DNA of 64,000 bases, from NCBI RefSeq assembly GCF_000026545.1, contig NC_011601.1, one strand, 5' to 3'. The notes under the pieces were generated by a model. It saw nothing but the letters and a program-made list of their open reading frames with translations, had not been told where the DNA came from and made no database searches. This document shows, piece after piece, positions 1 to 64,000 of this stretch. The translations under genes were made by a program, and so were the position numbers. The stretch comes from Escherichia coli O127:H6 str. E2348/69 (lineage in GTDB: Bacteria; Pseudomonadota; Gammaproteobacteria; Enterobacterales; Enterobacteriaceae). How positions within the stretch are numbered: position 1 is the stretch's first letter; each line of letters opens with the position of its first letter.

Positions 1-642
1 CTCTTTTTCCGCCAGCTCTGAGCGCAAGCGCGCTAATTCCTGGCGGTTATTGGCAGATAGCTGCGCCAGCTCCAGTTCATCAACGAGCGCTTTCAGACGT
101 GCGGAGTCAGACTGCAACGCGAAATTTTGTGCCTGATTGAGCGGGGTATTGCCGGTAAGCGTCCCCAGGCGGCGTTCGATTTCATTCAACTGACGGCGGG
201 CATCGGTTTGCTGTTGCGGCAGTTGATTCAACGAATCGGCAATCTCGCGGGCGCGCTCCTGCTCTTGCTGGGCCTGACGGCTTTTATCCAGCAACTGACT
301 GCTGATCTGGAGAATTTCCTGATTCAGCGCATCGTTAGACATTCCCGGCGACACGCTGCGTGGCTCGTCACGCATGTTGTTTAACTGCGCGCGCAGAGTG
401 GCGGAAAGTTTCGGATAATTATCAATGACTTCTTGATATTGCTTGATGCGCTCAAGGGAACCTTTTCGTTCCTCAAGCGCATTTAAGGCAGACTGGAGTG
501 CCTCTACGACTTCCGGCTGCGCAGGTTTCGCCGCTTTTGCCTGCTCCAGTTCCTGGGTGATTTGTTTGCTATCGGGGGCCGTCGCGGCGTACGCCCCCCA
601 ACTGAGGCACCAGGCCATCAGAAAAGTGATAATCAGGCGCAC
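1..642 (-). CDS. mscM: Mechanosensitive channel MscM (YjeP), N-terminal part; gene continues beyond window start
   Basis: Minus-strand translation from GTG at 642 reads MRLIITFLMAWCLSWGAYAATAPDSKQITQELEQ (signal peptide plus coiled-coil N-terminus), recognised as MscM; sits 21 bp downstream of psd as in the psd-mscM operon. Confidence 0.8.
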   Translation of the reverse strand, partial: MRLIITFLMAWCLSWGAYAATAPDSKQITQELEQAKAAKPAQPEVVEALQSALNALEERKGSLERIKQYQEVIDNYPKLSATLRAQLNNMRDEPRSVSPGMSNDALNQEILQISSQLLDKSRQAQQEQERAREIADSLNQLPQQQTDARRQLNEIERRLGTLTGNTPLNQAQNFALQSDSARLKALVDELELAQLSANNRQELARLRSELAEKE

Positions 643-663
643 GTCAGCGTTTCCTTTGATGGA

Positions 664-1632
664 TTAGACCTGGTCTTTTTTATCGTCAATCAATGGGCTG
701 GCGTCGTGTTCTGCCTCGATTTCTTCAGCAGGAAGCGGGGCTGGTTCAGCATCTGGCGTAACAAAGGTTTCGGTAGATACTGCCAGCGGCTGGCCAATTT
801 TCGTGACAGACAGGCTTTCCAGTTGCTCAACCAGGTCCACTTTACCTGGTGCAAACAGGTTGATAACGGTAGAGCCTAGTTTAAAGCGACCCATTTCCTG
901 GCCTTTCAGCAGTGCCACAGAACCGTCGTTTTCCCCGGCAGGCCAGGTCCAGCGCTTGATGATGCCTTCGCGCGGCGGCGTAATGGTGCCCGCCCATACC
1001 GTCTCAATGCTGCCTACAATCGTCGCACCGACCAGAATCTGCGCCATCGGGCCAAATTCGGTATCGAACAGGCAGATCACGCGTTCGTTACGGGCAAACA
1101 GATTCGGCACGTTCTGAGCCGTGAGATGGTTAACGGAGAAGAGATCGCCCGGCACGTAGATCATTTCACGCAGAATACCGTTGCACGGCATGTGTACGCG
1201 GTGGTAGTCACGTGGGGAGAGGTAAGTGGTCACAAACGTACCGTTACGGAAGAGATCCGCCATCAGATAGTTGCCTGCCAGCAGGGCTTCGAGGCTGTAG
1301 TTGTGGCCTTTGGCTTGCAGGATTTTATCTTCTTCGATTTTGCCCAACTGGCTGATAACGCCATCGGCAGGCATAACCAGTACATTCGGATCGGTATCGA
1401 TTGGGCGTACTTCGTCACGCAGCGGACGGACAAAGAATTCGTTAAAGGTGCGGTAGCTGGCGGTATCCGGCTTTTGCGCCTCTTTCATGTCGACCTTGTA
1501 GTATTTAACGAACAGATCGATAACCAGTTTTGTCAGCCATCCTGCCCGCTTGCTTGCGCCCCAACCCGCCAGGCGAGTAAGCCATAGTTTCGGCAGAATG
1601 TACTGTAGCGAAAGTTTAAATGAATTTAACAA
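664..1632 (-). CDS. psd: Phosphatidylserine decarboxylase proenzyme
   Basis: 322-aa ORF; contains the LGST self-cleavage motif; full-length match to recalled Psd. Confidence 0.93.
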
Positions 1633-1728
1633 GGTAGCCTCCAGGCCATTGTTTTGTCGTTCCTGATCCGGCCTACATGCCGGATCCTGAAAAAAAGGGG
1701 ACGATTCTAACGACGGTTAGCTTAATTG

Positions 1729-2781
1729 TCAGTCATCCGTATCAGAAAAGTTTTTACGCGTTTTTACCTGCGCCATGCTTTCCAGAATACGGTGATAGTT
1801 TTCGAAACGGGTTTCCGCGATTTTCCCTTCCTCAACCGCTTCCCGGATAGCGCAGCCCGGATCGGTATCGTGTTTGCAATCGCGATATTTACACAGACCT
1901 AAATAGTCATGGAATTCGACAAAGCCCTGAGTGATTTGTTCCGGCTCCAGGTGCCAGAGACCAAACTCACGCACACCTGGGGAATCAATCACATCACCGC
2001 CGTGCGGGAAGTGATACAGTCGTGCGGCGGTCGTGGTGTGCTGACCAAGCCCCGAGTTGTCAGAGACATCGTTGGTCAGGATCTCTTTTTGCAGCCCCAG
2101 CAACGCGTTCAGCAGGCTGGATTTGCCAACGCCAGACTGCCCGGCAAAAATGCTGATGCGCCCGGTCAACGCCTCTTCCAGCGGTTTCAGCCCATCCTGA
2201 GTATGACTTGAAACCATCAATACGCGATAACCGATATTGCGGTAGATATCCATCTGCTCGTTGACGAACTCCATGCCTTCGTCGTCCAGCAGGTCTATCT
2301 TGTTGAGCACAATAATCGGCTCAATCTGCAAGGTTTCGCAGGCCACCAGGTAACGGTCGATAATATTGAGCGACAGCTCCGGCAAAATGGCGGAGACAAT
2401 GACAATCTGGTCGATGTTGGCAGCAATAGGTTTCACACCGTCGTAAAAATCCGGGCGCGTCAACACTGAGGTGCGCTCATGCACCGCTTCCACGATCCCT
2501 TTGACATTTACGCCTTCCGCCGCCGGTTTACCCGGACGCCAGACTACGCGGTCGCCGGTCACCAACGAACGGATGGTACGGCGAATATTGCAGCGGTGAA
2601 CGTCGCCATCGGCGGATTCCACATCAGCGTGCATACCAAAGCGGCTGATGACGATACCTTCATCAGGCTCGCCAAACAGATTGTCGTCGTAGTCGGGCTT
2701 CTCCTTAGACGTTTTAAGACGACGCTGGTGATTGGCGTTCACGCGGCGCTGCTGGCCTTTGGAGAGTTTATTTTTACTCAA
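1729..2781 (-). CDS. rsgA: Ribosome small-subunit-dependent GTPase A
   Basis: ORF 1729..2814; recalled RsgA N-terminus [13 protein letters not shown] corresponds to a TTG start at 2781 (ATG at 2814 is the alternative); P-loop [10 protein letters not shown] present. Confidence 0.88.
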
Positions 2782-2875
2782 TCGTACAGACTCCTGGTCG
2801 CCCCTGATGGGCAAAACATCTATGATACACGCAATTGTGGATCAATATAGTCACTGTGAATGGGTGGAAAATAGC

Positions 2876-3421
2876 ATGAGTGCCAATGAAAACAACCTGA
2901 TTTGGATCGATCTTGAGATGACCGGTCTGGATCCCGAGCGCGATCGCATTATTGAGATTGCCACGCTGGTGACCGATGCCAACCTGAATATTCTGGCAGA
3001 AGGGCCGACCATTGCAGTACATCAGTCCGATGAACAGCTGGCGCTGATGGATGACTGGAACGTGCGCACCCATACCGCCAGCGGGCTGGTAGAGCGTGTG
3101 AAAGCGAGCACGATGGGCGATCGTGAAGCTGAACTGGCAACGCTCGAATTCTTAAAACAGTGGGTGCCTGCGGGAAAATCGCCGATTTGTGGTAACAGCA
3201 TCGGTCAGGACCGTCGCTTCCTGTTTAAATACATGCCGGAGCTGGAAGCCTACTTCCACTACCGCTATCTCGATGTTAGCACCCTGAAAGAGCTGGCGCG
3301 CCGCTGGAAACCGGAAATTCTTGACGGCTTTACCAAGCAGGGGACGCATCAGGCGATGGATGATATCCGTGAATCGGTGGCGGAGTTGGCTTACTACCGC
3401 GAGCATTTTATCAAGCTGTAA
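2876..3421 (+). CDS. orn: Oligoribonuclease
   Basis: ORF 2732..3421; recalled Orn starts [19 protein letters not shown] at the ATG at 2876; DEDDh exonuclease motifs. Confidence 0.92.
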
Positions 3422-3519
3422 AATTTTTCCTGGTCACGTAAGCGCCGGAATCCACTTGCGGCGGCGTGATTTTGACGCCAAATTGAACGTCTTGCTGATA
3501 ATTTCAGCACTTGAGATAA

Positions 3520-3580
3520 AAACTCAAAAAAAATTTTTTAGGGGGGTTGCAGAGGGAAAGATTTCTCGTATAATGCGCCT
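3520..3580 (+). promoter_or_regulatory. Candidate sigma70 promoter of the glyVXY tRNA operon with upstream A/T tract and GC-rich discriminator
   Basis: TTGCAG (3547-3552), 16-bp spacer, TATAAT (3569-3574), then GCGCCTCCC discriminator typical of stringently controlled stable-RNA promoters; A/T-rich tract 3521-3541. Confidence 0.6.
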
Positions 3581-3631
3581 CCCGTAACGACGCAGAAATG
3601 CGAAAATTACGAAAGCAAAATTAAGTAGTAC

Positions 3632-3707
<76 letters not shown>

Positions 3708-3864
3708 AAATTTGAAAAGTGCTGCAAAGCACAGACCACCCAATCGCAGTATTTCGAATTGCGACAAGGCGGCAACTGAACGAATCCTTGGGAGCTTACA
3801 AAAGTAAGTGACTAAGGTGAGTGAAGGCAGCCAAGGCAGTAGCGGTTCGAAAGACGAAGATTAA

Positions 3865-3940
<76 letters not shown>

Positions 3941-3975
3941 AAATTTGAAAGTGCTGTAAAGCACAGACCACCCAA

Positions 3976-4051
<76 letters not shown>

Positions 4052-4059
4052 AATTCTTC

Positions 4060-4320
4060 TCTCAATAAAATATCCACAGCGACGCGATGCGTTATTGCTG
4101 GTTTTTGTTGTCTCTGACAAACTCTTGTAAACAGAGTTATCCACAGCCTCAGGCCGTAATCTTAATTTCAAAGAAACTTCGCACGGTGAATAGTATTTTT
4201 TTAACCTATTGATAGATAAGTTAAAAATTAAGATTTCGTTTTGTCGTATCGATCACTTGACGATTTTTTCCGGCTTGAATTGCAATGCGTTTTTATTTTT
4301 ATTCACAAGCTGTGGATGAA
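4060..4320. promoter_or_regulatory. datA: datA-like DnaA-box cluster (DnaA titration locus) between glyVXY and queG
   Basis: DnaA-box matches to TTATNCACA: ATATCCACA 4070-4078 (8/9), TTATCCACA 4137-4145 (9/9), TTATTCACA 4299-4307 (9/9) and inverted TGTGGATGA 4311-4319 (8/9), with an A/T-rich stretch between; position matches recalled location of datA. Confidence 0.6.
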
Positions 4321-5458
4321 TCAGGCGTCACGCGGTAACCCTTTTTCAATTACCCGAACCAGACGCTGTTTTTTCGGCAATTGCACTTCGACTATGCACG
4401 CATTTCGTCTCTCGATTTGCTGCGCAATCGCCCACGCTATGTGCTCATCAAGAAGTGGGTGCTCACCTTTACGACTTTCCAGCGCTGTCAAAATCGTTTC
4501 ATCCCAGGGGGCATTGCCTAATGCTACGGCGATATTACGCAGCCAACGCAGGTGACCTATACGGCGAATCGCCGAACCTTCCGTGACTTTTAAAAACTTC
4601 TCTTCACTCCAGGCGAATAACTCAATGAGTTCCGGTGCGTGTAGCGGCTTACGCGGGCTGAAATCGTCTTCTGTAGTGAGTTGCGAATAGCGATTCCACG
4701 GGCAGATAAGCTGGCAGTCATCGCAACCGTAAATACGGTTTCCCATTAACGGTCGCAACTCTTCTGGGATCGCCCCTTCCAGTTCGATGGTGAGATAAGA
4801 GATACAGCGGCGAGCATCGACGGTATATGGCTCGACGATGGCACCGGTCGGGCAAATCGTCATACAGGCCACGCATTTACCGCATCCTTCCTCGACTGGT
4901 TGATCCACGGGCAGCGGAATATCGACCAGCAATTCGCCTAAAAAGAAGAACGAACCGGCCTCGCGATTGAGGATAAGTGAGTGCTTACCTGTCCAGCCAA
5001 GACCTGCTTTTTCAGCTAACGGGCGCTCGAGAATAGGCGCAGAATCGACAAACGGTCTAAAATTCAGCGAAACACAATGTTGCTGAATCATCTCGCCCAG
5101 CTTTTTGAGTCGGTTGCGCAGAAGCTTGTGATAGTCACGGCCCAGCGCATAACGGCTAACATAGCCGAGTTTAGGATTTTTCAGTGTGCTGGCAAATGCG
5201 GCGTTAGCAGGAAGGTAATTCATCCGCACGCTGATCACGCGCAGCGTACCGGGCAATAATTCGTGAGGACGAGCACGCAGCATACCGTGACGCGCCATCC
5301 AGTCCATTTCGCCGTGGTATTGTTTGTCCAGCCATGCTTGCAGTTTGGGCTCGGACGCGCTGAGATCGGTATCGGTAATACCTACCTGCTGAAAGCCCAG
5401 TTCCAGCCCCCACTGTTTAATATTTTGCGCTAATTGATTGAGATCGAGGGGCTCTGAC

Positions 5459-5460
<2 letters not shown>
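4321..5460 (-). CDS. queG: Epoxyqueuosine reductase
   Basis: ORF 4321..5568; recalled QueG N-terminus MSEPLDLNQLAQNIKQWGLELGF gives start at 5460; 4Fe-4S ferredoxin Cys motifs (CGKCVACMTICP, CDDCQLICP). Confidence 0.9.
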
Positions 5461-7439
<1,979 letters not shown>

Positions 7440-7457
7440 CCTTTGAAAGGTGGCGGG

Positions 7458-8786
7458 ATGATGTATCGCATCAGAAATTGGTTGGTAGCGACGTTGCTGC
7501 TGCTGTGCGCGCCGGTGGGTGCCGCGACGCTCTCTGATATTCAGGTTTCTAACGGTAATCAACAGGCACGGATAACGTTGAGTTTTATTGGCGATCCTGA
7601 TTATGCGTTTAGCCATCAAAGCAAACGCACCGTGGCGCTCGATATCAAACAAACGGGGGTAATTCAGGGGCTGCCGTTGTTGTTTAGCGGCAATAATCTG
7701 GTGAAGGCGATTCGCTCTGGAACGCCTAAAGATGCACAAACGCTACGGCTGGTGGTCGATCTTACCGAAAATGGTAAAACCGAAGCGGTGAAGCGGCAGA
7801 ATGGCAGCAATTACACTGTCGTCTTTACGATTAACGCAGATGTGCCACCGCCGCCGCCCGTGGTTGCGAAACGCGTTGAAACGCCTGCGGTTGTCGCACC
7901 GCGCGTCAGCGAACCGGCGCGCAATCCGTTTAAAACGGAAAGTAACCGCACTACGGGTGTTATCAGCAGTAATACGGTAACGCGTCCGGCAGCGCGCGCG
8001 ACGGCTAACACAGGCGATAAAATTATCATCGCTATTGATGCCGGACACGGCGGTCAGGACCCTGGCGCTATCGGCCCTGGTGGTACACGGGAGAAAAATG
8101 TCACCATCGCCATTGCGCGTAAATTACGTACCTTGCTCAATAACGATCCGATGTTTAAGGGCGTTTTAACCCGTGACGGGGATTACTTTATCTCGGTGAT
8201 GGGGCGCAGTGATGTGGCACGTAAGCAAAACGCCAATTTCCTTGTGTCGATTCATGCCGATGCCGCACCAAACCGTAGTGCCACCGGTGCCTCTGTATGG
8301 GTGCTCTCTAACCGTCGCGCCAACAGCGAAATGGCCAGCTGGCTGGAGCAGCACGAGAAACAGTCGGAGCTACTGGGCGGAGCGGGCGATGTGCTGGCGA
8401 ACAGTCAGTCTGACCCCTATTTAAGCCAGGCGGTGCTGGATTTACAGTTCGGTCATTCCCAGCGGGTAGGGTATGATGTAGCGACCAGTATGATCAGTCA
8501 GTTGCAACGCATTGGCGAAATACATAAACGCCGACCAGAACACGCGAGTCTCGGCGTTCTGCGTTCGCCGGATATTCCGTCAGTACTGGTCGAAACCGGT
8601 TTTATCAGTAACAACAGCGAAGAACGTTTGCTGGCGAGCGACGATTACCAACAACAGCTGGCAGAAGCCATTTACAAAGGCCTGCGCAATTACTTCCTTG
8701 CGCATCCGATGCAATCTGCGCCGCAGGGTGCAACGGCACAAACGGCCAGTACGGTGACGACGCCAGATCGCACGCTGCCAAACTAA
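7458..8786 (+). CDS. amiB: N-acetylmuramoyl-L-alanine amidase AmiB
   Basis: ORF 7443..8786; signal peptide [22 protein letters not shown]; amidase_3 domain ([14 protein letters not shown]). Confidence 0.92.
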
Positions 8787-8795
8787 GGACGATTG

Positions 8796-10643
8796 ATGCC
8801 AATTCAGGTCTTACCGCCACAACTGGCGAACCAGATTGCCGCAGGTGAGGTGGTCGAGCGACCTGCGTCGGTAGTCAAAGAACTGGTGGAAAACAGCCTC
8901 GATGCAGGTGCGACGCGTATCGATATTGATATCGAACGCGGTGGGGCGAAACTTATCCGCATTCGTGATAACGGCTGCGGTATCAAAAAAGATGAGCTGG
9001 CGCTGGCGCTGGCTCGTCATGCCACCAGTAAAATCGCCTCTCTGGACGATCTCGAAGCCATTATCAGCCTGGGCTTTCGCGGTGAGGCGCTGGCGAGTAT
9101 CAGTTCGGTTTCCCGCCTGACGCTCACTTCACGTACCGCAGAACAGCAGGAAGCCTGGCAGGCCTATGCCGAAGGGCGCGATATGGACGTGACGGTAAAA
9201 CCGGCGGCGCATCCTGTGGGGACGACGCTGGAGGTGCTGGATCTGTTCTACAACACCCCGGCGCGGCGCAAATTCCTGCGCACCGAGAAAACCGAATTTA
9301 ACCACATTGATGAGATCATTCGCCGCATTGCGCTGGCGCGTTTCGACGTCACGATCAACCTGTCGCATAACGGTAAAATTGTGCGTCAGTACCGCGCAGT
9401 GCCGGAAGGCGGGCAAAAAGAACGGCGCTTAGGCGCGATTTGCGGCACCGCTTTTCTCGAACAAGCGCTGGCGATTGAATGGCAACACGGCGATCTCACG
9501 TTGCGCGGCTGGGTGGCCGATCCGAATCACACCACGCCCGCACTGGCGGAAATTCAGTATTGCTACGTGAATGGTCGCATGATGCGCGATCGCCTGATCA
9601 ATCATGCGATCCGCCAGGCCTGCGAAGACAAACTGGGGGCCGATCAACAACCGGCGTTTGTGTTGTATCTGGAGATCGACCCGCATCAGGTGGACGTCAA
9701 CGTACACCCCGCCAAACACGAAGTGCGTTTCCATCAGTCGCGTCTGGTGCATGATTTTATCTATCAGGGCGTACTGAGCGTGCTACAACAGCAACTGGAA
9801 ACGCCGCTACCGCTGGACGATGAACCCCAACCTGCACCGCGTGCTATTCCGGAAAACCGCGTGGCGGCGGGGCGCAATCATTTTGCTGAACCGGCAGTTC
9901 GTGAGCCAGTAGCTCCGCTTTACACTCCTGCGCCCGCCTCAGGCAGTCGTCCGGCTGCCCCCTGGCCGAATGCGCAGCCAGGTTACCAGAAACAGCAAGG
10001 TGAAGTGTATCGCCAGCTTTTGCAAACGCCCGCGCCGATGCAAAAACCAAAAGCGCCAGAACCGCAGGAACCTGCACTTGCGGCGAACAGTCAGAGTTTT
10101 GGTCGGGTACTGACTATCGTCCATTCCGACTGTGCGTTGCTTGAGCTCGACGGCAACATTTCACTTTTAGCCTTGCCAGTGGCAGAACGTTGGCTGCGTC
10201 AGGCACAATTGACGCCGGGTGAAGCGCCCGTTTGCGCCCAGCCGCTGCTGATTCCGCTGCGGCTAAAAGTTTCTGGCGAAGAAAAATCTGCATTAGAAAA
10301 AGCGCAGTCTGCCCTGGCGGAATTGGGTATTGATTTCCAGTCCGATGCGCAGCATGTGACCATCAGGGCCGTGCCTTTACCCTTACGCCAACAAAATTTA
10401 CAAATCTTGATTCCTGAACTGATAGGCTACCTGGCGAAGCAGTCCGTATTCGAACCTGGCAATATTGCGCAGTGGATTGCACGAAATCTGATGAGCGAAC
10501 ATGCGCAGTGGTCAATGGCGCAGGCCATAACCCTGCTGGCGGACGTGGAACGGTTATGTCCGCAACTTGTGAAAACGCCGCCGGGTGGTCTGTTACAATC
10601 TGTTGATTTACATCCGGCGATAAAAGCCCTGAAAGATGAGTGA
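8796..10643 (+). CDS. mutL: DNA mismatch repair protein MutL
   Basis: GHKL ATPase N-terminus [38 protein letters not shown]; ~615 aa. Confidence 0.95.
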
Positions 10644-11586
10644 TATCAGTAAGGCGAGCCTGCCTAAGGCGATTTTTTTGATGGGGCCGACGGCCTCCGG
10701 TAAAACGGCGTTAGCCATTGAGCTGCGTAAAATTTTACCAGTAGAGTTGATAAGCGTTGATTCTGCCCTTATTTACAAAGGGATGGATATCGGGACGGCG
10801 AAGCCGAACGTTGAAGAGTTACTCGCCGCGCCGCACCGATTGCTGGATATTCGCGATCCGTCGCAGGCTTACTCGGCTGCTGATTTTCGCCGCGATGCGC
10901 TGGCGGAAATGGCCGATATCACCGCGGCGGGGCGGATCCCACTGTTAGTGGGCGGTACGATGTTGTATTTCAAGGCATTGCTGGAAGGGTTGTCGCCGCT
11001 ACCGTCGGCAGACCCGGAAGTGCGGGCCAGAATTGAGCAACAGGCGGCAGAGCAAGGTTGGGAGTCATTGCATCGTCAACTTCAGGAGGTAGATCCGGTT
11101 GCGGCAGCAAGGATTCATCCAAATGATCCACAAAGGCTTTCCCGGGCACTGGAAGTTTTTTTCATTTCGGGTAAAACTTTAACGGAACTGACGCAAACGT
11201 CAGGAGACGCTCTACCGTATCAGGTGCATCAGTTCGCCATCGCCCCGGCGAGCCGTGAACTGCTCCATCAACGAATTGAGCAGCGTTTTCATCAGATGTT
11301 GGCTTCAGGTTTTGAAGCAGAAGTCCGGGCGCTTTTTGCCCGAGGAGATTTGCATACGGACTTGCCTTCCATTCGTTGCGTGGGATATCGCCAGATGTGG
11401 TCTTACCTTGAAGGCGAAATCTCATACGATGAAATGGTTTATCGAGGTGTTTGCGCCACGAGACAGTTGGCGAAGCGGCAGATAACCTGGCTGCGTGGTT
11501 GGGAAGGGGTTCACTGGCTTGACAGTGAAAAACCAGAACAGGCGCGTGATGAAGTATTACAGGTTGTTGGTGCTATCGCAGGCTGA
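10636..11586 (+). CDS. miaA: tRNA dimethylallyltransferase
   Basis: 316-aa ORF, P-loop GPTASGKT; overlaps mutL stop by 8 nt. Confidence 0.95.
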
Positions 11587-11659
11587 ATGTGTACAATTGA
11601 GACGTATCGTGCGCAATTTTTTCAGAATCGAAAGGTTCAAAGTACAAATAAGCATATAA

Positions 11660-11980
<321 letters not shown>

Positions 11981-12055
11981 GGTTTCGGGCTGTTTTTTTA
12001 CACGGGGAGCCAGCGATCCTGCGTTCCCCGCTGATCTATTTAGAGGGTTATACGC

Positions 12056-13336
12056 TTGTTTGACCGTTATGATGCTGGTGAGCAGGCGGTACTGGTACAC
12101 ATCTATTTTACGCAAGACAAAGATATGGAAGACCTCCAGGAGTTTGAATCTCTGGTCTCTTCCGCCGGTGTCGAAGCATTGCAGGTGATTACCGGTAGCC
12201 GTAAAGCGCCGCACCCAAAGTATTTTGTAGGTGAAGGTAAAGCAGTTGAAATTGCGGAAGCCGTAAAAGCGACGGGAGCTTCGGTCGTTCTTTTTGACCA
12301 TGCCCTGAGCCCGGCGCAGGAGCGTAACCTGGAGCGTTTGTGCGAGTGTCGTGTCATCGACCGCACCGGCCTTATTTTAGATATTTTCGCCCAACGTGCG
12401 CGTACCCATGAGGGTAAGTTGCAGGTTGAGCTGGCGCAGTTGCGCCATCTGGCTACGCGCCTGGTGCGTGGCTGGACCCACCTTGAAAGACAGAAAGGCG
12501 GGATTGGTTTGCGTGGTCCGGGTGAAACCCAGCTCGAAACCGACCGTCGTTTGTTGCGTAATCGCATCGTGCAGATACAGTCGCGCCTGGAAAGAGTTGA
12601 AAAGCAGCGTGAGCAGGGGCGGCAATCGCGTATCAAAGCCGACGTTCCTACTGTTTCGCTGGTGGGATATACCAACGCCGGTAAATCTACCCTTTTCAAT
12701 CGCATCACCGAAGCGCGGGTCTACGCGGCAGACCAGTTGTTTGCCACCCTCGACCCGACGTTGCGGCGTATTGACGTTGCGGATGTCGGTGAAACCGTGT
12801 TGGCAGATACCGTAGGGTTTATTCGCCACCTGCCGCACGATCTGGTGGCGGCATTTAAAGCCACGTTACAAGAGACGCGGCAAGCCACATTGCTGCTGCA
12901 CGTCATTGACGCGGCGGATGTGCGTGTACAAGAAAACATCGAAGCGGTGAATACGGTTCTTGAAGAGATTGATGCTCACGAGATCCCAACCCTGCTGGTG
13001 ATGAACAAGATCGATATGCTGGACGATTTCGAACCGCGTATTGACAGAGATGAAGAGAACAAACCGATCCGTGTCTGGCTTTCCGCACAGACCGGAGCGG
13101 GGATACCACAGCTTTTTCAGGCTTTGACGGAGCGGCTTTCCGGCGAGGTGGCGCAGCATACATTGCGTCTGCCGCCGCAGGAAGGGCGTCTGAGAAGTCG
13201 TTTTTATCAGCTTCAGGCAATAGAAAAAGAGTGGATGGAGGAGGACGGCAGCGTAAGTCTGCAAGTTCGTATGCCGATCGTTGACTGGCGTCGCCTCTGT
13301 AAACAAGAACCGGCGTTGATCGATTACCTGATCTAA
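12056..13336 (+). CDS. hflX: GTPase HflX
   Basis: 426-aa ORF; G-domain motifs GYTNAGKST and DTVGF. Confidence 0.94.
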
Positions 13337-13421
13337 CGGCGTAGCGTCTGAAGCGTGGAGTCATATCCTCTGGCGTCGAAAGACAACAGGGATCACCGCA
13401 TAACAAATATGGAGCACAAAC

Positions 13422-14681
13422 ATGGCGTGGAATCAGCCCGGTAATAACGGACAAGACCGCGACCCGTGGGGAAGCAGCAAACCTGGCGGCAACTCTGAGG
13501 GAAATGGAAACAAAGGCGGTCGCGATCAAGGGCCACCTGATTTAGATGATATCTTCCGCAAACTGAGCAAAAAGCTCGGTGGTCTGGGCGGCGGTAAAGG
13601 CACCGGATCTGGCGGTGGCAGTTCATCGCAAGGCCCGCGCCCGCAGCTTGGCGGTCGCGTCGTTACCATCGCAGCGGCAGCGATTGTCATTATCTGGGCG
13701 GCCAGTGGTTTCTATACCATTAAAGAAGCCGAACGCGGCGTGGTAACACGCTTTGGTAAATTCAGCCATCTGGTTGAGCCGGGTCTGAACTGGAAACCGA
13801 CGTTTATTGACGAAGTCAAACCGGTGAACGTGGAAGCCGTGCGTGAACTGGCAGCTTCTGGTGTGATGCTGACGTCGGACGAGAACGTAGTGCGCGTTGA
13901 GATGAACGTGCAGTACCGCGTCACCGATCCGGAAAAATATCTGTATAGCGTGACCAGCCCGGATGACAGCCTGCGTCAGGCTACCGACAGCGCCCTGCGC
14001 GGGGTTATCGGTAAATACACCATGGACCGCATTCTGACGGAAGGTCGTACCGTGATTCGTAGCGATACTCAGCGCGAACTGGAAGAGACGATTCGTCCGT
14101 ATGACATGGGCATCACTCTGCTGGACGTCAACTTCCAGGCAGCTCGTCCGCCGGAAGAAGTAAAAGCGGCGTTTGACGATGCGATTGCCGCGCGTGAAAA
14201 CGAACAGCAATACATTCGTGAAGCAGAAGCGTATACCAACGAAGTTCAGCCGCGTGCGAACGGTCAGGCGCAACGTATCCTCGAAGAGGCGCGTGCGTAC
14301 AAGGCCCAGACCATCCTGGAAGCTCAGGGTGAAGTGGCGCGCTTTGCTAAACTTCTGCCGGAATATAAAGCCGCGCCGGAAATTACTCGCGAGCGTCTGT
14401 ATATCGAGACGATGGAAAAAGTGTTGGGCAACACCCGCAAAGTGCTGGTTAACGATAAAGGTGGCAACCTGATGGTTCTGCCGTTAGACCAGATGCTGAA
14501 AGGGGGTAACGCCCCTGCGGCGAAGAGCGATAACGGTGCCAGCAATCTGCTGCGCCTGCCGCCAGCCTCTTCCACCACAACCAGTGGAGCAAGCAACACG
14601 TCGTCCACCAGTCAGGGCGATATTATGGACCAACGCCGCGCCAACGCGCAGCGTAACGACTACCAGCGTCAGGGGGAATAA
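13422..14681 (+). CDS. hflK: FtsH modulator HflK (SPFH/band-7)
   Basis: 419-aa ORF; Gly-rich N-terminus, one TM segment, SPFH domain. Confidence 0.94.
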   Translation: MAWNQPGNNGQDRDPWGSSKPGGNSEGNGNKGGRDQGPPDLDDIFRKLSKKLGGLGGGKGTGSGGGSSSQGPRPQLGGRVVTIAAAAIVIIWAASGFYTIKEAERGVVTRFGKFSHLVEPGLNWKPTFIDEVKPVNVEAVRELAASGVMLTSDENVVRVEMNVQYRVTDPEKYLYSVTSPDDSLRQATDSALRGVIGKYTMDRILTEGRTVIRSDTQRELEETIRPYDMGITLLDVNFQAARPPEEVKAAFDDAIAARENEQQYIREAEAYTNEVQPRANGQAQRILEEARAYKAQTILEAQGEVARFAKLLPEYKAAPEITRERLYIETMEKVLGNTRKVLVNDKGGNLMVLPLDQMLKGGNAPAAKSDNGASNLLRLPPASSTTTSGASNTSSTSQGDIMDQRRANAQRNDYQRQGE

Positions 14682-14683
14682 CG

Positions 14684-15688
14684 ATGCGTAAGTCAGTTAT
14701 CGCGATTATCATCATCGTGCTGGTAGTGCTTTACATGTCTGTCTTTGTCGTCAAAGAAGGTGAGCGCGGTATTACGCTGCGTTTTGGTAAGGTACTGCGT
14801 GACGATGACAACAAACCTCTGGTTTATGAGCCGGGTCTGCATTTCAAGATACCGTTCATTGAAACGGTGAAAATGCTCGACGCACGTATTCAGACCATGG
14901 ACAACCAGGCCGACCGCTTTGTGACCAAAGAGAAGAAAGACCTGATCGTCGACTCTTACATCAAATGGCGCATCAGCGATTTCAGCCGTTACTATCTGGC
15001 AACGGGTGGTGGCGACATTTCGCAAGCGGAAGTGCTGTTGAAACGTAAGTTCTCTGACCGTCTGCGTTCTGAAATTGGTCGCCTGGACGTGAAAGACATC
15101 GTCACCGATTCTCGTGGTCGTCTGACCCTCGAAGTACGTGACGCGCTGAACTCCGGTTCTGCGGGTACAGAAGATGAAGTTACTACCCCTGCAGCAGATA
15201 ACGCCATTGCCGAAGCGGCAGAGCGCGTAACGGCTGAGACGAAGGGCAAAGTTCCGGTCATCAACCCGAACAGTATGGCGGCGCTGGGTATTGAAGTTGT
15301 CGATGTGCGAATTAAGCAGATCAACCTGCCGACCGAAGTGTCTGAAGCGATCTACAACCGTATGCGCGCCGAGCGTGAAGCGGTAGCACGTCGTCACCGT
15401 TCACAAGGTCAGGAAGAAGCGGAAAAACTGCGCGCGACTGCCGACTATGAAGTGACCAGAACGCTGGCAGAAGCTGAGCGTCAGGGCCGCATCATGCGTG
15501 GTGAAGGCGATGCAGAAGCAGCCAAACTGTTTGCTGATGCATTCAGTAAAGATCCGGACTTCTACGCATTCATCCGTAGCCTGCGTGCTTATGAGAACAG
15601 CTTCTCTGGCAATCAGGACGTGATGGTCATGAGCCCGGACAGCGATTTCTTCCGCTACATGAAGACGCCGACTTCCGCAACGCGTTAA
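14684..15688 (+). CDS. hflC: FtsH modulator HflC (SPFH/band-7)
   Basis: 334-aa ORF starting 3 nt after hflK stop. Confidence 0.94.
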   Translation: MRKSVIAIIIIVLVVLYMSVFVVKEGERGITLRFGKVLRDDDNKPLVYEPGLHFKIPFIETVKMLDARIQTMDNQADRFVTKEKKDLIVDSYIKWRISDFSRYYLATGGGDISQAEVLLKRKFSDRLRSEIGRLDVKDIVTDSRGRLTLEVRDALNSGSAGTEDEVTTPAADNAIAEAAERVTAETKGKVPVINPNSMAALGIEVVDVRIKQINLPTEVSEAIYNRMRAEREAVARRHRSQGQEEAEKLRATADYEVTRTLAEAERQGRIMRGEGDAEAAKLFADAFSKDPDFYAFIRSLRAYENSFSGNQDVMVMSPDSDFFRYMKTPTSATR

Positions 15689-15714
15689 TATAACGACTGC
15701 GGTACAGGTCAATA

Positions 15715-15748
15715 AAGCCACCGCATCCTCAGGGATGTCGGTGGTTTT
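15715..15748 (+). terminator. Candidate intrinsic terminator downstream of hflC
   Basis: Imperfect GC-rich inverted repeat GCCACCG...CGGTGG followed by TTTTCTTTTTCT. Confidence 0.5.
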
Positions 15749-15769
15749 CTTTTTCTATAAGGATAATGA

Positions 15770-15967
15770 ATGAATTCGACAATCTGGCTGGCGCTTGCCC
15801 TGGTTTTGGTACTGGAAGGTTTAGGGCCGATGCTTTACCCGAAGGCATGGAAGAAGATGATCTCTGCGATGACCAATTTGCCCGATAATATTTTACGTCG
15901 TTTTGGCGGTGGACTTGTGGTTGCGGGCGTTGTGGTCTACTACATGTTGAGGAAAACGATTGACTGA
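15770..15967 (+). CDS. yjeT: Small inner-membrane protein YjeT (DUF2065)
   Basis: 65-aa ORF with two hydrophobic segments; conserved position between hflC and purA. Confidence 0.8.
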   Translation: MNSTIWLALALVLVLEGLGPMLYPKAWKKMISAMTNLPDNILRRFGGGLVVAGVVVYYMLRKTID

Positions 15968-16046
15968 ACAAAAAACAGACTGATCGAGGTCATTTTTGAG
16001 TGCAAAAAGTGCTGTAACTCTGAAAAAGCGATGGTAGAATCCATTT

Positions 16047-16064
16047 TTAAGCAAACGGTGATTT
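16047..16064. promoter_or_regulatory. Candidate PurR operator upstream of purA
   Basis: AAGCAAACGGTGATTT resembles the PurR box half-site GCAAACG; lies ~10 bp upstream of the purA start, with TAGAAT -10-like hexamer at ~16035. Confidence 0.5.
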
Positions 16065-16067
16065 TGA

Positions 16068-17369
<1,302 letters not shown>

Positions 17370-17434
17370 TTCTGGTACGCCTGGCAGATATTTTGCCTGC
17401 CGGGCTAACAGTGTGATACATTGCTGTGTCGGTT

Positions 17435-17475
17435 AAGCCATTACGCTATCCGACACAGTGTTAAATCCTCGCTTT
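17435..17475 (+). terminator. Candidate intrinsic terminator downstream of purA
   Basis: 9-bp inverted repeat CTGTGTCGG...CCGACACAG followed by a T-rich tract. Confidence 0.45.
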
Positions 17476-17573
17476 TTTCCTTCCCCGAACTGAAATAAAT
17501 TAGCGACACAGCTTGTGGCTGGTTTATCATCAATATAAATGTATTTTTCCCCGATTTCCCTTTTGAGGTTGAT

Positions 17574-17999
17574 GTGCAGTTAACGAGTTTCACTGATTAC
17601 GGATTACGTGCGCTGATCTACATGGCGTCATTGCCAGAAGGGCGGATGACCAGTATTTCTGAAGTGACTGACGTCTACGGCGTCTCCCGTAATCATATGG
17701 TCAAAATAATCAATCAACTTAGTCGTGCCGGCTACGTGACAGCTGTTCGTGGAAAAAATGGCGGCATTCGCTTGGGTAAACCGGCGAGTGCAATACGTAT
17801 TGGTGATGTGGTGCGCGAGCTGGAGCCCTTATCGCTGGTGAATTGCAGCAGTGAGTTTTGCCACATTACACCTGCCTGTCGGTTGAAACAGGCGCTTTCT
17901 AAGGCCGTGCAAAGTTTTCTTACGGAACTGGATAACTACACGCTTGCCGATTTGGTTGAAGAGAATCAACCGCTTTATAAATTATTGCTGGTGGAGTGA
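17574..17999 (+). CDS. nsrR: Nitric-oxide-sensing transcriptional repressor NsrR (Rrf2 family)
   Basis: 141-aa ORF; Rrf2 HTH and Cys residues for the Fe-S cluster. Confidence 0.93.
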
Positions 18000-18037
18000 C
18001 GAAAATCTTCATCAGAGATGACAACGGAGGAACCGAG

Positions 18038-20479
18038 ATGTCACAAGATCCTTTCCAGGAACGCGAAGCTGAAAAATACGCGAATCCCATCCCTAGTCGG
18101 GAATTTATCCTCGAACATTTAACCAAACGTGAAAAACCGGCCAGCCGTGATGAGCTGGCGGTAGAACTGCACATTGAAGGCGAAGAGCAGCTTGAAGGCC
18201 TGCGTCGCCGCCTGCGCGCGATGGAGCGCGATGGTCAACTGGTCTTCACTCGCCGTCAGTGCTATGCGCTGCCGGAACGCCTCGACCTGGTGAAAGGTAC
18301 CGTTATTGGCCACCGTGATGGCTACGGCTTTCTGCGAGTTGAAGGGCGTAAAGATGATTTGTATCTCTCCAGCGAGCAGATGAAAACCTGCATTCATGGC
18401 GATCAGGTGCTGGCTCAGCCGCTGGGCGCTGACCGTAAAGGTCGTCGTGAAGCGCGTATTGTCCGCGTACTGGTGCCAAAAACCAGCCAGATTGTTGGTC
18501 GCTACTTCACCGAAGCGGGCGTCGGCTTTGTGGTTCCTGACGATAGCCGTCTGAGCTTCGATATCTTAATCCCGCCCGATCAGATCATGGGCGCGCGGAT
18601 GGGCTTTGTGGTGGTGGTTGAACTGACTCAACGCCCGACTCGCCGTACCAAAGCGGTGGGTAAAATCGTCGAAGTGCTGGGCGACAATATGGGCACCGGC
18701 ATGGCGGTTGATATCGCTCTGCGTACCCATGAAATTCCGTACATCTGGCCGCAGGCTGTTGAGCAACAGGTTGCCGGGCTGAAAGAAGAAGTGCCGGAAG
18801 AAGCAAAAGTGGGCCGTGTCGATCTGCGCGATTTACCGCTGGTCACCATTGATGGCGAAGACGCCCGTGACTTTGACGATGCAGTTTACTGTGAGAAAAA
18901 ACGCGGCGGCGGCTGGCGTTTATGGGTCGCGATTGCCGACGTCAGCTACTATGTGCGTCCGCCAACGCCGCTGGACAGAGAAGCGCGTAATCGTGGTACG
19001 TCGGTGTACTTCCCTTCGCAGGTTATCCCGATGCTGCCGGAAGTGCTCTCTAACGGCCTGTGCTCGCTCAACCCGCAGGTAGACCGCCTGTGTATGGTGT
19101 GCGAGATGACGGTTTCGTCGAAAGGCCGCCTGACTGGCTACAAATTCTACGAAGCGGTGATGAGTTCTCACGCGCGTCTGACCTACACCAAAGTCTGGCA
19201 TATACTGCAAGGCGATCAGGATCTGCGCGAGCAGTATGCGCCTCTGGTTAAGCATCTCGAAGAGTTGCATAACCTCTATAAAGTGCTGGATAAAGCCCGT
19301 GAAGAACGCGGTGGGATCTCATTTGAGAGCGAAGAAGCGAAGTTCATTTTCAACGCTGAACGCCGTATTGAACGTATCGAACAGACTCAGCGTAACGACG
19401 CCCACAAGTTAATTGAAGAATGCATGATTCTGGCGAATATCTCGGCGGCGCGTTTCGTTGAGAAAGCCAAAGAACCGGCACTGTTCCGTATTCACGACAA
19501 GCCGAGCACCGAAGCGATTACCTCTTTCCGTTCAGTGCTGGCGGAGCTGGGGCTGGAATTGCCGGGCGGTAACAAGCCGGAACCGCGCGACTATGCAGAG
19601 TTACTGGAATCGGTTGCCGATCGTCCTGATGCAGAAATGCTGCAAACCATGCTTTTGCGCTCGATGAAACAGGCGATTTACGATCCGGAAAACCGTGGTC
19701 ACTTCGGTCTGGCATTGCAGTCCTATGCGCACTTTACTTCGCCGATTCGTCGTTATCCTGACCTGACGTTGCACCGCGCCATTAAATATCTGCTGGCGAA
19801 AGAGCAGGGGCATCAGGGCAACACCACTGAAACCGGCGGCTACCATTATTCGATGGAAGAGATGCTGCAACTGGGTCAGCACTGTTCGATGGCGGAACGT
19901 CGTGCCGATGAAGCAACGCGCGATGTGTCTGACTGGCTGAAGTGTGACTTCATGCTCGACCAGGTAGGTAACGTCTTTAAAGGCGTAATTTCCAGCGTCA
20001 CTGGCTTTGGCTTCTTCGTCCGTCTGGACGACTTGTTCATTGATGGTCTGGTCCATGTCTCTTCGCTGGACAATGACTACTATCGCTTTGACCAGGTAGG
20101 GCAACGCCTGATGGGTGAATCCAGCGGCCAGACTTATCGCCTGGGCGATCGCGTGGAAGTTCGCGTTGAAGCGGTTAATATGGACGAGCGCAAAATTGAC
20201 TTTAGCCTGATCTCCAGCGAACGCGCACCGCGCAACGTCGGTAAAACGGCGCGCGAGAAAGCGAAAAAAGGCGATGCAGGTAAAAAAGGCGGCAAGCGTC
20301 GTCAGGTCGGCAAAAAGGTCAACTTTGAGCCAGACAGCGCCTTCCGCGGCGAGAAAAAACCGAAGCCGAAAGCAGCGAAGAAAGACGCGAGAAAAGCGAA
20401 AAAGCCATCGGCGAAAACGCAGAAAATAGCCGCAGCGACCAAAGCGAAGCGTGCGGCGAAGAAAAAAGTGGCAGAGTGA
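18038..20479 (+). CDS. rnr: Ribonuclease R
   Basis: ORF 17996..20479; recalled RNase R starts [20 protein letters not shown] at 18038; RNB and S1 domains, Lys-rich C-terminal tail. Confidence 0.94.
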
Positions 20480-20570
20480 TAATTCACCCTCTTCAAACAG
20501 AAGAGGGTGAATTATCCGTAGGCCGGGCAAGCGTGGCGCTCCCGGCAAAACGTAAACAACGAGTACATTA

Positions 20571-21302
20571 ATGAGCGAAATGATTTACGGCATCCATGCA
20601 GTGCAGGCCCTGCTGGAGCGCGCCCCTGAACGTTTTCAGGAAGTCTTTATTTTAAAAGGCCGTGAAGATAAACGTCTGTTACCGCTGATTCACGCCCTTG
20701 AGTCTCAGGGCGTGGTTATCCAGTTGGCAAACCGCCAATATCTCGACGAGAAAAGCGACGGTGCCGTGCATCAGGGCATTATCGCTCGTGTGAAGCCAGG
20801 ACGGCAGTATCAGGAAAACGATCTGCCGGATCTGATCGCTTCGCTCGATCAACCGTTCCTGCTGATCCTCGATGGCGTAACCGATCCGCACAACCTCGGC
20901 GCGTGCCTGCGTAGCGCGGACGCCGCTGGTGTTCATGCGGTGATTGTGCCGAAAGATCGCTCCGCACAGCTCAACGCCACGGCGAAAAAAGTGGCCTGTG
21001 GTGCGGCAGAAAGCGTTCCGCTGATTCGGGTGACTAATCTGGCGCGCACCATGCGTATGTTGCAGGAAGAGAATATCTGGATCGTCGGTACGGCAGGCGA
21101 GGCGGATCATACACTCTATCAGAGCAAAATGACCGGACGCCTGGCGCTGGTGATGGGTGCGGAAGGTGAAGGTATGCGTCGCCTGACCCGTGAACATTGC
21201 GATGAGTTGATCAGCATCCCAATGGCAGGAAGTGTTTCTTCCCTGAACGTTTCGGTTGCAACCGGAATTTGCTTATTTGAAGCGGTTCGTCAGCGCAGCT
21301 AG
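20571..21302 (+). CDS. rlmB: 23S rRNA (guanosine-2'-O)-methyltransferase RlmB
   Basis: 243-aa SpoU/TrmH-family ORF. Confidence 0.93.
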
Positions 21303-21321
21303 TTCCTCTGAATTATGAAAA

Positions 21322-21350
21322 GCCATCCAGATTTGGATGGTTTTTTTTTG
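21322..21350 (+). terminator. Intrinsic terminator downstream of rlmB
   Basis: CCATCC-agattt-GGATGG hairpin followed by nine T. Confidence 0.7.
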
Positions 21351-21428
21351 TCTATAGCTGGTAAGATAATTACGTACTGCAAATATTCATTTTATTAATA
21401 TTTAAACTTAATCTATATGGAATAATAT

Positions 21429-21830
21429 ATGACATGGAATCCGTTGGCGCTGGCGACGGCGCTGCAAACTGTACCTGAAAAAAATATTGATGTAACAAAT
21501 AGCGAAAGCGCATTAATTATTAAAATGAATGATTATGGCGATTTGCAAATCAATATTCTTTTTACTTCCCGCCAAATGATCATCGAAACCTTTATTTGTC
21601 CGGTAAGTAGTATCAGCAATCCAGATGAATTTAATACCTTCTTATTAAGAAATCAGAAGATGATGCCGTTGTCATCGGTAGGGATCTCCAGCGTGCAACA
21701 GGAAGAGTATTACATTGTTTTCGGTGCGTTATCGCTTAAATCTTCTCTTGAAGATATCCTGCTTGAGATAACCTCGCTGGTAGATAACGCATTGGATCTG
21801 GCTGAAATTACAGAAGAATATTCACACTAA
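21429..21830 (+). CDS. yjfI: Uncharacterized protein YjfI
   Basis: 133-aa ORF; conserved position, first gene of the yjfIJKLMC cluster. Confidence 0.8.
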   Translation: MTWNPLALATALQTVPEKNIDVTNSESALIIKMNDYGDLQINILFTSRQMIIETFICPVSSISNPDEFNTFLLRNQKMMPLSSVGISSVQQEEYYIVFGALSLKSSLEDILLEITSLVDNALDLAEITEEYSH

Positions 21831-21848
21831 TTACAAGGACGGGTATTT

Positions 21849-22547
21849 ATGGGGATTTTAAAAAGTTTATTTACGCTGGGGAAATCGTTTATCTCCCAAG
21901 CGGAAGAGTCTATTGAAGAAACCCAGGGCGTGCGCATGCTGGAACAGCATATTCGTGACGCAAAAACTGAACTCGATAAAGCCGGAAAATCTCGCGTTGA
22001 TCTGCTGGCGCGGGTGAAATTAAGTCACGATAAGCTGAAAGATTTACGTGAGCGCAAAGCCAGTCTGGAAGCGCGTGCGCTGGAAGCGTTAAGCAAGAAC
22101 GTGAATCCGTCGTTGATTAACGAAGTTGCTGAAGAAATCGCGCGCCTTGAGAATCTCATTACCGCTGAAGAGCAAGTGTTGTCGAATCTGGAAGTCTCTC
22201 GTGATGGCGTGGAAAAAGCAGTTACAGCGACAGCGCAGCGTATCGCTCAGTTTGAGCAGCAAATGGAAGTCGTTAAAGCCACTGAAGCCATGCAGCGTGC
22301 ACAACAGGCTGTAACGACCTCTACTGTTGGCGCATCTTCCAGCGTTTCGACAGCGGCAGAATCCTTAAAACGCCTGCAAACGCGTCAGGCCGAACGTCAG
22401 GCTCGCCTGGATGCTGCCGCACAGTTGGAAAAAGTCGCAGACGGTCGCGATCTCGATGAAAAGCTGGCGGAAGCCGGAATTGGCGGTAGCAATAAAAGTA
22501 GCGCCCAGGATGTATTAGCAAGACTGCAACGCCAACAGGGCGAGTAA
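21849..22547 (+). CDS. yjfJ: PspA/IM30-family protein YjfJ
   Basis: 232-aa coiled-coil ORF with PspA-like heptad pattern. Confidence 0.85.
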   Translation: MGILKSLFTLGKSFISQAEESIEETQGVRMLEQHIRDAKTELDKAGKSRVDLLARVKLSHDKLKDLRERKASLEARALEALSKNVNPSLINEVAEEIARLENLITAEEQVLSNLEVSRDGVEKAVTATAQRIAQFEQQMEVVKATEAMQRAQQAVTTSTVGASSSVSTAAESLKRLQTRQAERQARLDAAAQLEKVADGRDLDEKLAEAGIGGSNKSSAQDVLARLQRQQGE

Positions 22548-22597
22548 TTTTTTTGCCAGCCTCACTGCAAGGCTGGCAACTATTTTAAGGATAAAAT

Positions 22598-23257
22598 ATG
22601 TCTGGTTTTTTCCAGCGTCTGTTTGGCAAGGATAATAAGCCTGCTATCGCTCGCGGTCCGCTGGGTCTGCATCTCAATAGTGGCTTTACGCTCGACACGT
22701 TAGCGTTTCGTTTGCTGGAAGATGCATTGCTGATCGAGCTACCGGGTGAAGAATATACCGTGGCCGCCGTCAGTTGCATCGATCTGGGCGGGGGTAGCCA
22801 GATTTTCCGTTACTACACTTCGGGCGATGAGTTCCTGCAAATCAATACCACCGGCGGCGAAGATATTGATGACATTGATGATATCAAGCTCTTTGTCTAT
22901 GAAGAGAGCTACGGTATCAGTAAAGAGAGTCACTGGCGCGAGGCGATCAACGCCAAAGCGATGGGGGCAATGACCTTAAACTGGCAGGAAAAACGCTGGC
23001 AGCGATTTTTTAACAGCGAAGAACCGGGAAATATCGAACCCGTCTACATGCTGGAAAAAGTAGAAAATCAAAACCATGCCAAATGGGAAGTGCATAATTT
23101 TACCATGGGCTATCAACGGCAAGTGACCGAAGATACTTACGAATATCTGCTGTTAAATGGTGAGGAATCTTTTAATGATCTCGGCGAGCCGGAGTGGTTA
23201 TTTTCGCGCGCGCTGGGGGTCGATATCCCGCTGACATCACTTCATATTATTGGTTAA
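22598..23257 (+). CDS. yjfK: Uncharacterized protein YjfK (DUF2491)
   Basis: 219-aa ORF, conserved neighbour of yjfJ. Confidence 0.8.
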   Translation: MSGFFQRLFGKDNKPAIARGPLGLHLNSGFTLDTLAFRLLEDALLIELPGEEYTVAAVSCIDLGGGSQIFRYYTSGDEFLQINTTGGEDIDDIDDIKLFVYEESYGISKESHWREAINAKAMGAMTLNWQEKRWQRFFNSEEPGNIEPVYMLEKVENQNHAKWEVHNFTMGYQRQVTEDTYEYLLLNGEESFNDLGEPEWLFSRALGVDIPLTSLHIIG

Positions 23258-23274
23258 TTACAAGGACGTTTACG

Positions 23275-23673
23275 ATGCATATACTGGATTCACTTCTTGC
23301 CTTTAGCGCTTATTTTTTTATTGGCGTGGCGATGGTGATTATTTTCCTGTTTATCTACTCCAAAATTACACCGCACAACGAATGGCAGTTAATCAAAAAC
23401 AATAACACCGCGGCGGCACTGGCGTTCAGCGGAACATTGTTGGGGTACGTGATCCCCTTATCCAGTGCGGCAATCAATGCGGTGAGTATTCCAGACTATT
23501 TCGCATGGGGCGGGATTGCTCTGGTGATTCAATTACTCGTTTTTGCTGGCGTCAGGCTTTATATGCCCGCATTAAGCGAAAAAATTATTAATCACAATAC
23601 CGCAGCAGGAATGTTTATGGGAACCGCCGCGCTGGCTGGCGGTATTTTTAACGCAGCTTGTATGACATGGTAA
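23275..23673 (+). CDS. yjfL: Inner-membrane protein YjfL (DUF350)
   Basis: ORF 23194..23673; start taken at MHILDSLLAFSAYFFIGVAMV (23275); four predicted TM segments. Confidence 0.8.
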   Translation: MHILDSLLAFSAYFFIGVAMVIIFLFIYSKITPHNEWQLIKNNNTAAALAFSGTLLGYVIPLSSAAINAVSIPDYFAWGGIALVIQLLVFAGVRLYMPALSEKIINHNTAAGMFMGTAALAGGIFNAACMTW

Positions 23674-23682
23674 TGGACGATC

Positions 23683-24321
23683 ATGGCCAGAAAACGCAAA
23701 TCCAGAAATAACAAAAATATCGGACATGGGGCAATCAGTCGCATTGGTAGACCGCATAATCCTTTTGAGCCGCGCCGCAATCGCTACGCACAAAAATACT
23801 TAACGTTGGCACTAATGGGCGGTGCCGCTTTTTTCGTATTGAAAGGTTGTGGCGATAGTGGCGATGTCGATAACGACGGCGACGGAACGTTTTACGCGAC
23901 TGTGCAGGATTGTATTGATGACGGTAATAATGCAGACATTTGCGCGCGTGGCTGGAACAACGCCAAAGCGGCGTTTTATGCCGATGTTCCGAAGAATATG
24001 ACTCAGCAGAATTGTCAGTCTAAGTACGAAAATTGCTACTACGACAATGTTGAACAGAGTTGGATCCCGGTCGTTTCTGGATTTTTGTTAAGCCGGGTTA
24101 TTCGTAAAGATCGCGATGAGCCGTTCGTCTATAACAGCGGCGGATCCTCATTTGCTTCCCGCCCCGTCTGGCGCAACACTTCCGGTGATTACTCCTGGCG
24201 CTCCGGTTCTGGCAAAAAAGAGTCTTACTCTTCGGGCGGCTTTACCACCAAAAAAGCGTCAACCGTTTCTCGCGGCGGCTATGGTCGTTCTTCCAGCGCC
24301 CGTGGGCATTGGGGAGGCTAA
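23683..24321 (+). CDS. yjfM: Uncharacterized protein YjfM (DUF1190)
   Basis: 212-aa ORF with N-terminal TM segment. Confidence 0.8.
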   Translation: MARKRKSRNNKNIGHGAISRIGRPHNPFEPRRNRYAQKYLTLALMGGAAFFVLKGCGDSGDVDNDGDGTFYATVQDCIDDGNNADICARGWNNAKAAFYADVPKNMTQQNCQSKYENCYYDNVEQSWIPVVSGFLLSRVIRKDRDEPFVYNSGGSSFASRPVWRNTSGDYSWRSGSGKKESYSSGGFTTKKASTVSRGGYGRSSSARGHWGG

Positions 24322-24323
24322 TC

Positions 24324-25487
24324 ATGCTGAGACACAACGTTCCTGTGCGGCGGGATCTGGACCGGATTGCCGCCGATAACGGATTTGACTTTCATATCAT
24401 CGACAATGAAATCTATTGGGATGAGAGTCGGGCTTATCGCTTTACTTTGCGCCAGATTGAAGAGCAGATCGAAAAACCGACTGCGGAACTGCATCAGATG
24501 TGCCTTGAGGTGGTGGATCGCGCGGTTAAAGACGAAGAGATCCTGACGCAACTGGCGATCCCGCCGTTGTACTGGGATGTGATCGCCGAAAGCTGGCGCG
24601 CACGCGATCCTTCGTTGTATGGCCGTATGGATTTTGCCTGGTGTGGTAATGCACCGGTTAAGTTGCTGGAGTACAACGCCGATACGCCAACTTCATTGTA
24701 CGAGTCGGCTTATTTCCAGTGGTTGTGGCTGGAAGACGCCCGGCGTGGCGGCATTATTCCGCGTGATGCCGATCAGTACAATGCCATTCAGGAACGCCTG
24801 ATTTCGCGCTTTAGTGAGCTTTACAGTCGGGAACCGTTTTATTTTTGCTGCTGTCAGGACACCGATGAAGACAGGAGTACCGTGCTGTACTTGCAGGACT
24901 GCGCCCAGCAGGCAGGGCAGGAGTCGCGGTTTATCTACATTGAAGATCTCGGTTTGGGCGTCGGCGGCGTACTGACCGATCTTGATGATAATGTCATCCA
25001 GCGTGCATTTAAGCTGTATCCGCTAGAGTGGATGATGCGTGACGATAACGGTCCGCTGCTGCGCAAGCGTCGCGAGCAATGGGTGGAGCCGTTATGGAAA
25101 AGTATCTTGAGTAATAAAGGGCTAATGCCGCTGCTTTGGCGCTTCTTCCCTGGTCATCCTAACCTTCTTGCATCCTGGTTCGATGGTGAAAAACCGCAGA
25201 TTGCCGCTGGCGAAAGCTATGTGCGTAAACCGATTTACTCGCGCGAAGGCGGAAACGTCACCATTTTCGACGGTCAGAATAACGTCGTTGACCACGCTGA
25301 TGGTGATTACGCCGATGAACCGATGATCTACCAGGCGTTTCAACCTCTGCCGCGATTTGGCGATAGCTACACACTCATCGGTAGCTGGATTGTCGATGAT
25401 GAAGCGTGCGGAATGGGGATCCGTGAAGATAACACGCTGATCACCAAAGACACCTCACGTTTCGTTCCGCATTACATTGCTGGATAA
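24324..25487 (+). CDS. yjfC: Glutathionylspermidine-synthase-like ATP-grasp protein YjfC
   Basis: ORF 24309..25487; start at MLRHNVPVRRDLDRIAADNGFDF (24324); GSP_synth-like. Confidence 0.85.
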   Translation: MLRHNVPVRRDLDRIAADNGFDFHIIDNEIYWDESRAYRFTLRQIEEQIEKPTAELHQMCLEVVDRAVKDEEILTQLAIPPLYWDVIAESWRARDPSLYGRMDFAWCGNAPVKLLEYNADTPTSLYESAYFQWLWLEDARRGGIIPRDADQYNAIQERLISRFSELYSREPFYFCCCQDTDEDRSTVLYLQDCAQQAGQESRFIYIEDLGLGVGGVLTDLDDNVIQRAFKLYPLEWMMRDDNGPLLRKRREQWVEPLWKSILSNKGLMPLLWRFFPGHPNLLASWFDGEKPQIAAGESYVRKPIYSREGGNVTIFDGQNNVVDHADGDYADEPMIYQAFQPLPRFGDSYTLIGSWIVDDEACGMGIREDNTLITKDTSRFVPHYIAG

Positions 25488-25570
25488 GAATGTTTTAGCA
25501 ATCTCTTTCTGTCATGAATCCATGGCAGTGACCATACTAATGGTGACTGCCATTGATGGAGGGAGAAACA

Positions 25571-27196
25571 GTGCACTGGCAAACTCACACCGTTTTTAAT
25601 CAACCTATACCATTAAATAACAGCAACTTATACCTGTCTGATGGCGCGCTCTGCGAAGCGGTAACGCGTGAAGGTGCTGGCTGGGATAGCGATTTTCTAG
25701 CCAGTATTGGTCAGCAGTTAGGGACGGCTGAATCCCTTGAACTGGGGCGGCTGGCGAATGTGAATCCGCCTGAATTATTGCGCTACGATGCGCAGGGGCG
25801 GCGTCTGGACGATGTGCGTTTTCACCCCGCCTGGCACCTGCTGATGCAGGCGCTATGTACCAATCGGGTGCACAATCTTGCCTGGGAAGAAGACGCTCGC
25901 TCCGGCGCATTTGTGGCGCGCGCGGCGCGTTTTATGTTGCACGCACAGGTTGAGGCAGGGTCGTTATGTCCGATAACGATGACCTTTGCCGCCACGCCAT
26001 TGCTGTTACAGATGTTACCCGCGCCGTTTCAGGACTGGACCACGCCGCTGTTGAGCGATCGCTACGATTCTCACTTATTGCCAGGTGGGCAAAAACGCGG
26101 TTTGTTGATTGGCATGGGAATGACGGAAAAGCAGGGCGGTTCCGATGTCATGAGCAACACCACCCGCGCAGAGCGCCTGGAAGATGGCTCTTATCGGCTG
26201 GTGGGGCATAAATGGTTTTTCTCGGTGCCGCAAAGCGATGCGCATCTGGTGCTGGCGCAGACTACGGGCGGTTTGTCCTGCTTTTTTGTGCCGCGCTTTT
26301 TGCCTGACGGGCAACGCAACGCGATTCGCCTCGAGCGGCTGAAAGATAAGCTGGGTAATCGCTCTAACGCCAGTTGCGAAGTGGAGTTTCAGGATGCCAT
26401 TGGCTGGTTGTTAGGGCAGGAAGGGGAAGGAACTCGTCTGATCCTGAAAATGGGAGGGATGACGCGTTTTGATTGCGCCCTGGGTAGCCATGCCATGATG
26501 CGCCGTGCATTTTCGCTGGCGATTTATCATGCACATCAACGCCATGTTTTTGGTAATCCATTGATCCAACAGCCTCTTATGCGTCATGTCTTAAGTCGCA
26601 TGGCACTTCAGCTTGAAGGGCAAACGGCGTTGCTGTTTCGTCTTGCGCGAGCGTGGGACCGGCGTGCCGATGCCAAAGAAGCCCTGTGGGCGCGTTTATT
26701 TACGCCTGCGGCGAAATTTGTGATCTGCAAACGTGGCATTCCGTTTGTGGCCGAAGCGATGGAGGTGCTGGGCGGCATTGGTTATTGCGAGGAGAGCGAG
26801 CTGCCGCGGCTTTACCGGGAGATGCCGGTAAACAGTATTTGGGAAGGTTCCGGCAATATTATGTGCCTGGATGTGCTGCGCGTTCTCAATAAGCAAGCGG
26901 GCGTATACGACTTATTGTCGGAAGCATTTGTGGAAGTGAAAGGGCAGGATCGCTATTTTGATCGCGCGGTTCGTCGTTTACAGCAGCAGCTGCGTAAGCC
27001 AGCTGAAGAATTGGGGCGAGAGATTACTCATCAGCTATTCCTGCTGGGCTGCGGTGCGCAAATGTTGAAATATGCCTCTCCGCCAATGGCGCAGGCGTGG
27101 TGTAAGGTGATGTTAGATACGCGCGGCGGCGTACGGTTGTCAGAGCAGATCCAGAATGATTTATTGCTGCGGGCGACGGGAGGAGTGTGTTTGTAA
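25571..27196 (+). CDS. aidB: Adaptive-response flavoprotein AidB (acyl-CoA dehydrogenase family)
   Basis: ORF 25553..27196; recalled AidB begins (V)HWQTHTVFNQPIPLNNSNLYL at GTG 25571. Confidence 0.92.
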   Translation: MHWQTHTVFNQPIPLNNSNLYLSDGALCEAVTREGAGWDSDFLASIGQQLGTAESLELGRLANVNPPELLRYDAQGRRLDDVRFHPAWHLLMQALCTNRVHNLAWEEDARSGAFVARAARFMLHAQVEAGSLCPITMTFAATPLLLQMLPAPFQDWTTPLLSDRYDSHLLPGGQKRGLLIGMGMTEKQGGSDVMSNTTRAERLEDGSYRLVGHKWFFSVPQSDAHLVLAQTTGGLSCFFVPRFLPDGQRNAIRLERLKDKLGNRSNASCEVEFQDAIGWLLGQEGEGTRLILKMGGMTRFDCALGSHAMMRRAFSLAIYHAHQRHVFGNPLIQQPLMRHVLSRMALQLEGQTALLFRLARAWDRRADAKEALWARLFTPAAKFVICKRGIPFVAEAMEVLGGIGYCEESELPRLYREMPVNSIWEGSGNIMCLDVLRVLNKQAGVYDLLSEAFVEVKGQDRYFDRAVRRLQQQLRKPAEELGREITHQLFLLGCGAQMLKYASPPMAQAWCKVMLDTRGGVRLSEQIQNDLLLRATGGVCL

Positions 27197-27253
27197 GCGT
27201 ATACGACTGATGCGACGCTGGTTTCGATTAACTAAATGAAATATTTTAAAATT

Positions 27254-27290
27254 GTAGGCCGGACAAGGCGCTCGCGCCGCATCCGGCATT
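27254..27290. repeat. REP (repetitive extragenic palindrome) element
   Basis: GTAGGCCGGACAAGGCGCTCGCGCCGCATCCGGCA, canonical REP-like palindrome between aidB and yjfN. Confidence 0.75.
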
Positions 27291-27312
27291 GTTCATTTGC
27301 AGTAGATGATAC

Positions 27313-27588
27313 TCACGCATACAGTATCGCCTGTACGCGCCAGTTATCAGGCTGCTGGTCTTCGTACATGGTAATAATGCGGTACCATGACGCACCTTGT
27401 TCATCGGCCTTTAACGCCACGATACGTTCCACGTCCTGCGGATCCCCTGAAATATTGCTAACTGAGATCTGACCTATTTCATTCAGGCCCGTCACGCAGT
27501 CAGCACTGGCGAATTCTGCAGACTGTGCCGTGGCGCTCGCAGGATAAGTCACTAATTGCAGCGAGGGTGAGGCAAGTAATTGTTTCAT
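27313..27588 (-). CDS. yjfN: DUF1471 (YhcN/BhsA-family) periplasmic protein YjfN
   Basis: ORF 27313..27615; start at MKQLLASPSLQLVTYPASA (signal peptide). Confidence 0.82.
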   Translation of the reverse strand: MKQLLASPSLQLVTYPASATAQSAEFASADCVTGLNEIGQISVSNISGDPQDVERIVALKADEQGASWYRIITMYEDQQPDNWRVQAILYA

Positions 27589-27736
27589 CGTCAGCTCCAT
27601 TTTTCGTTTCCCCACATGTTGCAGGGCATTCCATCGCGGTAATAAACGCCCGAGCTTCCAGCCGGTAATTTATTGTGCACAGGTAAACGCATAGGGACGC
27701 AAAGCAATGTAAAGCTGACTATGTAAGTTGTCTGAT

Positions 27737-28066
27737 TTATTTACGGTACAAAATGGCTTGTGAATACCACTGTCCTGTCACGATGGTTTCGTCCACCATG
27801 ACGACAACGTAATAATCAGCTTTTGCAGCGACAGCTTTCGCTCTGATTTCTGCTAATGCGTCATCCGGAGAACCCCGAACCATCGTGCTTACGCTACCTA
27901 TTCGCTGTAACCCTTGCGTCTGGTCGCGGCGAATCTCTTGCGGATGGTCCGTTACTGGCGGTGCTGGCTGTGGCGTACCTTGCAGTGCGCTACAGGCACT
28001 TAACATCAACACCAATAATAAACTGGCAAACCGGTAAATAACGCTATTACGTTTCCTGCTAACCAT
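27737..28066 (-). CDS. bsmA: Biofilm stress and motility lipoprotein BsmA (YjfO)
   Basis: ORF 27737..28165; start at MVSRKRNSVIYRFASLLLVLMLSAC (lipobox LSAC) at 28066. Confidence 0.82.
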   Translation of the reverse strand: MVSRKRNSVIYRFASLLLVLMLSACSALQGTPQPAPPVTDHPQEIRRDQTQGLQRIGSVSTMVRGSPDDALAEIRAKAVAAKADYYVVVMVDETIVTGQWYSQAILYRK

Positions 28067-28247
28067 AGTGTAGTGCCTTATTAATTTAACTTTGGGGGAA
28101 TGTTCCCGAATTGTTACCTGGTACGCGATTTTCGAATGAAAACGTGACGAAAGCGTAACCCACATCTCAACATTATGAACTAATACCGCCAGCAGAAACT
28201 TGTGCTAAGGATTTCTTCATGTCATACCAGACAAAAAGGAGAGACAG

Positions 28248-28997
28248 ATGATTGAAATAGAATCACGCGAGCTGGCAGATATTCCCGTTCTTCATGCTTA
28301 TCCTGTCGGGCAAAAAGATACCCCGTTACCGTGTGTGATTTTTTATCACGGCTTTACTTCGTCCAGTCTGGTGTATAGCTATTTTGCCGTTGCGCTGGCG
28401 CAGGCTGGTTTGCGGGTGATCATGCCGGATGCGCCCGATCACGGTAGCCGTTTTAGTGGCGACGCAGCGCGGCGGTTAAATCAATTCTGGCAAATCTTGC
28501 TACAAAGTATGCAGGAATTCACTACCTTACGTGCGGCAATAGCCGAAGAAAACTGGCTGCTTGATGACCGTCTGGCAGTCGGTGGCGCGTCGATGGGCGC
28601 GATGACGGCACTGGGAATTACCGCTCGCCACCCCACGGTAAAATGTACCGCCAGCATGATGGGATCGGGCTATTTTACATCGCTCGCCCGTTCACTGTTT
28701 CCACCGCTGATACCTGAAACGGCAGCACAGCAGAATGAATTCAATAACATTGTCGCGCCGCTGGCAGAGTGGGAAGCGACAAACCACCTGGAACAACTTG
28801 GTGACAGACCTCTACTGCTGTGGCATGGCCTTGACGATGACGTCGTGCCTGCCGACGAATCACTACGTTTGCAGCAGGCCTTAAGCGAGACGGGGCGGGA
28901 TAAACTGCTAACCTGTTCATGGCAGCCAGGCGTGCGTCACCGCATTACGCCTGAGGCGTTAGATGCTGCCGTGACATTTTTCCGCCAGCATCTTTAA
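28248..28997 (+). CDS. yjfP: Esterase YjfP (alpha/beta hydrolase)
   Basis: 249-aa ORF with GGASMGA nucleophile-elbow motif. Confidence 0.88.
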
Positions 28998-29749
28998 ACA
29001 CGCATAATGCTGACCCCTTGCGCTTCCAGCTGTTGCAGGATTTCCGGGTTAGCATTTTTGCCGGTGATCAGCATATCGATTTGATCGGCACGGCTAAAAA
29101 GCATTCCCGCGCGTTCGCCAATCTTACTGCTATCAACCAGTACCACCAGTTTCCCTACCACGCTCAGCATCTTCTGCTCTGCCATTGCCGTCAGCATATC
29201 GGTTTTATACAACCCTTCTGCTGTCAGTCCTTTGCCGCTGGTAAACATCCAGTGCCCGGCATAGAGACTGTTTTCGCTGCCCTGCGGGCTTAAGGTGATG
29301 GACTGGCTTTTGTTGTACTGTCCGCCCATAATGATCACGCTGTCATGTTCCTGATCGATCAGGTAGTTTGCCAGTGGTAGATAATTAGTGATGATTTGCA
29401 CTGGCTTGCCACACATTTCCCGCCCAAGCAGAAACGCGGTGGAGCCGCAGTTGATGACTACGCTTTCGCCCGGATTAACCAGCTGCGAGGCCGCTTTAGC
29501 AATACGTACTTTTTCATCGTGATTCTGCGCTTGATGCAGATTCATCGGCGTCCAGCGCGGGCGCTGTTGGGTAATAGCTTCTGCGCCATTGCGCACTTTT
29601 TTCAGTTTGCCGCTTTCGTCAAGTTTATTGATATCGCGTCGTGCAGTGGCGGGCGAAATTCCCAGACGCTCAACGACTTTCTCAACGGTCACAAAGCCCA
29701 ATTGTGCGAGCATTTCCAGGAGGATTTGATGTCTTTGTGCTTCAGTCAT
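28994..29749 (-). CDS. ulaR: DeoR-family repressor of the ascorbate utilisation (ula) regulon
   Basis: 251-aa ORF; N-terminal HTH ([29 protein letters not shown]), DeoR C-terminal sugar-binding domain. Confidence 0.92.
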
Positions 29750-29856
29750 GAGCTATTCCGATAAAATTTGATTTTTTTAGATGATATTTGAAATAGCCAG
29801 GAAATACTATGCCGGATAGCGCGAGCATCTCCACGCTATCCGGTACAAGCGACAGA

Positions 29857-30921
29857 TTACAGGAACGACTTGAACGGCAGATCTGGTTCAATAGTGAAGC
29901 AATCATCGAAACCACGCGGATAGTGGTACTCGAAGTTGTCTTTATCCAGCGGCCAGGTAAATTTGCCGCCGACCTGCCAGATAAACGGCTTGAAGCCATA
30001 CTTCAGGCGATCTTTTTTCATCTCCCACAGCACGCGGATCTCTTGCGGATCGGCCTGGAAGTTTGACCAGATATCGTGGTGGAACGGGATCACTACTTTC
30101 GCATTCAGCGCTTCGCCCATACGCAAGATATCAGCACTGGTCATTTTGTCGGTAATACCGCGTGGGTTTTCGCCGTATGAACCTAAAGCCACGTCGATCT
30201 GATGCTCATTACCATGTTTTGCATAGTAGTTAGAGTAGTGGGAGTCGCCGCTGTGATACAGGGTACCGCCTGGGGTTTTGAACAGATAGTTCACCGCGCG
30301 ATCGTCCATGCCGTCCGGCAGTACGCCAGCCGCTTTTTGATCGGCAGGCAGGGTGATCAGTGCCGTACGGTCGAAAGCATCAAGTGCATGAATTTCAATG
30401 TCTTTTACCTTCACTACGTCGCCCGGTTTAACGACGATGCAACGCTCTTTCGGTACGCCCCAGCCAATCCACAAATCAACGCAAGTTTTCGGTCCAATGA
30501 ACGGTACGTCATCAGCACAGTTCTGCATCACGGCAGCAGCGACGTTAACGTCGATATGATCGTTGTGATCGTGAGTCGCCAGTACCGCGTCGATCTGGCG
30601 AATCGCAAACGGATCAAGAACAAACGGGGTGGTGCGCAGGTTTGGCTGCAGTTTTTTCACGCCAGCCATGCGCTGCATCTGGTGACCCTGTTTCATGAAC
30701 GGGTTACCGTGGCTTTGTTTGCCAGTACCGCACCAAAAATCAACACAAACGTTGGCACCGCCTTCTGATTTCAACCAGATCCCGGTACAGCCGAGCCACC
30801 ACATTGCGAAAGTGCCAGGTGCGACCTGCTCTTGCTCAATTTCTTCATTCAGCCAGCTACCCCACTCCGGGAAAGTGCTCAGGATCCAGGACTCACGGGT
30901 GATACTTTTCACTTTACTCAT
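29857..30921 (-). CDS. ulaG: L-ascorbate-6-phosphate lactonase UlaG (metallo-beta-lactamase fold)
   Basis: ORF 29857..30927; start at [21 protein letters not shown]; HDHNDH metal-binding motif. Confidence 0.93.
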
Positions 30922-32673
<1,752 letters not shown>

Positions 32674-32688
32674 TAAGGAGTTTTGATT

Positions 32689-32994
32689 ATGACCGTACGT
32701 ATTCTGGCTGTGTGTGGTAACGGACAAGGCAGTTCCATGATCATGAAAATGAAAGTGGACCAGTTTTTAACCCAGTCGAACATCGACCACACGGTAAACA
32801 GCTGCGCGGTTGGCGAATACAAAAGCGAGTTGAGCGGTGCGGATATCATCATCGCTTCTACCCATATTGCGGGCGAAATCACCGTGACCGGCAACAAATA
32901 TGTGGTTGGCGTGCGCAACATGCTCTCTCCTGCTGATTTTGGCCCGAAACTGCTGGAAGTGATCAAAGAGCATTTCCCGCAGGACGTGAAGTAA
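32689..32994 (+). CDS. ulaB: Ascorbate-specific PTS EIIB component
   Basis: 101-aa [16 protein letters not shown] (phospho-Cys site). Confidence 0.93.
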
Positions 32995-33003
32995 GGACGC
33001 GCC

Positions 33004-33468
33004 ATGAAATTACGTGATTCGCTGGCTGAAAATAAATCTATCCGCCTGCAAGCGGAAGCAGAGACATGGCAGGACGCAGTGAAAATCGGCGTTGATCTGC
33101 TGGTAGCGGCAGATGTGGTAGAGCCGCGTTACTACCAGGCGATTCTGGATGCGGTTGAACAGCACGGCCCGTACTTTGTGCTCGCACCCGGCCTGGCAAT
33201 GCCGCACGGACGCCCGGAAGAGGGGGTTAAGAAAACTGGTTTTGCGCTGGTGACGCTGAAAAAGCCGCTGGAGTTCAACCACGAAGATAACGATCCGGTG
33301 GATATCCTCATCACCATGGCGGCGGTTGATGCCAACACTCACCAGGAAGTGGGCATCATGCAGATCGTCAACCTGTTTGAAGATGAAGAGAATTTCGACC
33401 GTTTACGTGCCTGCCGTACCGAGCAGGAAGTACTGGATCTCATTGACCGCACCAACGCGGCAGCTTAA
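33004..33468 (+). CDS. ulaC: Ascorbate-specific PTS EIIA component
   Basis: 154-aa PTS EIIA-2 fold ORF. Confidence 0.93.
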
Positions 33469-33481
33469 GAAGGAATTGAAC

Positions 33482-34132
33482 ATGTCATTACCGATGTTAC
33501 AAGTCGCGCTGGACAACCAGACTATGGATAGCGCCTACGAAACCACTCGCCTGATTGCCGAAGAAGTCGACATTATCGAAGTGGGCACCATTCTTTGCGT
33601 AGGCGAAGGCGTGCGTGCGGTTCGTGACCTGAAAGCGCTGTACCCGCACAAAATCGTACTGGCTGACGCCAAAATTGCCGATGCAGGAAAAATCCTTTCT
33701 CGCATGTGCTTCGAAGCCAACGCTGACTGGGTGACCGTAATTTGCTGTGCGGATATCAACACCGCCAAAGGCGCGCTGGACGTGGCAAAAGAGTTTAATG
33801 GCGACGTGCAGATCGAACTGACCGGCTACTGGACCTGGGAACAGGCGCAGCAGTGGCGCGACGCAGGCATTGGGCAGGTGGTTTATCACCGCAGCCGTGA
33901 CGCGCAGGCCGCAGGCGTGGCATGGGGCGAAGCGGATATCACCGCGATCAAACGTCTTTCCGATATGGGCTTCAAAGTTACCGTCACTGGTGGTCTGGCG
34001 CTGGAAGATCTGCCGTTGTTTAAAGGCATTCCGATTCATGTGTTTATCGCTGGTCGCAGCATTCGTGATGCCGCTTCTCCGGTGGAGGCCGCACGTCAGT
34101 TCAAACGTTCCATCGCTGAACTGTGGGGCTAA
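33482..34132 (+). CDS. ulaD: 3-keto-L-gulonate-6-phosphate decarboxylase
   Basis: ORF 33326..34132; start at [26 protein letters not shown] (ATG 33482); OMP-decarboxylase-like. Confidence 0.93.
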
Positions 34133-34141
34133 GGAGCGGAT

Positions 34142-34996
34142 ATGTTGTCCAAACAAATCCCGCTTGGCATCTACGAAAAAGCACTCCCCGCTGGGGAGTG
34201 CTGGCTGGAACGACTGCAACTGGCAAAAACGTTAGGCTTCGATTTTGTCGAGATGTCAGTAGATGAAACGGACGATCGCCTTTCGCGCCTCGACTGGAGC
34301 CGCGAGCAGCGTCTGGCACTGGTGAATGCGATTGTTGAAACCGGCGTGCGCGTACCGTCCATGTGCCTTTCTGCTCATCGTCGTTTCCCGCTGGGAAGCG
34401 AAGATGACGCGGTGCGGGCCCAGGGGCTGGAGATTATGCGTAAAGCTATCCAGTTCGCCCAGGACGTCGGCATTCGCGTGATCCAACTGGCGGGCTATGA
34501 CGTTTACTATCAGGAAGCCAATAACGAAACGCGTCGTCGTTTTCGTGACGGCCTGAAAGAGAGCGTTGAGATGGCGAGCCGCGCGCAGGTCACACTGGCG
34601 ATGGAGATCATGGATTACCCATTGATGAACTCCATCAGCAAGGCGCTGGGCTACGCACACTATCTCAACAATCCGTGGTTCCAGCTCTACCCGGATATCG
34701 GCAACCTGTCGGCGTGGGACAACGACGTGCAGATGGAGTTGCAGGCTGGAATCGGGCACATCGTCGCGGTGCATGTGAAAGACACCAAACCAGGCGTCTT
34801 CAAAAACGTGCCGTTTGGCGAAGGCGTAGTGGATTTCGAACGTTGCTTCGAAACGCTCAAACAGAGTGGCTATTGCGGGCCGTACCTGATTGAGATGTGG
34901 AGCGAAACGGCGGAAGACCCGGCGGCAGAAGTAGCGAAAGCGCGTGATTGGGTGAAAGCGCGCATGGCCAAAGCAGGCATGGTGGAGGCGGCATAA
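34142..34996 (+). CDS. ulaE: L-ribulose-5-phosphate 3-epimerase
   Basis: 284-aa xylose-isomerase-like TIM-barrel ORF. Confidence 0.93.
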
Positions 34997-35676
34997 TGCA
35001 AAAGCTGAAACAGCAGGTGTTTGAGGCCAACATGGAGCTGCCGCGTTACGGGTTGGTGACCTTTACCTGGGGCAACGTCAGCGCTATTGACCGTGAACGC
35101 GGGCTGGTGGTGATCAAGCCCAGCGGTGTCGCCTACGAAACCATGAAAGCGGACGATATGGTAGTGGTCGATATGAGCGGCAAGGTGGTGGAAGGGGAAT
35201 ATCGCCCGTCTTCCGACACCGCCACGCATCTCGAACTCTACCGTCGTTATCCGTCGCTTGGTGGTATTGTCCATACCCACTCCACTCATGCTACCGCATG
35301 GGCGCAGGCGGGGCTGGCGATCCCGGCGTTAGGCACCACGCACGCCGACTACTTCTTTGGCGATATCCCGTGTACGCGCGGATTAAGCGAAGTGCAGGGC
35401 GAGTACGAACTGAACACCGGCAAAGTAATTATCGAAACGCTGGGCAACGCCGAGCCGCTGCATACACCGGGGATTGTGGTGTACCAGCACGGGCCGTTCG
35501 CCTGGGGGAAAGATGCTCACGATGCGGTGCATAACGCGGTGGTGATGGAAGAAGTGGCAAAAATGGCGTGGATTGCCCGCGGCATTAACCCACAATTGAA
35601 TCACATCGACAGCTATCTTATGAATAAACACTTCATGCGTAAGCATGGTCCCAACGCTTATTACGGGCAGAAGTAA
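34996..35676 (+). CDS. ulaF: L-ribulose-5-phosphate 4-epimerase
   Basis: ORF 34948..35676; ATG at 34996 overlaps the ulaE stop (TAATG); class II aldolase/adducin fold. Confidence 0.9.
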
Positions 35677-35746
35677 AACACGCGCTGCGGAAATTTCCTT
35701 CTTCGGGAGATAACTGGTCTAATTCCGCAGCCGTTTTTCAAAAAAA

Positions 35747-35764
35747 GCCCCCTGCGAAGGGGGC
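35747..35764 (-). terminator. Intrinsic terminator of yjfY (minus strand)
   Basis: GCCCCCT-gcga-AGGGGGC hairpin with A7 upstream on plus strand (a T-tract after the hairpin on the minus strand); a second inverted repeat GCTGCGGAA...TTCCGCAGC plus T-run at 35687-35737 may terminate ulaF. Confidence 0.7.
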
Positions 35765-35804
35765 AAAGCAAACTATGGCAATGTTTCGTTGGTTATACCT
35801 GGTG

Positions 35805-36080
35805 CTAGCGATAAATATCCGCGCTGGCGTGCATATTGCCGTTACTTCCCGGTTCCCGCATCAGAATCACGTGGTAGTACGTTGCGCCCTGCGCATCTGT
35901 TTCTTCATTTAATGCCTGACGTGCTTCACTTTCAGTGGCGAAATTATGATTGATATAAATCACGCCTAAGCTTTGCACATCATCCATATTTCTGGCCTGG
36001 TGGTTATTAATTTCAATGGCTGCCCATGTATTTGCACTTAGCAAAAGCACAGCCAGAAGGGCTAAAACTCGACTGAACAT
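35805..36080 (-). CDS. yjfY: DUF1471 (YhcN/BhsA-family) protein YjfY
   Basis: ORF 35805..36149; start at MFSRVLALLAVLLLSANTWA (signal peptide) at 36080. Confidence 0.82.
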   Translation of the reverse strand: MFSRVLALLAVLLLSANTWAAIEINNHQARNMDDVQSLGVIYINHNFATESEARQALNEETDAQGATYYHVILMREPGSNGNMHASADIYR

Positions 36081-36388
36081 AGATACCTCCTCGACGGCTG
36101 ACTTTATGTGCTCTCCTCTGTGATGATCTTCTGATTTAATTTTAATCAATGATAAAGAAGTTGATGGTGACCATTTCTGATGCAGTTGTTCAAAAAAACA
36201 CCATGATGAATTGTGATGAACTCCAAATCAGCGGTTTAGAGGTTATTTGCGAAAGGGGAGATTTATTTCGGCTCTGCCCTTGAGTTTAGCGGGGTATGTC
36301 AGTACTATAACGCGTCATTTTTCAGCCGACCTTTAACACGTTCCTTGCCTCCCCGGGATTCGGCTGACCCAGACAGGAGGCTGAATAA

Positions 36389-36802
<414 letters not shown>

Positions 36803-36808
36803 TTTCTG

Positions 36809-37355
<547 letters not shown>

Positions 37356-37384
37356 TCGGTCACGGTCCATTAATACGACTTTGA

Positions 37385-37846
<462 letters not shown>

Positions 37847-37867
37847 TTCGTTATTCAACGAGACGTA

Positions 37868-37900
37868 AAAACGCCGACCAGTGGTCGGCGTTTTGCTTTT
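37868..37900 (+). terminator. Intrinsic terminator of the rpsF-priB-rpsR-rplI operon
   Basis: CGCCGACCA-g-TGGTCGGCG perfect 9-bp stem followed by TTTTGCTTTT. Confidence 0.85.
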
Positions 37901-38206
37901 AAGTGATAAAAACCGCAGAAACAGACGTTCCCTCCATAAATCTCTTGTTATTCCTTTTATAAAAAGTTCGCAGTACCCATACCTGGCCCCCAGCCTCGCC
38001 GCTGGTAGTTCGTGTCATGTTTTTTACGCGTAAAACACGACAAAAGCATCAATACAGCGATCGTCTCCCTTGTATGATAATAAAAACAATATGTTATATA
38101 TGAATGTGCTGTTATTTTATTGTTTTTATATATAAAAGGATAAAATATCATCACTTTCGTAATCTTGAACGCTTTGCAGGTGCGTTCAATCCAATAAATG
38201 CTAATA

Positions 38207-38227
38207 TTATGGCTATCATAGCCATAA
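38207..38227. promoter_or_regulatory. Perfect 21-bp palindrome, candidate operator upstream of the HipB-like gene
   Basis: TTATGGCTAT-C-ATAGCCATAA (10-bp arms, 1-bp centre) 20 bp upstream of ORF start 38248; flanked by two ~24-bp near-identical direct repeats (38132-38155 and 38223-38246) containing TAAAAT. Confidence 0.5.
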
Positions 38228-38247
38228 AAAGATAAAATATTATCACT

Positions 38248-38727
38248 ATGGGTAAAAAAACAGCACCGTTACTCCCTTATACGAATCAGATGCTTAGTGA
38301 ATTTGGTGAGCGGCTGAAACTTGCTCGTTTACGACGCAGGCTTACCGCAAAGCAAGTTGCTGAACGTGCTGGGATGTCGCCAATAACATTGCGCTCTCTG
38401 GAGTCAGGAAGTGCAGGGGTCACGATAGGGGCATATTTGTCTGTGATGCAGGTTTTGGGCCTGGAAACGGATTTAAATAAGCTTGCAGCTGAAGACGACT
38501 TAGGGCGTCAGCTCCAGGATTCCCGTTTGATTAAAAAAAGAGGGCTTTCTCGTTCATCAGGTAAAAATGAAGAAGGTATTCAGACAGACCCTTTTCAAAC
38601 GAGGTATGAGAAAGAAGGTTTACTCACCACGGATTTAACAGCACTGGCAGAAGGCTCAACGCCATCTATTACAGGAGAAACATCAACCTCTCTTGCAGCA
38701 CTATTAAAACCGATAAAAAACCGTTAA
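38248..38727 (+). CDS. HipB-like Xre-family HTH protein with long low-complexity C-terminal extension (candidate antitoxin/regulator)
   Basis: 159-aa ORF; [44 protein letters not shown]; start uncertain (alternative ATG at 38290); immediately upstream of HipA-like ORFs. Confidence 0.7.
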
Positions 38728-38740
38728 AAGGAAATTAATT

Positions 38741-39001
38741 ATGGCATTAATCGGAGTGTATGCGGATTGGGAAGGCCTGGATGGTCCGGAGCGGATTGGT
38801 TATTTACACAGTCGCCGCACTCGGACGCGTGAGATATTTGAGTTTGAGTACGATAAAAAGGCGCTTGCAGATCCTTCACTTAATTTCATTCAGTTAGATC
38901 CTGAAATAATGTTGTATGAGGGAGCACAGTACCCAATTCCTCCAAAGGATAAATTTGGTGCATTTAGTGATTCCTGCCCGGATCGTTGGGGCGTATGCTA
39001 A
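38741..39001 (+). CDS. HipA N-terminal-subdomain-like ORF (HipS-like), or 5' part of a frameshifted hipA-family gene
   Basis: 86-aa ORF ending FSDSCPDRWGVC*; resembles HipA N-subdomain; overlaps the next ORF by 16 nt in another frame. Confidence 0.6.
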   Translation: MALIGVYADWEGLDGPERIGYLHSRRTRTREIFEFEYDKKALADPSLNFIQLDPEIMLYEGAQYPIPPKDKFGAFSDSCPDRWGVC

Positions 39002-40008
39002 TGAAGCGTCGTTTTGAGAGGGATATTCGAGACGGGTTATGTGATAAAGACTCCCACCTTTATGAGTCTGATTATCTACTAGGTGTTCATGATCTTTATC
39101 GGGTTGGGGCTCTTCGATACAAACGTGAAGACGCTGGAGAGTTTCTTGATAATCGCATTGATGTTGCAGCCCCACCATTTACCGAAATAGCGAGTCTGGA
39201 AAGGGCTAGCCGGGCAATTGAAGAAGATCCTGATAATAAAGAGCTAATGGGGCAAAAATGGTTAAGAATGCTAATCGCTCCGGGGGGATCATTAGGGGGG
39301 GCACGTCCGAAAGCCAGTGTTGTTGATGAAGCTGGGCATCTCTACATCGCTAAATTTCCCAGTGTAAAAGATGAGTATGATGTTGGTGGATGGGAAATGG
39401 TCGTTAATGCACTTGCTGTTGGCTGTGGACTGAATGTTGCACCTGCTCAGGCGCATAAATTTGCCAGCAATTACCATTGTTTTATGGTTCGTCGTTTTGA
39501 CCGCACTAATGCGGGAAGGCGTCTGCATTTTGCTTCGGCTATGACACTAACCAGGCATCAGGATGGTGAAGATGCCTCTACAGGTGTGAGTTATCTGGAA
39601 TTAGCAGATGTTCTTATCAGGCATGGCGCGCAGACTAATACTGATCTTAAGGAACTCTGGTCCAGGATTGTTTTTAATATTCTTGTTTCTAATACCGATG
39701 ACCATTTACGTAATCATGGATATATCTTGATACCGGGAAAAGGTTGGCGGCTTTCTGAGGCATATGATTTGAATCCTGTTGCCAGGTCTGACGGTCTAAA
39801 ACTCAATATTACAGAAAATGATAATGCACTTGATTTGGAATTAGCTCGAGAAGTTGCGGAGTATTTTCGACTTGGTTTGACAGAAGCAGATGACATTATT
39901 GCTAATTTTAGAGGGATTGTCAGTCAGTGGCGAATCATTGCCGAGCGTCTTCGATTACCTGGTCGTGAGCAAGAGTTAATGGCAGAGGCGTTCAGGGGGG
40001 CAATTTAG
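38986..40008 (+). CDS. HipA-family Ser/Thr protein kinase core (HipT-like toxin candidate)
   Basis: 340-aa ORF (TTG at 38986; in-frame ATGs at 38995, 39001); Gly-rich loop PGGSLGGARPK, catalytic-loop-like SNTDDHLRNHG, AYDLNP motif, corresponding to HipA SVAGAQEK / DGHAKN / YDIIS. Confidence 0.7.
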   Translation: MGRMLMKRRFERDIRDGLCDKDSHLYESDYLLGVHDLYRVGALRYKREDAGEFLDNRIDVAAPPFTEIASLERASRAIEEDPDNKELMGQKWLRMLIAPGGSLGGARPKASVVDEAGHLYIAKFPSVKDEYDVGGWEMVVNALAVGCGLNVAPAQAHKFASNYHCFMVRRFDRTNAGRRLHFASAMTLTRHQDGEDASTGVSYLELADVLIRHGAQTNTDLKELWSRIVFNILVSNTDDHLRNHGYILIPGKGWRLSEAYDLNPVARSDGLKLNITENDNALDLELAREVAEYFRLGLTEADDIIANFRGIVSQWRIIAERLRLPGREQELMAEAFRGAI

Positions 40009-40106
40009 AATAGTTATTTTGATATATTCGCTAAATCATAAATTTGCGAAGCAATGCCAGTAGATACTGAACGTTTTGGAAGAGACGTTTAATTTATGAG
40101 AAAAAT

Positions 40107-40139
40107 AGAAACGCTACAAAGCTAAATTATAGCGTTTCT
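40107..40139. terminator. Candidate bidirectional terminator between convergent HipT-like gene and MFS transporter gene
   Basis: 9-bp inverted repeat AGAAACGCT ... AGCGTTTCT with 15-nt loop, A/T-rich flanks. Confidence 0.45.
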
Positions 40140-40150
40140 ATGTAAAATAA

Positions 40151-41428
40151 TTAGCTTGTCGCTAACTGTACTTGTGGTTCTTCGTCTTTAACTTTGATAA
40201 GCATCCACAGCGCAATGGCGCCAATAATGTCAAAGAAAGCCAGGGCAATAAAGAACGGCGCGAAGCCAATAATGTGAACGAATGCCCCGATAAACAGGTT
40301 GAAAATCAACTGACCGCTCCATGCACAGGCTCCTGCCATACCCACAGCGGTAGCTACTTCGTCTTTTTTGAATAGGTCACCGCCCAGAGTTGCTGCAACA
40401 GTAGAAAGACATTGATGCGAGAATGCGCCAATGCTAATCAGTAATACGGCGATGTAGGGATTTTCGACAATACTCACCAGACCAATCGTCATCATAATGA
40501 CGGCTGCAATAGTGAAGGTAATTCTTCGTGAGTTAATTAAACTCACGCCGCGATCGTGGAAGAACTTCGCGACAAAACCACTGGCTAAACAGCCGAGATC
40601 GCCCAGCAGGAAAGGCAGCCAGACGAACATGGCAATTTCTTTCAGGCTAAAATGCAGCGTTTCGACGAAGAAAATCGGTACCCAGAAGTTAATGGTTCCC
40701 CATGCCGGGTCAGCGAGAAAACGCGCGATGCCAATCCCCCAGAAATTACGTTGGCTGAGGATATGCTTGATTGACGTTTTTTCTTTCTTATCTGTTTTAA
40801 GATGCTGTTCTTGCCCAGACTCAATATAGTGGCGCTCTTCATCAGAAAGGCGTTTAGCATCTTTTGGATCTTTATAACAAAAGAACCAAAATAAAGCCGC
40901 GAGTAAAGCAAGGCTACCTGAGACAATAAACGCAAATTGCCAGCTATGAAACATAATGCACCAGGCAATCAACGGTGGAGCAAGCATCGCGCCGAGTGAG
41001 GTGCCCATATTGAAAACACCTGTCGCCACGCCACGCTCTTTTGCCGGGAACCATGTTGATGCGGTTTTTACACCCGCAGGAATTGCCGATGCTTCGCTGA
41101 AACCCATCAGGGCGCGCATAAATGCCAGACCTGACCATGTTCCTGTCAAGGCATGCCCCATTGTCGCCAGGCCCCAGATTGCGGCACATATCGCAAAACT
41201 TAACTTCAGACCCACGGTATCAATAAAGAAGCCCATTATCGGTTGCCCCAATGTATAGGCCAACTGGAATGCACTGACAATCCATGAATATTGTTCTTTG
41301 GTTATTCCGGTTGTCTCCATAATCGTTGGAGCCGCAATACCTAACGCCGTTCTGTCCAGATAATTGATTACAGTGATAAAGCATACGAGGGCAATCATAT
41401 GCCATCGATAATTCTTTATTTTATTCAT
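40151..41428 (-). CDS. MFS transporter, anion:cation symporter (ACS) family (ExuT/GarP/DgoT-like organic-acid transporter)
   Basis: 425-aa ORF, ~12 TM segments, N-terminal YLDRTALGIAAP motif typical of ACS-family sugar-acid transporters. Confidence 0.8.
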   Translation of the reverse strand: MNKIKNYRWHMIALVCFITVINYLDRTALGIAAPTIMETTGITKEQYSWIVSAFQLAYTLGQPIMGFFIDTVGLKLSFAICAAIWGLATMGHALTGTWSGLAFMRALMGFSEASAIPAGVKTASTWFPAKERGVATGVFNMGTSLGAMLAPPLIAWCIMFHSWQFAFIVSGSLALLAALFWFFCYKDPKDAKRLSDEERHYIESGQEQHLKTDKKEKTSIKHILSQRNFWGIGIARFLADPAWGTINFWVPIFFVETLHFSLKEIAMFVWLPFLLGDLGCLASGFVAKFFHDRGVSLINSRRITFTIAAVIMMTIGLVSIVENPYIAVLLISIGAFSHQCLSTVAATLGGDLFKKDEVATAVGMAGACAWSGQLIFNLFIGAFVHIIGFAPFFIALAFFDIIGAIALWMLIKVKDEEPQVQLATS

Positions 41429-41520
41429 TTTTAAACCTTTTAATTATATTAATAAACCCTGGTTATTGGTATTTCCATGTAATAGGCAATAAAAATCAGG
41501 TACAGAGGAAATATTGAAAA

Positions 41521-43593
41521 TTATTGTGTGTAAATGTCTCCCTTTAAAAAGTCTGGCCAGTTTTTTTCAAAGTAAATACCGTTAATACACGGTTGAATAC
41601 GTAAAGACTTTACTTCGGTAATAAAAGAACCTTGCGAATATTGAATTGTTAATTTGTGATTTTTGTCTTCAGCGAGTTCAGAGCGAAAACGCCATTCTTC
41701 TTTTGCGCCGCGACGAGTTTGTGGTAGGCATTTGCCTTGTGGATCAATAACCATACGCGCCCCACGGCTACCACCACCAGCATCAATATAATGCGTTAAT
41801 TGTGTTAATACCGCGGCAGAAGTCAGCGCCATATGCCGCCACATAAACAGCTCGGCAACTTCACCCACATGTTTGATTGCCAATCCATGCCGTTGCACAA
41901 ATTCACTCAATAGCAGGGCATCACGAGTGGCGCGTCGGACTTTATCGGCATGGCAAATAAATCCCGCATGGTCAGACATTCGTGCCTGAATTTTTTCTCT
42001 CACAACCGACAACGGCATCCCGGTCCCGTTATCGTGCGCCTGAGTAATGATCTCTCTTATAGAAGCCAGTGCCGGAGCTGCCAGCTGTGCAATATCTCCA
42101 TCAATATTCCGCTTTTGCGTGCAACCAATAAAGCGCGCCAGACGAACAGCAAAAACCTGCCCGGCATTCAACGCCGCGCCGCCAGGTCGGGTGACGCCGT
42201 GTGTGCCAGCAACTTCCCCCACCGCAAAACAACCGGGCAGAGATGTTTGTCCCCAGATATCGACTTCAATGCCGCCATTCATGTGCTGATTATTCATGGC
42301 AAACTGCAATGGCTGCGTGATGAGATCGTAACCGTGCATCTTATACAGCGAGATAGACAGAGGATTCATTCGTTGCAGGCGTTCGATGGGCGATGGTGCC
42401 AGAGCGTCGTTATTTTCCAGATACGTGCGAACGTCGTCGTCCAGTCGATCTAATGAGAACGGCAGGTCACCCGGCACAGGTTCAGGATTGCGATTGAAAT
42501 CCATAAATACCTGACGCCCTGATTGCTGCTCTTGCGCCACCGCCATATCTAACAAGCTGGAGCCAAAATCCATTACCCGCGTGGCGTGGAATGGCCACTG
42601 ATAGCCTTTACGGAAGATGTTTGAAGCCAACTCCTGGGTGGTGCGATAGTAATCTGCGAGGAAGTTATACTCGTTGCCCCCAGCATCCACGGAATAGATA
42701 TATGGGATCACCTGTACATAGGTGCCGGACAAATTCCACGGAAACGTGCTGCGCGGTGTGCCGATACCAAACTGGCTTTCAGTCAGATTCGTTAACGTCA
42801 GACCTTCCTCCAGCGCCAGCCCCAGCGAGCCGAAACATTTGTGTGGATACACACTGTCGCGATAAAGCTCGCCAGGCCCGCCTGTTGCCAGTACCACATT
42901 GGGTGCAGTCACAATTGCCAGCCCCCATGGGTTATGGGCGCGATGACCGGTCGCGAGGATTGCCCCCGCCACACGGTCTTCACCGTTTTCGTCACGCTGA
43001 TGCAGCAGTTTAATCACTGTTGCACTGGTCAACATTGGGATAGCAAGACGCTGTACTTCTTCCAGCAGCACTTTCACCATTAACCTTGAGGTACGCGGCC
43101 CACACGAGGTTGCACGCCCGGCTTCGTCGTGGTCGGTTTGATAACGAAGAATCGCGCCATAGCGATCTTCCGGTAATTCCAGACCAAGATATTGCAACCC
43201 GCCAAGAGTGTGCAGAGAACCTACCGCTTCAACATAAGCGGTGTCGTGATCCATCGCCCCACCGCTCGCCAGTGCCTCTGCCAGTTTGGCGAAGTTGTCG
43301 CCGTTGCCCGCGGTAGCGGCGGTAAACAGTGTTTGTTTATCAGAGCCAGAACATGCCGACGTCCCCATATATAACCCGGCGGTGGCGATTAACACATTTT
43401 GCTGGCGGCGTTTAAGTTCCACAGCTGCACGCAGCCCGGCTGCACCACTGCCGACTACCAGGGCATCTGTTTTCCAGAGTGGGTAATCAACACCGTCTAC
43501 CGTGACAACCCATGCGGGGTCTGCCTGTGCAAAACCCTTTGGGAAAGTAACGTGCGTCAGCGCATCAAGGATGGTGTCATCAAGCTGACTCAT
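41521..43593 (-). CDS. FAD-binding oxidoreductase (fumarate reductase/succinate dehydrogenase flavoprotein-like superfamily)
   Basis: 690-aa ORF with Rossmann dinucleotide motif ALVVGSGAAGLRAAVEL near N-terminus; start codon overlaps upstream gene stop (ATGA). Confidence 0.7.
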   Translation of the reverse strand: MSQLDDTILDALTHVTFPKGFAQADPAWVVTVDGVDYPLWKTDALVVGSGAAGLRAAVELKRRQQNVLIATAGLYMGTSACSGSDKQTLFTAATAGNGDNFAKLAEALASGGAMDHDTAYVEAVGSLHTLGGLQYLGLELPEDRYGAILRYQTDHDEAGRATSCGPRTSRLMVKVLLEEVQRLAIPMLTSATVIKLLHQRDENGEDRVAGAILATGHRAHNPWGLAIVTAPNVVLATGGPGELYRDSVYPHKCFGSLGLALEEGLTLTNLTESQFGIGTPRSTFPWNLSGTYVQVIPYIYSVDAGGNEYNFLADYYRTTQELASNIFRKGYQWPFHATRVMDFGSSLLDMAVAQEQQSGRQVFMDFNRNPEPVPGDLPFSLDRLDDDVRTYLENNDALAPSPIERLQRMNPLSISLYKMHGYDLITQPLQFAMNNQHMNGGIEVDIWGQTSLPGCFAVGEVAGTHGVTRPGGAALNAGQVFAVRLARFIGCTQKRNIDGDIAQLAAPALASIREIITQAHDNGTGMPLSVVREKIQARMSDHAGFICHADKVRRATRDALLLSEFVQRHGLAIKHVGEVAELFMWRHMALTSAAVLTQLTHYIDAGGGSRGARMVIDPQGKCLPQTRRGAKEEWRFRSELAEDKNHKLTIQYSQGSFITEVKSLRIQPCINGIYFEKNWPDFLKGDIYTQ

Positions 43594-45131
43594 GCATCCT
43601 CCATCGGCGTAAACAGGCTGCTTTCCATCAGACGTGGGTGCCTGATAATCGGACGGAAGGCCATGAATGGCAGAATGTCGCGCTCAATCTCTACGCCAGG
43701 GGCGATCTCAATTAATTCAACGCCTTCTGCCGTTAACTGGAATACCGCACGTTCGGTGATATACAGCACTTCCTGACCGCTTTGCTGTGCGTAGGCGGCG
43801 CTAAAGGTGATTTTTTCCACCAGGGCAACCAATTTAGGGATTTGACCTGACTGGGCGATATGCAAGCCATCTGGCGTTACATCAATCTTGCTGCCTTTGG
43901 CGTCGAACGTACCGCAAAACACCACTTTACGGGCGTTTTGTGCAATTTCGAGAAATCCGCCGGGGCCAATGAGATTGCCATTAAGATGGGATACGTTGAC
44001 GTTACCGTACCGATCCATCTCTCCCATGCCGAGGAAGGTGATATCGATACCGCCGCCACTGTAGAATTCGAATTGATCGAGTGATGGAATAATGGCATCG
44101 GCGTTACGGGCGCAGCCGAACAGAGCATCATCCAGCATCATGCCGTTATGTACACCCTGTTCTACACTCAGCCACAAACTTTGATAAGGCACGCCTTCGC
44201 GCAGCGCAACCCCAGGAATACCGCCGGGAATACCAAAGCCAAAGTTGGTTGAAGCGCCTGCCACCAGTTCCCGCGCTGCCCGACGGGCAATCAGGCGACG
44301 CACCGGATGACTAACCAGTTCAATAGCGTCGTTAGAACTTAGACGGCGATGTTGACCGCTGATGGTCAGGTCGTAACCGCCAAGATAGGTTTGCGGTTGT
44401 TCGCGGTGCTCAACGATGCCATCGACCAGAATTCCTGGTAGCTTGACCCGACGTGGTTCAATGGTACCTGCTTCCAGCACATCGCGGACCTGTACGAACA
44501 CTTTGCCGCCGCTGTTGTGTGCTGCCAGCGCCATCGAATAGCTATCCATATAAATCGCTTCTTCTTCGAGGCTAACGTTGCCTCGTGGATCGGCATAAGT
44601 GCCACGCAAAATCGCGTAATCCACTTTGAAAGGGCGATAACGAAGTTTGGTCTCACCGTCGATTTCAATCAGTTCTACCAGGTCGTCGGTAGTGCATTCA
44701 TTCGACTTACCGCCGCCATTGCGTGGATCAACAAACGATCCCAGCCCAACGTGGGTAAAAAGCCCCGGACGTCCGGCACCGATCTCCCGCAGCAGTGCCT
44801 GAATTACGCCACCAGGGAAACAGTAGGCTTCAATAGCATTGCTTTTCACCAGTTCCTGCATCTTGGGCGACCAGGTAAAATGTCCGGCAATAATGCGTTT
44901 GAGCATTTCGGCGTGAGCAAAACGGTTAGTGCCTTTGCTGTCGCGATCGCCAATACCCAGCGAGTGGATTAATGTCAGATCGCGCGGGTGTCCGGTTTGC
45001 AGGAAACGCGCTTCAATGGCGGCCAGAATATGGTCAGCTTCCACCATACCGCCGCCGTTACCGCTAATGGCAATGGTTGCGCCGTCCTGAATTTGCGCCG
45101 CCAGTGTCTCGGCGGTTGATAACTTACGCAT
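43590..45131 (-). CDS. Family-I acyl-CoA:acetate/3-ketoacid CoA-transferase (fused alpha/beta, YdiF-like)
   Basis: 513-aa ORF; N-terminus MRKLSTAETLAAQIQDGATIAISGNGGG and overall layout resemble fused family-I CoA-transferases. Confidence 0.75.
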   Translation of the reverse strand: MRKLSTAETLAAQIQDGATIAISGNGGGMVEADHILAAIEARFLQTGHPRDLTLIHSLGIGDRDSKGTNRFAHAEMLKRIIAGHFTWSPKMQELVKSNAIEAYCFPGGVIQALLREIGAGRPGLFTHVGLGSFVDPRNGGGKSNECTTDDLVELIEIDGETKLRYRPFKVDYAILRGTYADPRGNVSLEEEAIYMDSYSMALAAHNSGGKVFVQVRDVLEAGTIEPRRVKLPGILVDGIVEHREQPQTYLGGYDLTISGQHRRLSSNDAIELVSHPVRRLIARRAARELVAGASTNFGFGIPGGIPGVALREGVPYQSLWLSVEQGVHNGMMLDDALFGCARNADAIIPSLDQFEFYSGGGIDITFLGMGEMDRYGNVNVSHLNGNLIGPGGFLEIAQNARKVVFCGTFDAKGSKIDVTPDGLHIAQSGQIPKLVALVEKITFSAAYAQQSGQEVLYITERAVFQLTAEGVELIEIAPGVEIERDILPFMAFRPIIRHPRLMESSLFTPMEDA

Positions 45132-45140
45132 ACAATTTCC

Positions 45141-45923
45141 TTATTGATTGTGGAAGCTCACGCCGGCTTTTTCGGCAAATGCGTGCGTCGCCTGTTGGCA
45201 ATCCTGAGTGGCGGACATTAATCCAGCCAGTAACTGGTGGGAGTAATCGGCGTGTTTATTTTCCAGCGCCAGAATCAGTTGCTTAATATGTGCCAGTGCC
45301 ACCGGACCACATTTTTCCAGCTGCGCTAACTGGTTCACCATCCAGCTTTCCACCTGTTCTTTTTCTACCACTTCATCAATTAAATTCGCTGTCTGAGCTT
45401 CCTGCGCCGTCAGGCGTTTACCCAGCATCAGCATCTGGCGACCGACCACCGGGCCAACCTGATTAAGCACGCGTTCAATGCCCATCCAGCCAGGCACCAT
45501 GCCGAGCATCACTTCCGGGTTAGAGAATTTCGCGCCGGGGCGAGCGATACGAATATCACAGCACAAGGCGAGTTCAATCCCACCGCCAATGGTATGACCG
45601 TTGAGATTTGCAACCGTTAATTGGGGTAAATTGCGCAGGCGATTAAAAACCTCGTTACCGCGTTTAATCCATTTTCTGCCCATATCTAATGGCGAATAGG
45701 CCGACCACGATTTAATATCGCCGCCCGCACAAAAGAATTTATCGCCGGTTGCCGTTAATTCGACTAATCGTAATGTGGTGTCGTTTTCAATTTCATTTAA
45801 ATAATGGTCGAGAGATTCGATCATTTCTTCATTAATAGCATGACATTTATCTTCACGGTTCAATGTCAGGCGGCAAGAAGCCGCCGCTCTGCTGAACAGA
45901 ACGGGTTGGTCATTCATGATCAT
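45141..45923 (-). CDS. Enoyl-CoA hydratase/isomerase (crotonase superfamily)
   Basis: 260-aa ORF with crotonase oxyanion-hole motifs FCAGGDIK and NGHTIGGG. Confidence 0.75.
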   Translation of the reverse strand: MIMNDQPVLFSRAAASCRLTLNREDKCHAINEEMIESLDHYLNEIENDTTLRLVELTATGDKFFCAGGDIKSWSAYSPLDMGRKWIKRGNEVFNRLRNLPQLTVANLNGHTIGGGIELALCCDIRIARPGAKFSNPEVMLGMVPGWMGIERVLNQVGPVVGRQMLMLGKRLTAQEAQTANLIDEVVEKEQVESWMVNQLAQLEKCGPVALAHIKQLILALENKHADYSHQLLAGLMSATQDCQQATHAFAEKAGVSFHNQ

Positions 45924-45926
45924 TCC

Positions 45927-46769
45927 TTAACAATAATGTGCGATGCGATCGACGCTAATATCCAGCGTGCTGTTAATATCTTTCTGCCACCAGTACGGTG
46001 AGAATATTTCCAGTTCAATAGCGCCATTAAATCCGGCGTTTTCAACCAGCCGACGAATTGACGGAATATTGATGACACCATCTCCCGGCATTCCACGGTC
46101 ATTGACCAGATCGGTGGTCGGCACTAACCAGTCGGAAACATGAAACGCGAGGATGCGTTTTCCGGCACGCAGGATCTGACTGGCGAGATCCGGGTCCCAC
46201 CAGACATGGTAGACATCTACCGCCACGCCGAGGCCAAATTCGCCATCGGGATCGAGTTCATCACACCAGTCCAGCGCCTGACGTAACGTGCACAGACAAG
46301 AACGATCGGCAGCAGTCATCGGGTGCAGTGGCTCCAGTGCAATTGGCACGCCGACCTCTTTCGAATGTGGCAGCAACTGGCGAATCCCTTGTTTCACCTG
46401 TTCCCGTGCTTCGTACAGATCTTTTGTTCCCATTGGCAGACCGCCAACCACCTGCATATAACAGGCGGCGTTCAGTACAGCGGCGTCGTCCAGCGCCCGG
46501 CGGTTATCGTCAATCGCCAGTTTGCGCTCCGCCAGCGTCGGTGCGGTGTAGTAGGTGCTACGGCACAAACCGGAAACGTTCATGTTACTGGCAGCAAGCT
46601 GGCGGGCGATTTGCTGGAGATCTTCACTCTGCAACTCCCTGCGCCAGGGGGCAATCGCGCCAATACCGCGTGCGGCGCAGGCATCAATAATGGCGGGTAG
46701 CGGCGTTTTATAGCCCAGTGTCGCGGTATTGATACTGAATAAATCCGGGCGTTGTAACAGATCTCTCAT
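45927..46769 (-). CDS. Sugar phosphate isomerase/epimerase-like TIM-barrel protein (xylose-isomerase-like fold)
   Basis: 280-aa ORF; pattern resembles AP-endonuclease-2 / xylose-isomerase-like TIM-barrel proteins (weak, by eye). Confidence 0.55.
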   Translation of the reverse strand: MRDLLQRPDLFSINTATLGYKTPLPAIIDACAARGIGAIAPWRRELQSEDLQQIARQLAASNMNVSGLCRSTYYTAPTLAERKLAIDDNRRALDDAAVLNAACYMQVVGGLPMGTKDLYEAREQVKQGIRQLLPHSKEVGVPIALEPLHPMTAADRSCLCTLRQALDWCDELDPDGEFGLGVAVDVYHVWWDPDLASQILRAGKRILAFHVSDWLVPTTDLVNDRGMPGDGVINIPSIRRLVENAGFNGAIELEIFSPYWWQKDINSTLDISVDRIAHYC

Positions 46770-46778
46770 GATTCAGCC

Positions 46779-47570
46779 TCAGAAGCGCGGCATACTTAAG
46801 CCGCCGTCGATGGCGACCGCCTGACCACAGGTGTAAATCAGTTTACCTTCCGCCATCGCGCGGACAGTGGAAGCAATATCAGCCGGATAACCCCAACGTC
46901 CCCACGGCACCAGACCTTTGGCAATCAGTTCGTCGTAATAGGCCGTTGCCGGAATAGTCATATCGGTTTTGATGAGACCAGGACGCACTTCATATACGCC
47001 AATTTGTTCATTACAAAGGCGAGCAGCAAACAGACGAGCAGCGGCAGAGACGGCAGTTTTGGCAATGGTATATTCGCCGCGATTCATCGCCAGCATGATG
47101 GCGTTGATGGAACTGACAAAAATAATCGAGCGGTGCGGCAGTTCTGCTTCCGGTTTCGGCTGTGCCAGTAAGCGCTTACTGAATGCCTGAGCAAGGAAGA
47201 ACGGTGCGCGGGTGTTAATGGCAATATTTTGGTCGAAGCTGTCTGGTTCGAGGTCGAGAAGGTCACCGCGTTTTTTCACTGAAATGCCTGCGTTGTTGAG
47301 CAGGCAGTCCAGACGTCCCCACTGGTTTTGCGCTGCGTCGAGCATCTCTTCATGCAGGGAGAGATCGCCCACATCAGCAGGGAAGCAAATCACTTCCACG
47401 CCTTCCGCCAGACATTCTTGTTGTGTGGCATGTAATTTTTCTACGCTATCGGCATCCGGACGATCATTAATCAGCAGATTAAATCCGCCACGCGCAAGCT
47501 CCAGCGCACAGCCTTTTCCAATACCACGTGCGGCTCCGGTAATCACGGCAACAGGACGAGTGGATTTCAT
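46779..47570 (-). CDS. Short-chain dehydrogenase/reductase (SDR)
   Basis: 263-aa ORF with TGAARGIG cofactor motif, NNAG, catalytic YxxxK (YTIAK). Confidence 0.85.
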   Translation of the reverse strand: MKSTRPVAVITGAARGIGKGCALELARGGFNLLINDRPDADSVEKLHATQQECLAEGVEVICFPADVGDLSLHEEMLDAAQNQWGRLDCLLNNAGISVKKRGDLLDLEPDSFDQNIAINTRAPFFLAQAFSKRLLAQPKPEAELPHRSIIFVSSINAIMLAMNRGEYTIAKTAVSAAARLFAARLCNEQIGVYEVRPGLIKTDMTIPATAYYDELIAKGLVPWGRWGYPADIASTVRAMAEGKLIYTCGQAVAIDGGLSMPRF

Positions 47571-47783
47571 ACAATAGCTCTCTTTTTTTTGAATTTTGTT
47601 TCCTTAGTGATGATTAGCTTGCGACTGGAGGGTAAAAAGATCAACCATCTAGTTGGTTGATATGCGATGGCGATCACAGGACATTTGATAACCTGATGAA
47701 AGTACAAGTTTTTGCCCTTTTTTCTGAAGCTGAAATCAAATCAGGTTATGATAGTCACCACGAAGAGGTCGTGGGGAAGCGTT

Positions 47784-48431
47784 ATGTATCTTGATACCAG
47801 CAACGTACAGAGCCTGAAAGAAAAGCTGCTGTTATGCGCGGTTAATGAATTTGCCGAATATGGTTACGAAGGGGCCAGAGTCGATAATATCGTCAAGGCC
47901 GCGGGGTGCAGTAAACAGACGGTTTATCACCACTTTGGTAATAAAGAAAATTTATTTATCGAAGTACTGGAATATACCTGGAACGATATTCGACAAAAAG
48001 AAAAGGCCCTTGATTTCTCAGATCTTCCGCCACAGAAAGCCATTGAGAAAATAATCGATTTTACATGGGATTATTATATTTCTAATCCCTGGTTTTTAAA
48101 AATTGTGCATAGTGAAAATCAAAGTAAGGGTGTGCATTATGCAAAATCACAGCGTCTTTTAGAAATTAACCATGCGCACTTGCAGTTAATGGAATCCTTA
48201 TTGGATGAAGGGAAGAAACAAAATATTTTTAAGCCAGATATCGACCCATTGCAGGTGAATATTAATATTGCTGCGCTTGGGGGATATTATTTGATCAACC
48301 AGCATACGCTTGGCCTGGTTTATCACATCAGTATGGTTTCACCGCAGGCACTGGAAGCCAGACGTAAGGTCATCAAAGAGACAATCCTTAGCTGGCTTTT
48401 GGTTGACCCTTCATCTACCGCGCGCGAATAA
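47784..48431 (+). CDS. TetR/AcrR-family transcriptional regulator, divergent from the catabolic operon
   Basis: ORF 47712..48431; likely start ATG 47784 (MYLDTSN) preceded by GGGGAAG; Tet[32 protein letters not shown]. Confidence 0.8.
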
Positions 48432-49053
48432 AACTGCCATCCGGCTGGCGGGTAAACAGGACCTGTTGATTATTCCCCGTATCAATGGTTAAGCCCGTCA
48501 CCACGCCGCTGGCGTTCTGGCGGATTTTCACCATCTGCCCGTTTTGCAAATTACTCAGTGGCTTATCCGCGCCTTCTACCTGCGCCATGGCATAGACATC
48601 GGTAGCGGGCAGTCCGTGGTCGCGGAACAGCTGCGCCATCGTTTTACCGGGTTCGACACGATAGGAGCGCCATTGATTATCAATTCCGCTATCTGGCTGG
48701 AATGGTTGCGTATGGGTGGTTTGCGGCTGCTCTTCTGGCTGGCCTTCCTGTATTGGTTCTGGAGCGACCGGAGCCACCTGATCAGGATCATTTTGTGGCG
48801 TGACTAATTGCGCCCGCAGCTGTTCTTCTGTCGGTGGTTGTGATTGCGACTGAATATCTAACTGCGCTTCACGCGTCACCACCGGCGCGTTGGGCGTATC
48901 ATCAGATGGAAGCAGAAATCCGACCACCAATACAATGGCGGCAATAATGATCCCCCGACGATGCATCGGCGGCAGCGGGTCCATGAAGCGAAAATTGTCC
49001 GGCGCGTGCCAGACTTTCTCCAGGGTTGGTTTTAGTTCAAAGCGCCCGGGCAT
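48415..49053 (-). CDS. ytfB: Cell-division/opacity-associated protein YtfB (OapA, LysM-like)
   Basis: ORF 48415..49089; start at [23 protein letters not shown]; TM segment and Pro/Gln-rich linker; 3' end overlaps TetR gene 3' end by 17 bp. Confidence 0.88.
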
Positions 49054-49270
49054 GGTTTCCTCCTGCTCCGCGTCTTGTTCCTCAATCATAGCCTATGAAT
49101 AAGCTAACGCTATGATGTCCGTGGTAAACCCGCCTTTATTATATTCATACGGGATATTGCTATTGTTTCTTTTTCCCCGGGATTTGTCATCATTCCCGCG
49201 ACAAAGTTTTACCCAAAGAAGTGTGGCTGATATGCTGCCCGCTACTTTATACCCTAAGAAAGGAAATACG

Positions 49271-49891
49271 ATGACCACCCCAACTTTTGACACCATCGAA
49301 GCGCAAGCAAGCTACGGCATTGGTTTGCAGGTAGGGCAACAACTGAGTGAATCTGGCCTGGAAGGGCTGCTGCCAGAAGCACTGGTTGCAGGCATTGCCG
49401 ATGCGCTGGAAGGCAAACATCCGGCTGTTCCGGTTGATGTGGTGCACCGCGCGCTGCGTGAAATCCACGAACGCGCCGATGCCGTTCGTCGTCAGCGTTT
49501 CCAGGCGATGGCTGCTGAAGGTGTGAAATACCTGGAAGAAAACGCCAAAAAAGAAGGTGTAAATAGCACCGAATCTGGCCTGCAATTCCGCGTGATCAAC
49601 CAGGGTGAAGGCGCAATTCCGGCACGTACCGACCGCGTTCGTGTTCATTACACCGGAAAACTGATCGACGGCACCGTGTTTGACAGCTCCGTTGCTCGCG
49701 GCGAGCCAGCTGAATTCCCGGTTAACGGCGTGATCCCTGGCTGGATTGAAGCACTGACTCTGATGCCGGTAGGTTCTAAATGGGAACTGACTATCCCGCA
49801 GGAACTGGCATATGGCGAGCGTGGCGCAGGCGCGTCCATCCCTCCGTTCAGCACCCTGGTGTTTGAAGTCGAACTGCTGGAAATCCTCTAA
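49271..49891 (+). CDS. fklB: FKBP-type peptidyl-prolyl cis-trans isomerase FklB
   Basis: ORF 49112..49891; start at [22 protein letters not shown] (ATG 49271); FKBP domain. Confidence 0.93.
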
Positions 49892-49919
49892 GCAGCGCAT
49901 TCTGTTCCCCTCGAACCAG

Positions 49920-51469
49920 CTGTCTCTTATACACAAATCCCCACCCGGGGATTTGTGATGTCTGTCAGTCTGCTTTAGGGGGACTCTTTCCATCCGGTAG
50001 TTTCCTTCCTCCCCGGCAGCGATTTTTTGAACTTTTTCCTCACCTGTTGATCTTCTCTTATATTTCATTTTCTTCGGGTCTGTTATGGTACTTTCTGATT
50101 GTTATTCATGGGCTAACGAGCAGTTTGGACATGCCCGTCTCGGTGATCCGCGTCGTACACGACGCCTTGTGTCACTGGCCTCTTCTCTCGCTCAGCATGC
50201 AGGTCTTTCTATTGTGAAATCATCCCAGTCCACTGCTCAGGTTGAAGGTGCGTACCGCCTGATACGTAACCCGTCTGTGTCCCCGCAAGCCATTGCCGAA
50301 GCCGGATTTACCGCCACTGTAAGGGCATGTGAGGCTCATCCGCTGCTCCTCGCGCTGGAAGACACCACCACCATTAACTTCAGTCACAGTACGGCATCTG
50401 ATGACCTGGGGAATACCACCACTAACCCGAAGACGCGCGGGCTGCTGGCTCACTCTGTCCTGATGTACGCCCCCGACAGCGCCCTGCCAGTCGGTCTTAT
50501 CGAACAGCAGCGCTGGAGTCGTGCCACGGACACCTACGGTGTTAAGCACCAGCGAAAAGAACGTCCCTATGAAGAAAAAGAAAGTTACCGCTGGCAGCAG
50601 GCTTCGGAGCGCATGGCCGAACGGCTGGGGGAGATACAGAAACGGGTAATCACTGTCTGTGACCGGGAAGCGGATATCTGGCATTACCTGCATTATAAAG
50701 TCAGCCACGGGCAGCGCTTCGTGGTGCGTGCAGCACAGAATCGCCGGCTGGAAGAAGCACCCGGCAAGCTCTTCGAACTGCCGGAAGTCCTGGCAACCGC
50801 GGGAAGCCACACGCTGAATGTGATGCAAAAAGGCGGGCGGGCAGCCCGCCAGGCCCGGATGTTCATCAGTTACAGCGAAGTCAGCATAAAAAATCCCGAC
50901 AACAGCGGCCAGGCGCTCCCGCTCACGTATGTCTGTTGCCGGGAGCAGGCAGAGGACGGCGCCTGCTGGCATCTGCTGACGTCAGAAAAAGTGGCGAGTG
51001 CCGCCGATGCGCGACGTATCGTCAGCCATTACGAGCGACGCTGGCTGATAGAGGAATACCACAAGGCGTGGAAAAGTGGTGGTACATGTGTGGAATCGCT
51101 GTGAATGCAGACCCGGGATAACCTCGAGCGCATGGTGGTTATCAAGGCGTTTATCGCGGTGCGGGTGCTGGGCCTGCGGCAGGGCGGTATCAGTGAAGAA
51201 ACACAAAATGACAGCTGTGAGAAAATACTGACGCCGACAGAGTGGAAACTGCTGTGGGTTAAGCTGGAAGGAAAACCGCTTCCGTCACAGATGCCGACAC
51301 TGAAATGGGCCTGTCTGAAACTGGCGAAACTGGGGCGATGGCATGACAGCAAACGCACCGGTCGCCCCGGTTGGGTAGTCATGTGGGATGGCTGGTTCAG
51401 ACTTCAGGATATGGTTGAGGGTTACCTGGTGATGAAGTCTCTTGATCAGGAGATCTGATCAAGAGACAG
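49920..51469 (+). mobile_element. IS50-like insertion sequence (IS4 family), ~1.55 kb, with terminal inverted repeats and ~9-bp flanking direct repeats
   Basis: Left end CTGTCTCTTATACACAAAT (49920-) and right end AGATCTGATCAAGAGACAG (-51469) match IS50 OE/IE-type ends; flanks CGAACCAG at 49912-49919 and 51470-51477; internal transposase homologous to Tn5 Tnp. Confidence 0.85.
50085..51458 (+). pseudogene. IS50-like DDE transposase interrupted by in-frame TGA (339-aa + 117-aa fragments)
   Basis: ORFs 50085..51104 and 51105..51458 share one frame, separated by TGA at 51102-51104; Tn5-Tnp-like motifs GDPRRT, ALEDTT, CDREADI, RWLIEEYHKAWK in the first part and DNLERMV / DSKRTG in the second. Confidence 0.8.
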
Positions 51470-51757
51470 CGAACCAGAGGGGAGCAGACATTCAGCAATA
51501 AACCCTTCAGTTTGCCAAACGGCGCTATTTTGTGTTGCAAAGACCCCGTAAGCGTGTATTTTTGTGAGCTGTTTCGCGTTATCACCGTGATATGACACTC
51601 ACTTTAAACATAAAATTAACATTAGATCTAAATCTTAGTATTCATACCGCGTATTGTTACCTAATATCGATGAGTCCCGATACAGATTCGTCGTATCATA
51701 GACTGACTAAAGGCCGTAGAGCCTGAACAACACAGACAGGTACAGGAAGAAAAAAAC

Positions 51758-53170
51758 ATGGTAGATCAGGTAAAAGTCGTTGCCGATGATCAGGCTCCGG
51801 CTGAACAGTCGCTACGGCGCAATCTCACAAACCGACATATTCAGCTTATTGCCATTGGCGGTGCCATTGGTACAGGGTTGTTTATGGGGTCCGGCAAAAC
51901 GATTAGCCTTGCCGGGCCGTCGATCATTTTTGTTTATATGATCATTGGTTTTATGCTCTTTTTCGTGATGCGGGCAATGGGGGAATTGCTGCTTTCGAAT
52001 CTGGAATACAAATCTTTTAGTGACTTCGCTTCCGATTTACTCGGGCCGTGGGCAGGATATTTCACCGGCTGGACCTACTGGTTCTGCTGGGTTGTAACCG
52101 GTATGGCAGACGTGGTTGCCATTACCGCCTATGCGCAATTCTGGTTCCCTGGGCTTTCTGACTGGGTTGCTTCGTTATCCGTGATCATTCTGTTACTGGT
52201 TCTAAACCTCGCCACGGTAAAAATGTTCGGTGAGATGGAGTTCTGGTTTGCGATGATCAAAATCGTCGCCATCGTGTCGCTGATTGTTGTCGGCCTGGTC
52301 ATGGTGGCGATGCACTTTCAGTCACCGACCGGTGTGGAAGCATCATTTACACATTTGTGGAATGACGGCGGCTGGTTCCCGAAAGGCTTAAGCGGCTTCT
52401 TTGCCGGATTCCAGATAGCGGTTTTCGCTTTCGTGGGGATTGAGCTGGTAGGTACAACAGCTGCGGAAACCAAAGATCCGGAGAAATCACTGCCACGCGC
52501 GATTAACTCCATTCCGATCCGTATCATTATGTTCTACGTCTTCTCGCTGATTGTGATTATGTCCGTGACGCCGTGGAGTTCGGTAGTCCCGGAGAAAAGC
52601 CCGTTCGTTGAACTGTTTGTGTTGGTAGGTTTGCCTGCGGCTGCCAGCGTGATCAACTTTGTGGTGCTGACCTCTGCGGCGTCTTCCGCTAACAGCGGTG
52701 TCTTCTCTACCAGCCGTATGCTGTTTGGCCTGGCCCAGGAAGGTGTGGCACCGAAAGCGTTCGCTAAACTCTCTAAGCGCGCAGTACCCGCGAAAGGGTT
52801 GACCTTCTCTTGTATCTGTCTGCTCGGCGGCGTGGTGATGTTGTATGTGAATCCCAGCGTGATTGGCGCGTTCACGATGATTACAACCGTTTCCGCGATT
52901 CTGTTTATGTTTGTCTGGACGATTATCCTTTGCTCGTACCTGGTGTATCGCAAACAGCGTCCTCATCTGCATGAGAAGTCGATCTACAAGATGCCACTCG
53001 GCAAGCTGATGTGCTGGGTATGTATGGCGTTCTTTGTGTTTGTTCTGGTGTTGTTGACACTGGAAGATGACACCCGCCAGGCGCTGCTGGTTACCCCGCT
53101 GTGGTTTATCGCGCTGGGGCTGGGCTGGCTGTTTATTGGTAAGAAACGGGCTGCTGAACTGCGGAAATAA
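51758..53170 (+). CDS. cycA: D-serine/D-alanine/glycine transporter CycA (APC family)
   Basis: 470-aa ORF MVDQVKVVADDQAPAEQSLRRNLTNRHIQLIAIGGAIGTGLF. Confidence 0.95.
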   Translation: MVDQVKVVADDQAPAEQSLRRNLTNRHIQLIAIGGAIGTGLFMGSGKTISLAGPSIIFVYMIIGFMLFFVMRAMGELLLSNLEYKSFSDFASDLLGPWAGYFTGWTYWFCWVVTGMADVVAITAYAQFWFPGLSDWVASLSVIILLLVLNLATVKMFGEMEFWFAMIKIVAIVSLIVVGLVMVAMHFQSPTGVEASFTHLWNDGGWFPKGLSGFFAGFQIAVFAFVGIELVGTTAAETKDPEKSLPRAINSIPIRIIMFYVFSLIVIMSVTPWSSVVPEKSPFVELFVLVGLPAAASVINFVVLTSAASSANSGVFSTSRMLFGLAQEGVAPKAFAKLSKRAVPAKGLTFSCICLLGGVVMLYVNPSVIGAFTMITTVSAILFMFVWTIILCSYLVYRKQRPHLHEKSIYKMPLGKLMCWVCMAFFVFVLVLLTLEDDTRQALLVTPLWFIALGLGWLFIGKKRAAELRK

Positions 53171-53214
53171 TCGCATTATCATGCTGGATGGCGCAATGCC
53201 ATCCAGCTTTTAGA

Positions 53215-53877
53215 TCACTCACCCGCCAGCGCGCGCGGGAATAGTACATTGTTTTCCAGACTGATGTGCTCCATCAGGTCATCAATCAGTTCATTAATGC
53301 CGTTATACATCGCTTTCCAGGTGGTGCAGGCTTCCGGCGGCGGTGTGACGTTATTGGTGGTGTGTTTGATCACTTCCAGCAGTTCGCCCGCTTCATCGTG
53401 CTCGCTTTCCATTACGCTGATTGGCCCCATTGCCTGGCTGCCCATGCCTTGTTTAATCATCGGGAAGAGAATTTGCTCTTCTTTCATCATGTGGCTGGAA
53501 AGCTCTTCATGCAGCATAGTCAGGTATTTTGTCAGCCCTTTTGGCACACTTGGTTTGTCGGCGTGAACGCGCTCGACTTTAGTCGCTTGCAGGATCAGCT
53601 CCGGCAGCTGCTCGCGATGGCGATCGTGATAGCGCACAATAATGTGGTCGATGATTTCCGCCAGCGGCGCGCTACGCCAGTCTTTCTCAATCGGTTGTTC
53701 AGCAAGCTTTGCCAGTTCGGCTTCAATGACGTCAACATCCAGTTCTTTACGTGCCGCCGCGCGCGCCAGCGTCTGCTTACCGCCACAGCAGTAATCCATA
53801 TCATATTTACGAAACAGAGCCGAAGCGCGAGGAATAGAGAGCGCCAGTTCACCTAAAGGTTGGTCGCGATAAGCCAT
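53215..53877 (-). CDS. ytfE: Iron-sulfur cluster repair di-iron protein YtfE (RIC)
   Basis: 220-aa ORF with ScdA_N and hemerythrin-like domains. Confidence 0.93.
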
Positions 53878-53903
53878 AGCTGATACCTCATTCTTAATAA
53901 GAT

Positions 53904-53926
53904 AAGATGTATTTTAAATGCACCTT
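53904..53926. promoter_or_regulatory. NsrR operator in the ytfE promoter
   Basis: AAGATGTATTTTAAATGCACCTT, close match to the NsrR inverted-repeat consensus AAGATGCATTTAAAATACATCTT; 27 bp upstream of the ytfE start. Confidence 0.75.
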
Positions 53927-53984
53927 TAAGGCAAAAGCTATAACCCTTACGTAGCAGAGGCTTATTTAACTCACTGCCAGCGTG

Positions 53985-54959
53985 TCAACTTTCTGAGACA
54001 GATTCAGTTAAAGGTTTTTCTGGTTTTGCTCTGACCGCGATGACCACGCCAATCACTAACAGCGCGATACCGCTCAGCGTCATTAGCGGCGGCATTTGCT
54101 GGCGGAGTAAAAAGGTGTACAGCAAACCTGCCAGCGTTTCGAAAACAATCAGCGGCCCGAGAATCACTGTCGGTAATCGCTGGCTGGCGACGTTCCAGCA
54201 GAGTGCGCCAACCCATGAGCAAAGCACGGCTATCGCAACCATCAGACTAATAAACACCAGCGGACGGGGGCCAAAGGGTAAGGAGAAGTCCGGCGTTTGC
54301 ATATTCAGCCAGTAACAGGCGACGAGATAGCCGATGAGAGAAACCGGCAGCGTGACCAGCGCCTGCGCCGTCGCCCACATCATCGGATGTTTGTCGGGAT
54401 TTTCCCGCAGCCAGCGGGCGTTGCGCAGGGCATACCATGCCCAGCAGACCACGGAAACTAACGCTAGCACGATGCCTGAGGTATAACGTGCCCAGTCAAA
54501 ATCGGGGAGTCCGTGGTTTAACTCAGCAATATTCACACACGCCAGGCCGATGCCAATACAAACCAGTGCCGGGGCGAGTTTTCCCCACGCGAGTTTGCCA
54601 TCGCGCTGGCTATAAAGCAGATTGGCAAAAACGGGAATCACCACCGGCAGGGTGCCGATAATCATCGTGGAAACAGGTGCGCCAGTACGTTGAATGGCAC
54701 TGGCGAGGCAGAAGTAATAGATGAGGTTGCCCATCATAGTGAGCATCAAGGCGGTAAGCCAGTCGCGACGCGCCAACTGACGCAGACGCACGCGTCCCAG
54801 CCAGGCAATGGGCAGCGCAATTAACCCTAACGCCAGATAACGCCCCATCGACTGCAACATCGCCGGGTATTCCGGTACGATCAACGGCCCGACAAAAATA
54901 AGCCCCCACATCAACCCTGCTAACAGGGCGTACAGCACGCCGCTAATCATTACTGGCAT
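53985..54959 (-). CDS. ytfF: DMT-superfamily inner-membrane transporter YtfF
   Basis: 324-aa polytopic ORF (EamA-like); true start may be a few codons downstream. Confidence 0.85.
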   Translation of the reverse strand: MPVMISGVLYALLAGLMWGLIFVGPLIVPEYPAMLQSMGRYLALGLIALPIAWLGRVRLRQLARRDWLTALMLTMMGNLIYYFCLASAIQRTGAPVSTMIIGTLPVVIPVFANLLYSQRDGKLAWGKLAPALVCIGIGLACVNIAELNHGLPDFDWARYTSGIVLALVSVVCWAWYALRNARWLRENPDKHPMMWATAQALVTLPVSLIGYLVACYWLNMQTPDFSLPFGPRPLVFISLMVAIAVLCSWVGALCWNVASQRLPTVILGPLIVFETLAGLLYTFLLRQQMPPLMTLSGIALLVIGVVIAVRAKPEKPLTESVSES

Positions 54960-55058
54960 CCATTGGTCTGTCAGAAGAAACGTTCAGGAAGCAGACATGA
55001 TTGCTCCCGGCATCCCGTCATTATCAGAGAGGATGCGGGAGGATGCCACTTTAATTAA

Positions 55059-55919
55059 CTATTTATTAACATTAAAAAGATGGCTTACGCTCTCGGCTAA
55101 CGTTGTCGTTGGGCGGCCAATCAATTTGCTCAGTGTTTTGCTGTCATCAAACAGACCGCCTTTCGATGCGCCAACGTCAGAATCCGCCAGCATATCCGCC
55201 AGTCCGTCAGGCAGGCCAACGCTTTTCAGCGCCGCAGCGAAATCGGTTTCGCTCAGATTTTGATAGGTAACCGATTTGCCGCTCTGTTTGGTCAGCTCTG
55301 CCGCTAACTGTGTCAACGTCCAGGCACTATCGCCCGCCAGTTCGTAAACCTTGCCTTCGTGACCGGCTTCGCTAATCACGCGTGCCGCAGCTACCGCATA
55401 ATCAGCCCGCGTTGCTGAGGCAATTTTGCCATCGCCCGCGGCACCGATAAATACGCCGTGTTCCAGTGCTGCCGGGGCGCTGGCGAGGTAGTTTTCGGTG
55501 TACCAGCCGTTGCGCAGCAGGGTGTAAACGATGCCAGAATCAACCAGCATTTTCTCCGTCTCGATGTGCTCATCGGCGAGGCCGAGCGGGGAGGAATCGG
55601 CATGTAGCAGGCTGGTATAAGCGATAAATTTCACGTCGGCCGCCTTTGCGGCATTAATAACATTACGATGCTGCGGGGCACGTTGACCCACTTCGCTGGA
55701 AGAGATCAGCAGTAGTTTTTCCACTCCCTGAAGCGCAGATGTCAGTGCGGCTTCATCGCCGTAATCAGCCTTACGCACGGTAATGCCTTGTGCTGTCAGT
55801 ACCTGTGCTTTTGCCGGATTACGAACGATAGCCACTATTTGGCTGGCAGGAACCGTTTTCATCAAGGATTCAATAACATAGTGACCAAGTTGGCCAGTGG
55901 CACCAGTAATAGCGATCAT
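55059..55919 (-). CDS. qorB: NAD(P)H:quinone oxidoreductase QorB (YtfG), NmrA-like
   Basis: 286-aa ORF MIAITGATGQLGHYVIESL (Rossmann GxxGxxG). Confidence 0.9.
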   Translation of the reverse strand: MIAITGATGQLGHYVIESLMKTVPASQIVAIVRNPAKAQVLTAQGITVRKADYGDEAALTSALQGVEKLLLISSSEVGQRAPQHRNVINAAKAADVKFIAYTSLLHADSSPLGLADEHIETEKMLVDSGIVYTLLRNGWYTENYLASAPAALEHGVFIGAAGDGKIASATRADYAVAAARVISEAGHEGKVYELAGDSAWTLTQLAAELTKQSGKSVTYQNLSETDFAAALKSVGLPDGLADMLADSDVGASKGGLFDDSKTLSKLIGRPTTTLAESVSHLFNVNK

Positions 55920-56007
55920 GGGAAGTCTCCATCGTTTTGTCTTGTGTTTAAATACGCTAACACTTAAACTTACTTTTAGTAAGTACGTACAAAAAGGTAA
56001 GTATGAA

Positions 56008-56388
56008 ATGAGTCAGGTTAGCCTGTCGCAACAACTGAAAGAGGGAAATCTCTTTGCGGAACAGTGCCCGTCGCGCGAGGTGTTGAAACACGTCACCAGC
56101 CGTTGGGGGGTGTTGATTCTGGTGGCGCTACGCGAAGGTACTCATCGCTTTAGCGACCTGCGGCGCAAAATGGGCGGGGTGAGTGAAAAGATGCTTGCGC
56201 AGTCGTTACAGGCATTAGAACAGGATGGTTTTCTTAACCGTATCGCGTATCCGGTGGTGCCGCCGCATGTGGAATATAGCCTCACGCCGCTGGGCGAGCA
56301 GGTGAGCGAAAAGGTTGCTGCACTGGCGGACTGGATTGAGTTGAATTTGCCCGAGGTGTTAGCGGTGCGGGATGAACGTGCGGCATAA
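56008..56388 (+). CDS. ytfH: HxlR-family transcriptional regulator YtfH
   Basis: ORF 55897..56388; start ATG 56008 (MSQVSLSQQLKEG) preceded by AAAAAGG; winged-helix HxlR motif. Confidence 0.88.
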   Translation: MSQVSLSQQLKEGNLFAEQCPSREVLKHVTSRWGVLILVALREGTHRFSDLRRKMGGVSEKMLAQSLQALEQDGFLNRIAYPVVPPHVEYSLTPLGEQVSEKVAALADWIELNLPEVLAVRDERAA

Positions 56389-56390
56389 CT

Positions 56391-56505
56391 GCCGGATGCG
56401 CTGCGCTTATCCGGACTACGGTTCATGGCTTGTAGGGCGGATAAGATGCGTCAGCATCGCATCCGCCAATAAATGCCGGATGCGGTTGATGATTTGTAGG
56501 CCGAA
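56391..56505. repeat. Cluster of REP elements (BIME-like)
   Basis: Repeated GCCGGATGCG / CGCATCCGGC-type palindromic units and TTGTAGGGCGGATAAG between ytfH and cpdB. Confidence 0.7.
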
Positions 56506-56516
56506 AAAGAAGTGTT

Positions 56517-58460
56517 TTACTTACTCAGATCCACCTGATAAATCGCAAACCCGATATCATCGGTCGCGACTTTATTCATCGGATACTGCCCTTTTTCTTT
56601 AATAAACGCTGCGGCTTTATCTGACGGAGAGGTTTCGAAACGGATATCCAGTTTCTTATCGCCAGCTATCGGTGCTAAACGCCAGTTGTTATCTGCAGCC
56701 GGGTGAATTTCCCCCGCACGTTTCGACTCATCAGCAATCCACGCTGCCAGCACCGAGCGGTTCTCATCCGGTGAAGCAAAAGCGATATGGCTGTCGCCCG
56801 TACCGGCAAATTTGCCGCCGTAAGCGCGATAGTTATTGGTGGCAACGAGGAACATGGCGTTCGGATCAATCGGCTTGCCGTTAAAGGTCAGGTTCTTAAT
56901 CCTTTCCGCATTGGCATTAATCATCTGGCACTCGCCGTCATAACGGGCGGGCTGGGTAACATCAATCTGATAATTCACACCATCAATAACATCAAAGTTA
57001 TAGGTGCGGAAACCATCCCAGTTGATGAGTGACTGTGGTTTCGTGCTGTTAGGATCAATCTGGTTAAACTGTCCGGCGGAGCACTCCAGCCACTCTTTCA
57101 CCTCTTTACCGCTGGCTTTCACCACAATCAGCGTATTGGGGTAGAGATAAAGATCGGCGGCATTACGGAAGGTCAACTGGCCTTTTTCCACCTCCACATA
57201 GCTTGCCGGGTCATTTTTGCGACCACCAACTTTAAACGGTGCGGCAGCTGAAAGCACTGGCAGTTTTGCCAGATCCGGATCGCCCTGAATGTAATGCTCG
57301 ACATACGCTTTTTGCGCGTTGTTCACCACCTGCACGGTCGGATCGTCCTGCACAAGCGCCAGATAGCTATACATATTGTCGGCAGATTTACCGATTGGCT
57401 TGCTGACGAACTGGCGTGTGGCATCGTGATCGGCTTTGAGTGTTTCTACCAGCTTGCTGTCTTCCGCCGCGAGGGATTTTTTATTAGCGATGTCGTAAAT
57501 CGGCCGTGCTTCCGCTTTCGCCTGCGTCACCTGCCATTTACCGCTGTCATTACTGAGTTGTAAGTCGACCACACCAAGATGATCGCCCCACATGCCTGGC
57601 ATTACCGCCGGAACACCATTCAGCGTGCCTTTCGCGATATCAGCCCCTTCGATATCAGCAAAATCTTTACCTGGGAAAACGGCGTGAGCATGGCCAAACA
57701 TAATGGCGTTAACGCCCGGAATTTCACTGAGGTAATAAACTGAGTTTTCCGCCATCACTTTATACGGATCGGCAGACAGCCCGGAATGCGCCAGAACGAC
57801 AACGACATCGGCACCTTTCTCGCGCATTTCAGGCACGTATTTGCGTACGGTTTCGGTAATATCATTCACCGTCACTTTCCCGGATAAATTAGCTTTATCC
57901 CAGCCCATGATTTGTGGCGGGACGACGCCAATATAGCCAATCTTCAGCGTCTGTTTTTTTCCGTCTGTATCGACCACTTCGGTGTCTTTAATTAAATACG
58001 GTGTAAACATTGGCTGTTTGGTTCTGGCGTCAATGACGTTGGCATTTACATAAGGGAATTTCGCTCCCGCCAGCGCATTTTTCAGATAATCCAGACCGTA
58101 GTTAAACTCGTGGTTGCCAAGCGTGCCGACGGTATAGTCCAGCGTATTTAATGCCTTATAGACCGGGTGAATATCACCTGCTTTTAATCCTTTCGCCGAC
58201 ATGTAATCTGCCAGCGGACTCCCCTGAATCAAATCGCCGTTATCGACCAGTAGGCTGTTTTTCACTTCATTGCGGGCATCGTTAATCAGGCTTGCCGTAC
58301 GTACCAGTCCGAATTTTTCCGTGGCGGTGTCTTTGTAATAATCGAAATCCATCATGTTGCTATGCAGATCAGTGGTTTCCATGATACGCAGATCGACCGT
58401 CGCTGCATTCACACTGGCGGCAATCAGCGTGGCCAGGAGCGTTGCGCTAAACTTAATCAT
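56517..58460 (-). CDS. cpdB: 2',3'-cyclic-nucleotide 2'-phosphodiesterase/3'-nucleotidase (periplasmic)
   Basis: ORF 56517..58469; signal peptide [19 protein letters not shown]; calcineurin-like phosphoesterase and 5'-nucleotidase C domains. Confidence 0.93.
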
Positions 58461-58649
58461 CAGGGACATCCTTTTATCATCGGGAATACGAAAGAAAAGG
58501 GAGAATAAACGTCTTACTTATAGAACAGTGAAGAATGCCACAATTTTACGCTTTGAAAATGATGACACTATCACAGTTGGCGCATTCATTAACGATAGGG
58601 TATAAGTAAAACAATAAGTTAACACCGCTCACAGAGACGAGGTGGAGAA

Positions 58650-59390
58650 ATGTTAGATCAAGTATGCCAGCTTGCACGGAATGCAGGCGATGCCATTATG
58701 CAGGTCTACGACGGGACGAAACCGATGGACGTCGTCAGCAAAGCGGACAATTCTCCGGTAACGGCAGCGGATATTGCCGCACATACCGTTATCATGGACG
58801 GTTTACGTACGCTGACACCGGATATTCCGGTCCTTTCTGAAGAAGATCCTCCCGGTTGGGAAGTCCGTCAGCACTGGCAGCGTTACTGGCTGGTAGACCC
58901 GCTGGATGGTACTAAAGAGTTTATTAAACGTAATGGCGAATTCACCGTTAACATTGCGCTCATCGACCACGGCAAACCGATTTTAGGTGTGGTGTATGCG
59001 CCGGTAATGAACGTAATGTACAGCGCGGCAGAAGGCAAAGCCTGGAAAGAAGAGTGCGGTGTGCGCAAGCAGATTCAGGTCCGCGATGCGCGCCCGCCGC
59101 TGGTGGTGATCAGCCGTTCCCATGCAGATGCGGAGCTGAAAGAGTATCTGCAACAGCTTGGCGAACATCAGACCACGTCCATCGGCTCTTCGCTGAAATT
59201 CTGCCTGGTGGCGGAAGGACAGGCGCAGCTGTACCCGCGTTTCGGGCCAACCAATATTTGGGATACCGCCGCTGGTCATGCTGTGGCTGCAGCTGCCGGA
59301 GCGCACGTTCACGACTGGCAGGGTAAACCGCTGGATTACACTCCGCGCGAGTCGTTCCTGAATCCGGGGTTCAGAGTGTCTATTTATTAA
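58650..59390 (+). CDS. cysQ: 3'(2'),5'-bisphosphate nucleotidase CysQ
   Basis: 246-aa inositol-monophosphatase-fold ORF (WLVDPLDGT motif). Confidence 0.94.
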
Positions 59391-59937
59391 TTAATTTATG
59401 CAGCAGGTCCATCACTTGCTGCACCTCTTCCTGAGTAAGCGCCCCGTCTTTGGCCCATTGCACGCGACCGTCTTTATCCAGCACCACTACAGCAGAACTT
59501 TTTTCATCCAGCTGCCAGGCACCGCGTGCGACGCCATTGCTATCAACAATAAACTGCGACCAGGGATAAAGCTTTTTATTACTCTCCAGACTGCTGCGCA
59601 CAAACATCCCTGAACCCGGAATCGCGTCGTCGGTGTTAACAATGGTAGTGGTCTGGTAACGATCGTGCGGTAACTTCGCTGATTTAATCGCTTCAATCAG
59701 CGTCGCGTTTTTCTCTTTTGCAGAGGTGCGACCAGCAATATGTTGCAGTACTCGCACTTTTCCCACTAACTGCGCACTGTTCCAGGTTTTGTAGCTAAAC
59801 TGATCTTTATCAAGCACCAACTCGCCACGATCGGTGATGCCAATCGGCGGCACTCGCTGACCGGTTTCGAACTGATGTGCGGAAGCCATCATCGGCAACA
59901 GCAGGCAGGTGAGTGCCAGAATCTTGCGTAGGGTCAT
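59380..59937 (-). CDS. ytfJ: Periplasmic protein YtfJ (DUF1107)
   Basis: 185-aa ORF with signal peptide [20 protein letters not shown]; 3' end overlaps cysQ 3' end by 11 nt. Confidence 0.85.
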
Positions 59938-60261
59938 GGTGTTTCCTTCTTATGATATGCAGGTGATCCGACCACTTGGGTCTGAGTTTTAATCATATGT
60001 GCTATTTATCGAATTTCCCGCAAGTGTGATGCCAGTTTGCGGTCAAGCGCACAAATCATATGAAAAATGAATGCTTATACTGAAGACCGCGCTTCGGTAA
60101 AAAGATAATTCTGAATAATTGTAACCTTTAGGTAAAAAAAGTTATACGCGGTGGAAACATTGCCCGGATAGTCTATAGTCACTAGGCATTAAAATTTGCG
60201 CCTCATAATCGTTGGGCCGATTGTGGCACCGCAAAGGCGTAATACTCAGCAGGAGATAACA

Positions 60262-60468
60262 ATGAAAATTTTCCAACGGTACAACCCACTTCAGGTGGCG
60301 AAGTACGTAAAGATCCTGTTCCGTGGACGGTTATACATCAAGGACGTTGGCGCTTTTGAATTTGATAAGGGTAAGATTCTTATCCCAAAAGTGAAGGATA
60401 AGCTGCATTTGTCAGTGATGTCCGAAGTTAACCGTCAGGTTATGCGTCTGCAAACAGAGATGGCTTAA
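60262..60468 (+). CDS. ytfK: Small protein YtfK (DUF1107)
   Basis: ORF 60196..60468; start at [20 protein letters not shown] (68 aa). Confidence 0.85.
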
Positions 60469-60470
60469 CC

Positions 60471-60504
60471 AAAGTGCTATGCAGTAAAAAGTGCTATGCA
60501 GTAA
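60471..60504. repeat. Perfect 17-bp tandem direct repeat (2 copies) immediately after ytfK
   Basis: AAAGTGCTATGCAGTAA at 60471-60487 and 60488-60504, followed by hairpin ACGGCTCC-tgattcg-GGAGCCGT (60509-60530). Confidence 0.9.
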
Positions 60505-60545
60505 TAAGACGGCTCCTGATTCGGGAGCCGTTGATGTTTCTGGGG

Positions 60546-61889
60546 TTACGCGACGCTTTCTTCTTTATCTTTAGCGTCAGGCAGTTTTGGCGAAAGGGCG
60601 GTGGCCTTGCTGTCGATTCGGGTCACCAGCAGCTGGTCGATGCGGTAGTTATCGATATCCACCACTTCAAATTTGTAGCCGGCGAATTTCACCGAATCGG
60701 TGCGTTTCGGGATCTTACGCAGCATAAACATCATAAAGCCGCCGATGGTTTCGTAGTTGCCCGACTGCGGGAACTCGTCAATATCCAGCACGCGCATGAC
60801 GTCGTCAATCGGAGTGCCGCCGTCTATCAGCCATGAGTTCTCATCACGGGCGACAATCTGCTCTTCCAGCCCCTGACCGACCAGATCGCCCATCAGCGTG
60901 GTCATCACGTCGTTGAGGGTGATGATCCCCACTACCAGTGCGTACTCATTCATGATCACCGCGAAGTCTTCACCTGCGGTTTTAAAACTTTCCAACGCCT
61001 CTGAAAGGGTTAACGTATCCGGCACAATCAGCGTATTGCGAATTTGTACGCCGCTGTTCAGTGCCAGGCTTTGGTTAGCCAGCACGCGGTTCAGCAGGTC
61101 TTTAGAATCGACATAGCCGATGATGTGGTCAATATCTTCATTACAGACGAGAAACTTAGAGTGCGGATGTTCCGCCACCTTATTCTTCAGACTTTGCTCA
61201 TCTTCGTGGAGATCAAACCAAATCACGTTTTCACGCGGTGTCATTGAAGACGGAACGGTACGGGATTCCAGCTCAAAGACGTTTTCAATCAGCTCGTGTT
61301 CCTGTTTACGTAACACGCCCGCCAGCGCACCGGCTTCCACTACCGCGTAGATATCATCAGAAGTGATGTCATCTTTACGTACCATTGGCAGTTTGAAAAT
61401 ACGGAAGATTATGTTCGCCAGTCCGTTGAAGAACCACACCAGCGGGGTGCAAACGTACAGGCAGAAGCGCATCGGGTTGATGATACGCAAAGCCACAGCT
61501 TCTGGCGCAATCATACCGATGCGTTTCGGGGTTAAATCCGCAAACAGGATAAACATGCCAGTCACTAACGAGAAAGAGAGAATAAAGCTCAGTTGCTCAG
61601 AGAGTTCTGCCGACATATAGCGGGAGAACAGGCTGTGAAAAGCTGGAGAAAATGCCGCATCACCGACGATACCGCCGAGAATCGCCACTGCGTTCAGACC
61701 GATTTGGACCACGGTAAAGAACATGCCGGGATTTTCCTGCATATTCAGAACGCGTTGGGCATTTATATTGCCTTCATCAGCCAGCAGTTTAAGTTTGATT
61801 TTGCGTGAGGCGGCAAGCGAGATCTCGGACATCGAGAAGAACGCACTTACAGCGATCAAACAGAGTATGACTAAAATACTGTTTAACAT
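60546..61889 (-). CDS. ytfL: CNNM/CorC-family inner-membrane protein YtfL (DUF21-CBS-CorC_HlyC)
   Basis: 447-aa ORF with N-terminal TM domain, CBS pair and CorC_HlyC C-terminus. Confidence 0.9.
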   Translation of the reverse strand: MLNSILVILCLIAVSAFFSMSEISLAASRKIKLKLLADEGNINAQRVLNMQENPGMFFTVVQIGLNAVAILGGIVGDAAFSPAFHSLFSRYMSAELSEQLSFILSFSLVTGMFILFADLTPKRIGMIAPEAVALRIINPMRFCLYVCTPLVWFFNGLANIIFRIFKLPMVRKDDITSDDIYAVVEAGALAGVLRKQEHELIENVFELESRTVPSSMTPRENVIWFDLHEDEQSLKNKVAEHPHSKFLVCNEDIDHIIGYVDSKDLLNRVLANQSLALNSGVQIRNTLIVPDTLTLSEALESFKTAGEDFAVIMNEYALVVGIITLNDVMTTLMGDLVGQGLEEQIVARDENSWLIDGGTPIDDVMRVLDIDEFPQSGNYETIGGFMMFMLRKIPKRTDSVKFAGYKFEVVDIDNYRIDQLLVTRIDSKATALSPKLPDAKDKEESVA

Positions 61890-62065
61890 ATCTTATCCGA
61901 CCTTTCAGGCCAGATCCTCGGAAGGGGAAGTTGATTAATTTGTGTGAAATACACATTGAAAGCCGATTCGAAGAAAGTGAACCGGCATTTTCAGTGGCTA
62001 GTATAGCGTAAGGTACTGTAAAGCCGCCAGAGGGTTAAAATTCAGACAGCTGAAAAATGAAAAAC

Positions 62066-62168
62066 TGCCTGATGCGCTATGCCGAACAGGCCTACGCAGT
62101 CCCCACAATATATTGAATTTGGACGATTTTGTAGGCCTGGCAAGGCGTTTACGCCGTATCCGGCATAA
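62066..62168. repeat. REP elements (BIME-like) between msrA and ytfL
   Basis: TGCCTGATGCGCTATGCCGAACAGGCCTAC and GTAGGCCTGGCAAGGCGTTTACGCCGTATCCGGCA palindromic units. Confidence 0.7.
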
Positions 62169-62211
62169 ACAAAATGCACTTTATCAACAATCTACATTTG
62201 TACCCGTAACG

Positions 62212-62850
62212 CTATGCTTCCGGCGGCAGACAGACGCCAATTCCGCCAATTCCACAGTAACCATACGGGTTTTTATGCAGATATTGCTGGTGGTCATCTT
62301 CGGCATAATAAAACGGTGTGGCGTTAGCGATTTCCGTGGTGATGCGACGATCGTCATCGGCGGCAAGCATCGCCGCCTGAAAACGTTCCAGACTGGCGCG
62401 AGCGGCGGCATCCTGTTCTGGGGTCAGCGGATAAATCGCTGAACGATACTGCGTGCCGTGGTCATTGCCCTGACGCATTCCCTGGGCGGGATCGTGATTC
62501 TCCCAAAATACCTGTAGCAACTGCTCATAGCTGATGACGGAAGGATCGTAAACAATGCGTACCGCTTCGGCATGACCAGTATCACCGGAGCACACTTCCC
62601 GATAAGTCGGATTTGGCGTATAGCCGCCGGTATAACCTGCGGCGGTGCTGTAAACGCCGTGTAACTGCCAGAACAGACGCTCCACACCCCAGAAACAACC
62701 CATCGCAAAAATGGCAATCTCCATTCCGTCAGGTACATTGGTCATTGAGTGACCGTTAACCGCATGCAGCGTGGCTACGGGCATCGGGGTGTTACGTCCA
62801 GGCAGGGCATCGGCGGGGGAAACCAGATGCTTTTTATCAAATAAACTCAT
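62212..62850 (-). CDS. msrA: Peptide methionine sulfoxide reductase MsrA
   Basis: ORF 62212..62916; start at [19 protein letters not shown]; catalytic GCFWG motif. Confidence 0.93.
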
Positions 62851-63013
62851 GGTGTCGCTCTCCCGAAAATCGGTCATTGGGGTTAAGGTTGTAACAAGAG
62901 GCGTATTTGCACACAATAACCACCGTGAATAGGTCTAAAGTAAAACATAAGAAATATTTGGGGTTTAGTCTGCTTTTTAATCCATATTACTGGATTTTTG
63001 TTAAGCCGTTTAA

Positions 63014-64000
<987 letters not shown>

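Follow-up and report, generated by a model that had tools for sequence, protein, structure and literature searches.

A DnaA-box cluster between glyVXY and queG in Escherichia coli O127:H6 E2348/69 is very probably datA, with box and IHF-site spacing retained across Enterobacterales

We analyzed a stretch of 64,000 nucleotides (hereafter the window; contig NC_011601.1) from the enteropathogenic E. coli (EPEC) strain E2348/69. The locus considered here lies within the gene order rsgA, orn, glyVXY, a small ORF, queG, and nnr; in MG1655, the same interval is annotated as orn, glyV, glyX, glyY, yjeV, and queG. The queG gene is convergent with glyVXY and forms the downstream boundary of the element described below. 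In K-12, datA maps to 94.7 min, between glyVXY and queG/yjeS. As shown in Table 1, the interval between the last tRNA gene and queG holds a series of DnaA boxes and a single site for integration host factor (IHF).

Table 1. Genes and sequence elements at the glyVXY-queG locus of E2348/69 (window coordinates)
Feature	Position	Strand	Basis and remarks
glyV, tRNA-Gly(GCC)	3632-3707	+	ARAGORN, Rfam tRNA, RefSeq
glyX, tRNA-Gly(GCC)	3865-3940	+	ARAGORN, Rfam tRNA, RefSeq
glyY, tRNA-Gly(GCC)	3976-4051	+	ARAGORN, Rfam tRNA, RefSeq
glyVXY operon	3632-4051	+	Read-through transcription enters datA (role of PglyVXY: PMC10950094)
TglyVXY terminator/attenuator hairpin	4063-4110	+	RNA fold; U-run 4102-4106; overlaps DnaA box 1
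DnaA box 1, ATATCCACA	4070-4078	+	One mismatch; dispensable for DDAH (PMC10950094)
DnaA box 7, TTGTAAACA	4125-4133	+	Two mismatches, low affinity; putative position; box 7 is DDAH-essential
DnaA box 2, TTATCCACA	4137-4145	+	Perfect match; high affinity, essential; also read-through roadblock
IHF-binding site (IBS), single, TATCAATAGGTTA	4202-4214	-	Consensus match and published datA IBS
DnaA box 3, TTATTCACA	4299-4307	+	Perfect match; high affinity, essential
DnaA box 4, TCATCCACA	4311-4319	-	One mismatch; 3 bp beyond box 3 and in the opposite orientation
yjeV, annotated 17-aa ORF	4285-4338	+	RefSeq; overlaps boxes 3 and 4 and queG 3' end
queG, epoxyqueuosine reductase	4321-5460	-	RefSeq, translation, Pfam QueG_DUF1730 and Fer4_16

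We scanned the 64-kb window with the DnaA-box consensus TTATNCACA. Only three perfect matches were found, two of which lie in this interval at 4137-4145 (+) and 4299-4307 (+); the third, TTATACACA at 49927-49935, is isolated. When one mismatch was allowed, four boxes fell within 4070-4319, a span of exactly 250 bp, so that the original prediction, which had claimed four box matches, two of them perfect, in 250 bp, was right at the coordinates that it gave. Its claim of a head-to-head pair abutting the queG 3' end also held: the convergent pair TTATTCACA-agc-TGTGGATGA occupies 4299-4319, and the queG stop codon (4321-3) follows one base beyond box 4. Further, the A/T-rich stretch that had been thought able to hold an IHF site does hold one. 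The interval 4052-4320 has a GC content of 35% compared with 51% across the whole window, and a perfect match to the IHF consensus WATCAANNNNTTR lies at 4202-4214 (-), one of just two in the 64-kb window (the other is at 10596-10608).

Two kinds of composition-preserving shuffle were used to gauge chance: 2000 shuffles of the window and 20000 shuffles of the AT-rich interval alone. Boxes with at most one mismatch were not enriched window-wide (42 observed versus 47 expected). At least four boxes per 250 bp arose in 71/2000 window shuffles and at least two perfect boxes per 250 bp in 22/2000; both together, i.e. at least four boxes including at least two perfect ones in 250 bp, arose in 1/2000. 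Shuffling of the AT-rich interval itself gave at least four boxes in 5/20000 cases. The local clustering of DnaA boxes is unusual, although the number of boxes in the window as a whole is at the level expected by chance.

In published work, datA directly follows glyV-X-Y and occupies the intergenic region that precedes queG (PMC10950094). In an alignment of 4040-4420 with MG1655, the two strains were gap-free across the locus at about 97-98% identity. Boxes 1, 7, 2, 3, and 4 and the IBS were unchanged, and all seven substitutions within 4070-4320 (at 4155, 4236, 4247-8, 4268, 4270, and 4273) fall in spacers only. Because there are no indels relative to MG1655, the gaps between box 2 and the IBS and between the IBS and box 3 (56 and 85 nt) are likewise those of the K-12 locus. 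Three published sequences fix the elements to individual bases. The IHF site of MG1655 datA is given as TATCAATAGGTTA (PMC4585315, suppl. Fig. S11), which has an exact match, as the reverse complement, at window 4202-4214. The subDnaAbox2_L/R primers (PMC10950094) flank exactly 4137-4145 and change TTATCCACA to AACATGTGT, and the ChdatAsubIBS primer (PMC10950094) matches 4181-4250 and alters TTGATA at 4209-4214. Because these sequences anchor the map, the four boxes noticed at the outset can be equated with datA boxes 1, 2, 3, and 4; box 3 was assigned from the published arrangement, in which box 2 is followed by the IBS, box 3, and box 4 and in which boxes 2, 3, and 7 are co-oriented (PMC5742627). 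In K-12, the minimal datA comprises boxes 2, 3, and 7 and the IBS, all of which are essential, and box 4 is stimulatory (PMC5742627, PMC10950094): it stimulates the reaction in vitro and can be dispensed with in vivo (PMC5742627, PMC10950094). Our literature search brought up no published DnaA ChIP study of the whole E. coli genome that covers datA. The suggestion that datA lies here, near glyV-X-Y, is thus upheld by the published map position, the gap-free MG1655 alignment, and the IBS and primer matches. We conclude, with a probability of about 0.95, that window 4070-4319 is the datA of E2348/69, a non-coding element that would lower the level of ATP-DnaA after replication has started, and that would, to judge by its bases, behave like the K-12 copy. 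datA is already known, and recognizing the locus here is biologically nothing new.

Although the four boxes of the original prediction were the right ones, it missed the essential low-affinity box 7 beside box 2. A scan that tolerated up to two mismatches picked out TTGTAAACA at 4125-4133 (+), which is co-oriented with box 2 and separated from it by 3 bp on the upstream side. From secondary sources and the sequence we infer that this is box 7, because the span 4125-4307 is exactly 183 bp, the published length of minimal datA (PMC5742627); because the essential boxes all have one orientation (PMC5742627); because "The DnaA Tale" puts box 7 beside box 2 (PMC5835720); and because PyjeV, which is reported as overlapping box 7, has its -10 element near 4128-4133, as follows from the overlap of its -35 element with the glyVXY terminator (~4095-4110; PMC10950094). 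A location just upstream of box 3 was also considered, the idea being that PyjeV overlaps box 7 and yjeV starts at 4285. It was rejected on three grounds: no box with at most two mismatches exists there except one that overlaps box 3, the PyjeV -35 element lies at the terminator (PMC10950094), and "The DnaA Tale" has box 7 adjoining box 2. Among the matches listed in the cross-species scan described below, the consensus TTnTAAACAGAG at 4125-4136 (box 7 plus spacer) is strongly conserved in Enterobacterales without being required by the search pattern.

Four systems are known to set the ATP/ADP state of DnaA, thereby limiting the cell to one replication round per cell cycle, and datA is one of them. 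Its main action is to promote IHF-dependent hydrolysis of DnaA-bound ATP (datA-dependent hydrolysis, DDAH), and titration of DnaA is real but smaller (PMC5835720, PMC5742627). Both IHF-dependent DnaA-ATP hydrolysis and post-initiation IHF binding have been demonstrated for the identical K-12 elements (PMC5742627, PMC10950094). The steps of DDAH were established in K-12 (PMC5742627) and are carried over to E2348/69 here by inference. ATP-DnaA would occupy box 2 (4137) and box 3 (4299), both of high affinity, and would bind cooperatively to box 7 (4125), whose affinity is low; these three boxes share one direction, and box 4 (4311) would assist. After initiation, IHF would bind at 4202-4214, roughly midway between boxes 2 and 3, and bend the DNA sharply, so that two DnaA sub-complexes would be joined into a head-to-tail oligomer via the AAA+ arginine finger. 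The bound ATP would be hydrolyzed in this oligomer in a manner that depends on sensor 2 Arg334, after which ADP-DnaA would dissociate and the cycle would repeat; because ADP-DnaA leaves, the reaction would be catalytic. Simple titration of DnaA by the boxes would be a smaller additional effect.

The original prediction had spoken of the datA "titration locus." The identification as datA stands, and the mechanism implied by the name needs refinement: the deletion phenotype is now ascribed mainly to DDAH, and titration contributes less (PMC5835720, PMC5742627). The term is historically correct but mechanistically outdated, because point mutants devoid of DDAH have the deletion phenotype while mutant plasmids still titrate somewhat. 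With respect to magnitude, deletion of datA from the wild type raises ATP-DnaA by just a few percent, and the contribution of DDAH is in that sense quantitatively small (PMC5835720); according to another report, the behavior of a strain that lacks all four extrinsic regulators of DnaA can be close to normal (PMC11331064). With respect to IHF occupancy, datA was not substantially detected by genome-wide IHF footprinting (GeF-seq) (PMC8407004), and targeted ChAP-qPCR does detect IHF at datA (PMC10950094).

The timing of IHF binding would be linked to transcription from upstream. Read-through from PglyVXY would cross the IBS before and at initiation and would be a prerequisite for keeping IHF off datA, yet read-through is reported to be insufficient alone, with an additional factor needed for timely IHF dissociation (PMC10950094). 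Read-through would be damped by the leaky terminator at 4063-4110 and by DnaA on box 2, and IHF, once bound, would itself block it. In RNA folding, 4063-4110 gave an imperfect hairpin with UUUUU after it (ΔG -14.3 kcal/mol, z = -2.0), and box 1 lies in the ascending arm; consistent with this, TglyVXY is described as overlapping box 1 and the PyjeV -35 element (delter primers and text, PMC10950094). A promoter/terminator scan of 3400-4500 gave no matches, and it also missed the published glyVXY promoter and imperfect terminator; because it missed these, the scan is uninformative, and it was the folding that recovered the hairpin. In an Rfam search of 3400-4400, the three tRNAs alone scored above threshold. 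A sub-threshold match to YrlA (Y RNA-like) at 3890-4028 (40 bits versus a gathering threshold of 69) extends from glyX through the spacer into glyY; it is almost certainly due to the tRNA-like module that YrlA RNAs contain and not to a genuine YrlA, and a Plastid-ycf2 match in the same search was dismissed as noise.

To place the element in a wider context, we examined its distribution within and beyond the species. A 271-bp core was present in single copy, at 90-100% identity, in 5425/5426 complete E. coli genomes (at least 99% identity in 1070, 95-99% in 4302, and 90-95% in 53), which agrees with a published survey of 59 genomes (PMC4585315). One further genome gave no core match. In E. coli P276M (NZ_CP044293.1, positions 2700-2760 of the extracted locus L123), the right end of datA has diverged and the 3' end of queG differs: TTATTTTGG stands in place of the box 3 sequence TTATTCACA, and box 4 reads TCATCCAAA. 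P276M carries either a natural datA variant without box 3 or an assembly artifact.

For the cross-species scan, one genome per species was searched with the pattern TTATCCACA-N46-66-TAANNNNTTGAT-N75-95-TTATNCACA, and at least 120 loci matched. At least 70 of these had a convergent QueG homologue whose 3' end lies within 60 bp after box 3. Among the matches listed, the layout of box 2, IBS, and box 3 beside queG occurs in five families (Enterobacteriaceae, Erwiniaceae, Yersiniaceae, Hafniaceae, and Morganellaceae), and the syntenic genera comprise Escherichia, Enterobacter, Cedecea, Buttiauxella, Dryocola, Pantoea, Mixta, Serratia, Rahnella, Rouxiella, Chimaeribacter, Edwardsiella, Morganella, Providencia, Photorhabdus, and Xenorhabdus. 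A same-strand tRNA-Gly(GCC) gene lies within 600 bp in 32 of the 50 listed syntenic loci that have enough upstream flank. In the syntenic loci listed, the two gaps measure 55-58 and 83-87 nt even though the pattern permitted 46-66 and 75-95, whereas in the non-syntenic matches listed the gaps are spread over the whole permitted range. The near-fixed gaps agree with the published dependence of datA function on spacing.

Other features of the locus are retained to different degrees. Among the matches listed, most syntenic Enterobacterales loci have a box-1-like site (no more than one mismatch) 56-59 bp ahead of box 2, an inverted box comparable to box 4 is found in 21/70 syntenic loci of other Enterobacterales, and the yjeV ATG is found at the equivalent position in 2/70. 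The ORF is therefore not what is conserved, and yjeV is probably not part of the datA mechanism. Because the loci were chosen by the pattern, it is partly circular to call box 2, the IBS core, and box 3 conserved; synteny, spacing, and the other conserved positions are free of this circularity. Positions outside the pattern were scored in 43 representatives at no more than 85% identity from among the matches listed.

In this set, several bases directly upstream of box 3, outside any annotated datA element, are conserved in Enterobacterales among the matches listed: TTG at 4257-59, TTGA at 4275-78, CAA at 4283-85, and TTTTTATTT at 4290-98. The poorly conserved yjeV ORF does not account for them. 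These bases could provide extra low-affinity contacts for ATP-DnaA, favor a bend, or form the site of another factor, and one candidate ligand could be the additional factor called for in timely IHF dissociation (PMC10950094). A separate observation concerns the tRNA operon. Relative to MG1655, E2348/69 carries a 121-bp insertion at 3742-3862 in the glyV-glyX spacer (157 versus 36 bp), which folds as a long imperfect hairpin (-43.8 kcal/mol, z = -5.0). E. coli genomes contain members of this dispersed family at a median of 7 places, for the most part at 60-80% identity, and we assign the insertion to the ERIC/IRU type because its core GAATCCTTGGGAGCTTACAAAAGTAAGTGACTAAGGTGAGTG is similar to the sites of the ERIC1R and ERIC2 primers, the sequences of which were confirmed. 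Coverage of 3400-4400 reaches 80% or more in only 1636/5425 genomes, and the insertion is therefore polymorphic; it occurs in E2348/69 and in about 30% of E. coli genomes. It lies inside the glyVXY transcript whose read-through regulates datA. That the conserved bases at 4257-4298 are a binding site and that the ERIC-like insertion changes read-through into datA are two readings that we regard, taken together, as speculative and rather unlikely to hold.

We compared the locus with related systems. K-12 datA has the same position, flanking genes, and spacing and is identical base for base in boxes 1, 7, 2, 3, and 4 and the IBS; it differs by the seven spacer SNPs and by the absence of the 121-bp ERIC-like insertion. 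The DnaA-oligomerization region of oriC (R1, IBS, R5M, and following boxes) likewise has co-oriented boxes with one IHF site between them, and IHF bending there likewise favors a head-to-tail ATP-DnaA oligomer (PMC5742627). However, the box-to-box distance across the IBS is far longer at datA (boxes 2 and 3 are 153 bp apart), datA leads to ATP hydrolysis and, per the literature, not to unwinding (PMC5742627), and HU cannot replace IHF at datA (PMC5742627). DARS2 is similarly a non-coding DnaA-box cluster gated by cell-cycle-timed IHF binding (PMC5742627), but it has the opposite function, in that release of ADP regenerates ATP-DnaA; moreover, its core boxes I-III are arranged otherwise, it also needs Fis, and it is located at 64 min. 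The clusters of Bacillus subtilis and Streptomyces coelicolor are comparable in that DnaA boxes outside the origin repress untimely initiation (PMC10950094, PMC5742627). These clusters have no known sequence homology to datA and no known IHF site, and titration is usually invoked for them, with no ATP hydrolysis on record.

The cross-species scan also returned matches in other bacteria. At least nine loci in Sutterella, Parasutterella, or Burkholderiaceae carry the pattern (perfect DnaA box, IHF core, DnaA box) with an identical span of 176 bp; in the two of these whose flanks were examined (L019, 11580-11755, and L037, 8112-8287), the pattern lies downstream of hemE (URO-D). A Pelistega locus (L007, 2883-3064) has a span of 182 bp, also downstream of hemE, and a priA-type ORF follows the pattern in L019 and L007. 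This Burkholderiales arrangement is a conserved DnaA/IHF element, which could be an origin or a datA/DARS-like site. Among the matches listed, three Bifidobacterium loci (L116, at 2652-2830, L112, and L113) share a span of 179 bp; in L116, the sole Bifidobacterium flank examined, the pattern lies just upstream of dnaN (Pfam DNA_pol3_beta), and this match is presumably the dnaA-dnaN oriC region. Several pattern matches of 173-174 bp in Chryseobacterium, among the matches listed, lie amid uncharacterized genes.

In the original model of datA, which dates from 1996-2002, the locus serves only to titrate: free DnaA is taken up by the boxes, and duplication of the locus soon after initiation lowers the free pool, with no catalysis involved. 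datA was first obtained as the fragment that binds DnaA most strongly and owes its name to titration, the cluster does contain four boxes with at most one mismatch, and plasmids with a point mutation in box 2 or the IBS still titrate, but less (PMC5835720). However, when DDAH is abolished by a point mutation in the IBS, box 2, or box 7, the phenotype is that of the full deletion (PMC5835720), and the published data are opposite to a binding-competent, hydrolysis-deficient datA acting like wild type. Further, titration alone does not readily explain why IHF, exact spacing, and exact orientation are required (PMC5742627), and the spacing is constant to about 2 nt across Enterobacterales among the matches listed. 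We consider titration without catalysis very unlikely.

Even less probable, to the point of being nearly negligible, is that the boxes serve transcription primarily and replication control secondarily. DnaA at boxes 1, 7, and 2 would then be a roadblock or attenuator of glyVXY read-through or a repressor of PyjeV, and boxes 3 and 4 would act on yjeV or the queG 3' end. Mutation of box 2, or deletion of the terminator with box 1, does result in more read-through RNA across datA (PMC10950094), box 1 is inside the terminator hairpin, and PyjeV is reported as overlapping box 7 (PMC10950094). Nevertheless, the same study treats the read-through effects as regulation of datA itself and not as a separate function, and it found that deletion of the queG promoter was without effect on initiation (PMC10950094); the yjeV start is kept in only 2/70 loci among the matches listed while boxes, IBS, and spacing are conserved, and data on plasmid-borne datA and on DDAH in vitro also speak against this role. 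As for a functionless cluster, arisen by chance, of 9-mers that resemble DnaA boxes in AT-rich intergenic DNA, the window-wide count at chance level and the finding of four boxes in 250 bp somewhere in 3.6% of shuffled windows would be compatible with it, but the joint occurrence in 1/2000 shuffles, the local shuffles (5/20000), and the conservation of the boxes where spacers vary are not, and it is already refuted by the identity of the elements with those of the experimentally dissected K-12 locus. The preferred reading is that the cluster is datA and would act mainly through DDAH.

Overall, the sequence alone sufficed for recognizing a small non-coding regulatory element, and the modest value added by this analysis is a map that places all datA elements of an EPEC strain to the base, together with evidence that the layout of box 2, IHF site, and box 3 and its spacing persist beside queG in five Enterobacterales families. 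The two minor leads, i.e. the conserved bases at 4257-4298 and the ERIC-like insertion, bear on how IHF binding to datA is timed; if it is true that the insertion alters read-through, it would mean a strain-specific change in the timing of DDAH.

Follow-up and report, generated by a model that had tools for sequence, protein, structure and literature searches.

Operons that join a CesT/Tir-like protein to a PspA homologue and to polyamine genes have already been described by Ravi et al. 2024 (PMC11237479), whose "third group" of CesT/Tir-PspA operons comprises a DUF2170/CesT-like protein, a YjfJ-type PspA, DUF2491, a DUF350 protein with four transmembrane segments, a DUF1190 lipoprotein, an ATP-grasp enzyme related to glutathionylspermidine synthetase (GspS) and a K+ channel whose ligand-sensing domain is intracellular. 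Across genomes, PspA-CesT dyads have repeatedly and independently become coupled to polyamine enzymes and DUF350 (PMC11237479). Several better-known loci share parts of this set. The pspABCDE/pspF system and the Bacillus liaIH genes encode effectors of the same PspA/IM30/ESCRT-III family, with an N-terminal amphipathic helix and small membrane partners. The P. aeruginosa "biofilm-associated cluster" bacABCDEF (PA3732-...) is co-transcribed by RT-PCR, and loss of BacA, a YjfI homologue, leaves the other Bac proteins more abundant; BacB is a YjfJ-type PspA, and the genes downstream seem to be part of another CesT-PspA context.

The closest relative within E. coli is tolC-ygiB-ygiC, a paralogous pair of DUF1190 lipoprotein and GSP_synth genes in the same order and with the same tight spacing as yjfM-yjfC. 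YgiC, solved as 7UK8/7UKA, shares 50% identity with YjfC, and YgiB also ends in Gly-Gly (...SRSMGG), with MGG where YjfM has WGG. This pair differs in having no PspA, DUF2170, DUF2491 or DUF350 genes, and is tolC-linked and reportedly Cpx-induced. In secondary accounts, ygiBC and yjfMC are reportedly partly redundant in tolC mutants, whose growth defect is worsened by losing both pairs.

Here we analyzed a 64,000-nt window of the E. coli O127:H6 E2348/69 chromosome that contains such a locus. The cluster is real and already known; a comparison of 81 loci suggests a testable substrate for its ligase. We consider it probable that the region is the chromosomal yjfIJKLMC locus, of the published envelope-stress operon class combining a CesT/Tir-PspA dyad with a polyamine ligase, assembled from nested modules and working in stress by the mechanism proposed below.

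The yjfIJKLMC locus

Sequence identity with E. coli O127:H6 E2348/69 is 100% over the region. Among 5,426 complete E. coli genomes, 5,425 carry a match to it, far beyond chance, and in 5,326 one match alone spans 80% or more of the query. Its features, all on the + strand, are as follows.

21317-21349, + strand: rlmB intrinsic terminator (hairpin 21317-21346, T9 run 21341-21349)
21350-21428, + strand: A/T-rich spacer, 79 nt, 78.5% A+T, presumed yjfI promoter and 5' UTR
21429-21830, + strand: yjfI, DUF2170, 133 aa (Pfam 2e-44)
21849-22547, + strand: yjfJ, PspA_IM30, 232 aa (Pfam 5e-58)
22553-22579, + strand: yjfJ-yjfK spacer hairpin, 10-bp, GC-rich, within the 50-nt spacer 22548-22597
22598-23257, + strand: yjfK, DUF2491, 219 aa (Pfam 5e-70)
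23275-23673, + strand: yjfL, DUF350, 132 aa (Pfam 4.9e-34; RefSeq start)
23683-24321, + strand: yjfM, DUF1190, 212 aa (Pfam 2e-17)
24324-25487, + strand: yjfC, GSP_synth, 387 aa (Pfam 5.5e-149; RefSeq ATG)

The six open reading frames span 21429-25487, are separated from yjfI to yjfC by 18, 50, 17, 9 and 2 nt, and all give strong full-length Pfam matches. The longest yjfL frame begins at 23194, upstream of the RefSeq start, and yjfC has an alternative TTG upstream, at 24309.

With this co-directional gene set the window is a member of the third group of Ravi et al., from which it differs in lacking the K+ channel. Unlike psp and liaIH, it has no PspB, PspC, PspF or LiaI homologues and carries instead a CesT-like protein, DUF2491, DUF350, a lipoprotein and a ligase. 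Among the locus neighbors (rnr, rlmB, yjfI, K, L, M, C, aidB) we found no Psp-partner Pfam domains, so the PspB/PspC/PspF company of the classical Psp system is missing. Against the anti-phage defense models of PADLOC, five of the six proteins gave no match and YjfJ only weak coiled-coil noise (E about 1e-3 to JetC and LmuB).

A first-pass annotation had recognized six short-gap, co-directional genes behind a terminator and an A/T-rich region, encoding a PspA-like YjfJ, DUF350 and DUF1190 proteins and an ATP-grasp YjfC; the coordinates, strand and gaps of 2-50 nt, the rlmB hairpin with its T9 run, the spacer composition and the Pfam matches all agree with it. Its description of the DUF350 and DUF1190 products as membrane proteins holds for YjfL, a four-helix inner-membrane protein, and fails for YjfM, which is predicted to be a lipoprotein and not an integral membrane protein.

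Transcription signals and the heat-adaptation module

The rlmB terminator folds with a dG of -16.9 kcal/mol (z -4.4) by terminator scan and folding. A supplement to a study of heat-evolved E. coli lists a (T)9->8 mutation at "rlmB/yjfI intergenic (+47/-80)" (PMC12492005); counting 47 nt on from the rlmB stop (21302) and 80 nt back from the yjfI ATG (21429) leads both times to 21349, at the end of the T9 run, and the mutation of this run activates yjfIJKL in heat-evolved E. coli K-12. The K-12 expression module consists of yjfIJKL only, is co-induced by one upstream mutation, and its raised expression accompanies heat adaptation (PMC12492005); activation of yjfIJKL from a plasmid makes growth 1.21-fold faster at 42 °C.

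A sigma-70 consensus scan of 21350-21428 called no site; by eye, GATAAT at 21365-21370 is a candidate -10-like hexamer. Within the cluster the consensus scan gave 3 promoter matches against 6.4 expected, no excess over chance. The yjfJ-yjfK spacer hairpin (dG -17.1 kcal/mol, z -3.0) is followed by a weak T tract, CTATTTTAAG, and may act as a weak attenuator.

Published work on the locus includes crystal structures and in vitro activity of YjfC and the 42 °C overexpression phenotype of yjfIJKL. A function already assigned in the literature, or a lack of co-transcription, had been named as grounds for abandoning the reading of the six genes as one module; neither is found in full.

Nested gene order across 81 ligase loci

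We compared 81 loci carrying the ligase. In 77 of them a DUF1190 gene lies directly upstream of the ligase gene and in the same direction; the other four are a rotated locus (L027), a divergent DUF1190/ligase pair (L037) and two loci (L065, L075) in which the place of DUF1190 is taken by a minimal protein that has a signal anchor, SRGGFG and GGG at its C-terminus. In the reverse test, all three informative divergent DUF1190 genes had a ligase gene directly downstream; a fourth contig was left out because it ends too soon past its DUF1190 gene. DUF350 occurs in 45 of 81 loci, and in all 45 its gene is directly upstream of the DUF1190 gene, while YjfI, YjfJ and YjfK occur in 27-28. The main architectures were M-C (36 loci), L-M-C (15) and I-J-K-L-M-C (26). 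The fetched Pseudomonas loci with K-L-M-C (L072, L077-L079) come from species other than P. aeruginosa.

The cluster is thus nested, with a signal-anchored protein and the ligase as its universal core, a finding that is new here. The six genes form a composite, not an indivisible unit, to which yjfI-J-K are added in about a third of loci. Comparative genomics shows a core in which yjfM, for an exported, signal-anchored protein, is translationally coupled to yjfC, for the cytoplasmic ATP-grasp ligase; yjfL, always immediately upstream of yjfM when present, is a first extension, and yjfI, yjfJ, the K+ channel gene (lost here) and yjfK a second.

That channel gene (Ion_trans_2, ~350 aa) lies between yjfJ and yjfK in 19 of 5,426 E. 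coli genomes. Of the 25 further six-gene loci that we fetched, about 17 have a wide gap at this point and about 9 have the channel gene in it; several marine loci carry it as well. In this seven-gene form, stop and start codons overlap at the junctions read. In the window, where the yjfJ-yjfK spacer is 50 nt and holds the hairpin, the channel gene is absent; it is ancestral and has been lost in this strain.

The co-occurrence check qualified the notion of a conserved six-gene unit, since the full order recurred in 26 of 81 loci and the ligase core stood without I, J and K in 53. These 53 loci, as M-C or L-M-C, include close relatives of the E. coli genes (Mangrovibacter, Siccibacter and Providencia have L-M-C only, with ligases 62-77% identical to YjfC), and they lend weight to a view of the locus as two unrelated neighbors, a PspA-type membrane and heat-stress module yjfIJK(L) and a separately regulated, uncoupled polyamine-peptide pair yjf(L)MC. 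The restriction of the K-12 expression module to yjfIJKL fits that view too, as does ygiBC, which works beside tolC with no PspA gene nearby. Chance adjacency would not, however, account for the order I-J-(channel)-K-L-M-C in 26 Gamma- and Deltaproteobacteria loci and, rotated, in one more, for the overlapping stop and start codons, for the gaps of 2-50 nt without excess internal promoter matches in the window, or for the repeated independent coupling of PspA-CesT dyads to polyamine genes (PMC11237479). We judge two unrelated units unlikely and propose a functional link between the YjfJ part and the ligase part.

The PspA-like part

YjfI is homologous to P. aeruginosa BacA (structure 8Q8O, E 4.8e-17). 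Its relatives have been assigned to the CesT/Tir-like proteins, a fold that we take from the published work (PMC11237479, PMC10948618), and YjfI is a candidate CesT/Tir-like cytoplasmic chaperone or regulator.

YjfJ matches PspA_IM30 with 196.7 bits (cut-off 33.9), residues 2-232 aligning to the entire profile (positions 1-220 of 220). An amphipathic helix at residues 2-19 has a hydrophobic moment of 0.45 and a mean hydrophobicity of 0.26, a moment reached in only 49 of 5,000 shuffles; at the sequence level, this helix has the properties expected of the membrane-binding alpha0 of the PspA/IM30 family. No PDB sequence, including solved PspA or Vipp1, matched YjfJ at E <= 0.01, which makes it a divergent member of the family. 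YjfJ reportedly does not form the large rings typical of PspA (PMC5333519), and structural support for its assembly consists of a homology model. YjfK is beta-rich with a conserved polar pocket, and its fold has no solved relative.

Rychel et al. 2025 have explained the heat phenotype by YjfJ, YjfK and YjfL adding membrane pores or porins, YjfK being an outer-membrane beta-barrel and YjfI a periplasmic lipoprotein, with higher membrane viscosity or export of misfolded proteins at high temperature as the effect. Upregulation in heat-evolved strains and structure predictions (PMC12492005) speak for this account, as does the growth gain that induction of the module brings at 42 °C; its own authors, however, could not place YjfK in a membrane (PMC12492005). 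We saw no signal peptide in the YjfI or YjfK sequences, YjfK is not significantly like any solved porin, and BacA, the YjfI homologue, is a soluble CesT-like dimer. PspA-family proteins, moreover, are peripheral membrane-remodeling polymers, not channels. Pore formation and its proposed effects together seem to us very improbable.

In the coupled mechanism that we favor, the amphipathic helix at the N-terminus of YjfJ would, on heat or envelope stress, attach the protein to the inner membrane from the cytoplasmic side, where YjfJ would stabilize or repair the membrane, like other PspA/ESCRT-III proteins. YjfI, as a CesT-like dimer, may hold or regulate YjfJ, and YjfL, together with YjfK and its polar pocket, could connect the YjfJ part to the ligase step.

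YjfC as a peptide-spermidine ligase

YjfC is identical to PDB entries 7UK6/7UK7, "putative acid-amine ligase YjfC", and scores 496.8 bits against Pfam GSP_synth, without an amidase domain. It shares the ATP-grasp synthetase domain with GspS and trypanothione synthetase (E 5e-33 to 2e-37), and the chemistry is alike: a carboxylate is activated and then amidated with spermidine. The difference lies in GspS being 619 aa with an N-terminal amidase domain, which the 387-aa YjfC lacks; residues 40-382 of YjfC align to GspS 253-613, the synthetase domain only. In vitro, YjfC is a peptide-spermidine ligase (Pederick 2023, as cited in PMC11762307), and secondary citations report that it has no glutathionylspermidine synthetase activity (PMC11762307, PMC12506659). 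Given the published activity, the substrate screen that the first-pass annotation had proposed has at least partly been done already. We rejected YjfC as a GspS equivalog on its NCBIfam score (162.5 bits against a cut-off of 882), the missing amidase and the lack of reported Gsp synthetase activity.

In the proposed mechanism, YjfC would activate a C-terminal carboxylate with ATP, as the acyl-phosphate, and would then amidate it with spermidine. The idea of a membrane-stress module joined to a peptide/polyamine ligase has support from both sequence and literature, and is not new (PMC11237479).

The Gly-Gly tail of YjfM as a candidate substrate

YjfM has a lipobox, L53-K54-G55-C56 (...AAFFVLKG-C56; 23839-23850), four Cys conserved in the orthologue alignment and a conserved cationic tail, T194-G212 (24262-24318), ending ...SRGGYGRSSSARGHWGG-COOH, in which W210, G211 and G212 are invariant among the 13 orthologues aligned. 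Family-wide, a C-terminal Gly-Gly closes 91 of 114 DUF1190 representatives, against 6.2 expected, and 70 of the 79 ligase-adjacent copies. The tail follows the pattern ...SRGG[FY]G...[WFM]GG-COOH, which YjfM shares. An export signal, lipoprotein or signal-anchor, opens the N-terminus of all family members, and 94 of 114 representatives have a lipobox-like motif.

The exact conservation of the terminal Gly-Gly suggests the YjfM tail as the natural substrate of the ligase. The conserved terminus is a Gly carboxylate, so that the chemistry would be that of GspS on glutathione. ATP-grasp ligases that modify protein C-termini include RimK, acting on ribosomal protein S6, and tubulin tyrosine ligase, and C-terminal Gly-Gly serves as a conjugation tag in ubiquitin-like proteins and Pup. 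RimK and tubulin tyrosine ligase resemble the proposed step in being ATP-dependent ligases acting on the terminal carboxylate of a disordered tail, an analogy for this speculative step only; unlike in RimK- or Pup-type systems, the YjfC nucleophile would be a polyamine and its substrate an exported lipoprotein, the comparison covering homology at the level of the ATP-grasp fold. We know of no precedent for polyamine ligation onto an exported lipoprotein tail.

Topology argues against the tail as substrate: the export signal should place it in the periplasm, whereas the ligase is cytoplasmic and requires ATP, and the internal hydrophobic motif of YjfM is too weak for a second membrane span. An AlphaFold2 model of a YjfC-linker-tail fusion, built with a paired alignment, left the tail undocked (pLDDT about 30 for the tail). 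These points favor a natural acyl substrate of small size, a soluble peptide or metabolite of the cytoplasm, with YjfM as a periplasmic lipoprotein partner, for example in metal or envelope sensing, whose [WF]GG end would serve PDZ/protease recognition or docking to YjfL. The family's lipoprotein or signal-anchor N-termini, the four Cys, which fit a disulfide-bonded periplasmic domain, and the in vitro activity on free peptides (as cited in PMC11762307) are consistent with this, as are the about 10-20% of members that have no terminal GG and yet adjoin a ligase gene. A small substrate leaves unexplained, however, the constant adjacency of the ligase to a DUF1190 protein and the minimal versions reduced to an anchor, SRGGFG and a terminal GGG; the GspS-like Gly carboxylate and the distinct tails of the E. 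coli paralogues, ...HWGG with YjfC and ...SMGG with YgiC, likewise count against it. We hold the small substrate, with the accompanying roles for YjfM, to be only slightly short of an even proposition; the YjfM Gly-Gly terminus, the best candidate on genomic evidence, we consider rather unlikely to be the natural YjfC substrate. Across the family, SRGGFG lies anywhere from 6 to >30 residues ahead of the C-terminus.

The yjfI-yjfC locus and its published background

The first-pass annotation read 21429-25487 as a cluster of six genes, and all six open reading frames lie exactly where it placed them, with these Pfam matches:

yjfI, 21429-21830, + strand, DUF2170 (2e-44)
yjfJ, 21849-22547, + strand, PspA_IM30 (5e-58)
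yjfK, 22598-23257, + strand, DUF2491 (5e-70)
yjfL, 23275-23673, + strand, DUF350 (4.9e-34)
yjfM, 23683-24321, + strand, DUF1190 (2e-17)
yjfC, 24324-25487, + strand, GSP_synth (5.5e-149)

These matches bear out the proposed PspA-like YjfJ, the DUF350 and DUF1190 proteins and the glutathionylspermidine-synthase-like YjfC. The gaps claimed to be short measure 2-50 nt (18, 50, 17, 9 and 2 nt from yjfI to yjfC), and the predicted order of terminator and A/T-rich region upstream is also present, as the rlmB hairpin (21317-21346; dG -16.9 kcal/mol, z -4.4) with its T9 run, followed by a 79-nt spacer of 78.5% A+T. The region is 100% identical across 5 kb to the chromosome of the enteropathogenic strain E. 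coli O127:H6 E2348/69 and is matched in 5,425 of 5,426 complete E. coli genomes. The G+C content of yjfI is 38.6%, against 45-52% in the remaining five genes and 51.4% in the window. Comparison of the six proteins with PADLOC anti-phage defence models gave 0 matches, and the sole match in an Rfam scan of 21200-25700 was sub-threshold (FuFi-1, 19 bits against a gathering score of 59.6). Downstream, the interval separating the yjfC stop from the aidB start carries an almost perfect inverted repeat of 12 bp at 25522-25553 (GGCAGTGACCAT ... ATGGTGACTGCC); it lacks a T tract and may act as an operator or as the stem of a terminator.

The locus is thus real and was correctly read, yet it had already been described. 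Ravi et al. 2024 reported this operon type, with a CesT/Tir-like YjfI, the PspA protein YjfJ, a GspS-related ATP-grasp ligase, a DUF350 4TM protein, a DUF1190 lipoprotein, DUF2491 and a K+ channel, and proposed a PspA-based system that monitors polyamines or polyamine-type modification (PMC11237479). Crystal structures exist for YjfC (7UK6/7UK7) and for its paralogue YgiC (7UK8/7UKA). As described by citing papers, Sui 2012 reports that both enzymes lack glutathionylspermidine synthetase activity, and Pederick 2023 reports peptide-spermidine ligase activity for both and leaves the physiological substrate open. Reading the locus as a membrane-stress module plus a ligase therefore agrees with the published operon type, although the idea is not new. 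The earlier interpretation was right, part of the follow-up it suggested had already been done, and nothing in its wording goes beyond what had been published.

The evidence best fits a PspA-type module for membrane protection (YjfI, YjfJ, YjfK and YjfL) with a putative functional link to a lipoprotein-ligase dyad (YjfM and YjfC) that would perform ATP-dependent spermidine amidation. PspA/ESCRT-III proteins are the main bacterial membrane-repair machinery, and YjfJ is, to our knowledge, their least understood E. coli member. Its N-terminal helix is predicted to be amphipathic, and YjfJ had no sequence-level match to solved PspA or Vipp1 structures. The YjfI sequence carries no export signal, and its P. 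aeruginosa homologue BacA (8Q8O), which resembles a type-III-secretion chaperone, is a soluble dimer, which contradicts the label "periplasmic lipoprotein" (PMC12492005). Almost all E. coli carry the cluster, and a thermotolerance phenotype goes with it: yjfIJKL is strongly upregulated in heat-evolved E. coli K-12 (PMC12492005), and plasmid induction of the module makes growth 1.21-fold faster at 42 °C. The paralogous ygiBC pair connects the cluster with TolC- and Cpx-related envelope physiology in pathogens; loss of ygiBC and yjfMC is reported to worsen the tolC growth defect, and ygiB is reported to be Cpx-induced.

The ligase travels with a signal-anchored partner

The co-occurrence analysis suggested in the first-pass annotation returned a conserved but nested architecture. 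We fetched 80 genome loci with YjfC/YgiC-type ligases from Gamma-, Alpha- and Deltaproteobacteria and annotated them with iterated profiles built on the six E. coli proteins; the architecture counts cover 81 loci.

Gene architectures at the 81 loci (I to M and C stand for yjfI to yjfM and yjfC)
M-C: 36 loci
L-M-C: 15 loci
I-J-K-L-M-C: 26 loci
Rotated order: 1 locus (Vibrio ruber, L027)
Divergent pair: 1 locus (Pseudovibrio, L037)
L-C by profile search: 2 loci (L065 and L075)

In the two apparent L-C loci, the gap 5' of the ligase encodes small proteins consisting of no more than an N-terminal signal-anchor, a Ser/Gly-rich stretch, SRGGFG and a C-terminal GGG. These alphaproteobacterial minimal proteins replace DUF1190 at L065:9215-9973, where two such open reading frames stand in tandem, and at about 3860-4235 of L075. 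The ligase is thereby paired with a signal-anchored DUF1190 or minimal protein in 81/81 loci. Conversely, downstream of divergent metagenomic DUF1190 genes a ligase starts within 10-25 nt in all three informative cases, a fourth contig being left out as too short beyond the DUF1190 gene. When present (45 loci), yjfL always lies directly upstream of the DUF1190 gene, and yjfI, yjfJ and yjfK occur as a block in 27-28 loci. This nested distribution makes the six-gene cluster a composite of a universal dyad, a membrane protein and a PspA block.

The nearest yjfC relatives outside Escherichia, in Mangrovibacter, Siccibacter and Providencia (L003, L005 and L063), stand in L-M-C loci only, and ligases of the marine six-gene clusters (loci L006-L057) share 57-61% identity with E. 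coli YgiC as against about 50% with YjfC. By these comparisons, the way in which the two E. coli pairs evolved is less simple than the gene names suggest.

Most DUF1190 proteins end in a conserved Gly-Gly

Enterobacterial YjfM orthologues share the invariant ending ...T.SRGG[YF]GRSSSARG.WGG. The E. coli pairs differ in this tail, which ends in ...HWGG with YjfC and ...SMGG with YgiC:

YjfM, C-terminus: TVSRGGYGRSSSARGHWGG
YgiB (the counterpart of YgiC), C-terminus: ...QRSATGTSSRSMGG

From 1.84 billion representative proteins, searched exhaustively, 155 DUF1190 relatives were recovered; 114 of these are near full length and were analysed here. Gly-Gly is the terminus of 91/114; with the last 30 residues of each protein shuffled, 6.2 would be expected, and none of 2,000 trials exceeded 15. 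Gly occupies position -2 in 108/114, and position -3 is Trp in 58/114 and Phe in 16/114. The distance from SRGGFG to the terminus varies from 6 to >30 residues while the terminal GG is kept, so that selection acts on the terminus itself.

Several E. coli entries combine DUF1190 and GSP_synth domains in one protein (P0115-P0119, P0163 and P0166). We rejected these as true fusions because frameshifts account for them: the reading slips within yjfM into the frame of yjfC, and the tail is lost. Together with P0052 and P0055, they are frameshifted at several points (corresponding to about 24150-24330 of the window) and called as proteins of 474-601 aa; such alleles may reflect true pseudogenisation or sequencing errors at homopolymers. 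The window's own yjfM is intact.

The tail as a candidate ligase substrate

GspS, a relative of YjfC and YgiC, activates the C-terminal Gly carboxylate of glutathione. The simplest reading of the conserved Gly terminus and the reported peptide ligation is that the YjfM tail may be the natural YjfC substrate, which we consider rather unlikely on present evidence. On this reading the cationic, disordered DUF1190 tail would have its Gly-Gly carboxylate activated by YjfC or YgiC and then linked to spermidine through an amide bond, most likely ahead of export or in the course of it, and the product would be a polyamine-tipped envelope lipoprotein. The general form, in which DUF1190 proteins such as YjfM and YgiB would be ribosomal substrates of the adjoining ligase in a C-terminal polyamination system, is similarly doubtful. 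A literature search, which did not extend to the text of Pederick et al. 2023, found no statement of this idea.

Four observations count against the tail as substrate. The N-terminus of nearly all DUF1190 proteins is that of a lipoprotein or a signal-anchor, and the four conserved Cys fit a periplasmic domain, so tail modification would have to precede export. A second membrane span that would place the tail in the cytoplasm (W.P...G[FY][LM][LM]) was rejected, since its 19-residue hydropathy of 0.61, against 1.39 for signal peptides, leaves it unable to cross the membrane. The YjfM tail is strongly cationic, with a net charge of about +7. Finally, an AlphaFold2 model of YjfC-(GGGGS)x8-last 20 YjfM residues gave no docking support, with pLDDT of about 90 for the enzyme and 29-37 for linker and tail, from a shallow 25-row cognate-pair alignment without ATP or Mg. 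Separately, ligase co-variation with non-GG tails was limited to Pseudomonas (D192L, Y232H and P233A) and Halomonas (D183E), two lineages, and is therefore inseparable from phylogeny.

The comparison thus gives the ligase a signal-anchored partner in every locus, and 70/79 ligase-adjacent DUF1190 copies carry the Gly-Gly terminus. If true, the tail reading would name the missing physiological substrate of both E. coli "peptide-spermidine ligases" and would constitute a bacterial protein C-terminal polyamination system.

Transcription of the cluster

Short gaps, no excess of internal promoters (3 matches inside the cluster against 6.4 expected, so chance is not exceeded), synteny with overlapping codons at the junctions examined and one inducing mutation favour a single transcript for the six genes. 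That single upstream mutation induces yjfI through yjfL (PMC12492005), which requires read-through of a 10-bp GC-rich hairpin between yjfJ and yjfK (dG -17.1 kcal/mol, z -3.0; poor T tract). It counts against one transcript that yjfM and yjfC lie outside this expression module. A terminator-like hairpin in the yjfL 3' end (23623-23643) was rejected, as its folding energy falls within the range of shuffled sequence (z -0.46).

The mutation is listed as (T)9->8, "rlmB/yjfI intergenic (+47/-80)", and termed a promoter mutation by its authors (PMC12492005). We located it in the T run at 21341-21349, the U-tract of the rlmB terminator, and this position suggests an alternative, that read-through from rnr-rlmB rather than a promoter change may activate yjfIJKL. 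A sigma-54 promoter like the one proposed for P. aeruginosa bacA is unlikely by eye: TGGTAAGATAATTAC at 21359-21373 has A, not the critical -12 G.

A K+ channel gene at the yjfJ-yjfK junction

The gap between yjfJ and yjfK is wide (0.7-1.8 kb) in 18 loci overall and encodes a K+ channel in about ten of 27 six-gene loci, eight being orthologues of about 350 aa, with an Ion_trans_2 domain and the selectivity-filter signature T[VL]G[YF]GD. One example, L002:3070-4140, encodes about 356 aa with a TLGFGD filter, and the gene is also found in many marine Gammaproteobacteria. Among complete E. coli genomes, 19/5,426 keep it, annotated "potassium channel family protein", with its start overlapping the yjfJ stop (TAATG) and its stop overlapping the yjfK start (ATATGA). 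The window and most E. coli have in its place a 50-nt spacer with the hairpin described above (22548-22597 in the window), and by this comparison the channel gene appears to have been lost from the window.

On the metagenomic contig L085, a small Ion_trans_2 channel gene (1771-2160) directly follows the ligase, in the order DUF1190, ligase, channel, a second, independent arrangement tying a K+ channel to the dyad. Two open reading frames at L048:10421-12714, about 8 kb downstream of E. coli ygiBC, appear by N-terminal sequence to be yqiJ and yqiK (flotillin/band-7). The yqiJ/yqiK type is another kind of PspA partner in the list of Ravi et al. (PMC11237479).

What the first reader, a model, noticed from the sequence alone, without database searches (positions are those of the whole stretch)
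25522..25553. Imperfect 14-bp inverted repeat overlapping the aidB promoter/5' region
ATGGCAGTGACCAT-acta-ATGGTGACTGCCAT (one mismatch between arms) lies 18-49 bp upstream of the aidB GTG start. It could be a regulator-binding site (AidB is reported to bind its own promoter; Ada also regulates aidB) or an RNA hairpin in the leader.
Basis: seen in the sequence. Interest (0 to 1): 0.3.

Follow-up and report, generated by a model that had tools for sequence, protein, structure and literature searches.

The report
Promoter-embedded RNA hairpin upstream of aidB
The inverted repeat is real and lies on the aidB core promoter (-23 to +9); it is most likely the tip of a larger RNA hairpin that forms only in transcripts reading through from the upstream gene yjfC and buries the aidB ribosome-binding site, not an Ada/AidB site or a hairpin in aidB's own leader.

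Summary
The window is E. coli E2348/69, at the yjfC-aidB intergenic region. The repeat is exactly as described: arms 25522-25535 and 25540-25553, 13 of 14 complementary, loop ACTA. About 0.025 such repeats are expected per shuffled window.

The published aidB start site maps to G25545, the unpaired G of the right arm. The repeat therefore spans -23 to +9, and the -10 hexamer CATACT (25533-25538) sits at the left-arm/loop junction. aidB's own 26-nt leader lacks the left arm, so it cannot form the hairpin. The Ada box (AAT-N6-GCAA) lies upstream at 25490-25502.

The repeat is the apex of a two-tier hairpin (25502-25566). Its lower stem pairs a pyrimidine tract with the aidB Shine-Dalgarno sequence.

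- All 14 distinct intergenic regions with yjfC directly upstream and no terminator fold this way, using different sequences (median z -4.6). These come from Escherichia, Salmonella, Citrobacter and Phytobacter.
- Forty aidB upstream regions with a terminator or a different neighbour do not (median z about -0.5 and -0.1).
- G.U pairs and a sense-strand stability bias point to RNA rather than DNA.

Best reading (about 0.45): insulation of aidB from yjfC read-through, as in IS10/IS50 fold-back inhibition. This is untested experimentally. Interest is moderate.

The parts
24324..25487 (+). yjfC CDS (glutathionylspermidine synthase family). It is the last gene of the upstream yjfK-L-M-C run, on the same strand as aidB, and no terminator follows it.
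   Evidence: RefSeq annotation of the identical E2348/69 record. The terminator scan of 25300-25800 found 0 sites.
25490..25502 (+). Ada box AATGTTTTAGCAA (A box AAT, 6 nt, B box GCAA), at -55 to -43 relative to the start site. It is separate from the inverted repeat.
   Evidence: Sequence. The motif definition AAT(N)6GCAA for aidB is from PMC3788762 and PMC4437013.
25502..25514 (+). 5' strand of the lower stem, TCTCTTTCTGTCA. This pyrimidine tract is complementary to the aidB Shine-Dalgarno region (13 pairs, 4 of them G.U). It also covers the probable -35 region (CTGTCA 25509-25514).
   Evidence: RNA folds. 89% of cells are paired across 16 sequences, against 35-54% for the whole 30-pair structure when the partners are slid. 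The RNAalifold consensus recovers it. The -35 assignment is my inference.
25515..25521 (+). 7-nt asymmetric bulge (TGAATCC) between the lower and upper stems.
   Evidence: Folds. The polymorphic site T25515G lies here.
25522..25535 (+). Left arm of the reported inverted repeat (ATGGCAGTGACCAT), at -23 to -10. Its 3' half is the -17 to -10 region of the sigma-S promoter.
   Evidence: Positions are relative to the start site.
25533..25538 (+). -10 hexamer CATACT (-12 to -7), preceded by -13C at 25532.
   Evidence: -13C at NC_000913.2 coordinate 4412259 corresponds to window 25532. The aidB -10 is stated to begin with C (PMC3141248). CATACT is conserved 31-32 nt before the aidB start codon across Enterobacteriaceae.
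25536..25539 (+). Loop ACTA.
25540..25553 (+). Right arm of the inverted repeat (ATGGTGACTGCCAT), at -5 to +9.
25545..25545 (+). aidB transcription start (+1, G). This is the unpaired G of the G:G mismatch. The native 5' UTR is 25545-25570 (26 nt).
   Evidence: Start coordinate 4412272 and -13C at 4412259 on NC_000913.2 (supplement files 23 and 32 of bioRxiv 10.1101/2020.02.05.936344). The mapping is anchored by sequence: window 25211 corresponds to 4411938 (file 7 of the same supplement; window sequence).
25554..25566 (+). 3' strand of the lower stem, TGATGGAGGGAGA, containing the aidB Shine-Dalgarno sequence (GGAGGGAG, 25558-25565).
25571..27196 (+). aidB CDS (GTG start).
   Evidence: RefSeq annotation. 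Orthologues were found.

Best explanation
The inverted repeat is the apical stem of a roughly 65-nt, two-tier RNA hairpin (25502-25566) encoded across the aidB promoter.

The upper stem is the reported repeat. The lower stem pairs the pyrimidine tract 25502-25514 with the aidB Shine-Dalgarno region 25554-25566. The aidB promoter starts transcription at G25545, inside the 3' arm. aidB's own mRNA therefore carries only the 3' strand, and its ribosome-binding site is free.

yjfC has no terminator, so transcripts reading through from it carry both strands. They fold back and occlude the aidB ribosome-binding site. aidB is then not translated from upstream transcription. The untranslated read-through RNA would probably be exposed to Rho, with the hairpin acting as a 3'-end barrier for the yjfC mRNA.

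Shown here: the repeat itself, its position relative to the -10 hexamer and +1, the predicted structure, its recurrence with different sequences in every yjfC-adjacent orthologous locus examined, and its bias towards the sense strand.

Inferred: that read-through RNA exists, that the hairpin forms in vivo, and that it blocks translation or stabilises a 3' end.
For: 1. Position. +1 is window 25545, so the repeat spans -23 to +9 and the native leader lacks the 5' arm. The native mRNA is predicted to be unstructured (z = +0.52).

2. Structure. The full 84-nt intergenic region folds at -35.5 kcal/mol, z = -5.7, with 0 of 200 shuffles as good. The same two-tier hairpin is the MFE and centroid structure in a 241-nt context.

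3. No alternative terminator. Nothing terminator-like lies between yjfC and aidB.

4. Recurrence. All 14 distinct intergenic regions with yjfC directly upstream fold into a long hairpin pairing an upstream pyrimidine tract with the SD. Their z-scores run from -2.6 to -6.4, median -4.6. They fall into 6 sequence groups: Escherichia, Salmonella, two unnamed metagenome sequence groups with Citrobacter-like proximal sequence, C. sedlakii and Phytobacter. By contrast, 18 regions with a T-run terminator upstream have median z -0.5, and 22 others have median z -0.1. One of these others is E. cloacae, which has a divergent gene upstream.

5. Within-genus contrast. The metagenome locus L155 (yjfC upstream) and L110/L196 (terminator upstream) share the proximal sequence. 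Only L155 has the perfect anti-SD TCTCCCTCCGTC.

6. Compensated differences. E. coli pairs ATGGCAG with CTGCCAT. Salmonella pairs TCAATGGCGC with GCGCCATTGA, plus AGTCA with TGACT around the -10. The lower-stem column pair 25/72 appears as G.U, G-C and A-U.

7. Pair counts. 82.9% of cells are paired in 16 sequences, against 35-54% when the partners are slid, and 0 of 500 shuffles reach the observed value.

8. RNA level, sense strand. There are many G.U pairs. The + strand fold is more stable than the - strand fold in 12 of 14 yjfC-adjacent regions, by 11-12 kcal/mol in Escherichia. The other classes show no such bias.

9. Ribosome-binding-site occlusion. The cost of opening -16 to +6 is 16.2 kcal/mol in read-through RNA against 7.3 in native RNA for the yjfC class (difference 9.7). 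The difference is 2.7 for the terminator class. Mann-Whitney p = 8e-5, not corrected for phylogeny.

10. Polymorphism. Most E. coli variants in the hairpin are structure-neutral: A25522G and A25514G give G.U, T25515G lies in the bulge, A25539T in the loop, and G25545A at the mismatch.
Against: No transcript data were available, so the existence and abundance of yjfC-to-aidB read-through RNA are assumed.

In E. coli itself the extra cost of opening the ribosome-binding site is modest (5.5 kcal/mol). The crude unpaired-probability measure did not separate native from read-through RNA for this strain.

A pyrimidine tract upstream of the -35 region also exists where read-through is impossible (Enterobacter). 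It may therefore have a promoter role, and the lower-stem complementarity may be partly incidental.

The SD strand is invariant for its own reasons, so most variation in the lower stem is one-sided C/U, which is weak covariation evidence.

The exact register of the upper stem, the repeat as reported, is Escherichia-specific. Within Escherichia there are no compensatory double changes, and two rare variants break a pair (T25541G, G25561T).

The class comparison is not phylogenetically corrected. The terminator-class loci may have lost the 5' strand through rearrangement rather than relaxed selection.
Confidence: 0.45

Rival explanations
1. No selected function. The repeat is a by-product of two independently constrained elements: the sigma-S extended -10 region (TGACCATACT) and the conserved aidB 5' UTR (CTGCCATTGA..GGAGGGAGA). 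On this view complementarity arose by chance or by template-switch 'palindrome perfection' in the Escherichia lineage.
For: The inner left arm is the -17 to -10 promoter region. The outer right arm is a 5' UTR segment conserved across genera. The repeat in this register occurs only in Escherichia. No compensatory double substitutions are seen within Escherichia. The repeat is no more conserved than its flanks between E. coli and E. albertii: 3 of 32 positions differ in the repeat against 5 of 83 in the whole intergenic region.
Against: It does not explain why all 14 yjfC-adjacent intergenic regions from 6 sequence groups are strongly structured with different sequences, while 40 others are not. 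It also does not explain the sense-strand bias or the compensated E. coli/Salmonella differences.
Confidence: 0.2
2. DNA-level operator. A dimeric repressor binds the dyad over -23 to +9 and blocks RNA polymerase at PaidB. Candidates are an unknown factor, AidB itself or Lrp.
For: A dyad centred at about -7 is the classic position for a repressor. aidB is a RegulonDB-listed Lrp target, and Lrp-mediated repression is reported in the title of Landini 1996 (reference lists). aidB is also reported to be autoregulated by AidB (PMC3236019; K-12 product name). The half-site TGACCA/TGGTCA resembles TetR-family boxes such as RutR's (my recollection).
Against: Orthologous promoters keep complementarity but not sequence. 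The extended structure relies on G.U pairs and is strand-asymmetric, which has no meaning for duplex DNA. Arms of 14 bp are longer than usual operators. AidB's specific binding is reported for AT-rich UP elements, and this repeat is not AT-rich. No similar copy exists elsewhere in E. coli genomes. The spacing (6 nt) does not fit the RutR box (2 nt).
Confidence: 0.15
3. The hairpin serves only the upstream operon. It acts as a U-tract-less terminator or a 3'-exonuclease barrier that defines and stabilises the 3' end of yjfKLMC mRNA, with no role in aidB translation.
For: It is the only stable structure after the yjfC stop codon. In the terminator-class loci, a canonical terminator of a different upstream gene occupies the corresponding position directly upstream of the conserved TTTTGTGACC box.
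Against: No U-tract follows either stem, so intrinsic termination should be poor. The conserved feature across genera is specifically pairing with the SD, which a pure 3'-end hairpin would not need. A partly held 3'-end map supplement listed no end here, which is weak evidence.
Confidence: 0.15
4. One reading: the hairpin forms in the leader of aidB mRNA made from PaidB and controls its stability or translation.
For: The hairpin is very stable as RNA.
Against: +1 is G25545, inside the right arm. The -10 is conserved at a fixed distance. The native RNA lacks the left arm and shows no significant structure.
Confidence: 0.05

Closest known systems
Fold-back inhibition of read-through transcripts in IS10/Tn10 and IS50/Tn5 (Davis, Simons and Kleckner 1985; Krebs and Reznikoff 1986; recalled from memory, papers not held)
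   Same: A sequence upstream of the gene's own start site is complementary to the ribosome-binding region. The gene's own promoter fires between the two strands. Native mRNA is therefore translatable, while RNA from outside promoters folds back and is silent.
   Different: This is a chromosomal stress gene, not a transposase. The upstream transcription comes from a fixed neighbour (yjfC), not from random insertion contexts. The hairpin has a second, apical tier that encloses the -10 hexamer. Nothing has been tested experimentally.
IS200 left-end elements: a terminator against impinging transcription plus an SD-sequestering stem-loop in the 5' UTR (PMC4513863)
   Same: RNA structure is used both to stop or neutralise incoming transcription and to sequester the SD.
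   Different: In IS200 the SD-sequestering stem lies inside the native 5' UTR and represses the native mRNA too, and a true bidirectional terminator is present. At aidB the native mRNA escapes and there is no U-tract terminator.
Intrinsic (Rho-independent) terminator
   Same: A stable G+C-containing hairpin directly after a stop codon, at the end of an operon.
   Different: There is no 3' U-tract. The stem extends over the next gene's SD, and the next gene's promoter sits inside it.
Palindromic repressor operator overlapping -10/+1 (lac, LexA or TetR-type)
   Same: A near-perfect dyad centred near -7.
   Different: The 14-bp arms are unusually long. The sequence is not conserved in orthologous promoters while pairing is. 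No cognate protein is known.

Membership tests
Ada operator (Ada box) | AAT-N6-GCAA motif located about -40 to -60 | tested here: not met
   The repeat (-23 to +9) contains no AAT-N6-GCAA. Its only AAT is followed by GGTGAC-TGCC. The true box, AATGTTTTAGCAA, is at 25490-25502, or -55 to -43 (motif; +1).
AidB autoregulatory site (UP element) | AT-rich UP-element-like sequence upstream of -35 | tested here: not met
   The repeat is 50% G+C and lies downstream of -35. AidB's preference for UP elements is reported in PMC3546729. Binding itself was not testable here.
Intrinsic terminator | G+C-rich hairpin | tested here: met
   -20.1 kcal/mol for the 32-mer and -35.5 kcal/mol for the full hairpin.
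Intrinsic terminator | Run of U immediately 3' of the stem | tested here: not met
   The scan of 25300-25800 found 0 terminator-like sites. The 3' flanks are UUGAUGG (upper stem) and AACAGUG (lower stem).
Fold-back inhibition / read-through insulator hairpin (IS10/IS50 type) | An upstream segment complementary to the RBS, giving a stable hairpin in upstream-initiated RNA | tested here: met
   13-bp lower stem 25502-25514/25554-25566 plus the 13-bp upper stem. z = -5.7. It persists in a 241-nt context and recurs in 14 of 14 yjfC-adjacent orthologous regions.
Fold-back inhibition / read-through insulator hairpin (IS10/IS50 type) | The gene's own start site lies between the two strands, so native mRNA lacks the 5' strand | tested here: met
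   The published +1 maps to 25545, which is 3' of the whole 5' strand and left arm. The native RNA is predicted to be unstructured.
Fold-back inhibition / read-through insulator hairpin (IS10/IS50 type) | Read-through transcripts exist and are poorly translated compared with native transcripts | not testable with these tools
   Only a computed opening cost is available: 15.1 against 9.5 kcal/mol in E. coli, and a median of 16.2 against 7.3 in the yjfC class.
Palindromic transcription-factor operator | Half-site sequence conserved in orthologous promoters | tested here: not met
   Salmonella, Citrobacter and Phytobacter have different arm sequences.
Dispersed palindromic repeats (REP/BIME, MITE) | Many copies per genome | tested here: not met
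   Median of one place per genome, at most 2, in 5424 E. coli genomes.
Curated RNA families (Rfam 15) | Match to a covariance model | tested here: not met
   The only hit was a chance snoRNA match at E = 0.12 outside the element.

The most novel reading that the evidence does not exclude
The yjfC-aidB intergenic region encodes a conserved 'promoter-inside-a-hairpin' insulator. The aidB sigma-S/Ada promoter is nested in the DNA that encodes a long RNA hairpin. Only transcripts born at that promoter can be translated, while read-through from the neighbouring yjfKLMC operon is translationally silenced and probably cleared by Rho. This would be a chromosomal counterpart, outside mobile elements, of IS10/IS50 fold-back inhibition. 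It has been maintained across Escherichia, Salmonella, Citrobacter and Phytobacter, and it decays where a canonical terminator takes over.
Probability: 0.4. Interest if true: 0.55.

Novelty: new member of a known kind. Interest (0 to 1): 0.4.

Why it matters
aidB is a long-studied model promoter for Ada, sigma-S, Lrp and AidB autoregulation. Its studies have used promoter fragments and have not, to my knowledge, considered RNA coming from yjfC.

If the hairpin works as proposed, it explains how a tightly regulated stress gene can sit 84 bp behind an unterminated operon without leaking. It also warns that aidB reporter fusions carrying upstream DNA measure two RNA populations with different translatability.

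More generally, it would be a clean natural example of operon insulation by RNA folding rather than termination. This design principle is known from insertion sequences and from synthetic biology, but is rarely documented for ordinary chromosomal genes. The comparative contrast between a hairpin and a terminator at the same locus makes it directly testable.

Tried and rejected
- Sigma-70 promoter and terminator consensus scans of 25300-25800 found nothing. This fits a weak-(-35), activator- and sigma-S-dependent promoter and the absence of an intrinsic terminator.

- The primary aidB papers are not held: Landini 1994 (PMC197013), Rippa 2010 (PMC2981221 and by DOI), Rippa 2011 (PMC3162126) and Landini and Busby 1999 (PMC94152).

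- Genome-wide start-site and 3'-end supplements gave nothing for this intergenic region, or the papers were not held. One PMC id I guessed was a wrong paper.

- Text searches for 'aidBp', 'CATACT', and aidB with ChIP-exo or SELEX returned only irrelevant papers. The start site was finally recovered from the supplement of bioRxiv 10.1101/2020.02.05.936344.

- The same supplement lists aidB coordinates 4411838-4411888 inside yjfC. Their origin is not stated in the passages I read. The methods describe taking the strongest model-scan site per gene for part of that set, so I judged them likely predictions rather than mapped starts and did not use them.

- The mean unpaired probability of the SD was too crude to separate native from read-through RNA. 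I replaced it with an opening-energy calculation.

- By eye I checked for CRP, LexA, FNR half-site, TrpR, sigma-54 and RutR motifs in the repeat. None fits in sequence and spacing. This rests on my knowledge of the consensus sequences, not on a tool test.

- The GadE/YdeO link shows indirect induction only and offers no site in the repeat.

Full report
**Identity of the locus.** The 501 bp around the finding are 100% identical to E. coli E2348/69 and are present in 5424 of 5426 complete E. coli genomes. The annotation gives yjfK-yjfL-yjfM-yjfC followed by aidB, all on the + strand of the window. yjfC ends at 25487 and the aidB GTG is at 25571, so the intergenic region is 83 nt. K-12 MG1655 is identical across the repeat.

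**The observation.** The sequence is as reported: ATGGCAGTGACCAT (25522-25535), ACTA, ATGGTGACTGCCAT (25540-25553), with one G:G mismatch.
- The repeat extends to 18-nt arms at 89% complementarity.
- A scan of the whole window for 14-nt arms with at most one mismatch and a 3-8 nt loop finds four loci. Dinucleotide shuffles give 0.025 on average.
- The hairpin is stable as RNA (-20.1 kcal/mol, z = -6.2) and as single-stranded DNA (-13.3 kcal/mol for the 40-mer 25518-25557).
- It is a single-copy feature.

**Position relative to the known aidB promoter.** The primary aidB papers are not in the held library. The supplement of bioRxiv 10.1101/2020.02.05.936344 re-maps published aidB data onto NC_000913.2. 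It gives the start at 4412272 (from the Typas and Hengge table) and -13C at 4412259 (from the Lacour et al. 2002 mutant).
- Anchoring by sequence, that supplement's piece ending ...attgccgctggc at 4411938 corresponds to window 25211. This gives +1 = window G25545 and -13C = C25532.
- The -10 hexamer is therefore CATACT at 25533-25538. This agrees with the statement that the aidB -10 begins with C (PMC3141248).
- CATACT is conserved 31-32 nt before the aidB start codon throughout Enterobacteriaceae.
- The repeat thus spans -23 to +9. The -10 sits at the left-arm/loop junction, and +1 is the unpaired G of the mismatch.
- The Ada box AATGTTTTAGCAA lies at 25490-25502 (-55 to -43), 20 bp upstream of the repeat (motif from PMC3788762 and PMC4437013).
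- AidB's specific DNA preference is reported for AT-rich UP elements (PMC3546729).

aidB's own 26-nt leader (25545-25570) cannot form the hairpin and is predicted to be unstructured (z = +0.5).

**The repeat is the top of a larger structure.** Folding the whole intergenic region gives a two-tier hairpin.
- The upper stem is the repeat.
- A 7-nt bulge lies at 25515-25521.
- The 13-bp lower stem pairs TCTCTTTCTGTCA (25502-25514) with TGATGGAGGGAGA (25554-25566). The latter contains the aidB Shine-Dalgarno sequence.
- The energy is -35.5 kcal/mol with z = -5.7.
- The hairpin is retained as the MFE and centroid structure in a 241-nt context.
- Four of the lower-stem pairs are G.U. They pair only in RNA, and only on the + strand.

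**Comparative evidence.** aidB loci came from a scan of one genome per species, from contigs encoding named orthologues and from a metagenome pattern scan.
- The long repeat in the E. coli register is confined to Escherichia.
- Salmonella enterica, a second Salmonella lineage, C. sedlakii, Phytobacter and two unnamed metagenome sequence groups with Citrobacter-like proximal sequence share the E. coli architecture: yjfC directly upstream, an 84-nt spacer and no terminator. In every one of them the spacer folds into a long hairpin pairing an upstream pyrimidine tract with the SD.
- The sequences differ. Salmonella pairs TCAATGGCGC with GCGCCATTGA and AGTCA with TGACT around the -10, where E. coli pairs ATGGCAG with CTGCCAT. 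One metagenome group has a perfect 12-bp anti-SD, TCTCCCTCCGTC.

Across 54 distinct 84-nt upstream regions:

| Upstream context | n | median z |
|---|---|---|
| yjfC directly upstream, no terminator | 14 | -4.6 (range -2.6 to -6.4) |
| T-run terminator upstream | 18 | -0.5 |
| other neighbours | 22 | -0.1 |

One member of the 'other' class, E. cloacae, has a divergent transporter gene upstream.

Further measurements:
- On a 16-sequence alignment, the lower stem is 89% paired and the whole structure 82.9%. Slid controls give 35-54%, and 0 of 500 shuffles reach the observed value.
- One lower-stem position appears as G.U, G-C and A-U.
- RNAalifold independently recovers the lower stem and the GGC/GCC core of the upper stem.
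- The + strand folds better than the - strand in 12 of 14 yjfC-class regions, by 11-12 kcal/mol in Escherichia. The other classes show no such bias.
- The energy needed to open -16 to +6 is 16.2 kcal/mol in read-through RNA against 7.3 in native RNA for the yjfC class. The difference is 2.7 kcal/mol in the terminator class.
- Within E. coli and E. albertii, most variants in the hairpin are structure-neutral (two A-to-G changes giving G.U, plus bulge, loop and mismatch positions). Two rare variants break a pair, and there are no double compensatory changes.

**Interpretation.** The pattern has four parts: pairing is kept while sequence changes, G.U pairs are used, the bias is to the sense strand, and the structure goes with the absence of a terminator. 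Together these fit an RNA structure acting on transcripts that enter from yjfC better than they fit a protein operator. Because +1 lies between the strands, the arrangement reproduces the logic of fold-back inhibition in IS10 and IS50 (from memory; compare the IS200 elements described in PMC4513863). Outside-initiated RNA hides the ribosome-binding site and native RNA does not. A secondary consequence could be Rho termination in untranslated aidB RNA, with the hairpin acting as a 3' barrier for yjfC mRNA. I put this reading at about 0.45.

**Caveats.**
- No transcript or probing data were available.
- In E. coli the computed extra opening cost is only 5.5 kcal/mol.
- A pyrimidine tract also exists in promoters that cannot receive read-through.
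- The SD strand is invariant for its own reasons.
- The class comparison is not phylogeny-corrected.

**Rivals.**
- By-product of a constrained -10 region and 5' UTR: 0.2.
- DNA operator for an unknown repressor: 0.15.
- 3'-end or terminator function only: 0.15.
- Hairpin in the native leader: 0.05.

**Comparison with known systems.**
- It is not an Ada box, not a UP element, not an intrinsic terminator (no U-tract), not a dispersed repeat and not in Rfam.
- It meets the two sequence-level criteria of a fold-back insulator: complementarity to the ribosome-binding site, and the gene's own start site lying between the strands.
- The functional criterion is untestable here.
- I class it as a probable new member of a known kind, of moderate interest.

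Noticed in passing
window 25490-25502, compared with L088, L090, L008, L003 and others at about -84 to -70 from the aidB start: The E. coli/E. albertii Ada box (AATGTTTTAGCAA) is replaced in nearly all other Enterobacteriaceae by a strongly conserved TTTTGTGA(C/T)C box at the same position. Ada control of aidB through a canonical box may therefore be Escherichia-specific, or another factor may bind there. In non-Escherichia yjfC-adjacent loci, the TGTG of this box also pairs with the CACA just before the start codon.
   Followed up: partly
window 25545: The transcription start nucleotide is exactly the unpaired G of the G:G mismatch in the repeat. It is polymorphic, G to A, in strain E400634.
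   Followed up: partly
window 20480-20514: A perfect 14-bp inverted repeat, TAATTCACCCTCTTCAAACAGAAGAGGGTGAATTA, lies in the short rnr-rlmB intergenic space directly after the rnr stop codon. It may be an intra-operon hairpin.
   Followed up: no
window 40106-40140: A 14-bp inverted repeat with one mismatch lies between the end of an MFS transporter gene and a convergent, frameshifted HipA-family toxin pseudogene. It is probably a bidirectional terminator.
   Followed up: no
window 51436-51468: An inverted repeat, AGTCTCTTGATCAGGAGATCTGATCAAGAGACA, lies at the 3' end of an IS4-like ISEc13 transposase gene next to cycA.
   Followed up: no
L091 (Citrobacter amalonaticus), about 1391-1500: About 70 bp carrying its own hairpin (gttgcagg...cctgcaac) are inserted between the conserved TGACCATACTTA -10 region and the conserved CTGCCATTGAAGGAGGGAGA leader. 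The upstream neighbour is rlmB, not yjfC. The aidB promoter may be split or displaced in this species.
   Followed up: no
L089 (E. coli GCA_900450065.1), 1501-1560: A one-base deletion in the right arm (GACTGCC to GATGCC) occurs in a genome where yjfC is called as four fragments and aidB is called 16 codons longer, starting at the ATG of the left arm. This could be true decay or assembly indel errors.
   Followed up: no
window about 25111-25161 (NC_000913.2 coordinates 4411838-4411888), inside yjfC: The sigma-38 modelling preprint lists aidB-labelled coordinates here. They are probably model-scan predictions rather than mapped starts, but their source is not stated in the passages read. If a real start existed here, its long leader would contain the whole hairpin.
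   Followed up: no
window 25477-25599 (+) and 25472-25603 (-): Two mechanical ORFs of 40 and 43 aa overlap the repeat. There is no evidence that either is a gene.
   Followed up: no

Follow-up and report, generated by a model that had tools for sequence, protein, structure and literature searches.

Which of the repeated elements directly upstream of a HipB-like gene in Escherichia coli O127:H6 str. E2348/69 would serve in its control, and to what kind of system does the gene belong? The elements lie in an AT-rich intergenic region of 350 bp between the rplI terminator and a two-gene HTH-kinase module, with a GC content of 35% compared with 51% for the window, that is, the whole 64,000-nt stretch of DNA analyzed here, to which all positions refer. 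A sequence-only reading had singled out a perfect 21-bp palindrome as a plausible autoregulatory operator, together with two near-identical 24-bp direct repeats. Based on the comparisons below, we consider it probable that positions 38106–38247 form an autoregulatory array of promoter and operators, with four candidate HipB boxes, that belongs to a widespread long-HipB family of hipBA-type toxin-antitoxin (TA) modules.

Genomic setting and layout of the probable control region

On its upstream side, the region is bounded by the rpsF-priB-rpsR-rplI operon and its terminator (37868–37894). In K-12, yjfZ occupies the corresponding position and similarity ends directly after the rplI terminator, which places the module in strain-variable DNA. 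The array region was found in 1,045 of 5,426 complete E. coli genomes, in 909 of them at an identity of at least 99%, and E. albertii has an intact kinase gene at the same rplI-adjacent site. The approximately 200 bp that lead from the rplI terminator to the distal module (37895–38100) are conserved among E. coli carriers; this stretch holds no ORF of note and includes a GC-rich patch, CCCCCAGCCTCGCCGCTGG, at about 37988–38006. The published hipBST locus of O127:H6 was considered as the identity of the module and rejected, as the gene sizes and overlaps differ (PMC6581861) and because the split in the kinase gene is a 1-nt deletion in a G-run. The features of the region and of the two genes are listed by position.

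38106–38116, plus strand: distal Box1', GTGCTGTTATT; PWM score 14.6 bits, one mismatch to GTGCTAWTATT
38132–38155, plus strand: first direct repeat (DR1), containing distal Box2' (top strand AATATCATCAC)
38144–38154, minus strand: distal Box2', the 11-mer with two mismatches, 38 nt from Box1' as in the proximal module
38165–38189, no strand: additional inverted repeat with perfect 8-bp arms, TTGAACGC-N9-GCGTTCAA, in variable sequence that separates the modules
38198–38214, plus strand: proximal Box1, ATGCTAATATT, with its inner half ATGGCT; PWM score 17.7 bits
38199–38200 and 38202–38207, plus strand: TG and TAATAT, the extended -10 reading of Box1 (TG-c-TATTAT in Pseudomonas)
38207–38227, no strand: perfect palindrome TTATGGCTAT-C-ATAGCCATAA (10+1+10), 20 bp from the ATG
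38224–38247, plus strand: second direct repeat (DR2), comprising an A-tract (38226–38230) and proximal Box2
38233–38238 and 38236–38241, plus strand: -10-like hexamers TAAAAT and AATATT in DR2
38236–38246, minus strand: proximal Box2 11-mer; PWM score 15.3 bits
38248–38727, plus strand: HipB-like HTH-XRE gene, 159 aa here and 163 aa when intact (ST131)
38741–40008, plus strand: HipA-like kinase pseudogene, ORFs of 86 and 340 aa; HipA_C match at 5.4e-47

The two direct repeats are real, matching at 22 of 24 positions with a start-to-start distance of 92 nt, although the second copy runs from 38224 to 38247 and not, as first given, from 38223 to 38246. It abuts the hipB start codon, as had been noticed, its last base being 38247 and the ATG beginning at 38248. 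In ST131 and AHB10 strains, DR1 and DR2 match at 23 of 24 positions, DR2 being unchanged. The 16-mer core GATAAAATATYATCAC, allowing up to three mismatches, has four matches where 0.77 are expected, and both exact ones are DR1 and DR2. The repeats look like functional units and not like chance similarity.

The motif GTGCTAWTATT, with at most one mismatch, has just three matches in the 64-kb window, namely at 38106 (plus), 38198 (plus) and 38236 (minus), and a two-mismatch site at 38144 (minus), within DR1, completes a plus-minus-plus-minus array with offsets of 38 and 38 nt and a period of 92 nt. Based on this mapping, DR1 and DR2 are the right-hand boxes (Box2' and Box2), with a few flanking bases, of two tandem 49-bp modules; each is the right half of an inverted module whose left partner (38106–38116 and 38198–38208) the sequence-only reading had not seen. 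Distal Box1' forms an inverted repeat with DR1, and distal Box2', which is degenerate in E. coli, reads AATATTAGCAC in Serratia, Salmonella and Yersinia. Written in a 16-bp format, the proximal boxes of E. coli are TGCTA-ATATTA-TGGCT (38199–38214) and AGATA-AAATAT-TATCA (38230–38245), 31 bp apart, or about three helical turns.

Two further elements lie nearby. The inverted repeat at 38165–38189 is predicted to form an RNA stem; E. albertii has a degenerate form of it, other genera do not conserve it, and it probably stands outside the conserved system. An 11-mer-like site on the minus strand, GTGCTGTTTTT (38256–38266), falls within hipB codons 3–7 (KKTAP) and is complementary to distal Box1', its two mismatches being at chance level for the window, although Shewanella hipBA likewise has one operator, the fourth, within the ORF.

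The HipB-like protein and the conservation of boxes and palindrome

The gene downstream of these elements is indeed HipB-like, with Pfam matches to HTH_31 (6.2e-11; 42.9 bits, cutoff 27) and HTH_3 (1.9e-6) and with a HipA_C kinase gene next to it. Its product matches PDB entry 9U9G (E = 5e-31, residues 1–105), named by the depositors 'XRE family transcriptional regulator, HipB'. Nonetheless, the NCBIfam model TIGR03070 (couple_hipB) does not reach its cutoff, the E. albertii ortholog scoring 28.8 bits against 71.65, and the two results together indicate a distinct long-HipB subfamily. Members of the HTH family are 155–185 aa long and occur in Enterobacterales, Pseudomonas, Burkholderia, Achromobacter, Azotobacter and others. 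In the protein alignment, the N-terminus and the entire HTH region are almost invariant from residue 1 between E. coli and Burkholderia, and are followed by a variable linker and then by a conserved C-terminal LAALLKPxKKP motif. Long HipB proteins also have an invariant N-terminal extension of 17 residues, and their C-terminal motif past the variable linker can be written more fully as S-x-x-L-A-A-LLKPxKKP. The linker is probably disordered, and the C-terminal motif is likely a kinase-binding or degradation signal. Our literature search found no paper on the 9U9G HipB or on an operator of long HipB proteins, nor did the literature searched contain GTGCYAWTATT as an operator consensus of this subfamily.

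The upstream regions were footprinted in 80 orthologous loci plus those of E. albertii, Salmonella, Enterobacter and Yersinia, aligned by MAFFT; an ungapped, ATG-anchored profile was dropped, as it was blurred by indels of 1–3 nt. Across these taxa, which include Enterobacterales, Pseudomonas, Burkholderia, Achromobacter and others (80+ loci), the 65 nt before the ATG align as aaGTGCTAwTATTyTGGC, about 15–20 variable nt ending in an A-tract, GaAGGAATAwTrGC, 2–3 nt, and the ATG. The conserved unit is the 11-mer GTGCTAWTATT, arranged as an inverted pair, GTGCTAWTATT-N27-AATAWTAGCAC, in a 49-bp module that ends 1–2 nt before the ATG; the Pseudomonas pair, for instance, is GTGCTATTATTC ... GAATAATGGCAC, again as inverted copies. 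A PWM built from Box1 only finds 8.3 sites per kb in the 300 nt upstream of the genes compared with 0.015 per kb in adjacent coding DNA. Relative to the ATG, 74 of 84 loci have its plus-strand site at -50/-49 and about 48 of 84 have its minus-strand site at -12/-11 (11-bit threshold), with a constant offset of 38 nt; counted by consensus (at least 8 of 11 matches), the proximal Box2 is present in 74 of about 80 loci.

Of the loci, 53 also have a distal module, with the 38-nt offset in 52 of these, and none of the 79 coding control windows has such a module. Other Enterobacterales have a distal pair that is cleaner than their proximal one, reading GTGCTAATATT-N27-AATATTAGCAC. The alignments thus establish the sequence architecture, the geometry and the conservation of the array. 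The distance between the distal and proximal modules varies from 65 to 156 nt across loci, and its helical phasing was not significant when unique values were used; this variable, unphased distance argues against a rigid looped complex. In sequence logos, gTGCyAwTATTc and a weaker ..GC after it are common to the four box classes, that is, a strong outer and a weak inner half-site, and the candidate boxes fit a 16-bp 5-N6-5 pseudo-palindrome, TGCnA-N6-TnGCA. An almost invariant HTH region fits a conserved cognate operator.

The palindrome at 38207–38227 is perfect, as originally reported, and belongs to one of just three loci in the 64-kb window with perfect palindromes of this kind (arms of at least 10 bp, spacer of up to 3 nt); the remaining two loci hold GC-rich hairpins, the one at 37870–37892 being the rplI terminator. 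Could the palindrome itself be the operator, with one HipB dimer on TTATGGCTAT/ATAGCCATAA and the direct repeats acting as two alternative promoters? Its rarity, its position 20 bp from the ATG and its invariance in the three E. coli lineages compared all suit such a role, as do the 8-5-8 version in E. albertii, which keeps the outer 8 bp of each arm, and the occurrence of TTATGGCCATAA at the palindrome position in Erwinia rhapontici. However, its left arm is the conserved 3' part of proximal Box1 (..TATTATGGC), and its right arm falls in the spacer that varies between genera. In the upstream alignments, the palindrome is confined to Escherichia and absent from Salmonella, Serratia, Yersinia, Enterobacter, Pseudomonas and Burkholderia. 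Since the HTH domain is nearly invariant across orders, its cognate site is expected to be so too, which favors the flanking 11-mer boxes, conserved in every lineage, over a palindrome whose right arm is not conserved outside Escherichia. The order of the half-sites in the palindrome (TGGCT..AGCCA) is, in addition, opposite to that in the conserved boxes. We therefore regard the palindrome as an improbable operator in its own right and read it instead as a feature, specific to Escherichia, that elaborates on the right half of proximal Box1. What stands of the original proposal is that the region is very probably autoregulatory; the conserved elements in it are the 11-mers and not the palindrome.

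The hipB start codon, promoter and leader

The start codon itself is firmly placed. It is an ATG in 84 of 84 loci, and in E. coli the ATG at 38248 is the first possible start past an upstream in-frame stop, leaving no possible in-frame start upstream. Because the N-terminus is conserved from M1 and that stop precedes it, ATG 38248 is the real start, and the earlier suggestion of a true start further downstream is refuted.

How transcription reaches this start is less clear-cut. On the plus strand between 38100 and 38247, scanning with a simple sigma-70 model detected no canonical -35/-10 pair. An AATAWT hexamer is found in nearly all loci, at -12 to -7 (Enterobacterales type) or -11 to -6 (Pseudomonas type); it is part of Box2 and ends 6–7 nt before the A of the ATG, and no good -35 element accompanies it. 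Three Burkholderia loci carry an insertion of 4 nt. The hipB gene of E. coli has no Shine-Dalgarno (SD) sequence (-0.9 kcal/mol, compared with -5.6 for the adjacent hipA), and the same holds for 40 of 84 loci (mean -0.6), while the remaining 44 have an AGGA 10–11 nt upstream that is part of Box2; overall, hipA SDs are stronger than those of hipB (p = 4e-5). A leaderless or very-short-leader hipB transcript, as first raised, or an SD-less one is plausible on this sequence, although the AGGA of the Pseudomonas-type Box2 is a possible weak SD and favors a leadered transcript in those loci.

Two promoter readings are possible from the hexamers. Box1 could act as an extended -10 element with transcription starting near 38214, giving an A/U-rich, SD-less leader of approximately 33 nt; alternatively, the AATAWT of Box2 could be the -10 element of a leaderless mRNA that starts at the A of the ATG. 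Leaderless transcripts of paaR2 and lambda cI have been demonstrated experimentally in E. coli (PMC8630535), and in Burkholderia regulators are overrepresented among leaderless transcripts, which carry a TA-rich -10 immediately upstream (PMC4603805). A more far-reaching possibility, which we regard as unlikely, is that the long-HipB family has a conserved, lambda-PRM-like leaderless promoter from Enterobacterales to Burkholderiales, at which HipB bound to Box2 (approximately -9) would repress and HipB bound to Box1 (approximately -42) could activate, yielding a concentration-dependent, possibly bistable switch. The center of Box1 at approximately -42 is a class II activator position, and no -35 element is found there.

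The same elements might instead act at the level of RNA, the palindrome and/or pairing between Box1 and Box2 forming a 5'-UTR hairpin that controls translation of the SD-less hipB. As RNA, the palindrome hairpin is predicted at -9.9 kcal/mol (z = -3.6), the full leader folds with z between -2.8 and -3.5, and in a transcript from 38214 the right arm of the palindrome pairs with the UAUGG of the start codon. In register, the 11 positions of Box1 and Box2 are complementary in 85% of cells of a 40-sequence alignment, compared with 32%–66% when the boxes are slid, and changes on both sides occur in 21 cells compared with 12.4 in shuffles. Against this, the two central Box1:Box2 positions are unpaired in 15–18 of 40 sequences, so the complementarity looks like that of two copies of one consensus and not of a maintained helix, and an RNA helix between the boxes is disfavored despite its high overall complementarity. 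The palindrome, for its part, is not conserved outside Escherichia, no relevant Rfam family was matched (search at E <= 1), and a transcript beginning at Box1 or at the ATG would lack most of the structure. Regulation through such a hairpin is thus highly improbable. Separately, in a transcript from about 38214, the right arm GCCAUA (38221–38226) is predicted to pair with UAUGG (38246–38251) at -7.3 kcal/mol (z = -3.5); in a longer transcript, the left arm could hold the right arm, a possible alternative-pairing switch that would be confined to Escherichia.

In the operator-array reading, which we prefer, each of the four candidate HipB-binding boxes would be a 5-N6-5 site of approximately 16 bp that combines GTGCYA as its strong outer half-site with the AT-rich core AWTATT. 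The boxes would form two tandem 49-bp modules, each with inverted boxes whose 11-mers are 38 nt apart and whose 16-bp forms are about 31 bp, or about three helical turns, apart; the proximal module, ending 1–2 nt before the hipB ATG, would carry the promoter. That boxes and promoter overlap is suggested by the -10-like hexamers that lie inside the boxes. Bound to these boxes, dimers of HipB would repress transcription, probably in company with HipA in loci with an intact kinase; HipB on Box2 would block RNA polymerase or elongation, and HipB on Box1 would occlude or contact the polymerase. We infer HipB binding, repression by that binding and the position of the transcription start from the sequence pattern. 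By analogy with K-12, the simplest reading would be two pairs of boxes, each box bound by a single HipB dimer; since the inner half-sites are weak and the boxes pseudo-palindromic, the stoichiometry may be one dimer per box or a larger complex per module.

The kinase gene and comparison with known systems

Across about 80 orthologous loci in other species, an intact HTH gene of approximately 165 aa is paired with a HipA-like kinase of approximately 423 aa; about 75 of 80 loci have the intact kinase gene directly after the HTH gene, the two often overlapping by 4 nt (ATGA), and the kinase orthologs begin M-x-x-I-x-V-Y-A-D-W. In a PDB sequence search, the C-terminal part of the kinase matches HipT structures (E about 1e-8), and no match to K-12 HipA was obtained at E < 1e-3. 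The kinase family appears nearer to HipT, a TrpS kinase, than to K-12 HipA. In Enterobacter cloacae, a second tryptophanyl-tRNA synthetase gene (333 aa; TIGR00233 trpS, 216 bits, cutoff 177) lies directly upstream of the long-hipB/hipA module (L087:281-1279, also in L088). A regular association of trpS with the module was considered and rejected, as the gene is there in Enterobacter only and in none of the other 82 loci; the Enterobacter neighbor may hint at the target of the kinase or at a resistant spare TrpS.

Both genes of E2348/69 are labeled frameshifted pseudogenes by PGAP/RefSeq, and the module is decaying in this strain. In the HipB-like gene, an apparent 1-nt loss in an A-run (38715–38720) alters the C-terminus from ..KKPLKGN to ..KNR, and the gene is intact in ST131 and in most inspected E. 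coli carriers. The kinase gene is split by a 1-nt deletion in the G-run at 38988–38991, with G4 here compared with G5 in ST131 and AHB10 and GGGGA in E. albertii. ST131 and AHB10 keep G5 and are frameshifted elsewhere in the gene, so the kinase is frameshifted in all three inspected E. coli genomes, and hipA has decayed independently in separate E. coli lineages. Given that E. coli retains the HTH gene with its control region while the kinase is frameshifted, the HTH protein may persist there as an orphan autoregulated repressor. In E2348/69 itself, where both genes are frameshifted and distal Box2' is degenerate, the array may be partly relict.

Those same signs of decay, together with the position of the locus in variable DNA right after the rplI terminator where K-12 has yjfZ, could be taken to mean that the repeats are functionless leftovers beside a dead TA module, whether a duplication scar, an insertion site or the remnant of a mobile element. 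However, dozens of genera share the four-box architecture, with the same register to the start codon, intact genes and unrelated genomic surroundings, and within E. coli the HTH gene is mostly intact and the region is conserved in 909 genomes as given above; we consider this explanation extremely improbable.

Autoregulation through operator arrays sets the balance of toxin to antitoxin in HipBA systems, which are models for antibiotic persistence. The analysis here defines, from sequence, the likely consensus of the operators and their four-box geometry in a large and little-studied long-HipB/HipA subfamily in many Proteobacteria, and flags a conserved SD-less, possibly leaderless, hipB start. 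About 1,000 complete E. coli genomes, including E2348/69 and ST131, keep the HTH gene and its control region. These results are of use for annotation and for work on HipB proteins of the 9U9G type, while the known principles of TA regulation are unchanged.

The closest model is hipBA of K-12, in which four palindromic HipB operators, O1–O4, spaced by 10, 21 and 10 bp, form two pairs (PMC4150777, PMC8262856). As in K-12, the antitoxin gene of HTH-XRE type comes first and that of a HipA-family kinase next, with four operator-like boxes in two pairs upstream, and the presumed mode of action is likewise autorepression by HipB with or without HipA. Unlike in K-12, the consensus here is GTGCYA, an AT-rich core and ..GC, with an N6 spacer where that of K-12 is 2 bp longer (PMC4150777); the boxes are inverted within each pair and combine a strong outer with a weak inner half-site, and the last of them ends at a start codon that has no SD. 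At approximately 165 aa, long HipB is also about twice as long as K-12 HipB, with its conserved N-terminal extension and C-terminal LLKPxKKP, and the PDB sequence search detects no close relation of the kinase to K-12 HipA. Shewanella oneidensis hipBA, with four GTGTA-N6-TACAC operators (PMC4150777), shares with the present array the number of copies, a GTG..A outer half-site that resembles GTGCTA and a last operator that reaches the hipB start, and would also share its candidate 16-bp 5-N6-5 format. However, the Shewanella operators are true palindromes at an equal spacing of 34 bp, the fourth lying inside the ORF, whereas the boxes described here form two inverted 49-bp modules at a variable distance.

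With lambda cI (PRM) and paaR2 of the paaR2-paaA2-parE2 system of O157:H7 (PMC8630535), the long hipB genes have in common an HTH regulator without SD, an AT-rich, -10-like hexamer that ends 6–7 nt before an obligatory ATG and, as the hexamers inside the boxes suggest, operators that overlap the promoter. In those two systems, transcription has been demonstrated to start at the ATG, whereas for long hipB a leaderless start is suggested by the sequence and the alternative -10 in Box1 would give a 33-nt leader. [quoted passage not shown] It is nonetheless a different locus, as the ORFs of 86 and 340 aa derive from one broken 423-aa kinase and have no HipS/HipT arrangement. Set beside these systems, the array is best read as an ordinary kind of self-regulating switch that would have its own operator consensus and an SD-less, possibly leaderless, start.

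Follow-up and report, generated by a model that had tools for sequence, protein, structure and literature searches.

In Escherichia coli K-12, the space between rplI and ytfB is occupied by yjfZ and ytfA. The former has been reported only from E. coli and Shigella (PMC11057252), and the latter has been described as a TetR-family gene carried by a subset of E. coli and by every E. albertii and E. fergusonii strain examined (PMC6790063). RefSeq (PGAP) already annotates K-12 ytfA as “TetR/AcrR family, missing N-terminus”. In E. coli B (REL606 ECB_RS21670-21700; BL21(DE3) ECD_04073 region), an MFS transporter gene, five enzyme genes, and a TetR gene, the same as those examined here, lie between the two flanks. 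The BL21 CoA-transferase gene ECD_04073, which is absent in K-12 and the product of which is 46% identical to M. elsdenii Pct, was silent in five tested conditions (PMC6150544). Most likely, it is the CoA-transferase gene of the operon considered below, and its silence is consistent with repression of that operon.

The rplI-ytfB interval of E2348/69

The window analysed here consists of 64,000 nucleotides of the chromosome of E. coli O127:H6 str. E2348/69 (NC_011601.1), and the coordinates refer to it unless stated otherwise. Its rplI-ytfB interval, which is 100% identical over the full length to that of the chromosome NZ_CP059840.2, has the gene order laid out in the sequence-only reading: the rplI terminator, an A/T-rich tract (GC 0.39 in 37750-38249), an HTH/HipA-like module, an MFS gene with five catabolic genes, and a TetR gene. 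The left core flank is formed by rplI (37397-37846), followed by its intrinsic terminator (37868-37899, + strand), a hairpin at 37868-37894 with a T-run to 37899. The left breakpoint is exact, in that all configurations examined are identical through position 37899, the last T of the terminator, and differ from the next base. On the conserved right flank, the 3' end of ytfB (48415-49053, - strand) overlaps that of tetR (47784-48431, + strand) by 17 bp, as had been noted. The nearest insertion sequence, ISEc13, lies outside the interval, beyond fklB.

This interval of about 10.5 kb had been taken for a strain-specific island in the position of yjfZ and ytfA, with boundaries devoid of integrase, tRNA, and direct repeats. 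The boundaries are as described: no integrase or transposase domain was detected in any interval protein (Pfam, NCBIfam), no tRNA is present in window 30000-56000, and a repeat search identified no direct or inverted repeats flanking the interval. Hence, two hallmarks of a classical genomic island, mobility genes and tRNA insertion with flanking repeats, are missing, and a third, a restricted, sporadic distribution, characterizes not the operon but the hipBA-like cassette alone (19% of the genomes). The contrast with K-12, which has yjfZ and a truncated TetR gene and none of the interval genes, also stands. Strain specificity does not: the five-gene operon was found in 3114 of the 5426 complete RefSeq E. 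coli genomes, a biased set, including E. coli B (REL606, BL21) and E. coli C, and it occupies the same site in E. whittamii and Entomohabitans teleogrylli. Most E. coli (57%) carry this operon, but K-12 does not. As an island, the interval is of little import, being a routine presence/absence polymorphism that was already implied by the RefSeq annotation and by comparisons of E. coli B with K-12.

It appears very likely that the interval between rplI and ytfB is a long-standing, polymorphic locus of the chromosome, the operon core of which was in place in the Escherichia ancestor, with the K-12 state derived by deletion and with a variable cassette slot and transporter end. That core would comprise a TetR gene (full-length ytfA) divergent from genes for an SDR, a TIM-barrel protein, an enoyl-CoA hydratase, a CoA transferase, an FAD flavoprotein, and a transporter. 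Three types of change would then have shaped the present alleles: occupation of the space where the rplI and transporter terminators converge by differing small, low-GC cassettes; exchange of the transporter end; and deletions in a yjfZ-carrying allele that gave the K-12 arrangement. In E2348/69, the operon is intact, and the hipA-like toxin is inactivated by a homopolymer frameshift.

Operon distribution and the derivation of the K-12 allele

In both E. whittamii and E. teleogrylli, the gene order is fklB-ytfB-tetR-SDR-TIM-ECH-CoAT-FAD-MFS-rplI, and partial contigs agree with it, those from E. albertii covering the ytfB/fklB side and those from Escherichia sp. MOD1-EC7003, of a cryptic Escherichia clade, covering the rplI side. 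Protein identities across species (77-97%) parallel those of the flanking core genes. Within E. coli, operon alleles differ by 3-12% in 500-bp bins, above the flanks, so recombination has blurred the history.

The speculation that ytfA is a remnant of the TetR gene proved correct. The K-12 stretch corresponding to 48031-48593 (563 bp, running into ytfB) is 97% identical to the window, in agreement with the RefSeq label, and ytfA itself equals the 3' ~400 nt of tetR (48031-48431), overlapping ytfB in the same manner in the common rplI-ytfB slot. The full-length, 215-aa TetR/AcrR regulator of E2348/69 has an N-terminal HTH domain (TetR_N, PF00440, E 2e-14) and a C-terminal ligand/dimerisation domain (TetR_C_29, PF17938, E 2e-30); unlike the window, K-12 lacks the N-terminal HTH part, the divergent SDR/tetR control region (47571-47783), which is wholly deleted, and all enzyme and transporter genes. 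K-12 keeps, however, a colinear, decayed relic of the SDR gene between yjfZ and the tetR remnant, 102 bp that correspond to 47380-47481, with 20 differences in the 102 positions (8/5/7 over the codon positions) and two in-frame stops. The deletion next to tetR spans 47482-48030 (549 bp) and removes the 5' 247 nt of the gene, and the deletion junctions carry the short microhomologies TCCGCCAC and CAGGGA[A/G]G. The K-12-type junction is present in 2227 of the 5426 genomes, and an allele with both yjfZ and the complete operon, a plausible intermediate, exists as well. It seems that a yjfZ-carrying allele of this kind underwent two deletions, of 7.3 kb and 549 bp, both associated with microhomology. 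Together, they would have eliminated the transporter and four enzyme genes along with the control region, the 5' end of tetR, and the greater part of the SDR gene, so that yjfZ, the SDR relic, and ytfA remained.

Given the relics in K-12 and the presence of the operon at this site in other species, deletion in the K-12 lineage, rather than insertion in E2348/69, accounts for the difference. The converse history, in which a K-12-like arrangement with yjfZ and ytfA is ancestral and the 10.5 kb entered E2348/69-like strains as an island specific to the strain or lineage, could appeal to the absence of the genes from K-12, the low GC content at both ends of the interval, and the confinement of the exact full E2348/69-type configuration to 1042 genomes. 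It is nevertheless hardly credible in the face of an operon shared by 57% of the genomes and, at the same site, by other Escherichia and Entomohabitans, of the truncated tetR, SDR relic, and deletion-type junctions in K-12, and of boundaries with no mobility genes, tRNA, or repeats around an interval that is carried by no real plasmid or phage. On the preferred reading, K-12 is the mutant state, and ytfA is best understood as what is left of a TetR regulator after the loss of its operon.

One observation weighs against this reading: divergence from every functional allele amounts to 15-20% for the SDR relic, but to only 1-3% for the adjacent tetR remnant. A single simple deletion history does not account for this; the tetR/ytfB side must have undergone gene conversion at a later time, or the deletion allele must be very old or introgressed. 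Under the second option, the K-12-type allele would have undergone long decay outside E. coli, in a diverged Escherichia lineage, before homologous recombination via the rplI/ytfB flanks brought it in, or else would represent a very old presence/absence polymorphism alongside the intact allele. This is an unlikely scenario, in our view, even if it fits the neutral pattern of the relic next to flanks that differ by 1-3%, the differences of up to 8-10% among the deletion alleles themselves in the relic and the yjfZ-upstream region, and the occurrence of both allele classes within phylogroup A, the deletion class in K-12 and the intact class in E. coli B. Against it, the 102-bp sample is small, and its portion of the SDR gene is variable among functional alleles too (88-91% identity); furthermore, alleles share 97-99% identity in the yjfZ coding region, and yjfZ is reported to be confined to E. 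coli and Shigella (PMC11057252).

A deeper question is whether the operon is a vertical enterobacterial locus or a more ancient horizontal island, gained once between rplI and ytfB by the common ancestor of Escherichia and Entomohabitans. Such a gain, which would be compatible with the main conclusion on E. coli, seems somewhat doubtful. The best 80 FAD-homologue loci include none from Salmonella, Citrobacter, or Klebsiella, and the next relatives (55-70% aa identity) are scattered over Raoultella, Pantoea, Yersinia, Rhizobiales, Rhodobacterales, Planctomycetota, and Lentisphaerota, with differing gene partners; loss in other genera, though, is an equally possible cause of that pattern. Against such a gain, the GC content of the enzyme genes (0.525) matches that of the window (0.514), and the Entomohabitans identities parallel those of the flanking core genes. 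Base composition is not uniform across the interval, with lower values for the hipBA-like cassette (0.424), the MFS gene (0.466), and tetR (0.404).

Cassettes behind the rplI terminator

The slot just after the rplI terminator is, judging from the compared sequences, a site of alternative cassettes: yjfZ, a hipBA-like pair, or nothing. Its right edge is a terminator-like hairpin 3' of the MFS gene (40105-40141, - strand; inverted repeat with 15-nt arms, 93% complementary), a diverged version of which is also found in loci L003, L004, and L010. The slot would have come to hold nothing in E. coli B and C and E. whittamii, yjfZ in other lineages, and the hipBA-like pair in E2348/69. The MFS gene directly follows rplI in 360 genomes, including REL606, BL21(DE3), and E. 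coli C, and where the hipBA-like cassette is absent (locus L004, REL606, E. whittamii), it lies ~48 bp after the rplI terminator. The E. coli B locus thus differs from that of E2348/69 in lacking this cassette. As for yjfZ (DUF2686), a kinship with the interval proteins had been considered; domain and sequence comparisons showed it to be unrelated to all of them, with no counterpart in the window. This gene, put forward as a conserved qPCR marker specific to E. coli, is present in 2524 of the 5426 genomes, so that it is missing in about half of them, as well as at this E2348/69 locus.

The hipBA-like cassette (37900-40104, + strand; 2.2 kb, GC 0.42), between the rplI and MFS terminators, occurs in 1040 of the 5426 genomes (19%), always at this site and always with the MFS-type operon, and its HipA homologues with 72-76% aa identity reside on Azotobacter plasmids and Pantoea megaplasmids. 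By its low GC content, plasmid-borne relatives, and restricted distribution, it looks imported, and it is the only part of the interval that looks lineage-restricted and island-like. The HTH (HipB-like) antitoxin gene (38248-38738, also 38248-38727, + strand; Pfam HTH_31/HTH_3) is directly preceded by two 24-nt direct repeats (38132-38155 and 38224-38247, + strand; 92% identical, spacing 92 nt), candidate operator sites. The following HipA-family kinase toxin gene (38741-40008, + strand) is a pseudogene in E2348/69. Alignment with the intact reference alleles of both genes, from strain MS 57-2, shows a 1-bp deletion in an A7 run (~38715) of the HTH gene, which alters only the final few residues (159 aa vs 163 aa intact), and another in a G5 run (~38988) of the HipA-family gene, which yields an 86-aa N-terminal ORF (38741-39001) and a 335-340-aa kinase-core ORF (38986-40008). 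PGAP labels both genes “frameshifted”; in principle, these homopolymer frameshifts could be assembly errors.

The layout is that of a type II toxin-antitoxin system of the HipBA type, with the HTH gene directly 5' of the HipA_C gene (E 9e-47 on the intact 422-aa allele) and 2-nt spacing in the intact allele, but the toxin frame is broken in E2348/69 by the deletion at ~38988. K-12 hipBA and E2348/69 hipBST likewise have an HTH gene followed by a HipA_C kinase gene, with which the cassette shares only distant sequence similarity (PDB HipT 7AB3-5, E 2e-8). The frameshift cuts the kinase gene near the point that separates hipS from hipT, by chance. A tripartite HipBST system was considered and rejected: MS 57-2 has a single 422-aa gene, so the split is a strain-level homopolymer indel, and the published hipBST locus is elsewhere on the chromosome, at NC_011601 3,948,403-3,950,320 (HipB 107 aa, HipS 103 aa, HipT 335 aa = CAS11333). 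More generally, the slot illustrates the turnover of small cassettes, such as a toxin-antitoxin pair or an orphan gene, in the space between convergent terminators with no mobility machinery involved.

Variation at the transporter end

The MFS_1-domain transporter gene (40151-41428, - strand) encodes a protein resembling the D-galactonate/sugar-acid transporters; in NCBIfam, it scores highest against the D-galactonate transporter subfamily, at 314 bits, under the 395-bit cut-off. In 1446 of the 5426 genomes, it is replaced by three genes for a TRAP transporter. The breakpoint of what would be an exchange of MFS for TRAP lies in the last ~230 nt of the FAD gene: TRAP-type genomes match the FAD region only from query position 233 (window 41753) onward, and in bin 41401-41900, the window and the TRAP-type loci are only 76-77% identical. 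Among the solved binding proteins nearest to the TRAP one are binders of glucuronate and galacturonate (E 1e-58 to 1e-72; ligands in PMC7660916, PMC11668362). By sequence, the hexuronate TRAP transporters (for instance, S. Typhimurium STM3169-71; the EFI-solved binding proteins 4X8R, 4N8Y, 4N15, 4N91, 4MHF) would be its closest group, a likeness that concerns the alternative allele, the TRAP genes being absent from this window.

The catabolic operon and its possible function

All five enzyme genes are on the - strand. They encode a 690-aa FAD_binding_2 flavoprotein of the fumarate reductase/L-aspartate oxidase/KstD superfamily (41521-43593); a family I CoA transferase with fused alpha and beta parts (43590-45131; PF01144), similar to YdiF (PDB 2AHU, E 9e-116) and propionate CoA-transferase; a crotonase-family enoyl-CoA hydratase/isomerase (45141-45917; ECH_1, E 5e-46), with 3-hydroxypropionyl-CoA dehydratase 5ZAI as the best PDB match (E 3e-40); a xylose-isomerase-like TIM-barrel protein of the sugar phosphate isomerase/epimerase family (45927-46769; PF01261, E 1e-37), the nearest PDB entries of which, 3QC0 and 3JU2 (SMc04130; E 1e-85), are both uncharacterised; and an SDR oxidoreductase (46779-47570; adh_short domains; NCBIfam PRK12745, 421 bits). 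The CoA transferase shares its fused architecture with YdiF and propionate CoA-transferase, but its context, with an SDR, a TIM barrel, a fumarate-reductase-like flavoprotein, and a sugar-acid-type transporter, differs from those of ydiF and the acrylate-pathway clusters. Distant homologues of the flavoprotein adjoin genes for LacI regulators, TIM-barrel proteins, SDRs, Gfo/Idh/MocA (levoglucosan-dehydrogenase-like) proteins, GMC oxidoreductases, and, in one case, GH88. This is reminiscent, with no family cut-off reached, of 3-keto-sugar pathways, such as levoglucosan catabolism, that combine a Gfo/Idh/MocA dehydrogenase with a xylose-isomerase-like TIM barrel; unlike these, the E. coli operon has an SDR in place of Gfo/Idh/MocA, plus CoA-thioester enzymes.

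A hexuronate catabolic operon of a known type was rejected: no family of the Ashwell or oxidative hexuronate enzymes (UxaC/UxuAB/UxaAB, Udh/Gli/KdgD) was matched in the interval (Pfam, NCBIfam), and the hint of uronates comes from transporter similarity only. A hexuronate-like acid as the substrate is a weak guess, since a CoA transferase and a hydratase are unusual in a sugar-acid context. Because glucuronate and galacturonate are already handled in E. coli by the ExuT/Uxa/Uxu route, the operon may in fact act on a related acid.

In the SDR/tetR control region, a perfect palindrome, ATCAACCA-N6-TGGTTGAT (47640-47661), is a candidate TetR operator. The TetR protein would repress the operon at this palindrome until a ligand binds; the derepressed operon would then import and degrade a carboxylated, sugar-acid-like compound, presumably through ring or hydroxyl oxidation by the SDR, isomerisation or elimination by the TIM-barrel protein, C=C redox by the flavoprotein, and CoA-thioester steps by the CoA transferase and the hydratase. 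Tentatively, the operon, present in most E. coli, including BL21 and REL606, could encode a pathway that has yet to be described, CoA-dependent in part, for a carboxylic acid with a ring structure, hexuronate-like or other, and could have been overlooked because of the K-12 deletion. Niche-dependent selection may account for its long coexistence with a decayed deletion allele. An uncharacterised catabolic operon carried by more than half of the sequenced E. coli is, in any case, experimentally accessible in BL21 and REL606.

Organization of the rplI-ytfB interval

The rplI-ytfB interval, which is 100% identical to NZ_CP059840.2 (E. coli O127:H6 E2348/69), has the gene content and order described in the sequence-only reading: the ORF listing and the RefSeq annotation both match that description, and the family assignments are upheld by Pfam and NCBIfam. 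The rplI gene ends at 37846 (ORF listing and RefSeq) and is followed by a terminator hairpin (37868-37894, with a T-run to 37899), by A/T-rich DNA (GC 0.39) and then by the genes for an HTH protein (38248-38738) and a HipA-family protein (38741-40008). The minus strand then carries, at 40151-47570, the genes for an MFS transporter, an FAD flavoprotein, a CoA transferase, an enoyl-CoA hydratase, a xylose-isomerase-like TIM-barrel protein and an SDR, from which the TetR gene (47784-48431) diverges, its 3' end sharing 17 bp with the 3' end of ytfB (48415-49053), precisely the overlap reported earlier. The left edge of the interval had been placed at 37901, which is off by no more than one base. 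Pfam and NCBIfam searches detected no integrase or transposase in the interval, no tRNA was found near it and no repeats flanking it, again as originally described. The Rfam search revealed no RNA element inside the interval; the only match, outside it, was the RpsF leader (RF02893, 110 bits) at 36325-36409, upstream of rpsF, as expected for a ribosomal operon. Farther along, the IS4-like element ISEc13 (transposase ORF 50085-51458) separates fklB and cycA in E2348/69, whereas in K-12, fklB is directly followed by cycA.

Alternative arrangements in E. coli and conservation in other species

The interval had been interpreted as a strain-specific island, with K-12 ytfA as a possible remnant of the TetR gene. 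What this interpretation says of K-12 and ytfA holds, but the strain specificity and the direction of change do not. Megablast of the whole interval, and then of sub-queries, against 5,426 complete E. coli genomes resolved the locus into a small set of alternative arrangements and showed that the operon is widespread, with the five enzyme genes present at ≥80% coverage in 3114 genomes (57%). Only the exact full configuration of the interval is restricted (1042 genomes). The hipBA-like cassette together with the MFS gene, as in the window and in Nissle 1917, was found in 1040 of the 5426 genomes; in 360 of the 5426, including REL606, BL21(DE3) and E. coli C, the MFS gene comes straight after the rplI terminator, without a cassette; and yjfZ is combined with the MFS gene and the operon, as in AF57, in approximately 300 of the 5426, by subtraction. 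A three-gene TRAP transporter takes the place of the MFS gene in 1446/5426, and the K-12-type junction, where yjfZ is followed by a truncated TetR gene and then ytfB, is present in 2227/5426 (41%). The locus is thus an ordinary, already-annotated presence/absence polymorphism. Within E. coli, 3-12% divergence per 500 bp separates the operon alleles from one another, a higher level than in the flanks.

Several peculiarities of individual lineages accompany these arrangements. The yjfZ gene (3071-3865 in the K-12 locus, L002), which has been put forward as a qPCR marker conserved in and specific to E. coli/Shigella (PMC11057252), is present in only 2524/5426 complete genomes; the rplI-ytfB locus of E2348/69, Nissle 1917, E. 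coli B and the TRAP-type strains lacks it. In O157:H7 and some other K-12-type genomes, IS609 (tnpA and tnpB/insQ; 2988-4635 in locus L007 and 2336-3843 in locus L092) lies within the tetR remnant, which is thereby divided into two annotated fragments. RM10740 carries, between otherwise ordinary flanks, a strongly diverged tetR-ytfB allele (10745-12013 in its locus, L006), with 85% amino acid identity for TetR, 82% for YtfB and 75-81% nucleotide identity in 500-bp bins, which suggests an imported recombination tract.

A synteny scan with the flavoprotein as the query, covering one genome per bacterial species, identified the complete fklB-ytfB-tetR-SDR-TIM-ECH-CoAT-FAD-MFS-rplI block in E. whittamii and Entomohabitans teleogrylli. 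In E. albertii and Escherichia sp. MOD1-EC7003, whose contigs end inside the locus, it showed the ytfB side and the rplI side, respectively. Across species, the operon proteins are 77-97% identical, in step with the flanking core genes. In MOD1-EC7003 (5373-5852 in L012) and Entomohabitans teleogrylli (13657-14136 in L014), the MFS gene is followed by a gene for a 159-aa MaoC-like (R)-hydratase that is absent in E. coli and may be a further operon member lost from this species. The search of plasmids and phages yielded nothing similar to the interval on genuine plasmids and zero phage matches; the apparent plasmid matches are mislabelled pieces of chromosome, 0.37-4.9 Mb in size, that include ytfB.

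The K-12 arrangement as a derived state

Four lines of evidence, namely, the tetR remnant, an SDR relic, the deletion junctions with their microhomology, and the synteny in other species, show that the K-12 arrangement is the derived one, contrary to the direction originally implied. K-12 has kept the 3' ~400 nt of tetR: the alignment that starts at window position 48031 and runs into ytfB spans 563 bp at 97% identity, with the ytfB overlap unchanged, so the identification of ytfA as a tetR remnant was correct, and it is already present in RefSeq, where the remnant is annotated as "TetR/AcrR family, missing N-terminus". Colclough et al. have described ytfA as a TetR-family gene that is carried by some E. 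coli and by every E. albertii and E. fergusonii strain that they examined (PMC6790063). K-12 and O157 also retain, with the region upstream of yjfZ on one side and the tetR remnant on the other, a colinear, 102-bp homologue of window 47380-47481, in the 5' part of the SDR gene, with 20 differences, distributed 8/5/7 by codon position, and two in-frame stops. The even spread over codon positions and the two stops mark this segment as a decayed relic and led us to reject its origin as an imported functional allele.

Both K-12 deletion junctions show microhomology. The 549-bp deletion, which eliminated the entire control region, has TCCGCCAC at its SDR-5' and tetR-5' ends, and the 7.3-kb deletion, with one end close upstream of yjfZ and the other within the SDR gene, is bounded by CAGGGA[A/G]G. 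The AF57 allele, with yjfZ and the complete operon, is a plausible precursor of the K-12 type.

The divergence of the two K-12 relics is uneven: the SDR relic is 15-20% diverged from all functional alleles, and the adjoining tetR remnant only 1-3%. Gene conversion from intact alleles, via ytfB, is a possible explanation of this contrast because it would renew the tetR side but not the 102-bp segment shut between two deletion junctions. Alternatively, the deletion allele could be of great age or have been introgressed; around the relic, deletion alleles differ among themselves by up to 8-10%.

Control and predicted function of the operon

Within the SDR/tetR intergenic region, in the part that K-12 has lost, lies a perfect palindrome of 8+6+8 nt, ATCAACCA-N6-TGGTTGAT (full form ATCAACCAtctagtTGGTTGAT, 47640-47661), a typical candidate for a TetR operator. 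In BL21, ECD_04073, the CoA-transferase gene that most likely corresponds to the one in this operon, showed no expression in five conditions (PMC6150544), and the palindrome and this silence are consistent with repression until an inducer is present. Literature searches by protein accession, TIM-barrel PDB codes and old locus tags returned nothing on the operon beyond the remark on ECD_04073 in that BL21 model paper.

The curated models in NCBIfam and Pfam include no pathway-level equivalog for the operon, so its substrate remains a guess, and the names of identical and near-identical cluster proteins are all generic. The transporters suggest an organic acid: the MFS protein is similar to the D-galactonate/sugar-acid subfamily, and the TRAP binding protein is nearest (E 1e-58 to 1e-72) to solved SBPs that include D-glucuronate/D-galacturonate binders (PMC7660916, PMC11668362). 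Among the enzymes, the CoA transferase is YdiF/propionate-CoA-transferase-like, the enoyl-CoA hydratase is closest to 3-hydroxypropionyl-CoA dehydratase, the flavoprotein is a member of the fumarate-reductase/aspartate-oxidase superfamily, and the structures nearest to the TIM-barrel protein are uncharacterised. In other phyla, flavoprotein homologues adjoin genes for LacI regulators, levoglucosan-dehydrogenase-like Gfo/Idh/MocA proteins, GMC oxidoreductases, aldehyde dehydrogenase and GH88, a neighbourhood that implies carbohydrate-type chemistry. Our best guess, with low confidence as to the substrate, is that the operon serves to break down a ring-shaped carboxylic acid, hexuronate-like or otherwise; the steps would comprise oxidation of a hydroxyl group, an isomerisation or elimination, redox chemistry at a C=C bond, and the processing of a fragment as a CoA thioester. 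The added value of these observations is modest, namely, a clean history of deletion and an unstudied operon that is widely carried and testable in E. coli B.

The cassette slot and the hipBA-like module

All configurations are identical through the final T of the rplI terminator, and their divergence begins at the following base. In cassette-free alleles (E. coli B, the locus L004 and E. whittamii), the MFS terminator follows ~48 bp further on, and it is this one gap, between two convergent terminators, that the hipBA-like cassette (37900-40104) and the yjfZ cassette share, neither with target duplications. The GC content is 0.42 in the hipBA-like cassette, 0.40 in the yjfZ cassette and 0.51 in the window. 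HipA-like proteins with 72-76% identity, accompanied by neighbouring HTH genes, are found on Azotobacter plasmids and Pantoea megaplasmids; given the low GC and these relatives, the toxin-antitoxin cassette is the one part of the locus that fits horizontal acquisition. The PADLOC search for defence systems returned nothing for HipA or YjfZ. The breakpoint of the MFS/TRAP exchange lies inside the flavoprotein gene, in its last ~230 nt.

Strain MS 57-2 carries an intact pair (HTH, 163 aa; HipA-family, 422 aa), from which E2348/69 differs by two 1-bp deletions, both in homopolymer runs: A7-to-A6 in the HTH gene changes only the last residues of the protein, and G5-to-G4 at ~38988 cuts the HipA-family gene into ORFs for an 86-aa N-terminal part and a 335-340-aa kinase core that overlap by 16 nt. 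Nissle 1917 has a separate frameshift, G7-to-G8, in the Gly-rich loop. Outwardly, the split in E2348/69 resembles the hipS/hipT split at another locus of the same strain, the published hipBST (NC_011601 3,948,403-3,950,320; PMC6581861, PMC8262856), but identity with HipBST was rejected because the coordinates, sizes, overlaps and accession differ and because the split stems from a 1-bp indel; the HipA-like protein is only distantly similar in sequence to the solved HipT structures. The HTH gene is closely preceded by two direct repeats of 24 nt (ATAAAAGGATAAAATATCATCACT-like; 38132-38155 and 38224-38247, 92 nt apart), which are possible candidates for antitoxin operator sites.

Follow-up and report, generated by a model that had tools for sequence, protein, structure and literature searches.

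The long C-terminal tail of a HipB-like protein from Escherichia coli E2348/69 is a variable disordered linker with a conserved end that probably binds the kinase, governs protein breakdown, or both

The hipB-like gene found in the window (the whole stretch of 64,000 nucleotides of E. coli O127:H6 E2348/69 that was analysed) encodes a helix-turn-helix (HTH) protein with a long C-terminal tail, which is disordered over most of its length and ends in a short conserved motif, and across its family this gene is coupled to a hipA-family kinase gene. For the short conserved helix of the tail, the probable function is to hold the kinase, to control how the protein is broken down, or both. The searchable literature contained no description of a HipB antitoxin variant with a long tether and a conserved terminal helix, and no experiment on the long-tailed HipB subfamily or its tail. 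In E2348/69 itself, the hipBA-like module is a decaying relic, a pseudogene pair, so that its local biological importance is low and its interest lies at the family level. The features of the locus, in window coordinates, are the following:

38199..38246, + strand, putative operator/promoter, with inverted half-sites TGCTAATATT (38199-38208) and AATATTATCAC (38236-38246)
38248..38727, + strand, hipB-like XRE-family HTH gene, E2348/69 allele of 159 aa, labelled 'frameshifted' by the NCBI pipeline
38248..38277, + strand, conserved N-terminal peptide M-(A/G)-K-K-T-A-P-L-L-P, residues 1-10 (top-residue frequency 0.96 over 61 loci)
38299..38472, + strand, HTH DNA-binding domain, residues 18-75 (Pfam HTH_31, E 6e-11; pLDDT 88-98; Foldseek match to 9u9g)
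38473..38535, + strand, two conserved post-HTH helices, residues 76-96, folded and outside the disordered tail (alignment and prediction)
38536..38670, + strand, variable linker predicted to be disordered, residues 97-141 (low conservation, pLDDT below 50)
38671..38718, + strand, conserved C-terminal motif, residues 142-157 (family motif counts, predicted helix, fusion model)
38715..38720, + strand, A6 homopolymer (A7 in intact alleles), 1-bp deletion in the hipB-like gene
38741..39001, + strand, 5' hipA-family fragment of 86 codons, ended by a frameshift
38988..38991, + strand, G4 homopolymer (G5 in intact alleles), 1-bp deletion splitting hipA in its conserved PDRWGR segment
38995..40008, + strand, 3' hipA-family fragment of 337 codons from the ATG at 38995 (Pfam HipA_C, E 6e-47)

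The open reading frame at 38248..38727 is confirmed, with 159 residues, and its C-terminal sequence agrees to the letter with the one quoted in the original prediction; immediately 5' of it sit rpsF-priB-rpsR-rplI and the rplI terminator (37868-37894). The HTH is the sole Pfam match of the protein, with HTH_3 also recognised (E 2e-6) and no match past residue ~96, and it is of the XRE/Cro type expected of a HipB antitoxin in the broad sense. After this domain, about 80 residues had been described as a Ser/Thr/Gly/Glu-rich, low-complexity and probably disordered extension. The tail is real, but the first ~15 residues of the quoted segment (to residue ~96) are conserved folded helices, and the floppy part amounts to ~65-67 residues. 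Its composition is indeed biased, Ser, Thr, Gly and Glu making up 44% of the tail versus 28% of residues 1-96, but low complexity is not supported by the entropy of 12-residue windows, whose minimum is 2.25 bits in the tail versus 1.95 bits in the HTH part. As for disorder, it applies to residues ~97-141, according to pLDDT and to the unmodelled tail of PDB entry 9u9g, whereas the residues up to ~96 are helical and the end of the protein is a motif with a predicted helix. An overlapping ORF or RNA gene beneath the tail was not found in 38490-38727, where a scan of all frames gave no other ORF of at least 40 aa overlapping the tail region and Rfam returned no family at threshold. Also, a comparison of the locus with anti-phage defence families yielded generic HTH matches only, and membership in such a family was dropped.

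A frameshift at the 3' end of the gene and a broken kinase had escaped the earlier reading. RefSeq lists both the hipB-like gene and the downstream hipA-family gene of E2348/69 as 'frameshifted' pseudogenes, and a comparison across both genes with the type strain ATCC 11775, in which the HipB-like protein has 163 aa (WP_000516892.1) and the hipA-family kinase 422 aa (WP_001173915.1), reveals two 1-bp homopolymer deletions and zero substitutions. In the hipB-like gene, the change from A7 to A6 turns the ending KKPLKGN* into KNR* and shifts the stop 11 nt upstream, while the ancestral frame would reach a TAA at 38736-38738 (163 aa). Intact alleles end in ...KPIKKPLKGN*, and the E2348/69 tail is left without its last six residues, part of the basic patch. 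Because the intact 163-aa alleles carry the whole tail and the deletion alters its last residues only, a frameshift origin of the tail is ruled out. A true protein of ~100 aa, named in the original prediction as an outcome that would refute it, is likewise not what is found, the intact form having 163 aa and the family typically 150-185 aa.

In the second gene, the deletion in the G run leaves the E2348/69 kinase with an interrupted reading frame of 86 plus 337 codons, the 3' ORF counting 335-340 codons depending on the start chosen (38986/38995..40008). The cut falls at the start of a conserved helix (PDRWG/RMLMKRR), off any domain border, and for this reason the split in E2348/69 is probably non-functional. 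In short-query searches, the A-run deletion was present in 3 of ~1023 E. coli locus-carrying genomes and the G-run deletion in 3 of ~1044, in both cases all O127:H6. At 38999-39003, the stop of the 86-codon ORF overlaps the ATG of the kinase-core ORF in the sequence TAATG, and the split accidentally mimics the hipS/hipT arrangement.

When predicted alone (AlphaFold2, 72-sequence alignment), the HipB-like protein shows a pLDDT of 88-98 for residues 11-95, with helices at residues 73-82 and 84-94 (~88), and of less than 50 for residues 106-141, after which a short helix appears at residues 146-152 with a pLDDT of 62-67. In this model, a helix at such a value is the signature of a conditionally folding element. 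A comparison with 9u9g ('antitoxin HipB from Pseudomonas fluorescens 2P24', released 2026-04-01), whose HTH superposes on that of the E. coli protein with a TM of 0.8-0.9 and 62% identity in Foldseek, shows the same division, since only 77-85 of its 153 deposited residues are modelled per chain; no paper describing this entry was found in the searchable literature. The C-terminal region is thus disordered when free, as in type II antitoxins that have a disordered toxin-binding region, with a pLDDT below 50 in the E. coli protein and an unmodelled tail in 9u9g.

Full-length homologues, spanning 97-100% of the 163 aa, occur in Escherichia, Salmonella, Serratia, Erwinia, Pectobacterium and Yersinia, and further ones in Pseudomonas, Azotobacter, Stenotrophomonas, Burkholderia, Achromobacter and other genera. 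A profile search over 1.8 billion cluster representatives returned 143 clusters with E-values under 1e-30, the majority being 150-260 aa long, and at 80 gamma- and beta-proteobacterial loci the proteins are mostly 150-185 aa long and nearly always followed by a hipA of ~422 aa. Over 61 loci, the top-residue frequency is 0.96 for the N-terminal peptide (residues 1-10), 0.91 for the HTH (18-75) and 0.75 for residues 76-96, drops to 0.28 in the linker (97-143; entropy of 2.99 bits) and rises to 0.54 in the motif (144-155). The N-terminal peptide is therefore as conserved as the HTH itself; we take it to resemble the basic N-terminal DNA-wrapping arm of the lambda cI repressor (STKKKPL). In the linker, Ala, Ser, Pro, Thr, Arg and Lys are abundant and hydrophobic residues make up only 16%, and its length across the family is 34-68 residues with a median of 46; judged from the alignment, its sequence turns over and its length is constrained. 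An alignment of homologues had been proposed as the check on tail conservation, and its outcome is divided: the architecture, the bounded length and the terminal motif are kept, but the linker sequence is not. Then, an unconserved tail is ruled out for the terminal motif and true of the linker.

It is this short terminal motif that is conserved, rather than the Ser/Thr-rich bulk of the tail on which the earlier reading had dwelt. In the family, it takes the form [T/S/N][S/A/T]xxL[A/S]xL[L/I]-K-P-x-K-K, and in E2348/69 it comprises the N-cap Thr145, the amphipathic helix Ser146-Leu152 and the start of the basic patch. The strict motif was present within the last 45 residues of 202 of the 279 distinct members, versus 0.17 expected from shuffled tails, and its median distance to the C-terminus was 10.5 residues. 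Between genera, the residues of the motif remain unchanged through synonymous codon changes, which places the selection on the protein and not on the hipA ribosome-binding site. As the motif also persists without hipA, a ribosome-binding site for this gene or another constraint at the DNA level is ruled out as its cause. In Enterobacterales, the intact antitoxin gene closes with AAA GGA AAT (K-G-N), and these codons also serve as the Shine-Dalgarno sequence of hipA (38727-38740 in the window); this is probably why the KG[NSG] ending is conserved in that group.

The partner gene encodes, when intact, a HipA-family Ser/Thr kinase of 422 aa, with a strong HipA_C match (Pfam, E 9e-47), a marginal Couple_hipA N-domain, the Gly-rich loop, the catalytic DxxxxN and the Mg-binding Asp; among 36 sequences, GGSLGGARPK, DDHLRNHG and AYDxNP show little or no variation. 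Its fold compares with those of the K-12 and Shewanella HipA at a TM of 0.6-0.7 and ~17% identity (Foldseek), and its sequence is nearer to HipT than to K-12 HipA, the best PDB sequence matches being the HipBST kinase core (E 2e-8). The hipB-like gene is co-oriented with this HipA_C kinase gene and lies directly upstream of it. At nearly all of the 80 loci, hipA starts either 2 nt after the hipB-like gene or with a 4-nt overlap, most overlapping; in E2348/69 its ATG lies 13 nt past the shifted stop, compared with 2 nt in intact alleles. In most clades beyond Enterobacterales, the 4-nt overlap of hipA with the hipB-like stop reads ATGA.

This coupling is occasionally lost. Among 78 family loci, 7 or 8 lack a downstream hipA and another three or four carry remnants only, and in these orphan hipB-like genes the motif is kept and the linkers have diverged. 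The retention of the motif in orphans points to a HipA-independent role, to a HipA encoded elsewhere or to a recent loss of the toxin. The orphans occur in Erwinia, Pseudomonas and Burkholderia (Erwinia rhapontici H1 and Pseudomonas sp. RIT-PI-q being two examples), where the kinase gene was deleted (L007, L046, L053, L058, L064, L065, L081) or degraded to remnants (L017, L025, L059, L060).

To look at both proteins together, 36 non-redundant natural HipB/HipA pairs were joined by a (G4S)5 linker, and the E. coli fusion was predicted from the paired alignment. In this model, the natural linker (residues 92-141) and the artificial one (158-187) stay below a pLDDT of 50, whereas residues 142-157, located between them, are above 50, and for residues 141-150 the value is 79 in the fusion versus 62 in HipB alone. 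Moreover, a beta-bridge is predicted at residues 144-145, followed by a helix at 146-150, and given that the HTH domain is all-helical, the partner strand of this bridge must come from HipA in the model. The terminal motif is thus suggested to dock on the kinase by a single, uncontrolled AlphaFold2 fusion model built on shallow alignments (pTM of 0.66; mean pLDDT of 59-71 over five models). For the kinase-binding role that had been offered for the tail, the comparison between the fusion and the model of HipB alone gives suggestive support.

The reading that we favour, though tentatively, is a dual one, in which the tail would be a disordered tether with a terminal motif that grips the kinase and would be prone to proteases when free. 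The tether would be an intrinsically disordered stretch of ~45 residues, free in sequence and constrained in length, ending in a conserved recognition motif of 16-20 residues, which begins with the N-capped amphipathic helix T-S-x-x-L-A-x-L-L and continues as K-P-x-K-K. With the HTH dimer on its operator and touching the HipA-family kinase, the tether would give the terminal motif access to a second site on the kinase, where the motif would fold, and this second contact would add affinity and probably help neutralisation. An unbound motif, on the other hand, would leave an exposed disordered tail and render the antitoxin prone to proteolysis, like other antitoxins of type II. The way in which HipA is held in check by HipB is under debate, because K-12 HipB binds far from the active site; for a large HipB subfamily, a tethered and possibly inhibitory second contact with the kinase would be a simple, testable alternative.

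Two observations pull against docking, namely the tail of K-12 HipB, which is a Lon degron, and the orphans that keep the motif; therefore, the dual reading is favoured and its main rival is degradation without any contact with the kinase. According to this rival, possible if unlikely, the tail and its motif would mark the repressor/antitoxin for degradation by Lon or ClpXP and set its half-life. A hydrophobic LAALL core and a basic C-terminus are the kind of features that proteases recognise; the tail is also disordered, and its motif is retained by hipB-like genes that lack hipA. The precedent for a degron, and the support for this role as it had been suggested for the tail, is K-12 HipB, whose C-terminal 16 residues are needed for degradation by Lon and dispensable for binding to HipA and DNA, as their removal leaves both affinities unchanged and only stabilises the protein against Lon (PMC3376134). 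By this analogy, protease lability of the long tail is plausible. However, a degron has no obvious need for an N-capped amphipathic helix with leucines at i, i+3 and i+4 or for a fixed distance to the C-terminus, nor does it obviously require a length-constrained spacer of 45 residues. Also, the motif becomes ordered in the fusion model when HipA is present, although both roles can coexist.

A more drastic version of the contact with the kinase, which appears rather unlikely, is that the terminal helix reaches and plugs the catalytic/substrate cleft, so that the motif would inhibit the active site directly and would have to be stripped by proteases or a trigger for the kinase to be activated. 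Direct inhibition of this kind is absent from K-12 HipB because of its binding far from the active site. If cleft plugging were true, these proteins would belong to a mechanistically distinct HipBA class across Enterobacterales, Pseudomonas and Burkholderiales.

The third role offered by the original prediction, that of kinase substrate, is the least supported of the three, and it is very unlikely that HipA uses the conserved Thr/Ser preceding the helix as a phosphorylation site, or that the motif fills the substrate groove as a pseudosubstrate, and that the antitoxin senses or blocks the kinase in this way. Hip kinases do phosphorylate Ser residues, and these lie in short loops, both of the target proteins and of the kinases (PMC7758455), residues 142-157 are ordered in the fusion model, and, counted from the first Leu of the motif, position -4 is T/S/N in 93% of cases and position -3 is S/A/T in 94%. 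However, Asn (14%) is tolerated at -4 and Ala (22%) at -3, and neither position can then be an obligatory phospho-acceptor; the T/S/N preference also fits a helix N-cap, the predicted helix beginning at residue 146, and no similarity to known Hip target sites is observed. Equally improbable is a HipA-independent repressor function, in which the basic C-terminus (mean net charge of +3.2 over the last 14 residues) and the motif touch DNA or a second HipB dimer for cooperative binding at the operator-like repeats: several of these do lie upstream (38106-38126, 38132-38155, 38199-38208 and 38224-38247) and the motif is retained in orphans, but it is not packed on the HTH in the HipB-alone model (pLDDT of 62-67), and the hydrophobic LxxLL face is atypical of a contact with DNA.

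A comparison with K-12 HipB (PDB codes: 3DNV, 2WIU, 4YG7) shows the extent to which the present protein departs from the classical form. In both cases, an XRE-type HTH is encoded directly upstream of a HipA-family kinase and the disordered C-terminal tail, a Lon degron in K-12 HipB, has a hydrophobic anchor near its end. The HTH fold superposes on that of K-12 HipB (3dnv_B, TM of 0.72), the HipB structures matched by Foldseek being 9u9g, 4pu7, 8ezt and 3dnv_B. However, the K-12 tail has 16 residues compared with ~67 here, its anchor is a single Trp instead of an amphipathic L-x-x-L-L helix with a basic patch, and the conserved N-terminal KKTAPLLP peptide is absent from it. The crystal structure, as cited in PMC10627512 and PMC8262856, places the C-terminal Trp (Trp88) in a pocket of HipA, a precedent for the docking of a HipB tail on the kinase. 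The size of ~90 aa that had been quoted for classical HipB agrees with the 88 aa given for the K-12 protein in the text of Table S1 of PMC8262856. The intact E. coli protein, with 163 aa and no Trp, lacks the K-12-type length of ~88 aa and terminal Trp, and its scores are below the cut-offs of the NCBIfam HipB equivalog PRK09726 (16.5 bits versus 79) and of TIGR03070 couple_hipB (30.3 versus 71.65).

On the contrary, the HipB of P. fluorescens 2P24 belongs to the same subfamily, with MPKKTAPLMP as its N-terminal peptide, matching helices after the HTH and a long tail; the match to 9u9g has an E-value of 1.4e-30 over residues 1-97 in phmmer and of 4e-48 in the profile search. The E2348/69 protein shows the traits that delimit this long-tailed subfamily, namely the KKTAPL(L/M)P peptide, an HTH of ~60% identity, the LGRxLQD helix and a tail of 60-90 residues. 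The 2P24 protein differs in its linker sequence and in an acidic rather than basic end, and the representative of its 50% cluster (P0213) ends in ...TSSELAKKLLGDDDA, a variant of the motif. By sequence, then, the E2348/69 protein is a HipB in the broad sense, outside the curated K-12 HipB equivalog and grouped with the 2P24 HipB.

The locus should not be confused with the functional hipBST of the same strain (PDB codes: 7AB3-5), whose kinase is likewise of the HipA family. HipBST derives from an ancestral split at a domain border, its antitoxin being HipS (103 aa), which acts via Trp65, and its HipB (107 aa) being non-neutralising (PMC10627512, PMC7758455). The split of the present hipA, unlike the ancestral one, is a strain-specific 1-bp deletion inside one 422-aa gene, and the locus as a HipBST or as a programmed split is ruled out, the gene being single in relatives and split in 3 O127:H6 genomes only. 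With the Phd, CcdA and RelB-type antitoxins, the protein shares a DNA-binding domain and a disordered C-terminal region. In classical type II antitoxins, this region becomes folded upon binding to the toxin and renders the antitoxin sensitive to proteases (summarised in PMC10627512). Here, in contrast to Phd, CcdA and RelB, the disordered region is mostly a non-conserved spacer with only the ~16 end residues conserved, DNA binding is provided by an XRE HTH, and a kinase takes the place of the toxin. HipH/YjjJ, in which an HTH is joined in cis to a Hip kinase through a spacer, resembles the proposed HipB-tether-HipA layout. Nonetheless, the similarity detected to K-12 HipH is confined to the kinase core, with 22% over 176 aa at an E of 0.07, compared with an E of 16 for the HTH protein, and kinship is not supported.

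Within E. coli, the locus is present in 1046 of 5426 complete genomes, about one fifth, including the B2 pathogens UTI89, S88 and the ST131 strain JJ1886, and also Nissle 1917. Most of these genomes carry a kinase gene broken by independent frameshifts next to a retained antitoxin gene, and in this species at least three separate inactivations of hipA are seen, each by a different single-base deletion. Besides the G-run deletion of E2348/69 (3 genomes), the JJ1886/ST131-type allele (L084) lost a C, its local 71-nt sequence being matched exactly in 545 of 1044 genomes, and the 14EC020-type allele (L083) lost an A and is matched by 72 genomes; in both loci, hipA occupies positions 1995-3262. In these hipA-inactivated lineages, the antitoxin gene and its tail remain open. 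The repeated breakage of the kinase next to an intact antitoxin indicates that the toxin decays first, and the E. coli locus illustrates clearly how a toxin-antitoxin module can lose its toxin before its antitoxin.

The E. coli hipB alleles show 0 substitutions in the 288-nt HTH part and 17-20 in the tail, almost all at codons 103-125 of the linker, with an identical motif. Between two allele types, 17 mostly non-synonymous substitutions are concentrated in ~70 nt at codons 103-125 (38554-38622), a hypervariable patch that, from the alignment, looks like a recombination patch or like relaxed or diversifying selection in the linker. Other alleles are of a different nature. The 10-nt direct repeats ACGGATTTAA at 38467-38476 and 38629-38638, 162 nt apart, account for an in-frame deletion allele of 109 aa that lacks residues 77-130 (P0018). 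At the first A7 run (38533-38539), three frameshift alleles (P0013, P0023, P0027) lose the whole tail, some of which may be assembly errors. Also, in E. coli AVS0786 (L085, locus 1501-3383), an ISEcp1 transposase gene replaces hipA after a shortened hipB-like gene of 155 aa.

Finally, the inverted half-sites upstream of the gene are likely to be its operator, as judged from their arrangement. TGCTAATATT overlaps an extended -10-like element, TGcTAATAT, and AATATTATCAC ends just before the ATG. The same order of elements, GTGCTAATATT, ~27 nt, AATATTAnCAC and the ATG, recurs upstream of the Serratia, Erwinia, Burkholderia, Pseudomonas and Rhodoferax members. This conserved, operator-like inverted repeat and the fusion model are the two results that bear on whether the protein would neutralise the kinase and autorepress its operon. 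In E. coli, a 24-nt direct repeat with an inverted copy is also found further upstream (38106-38155, 38224-38247).
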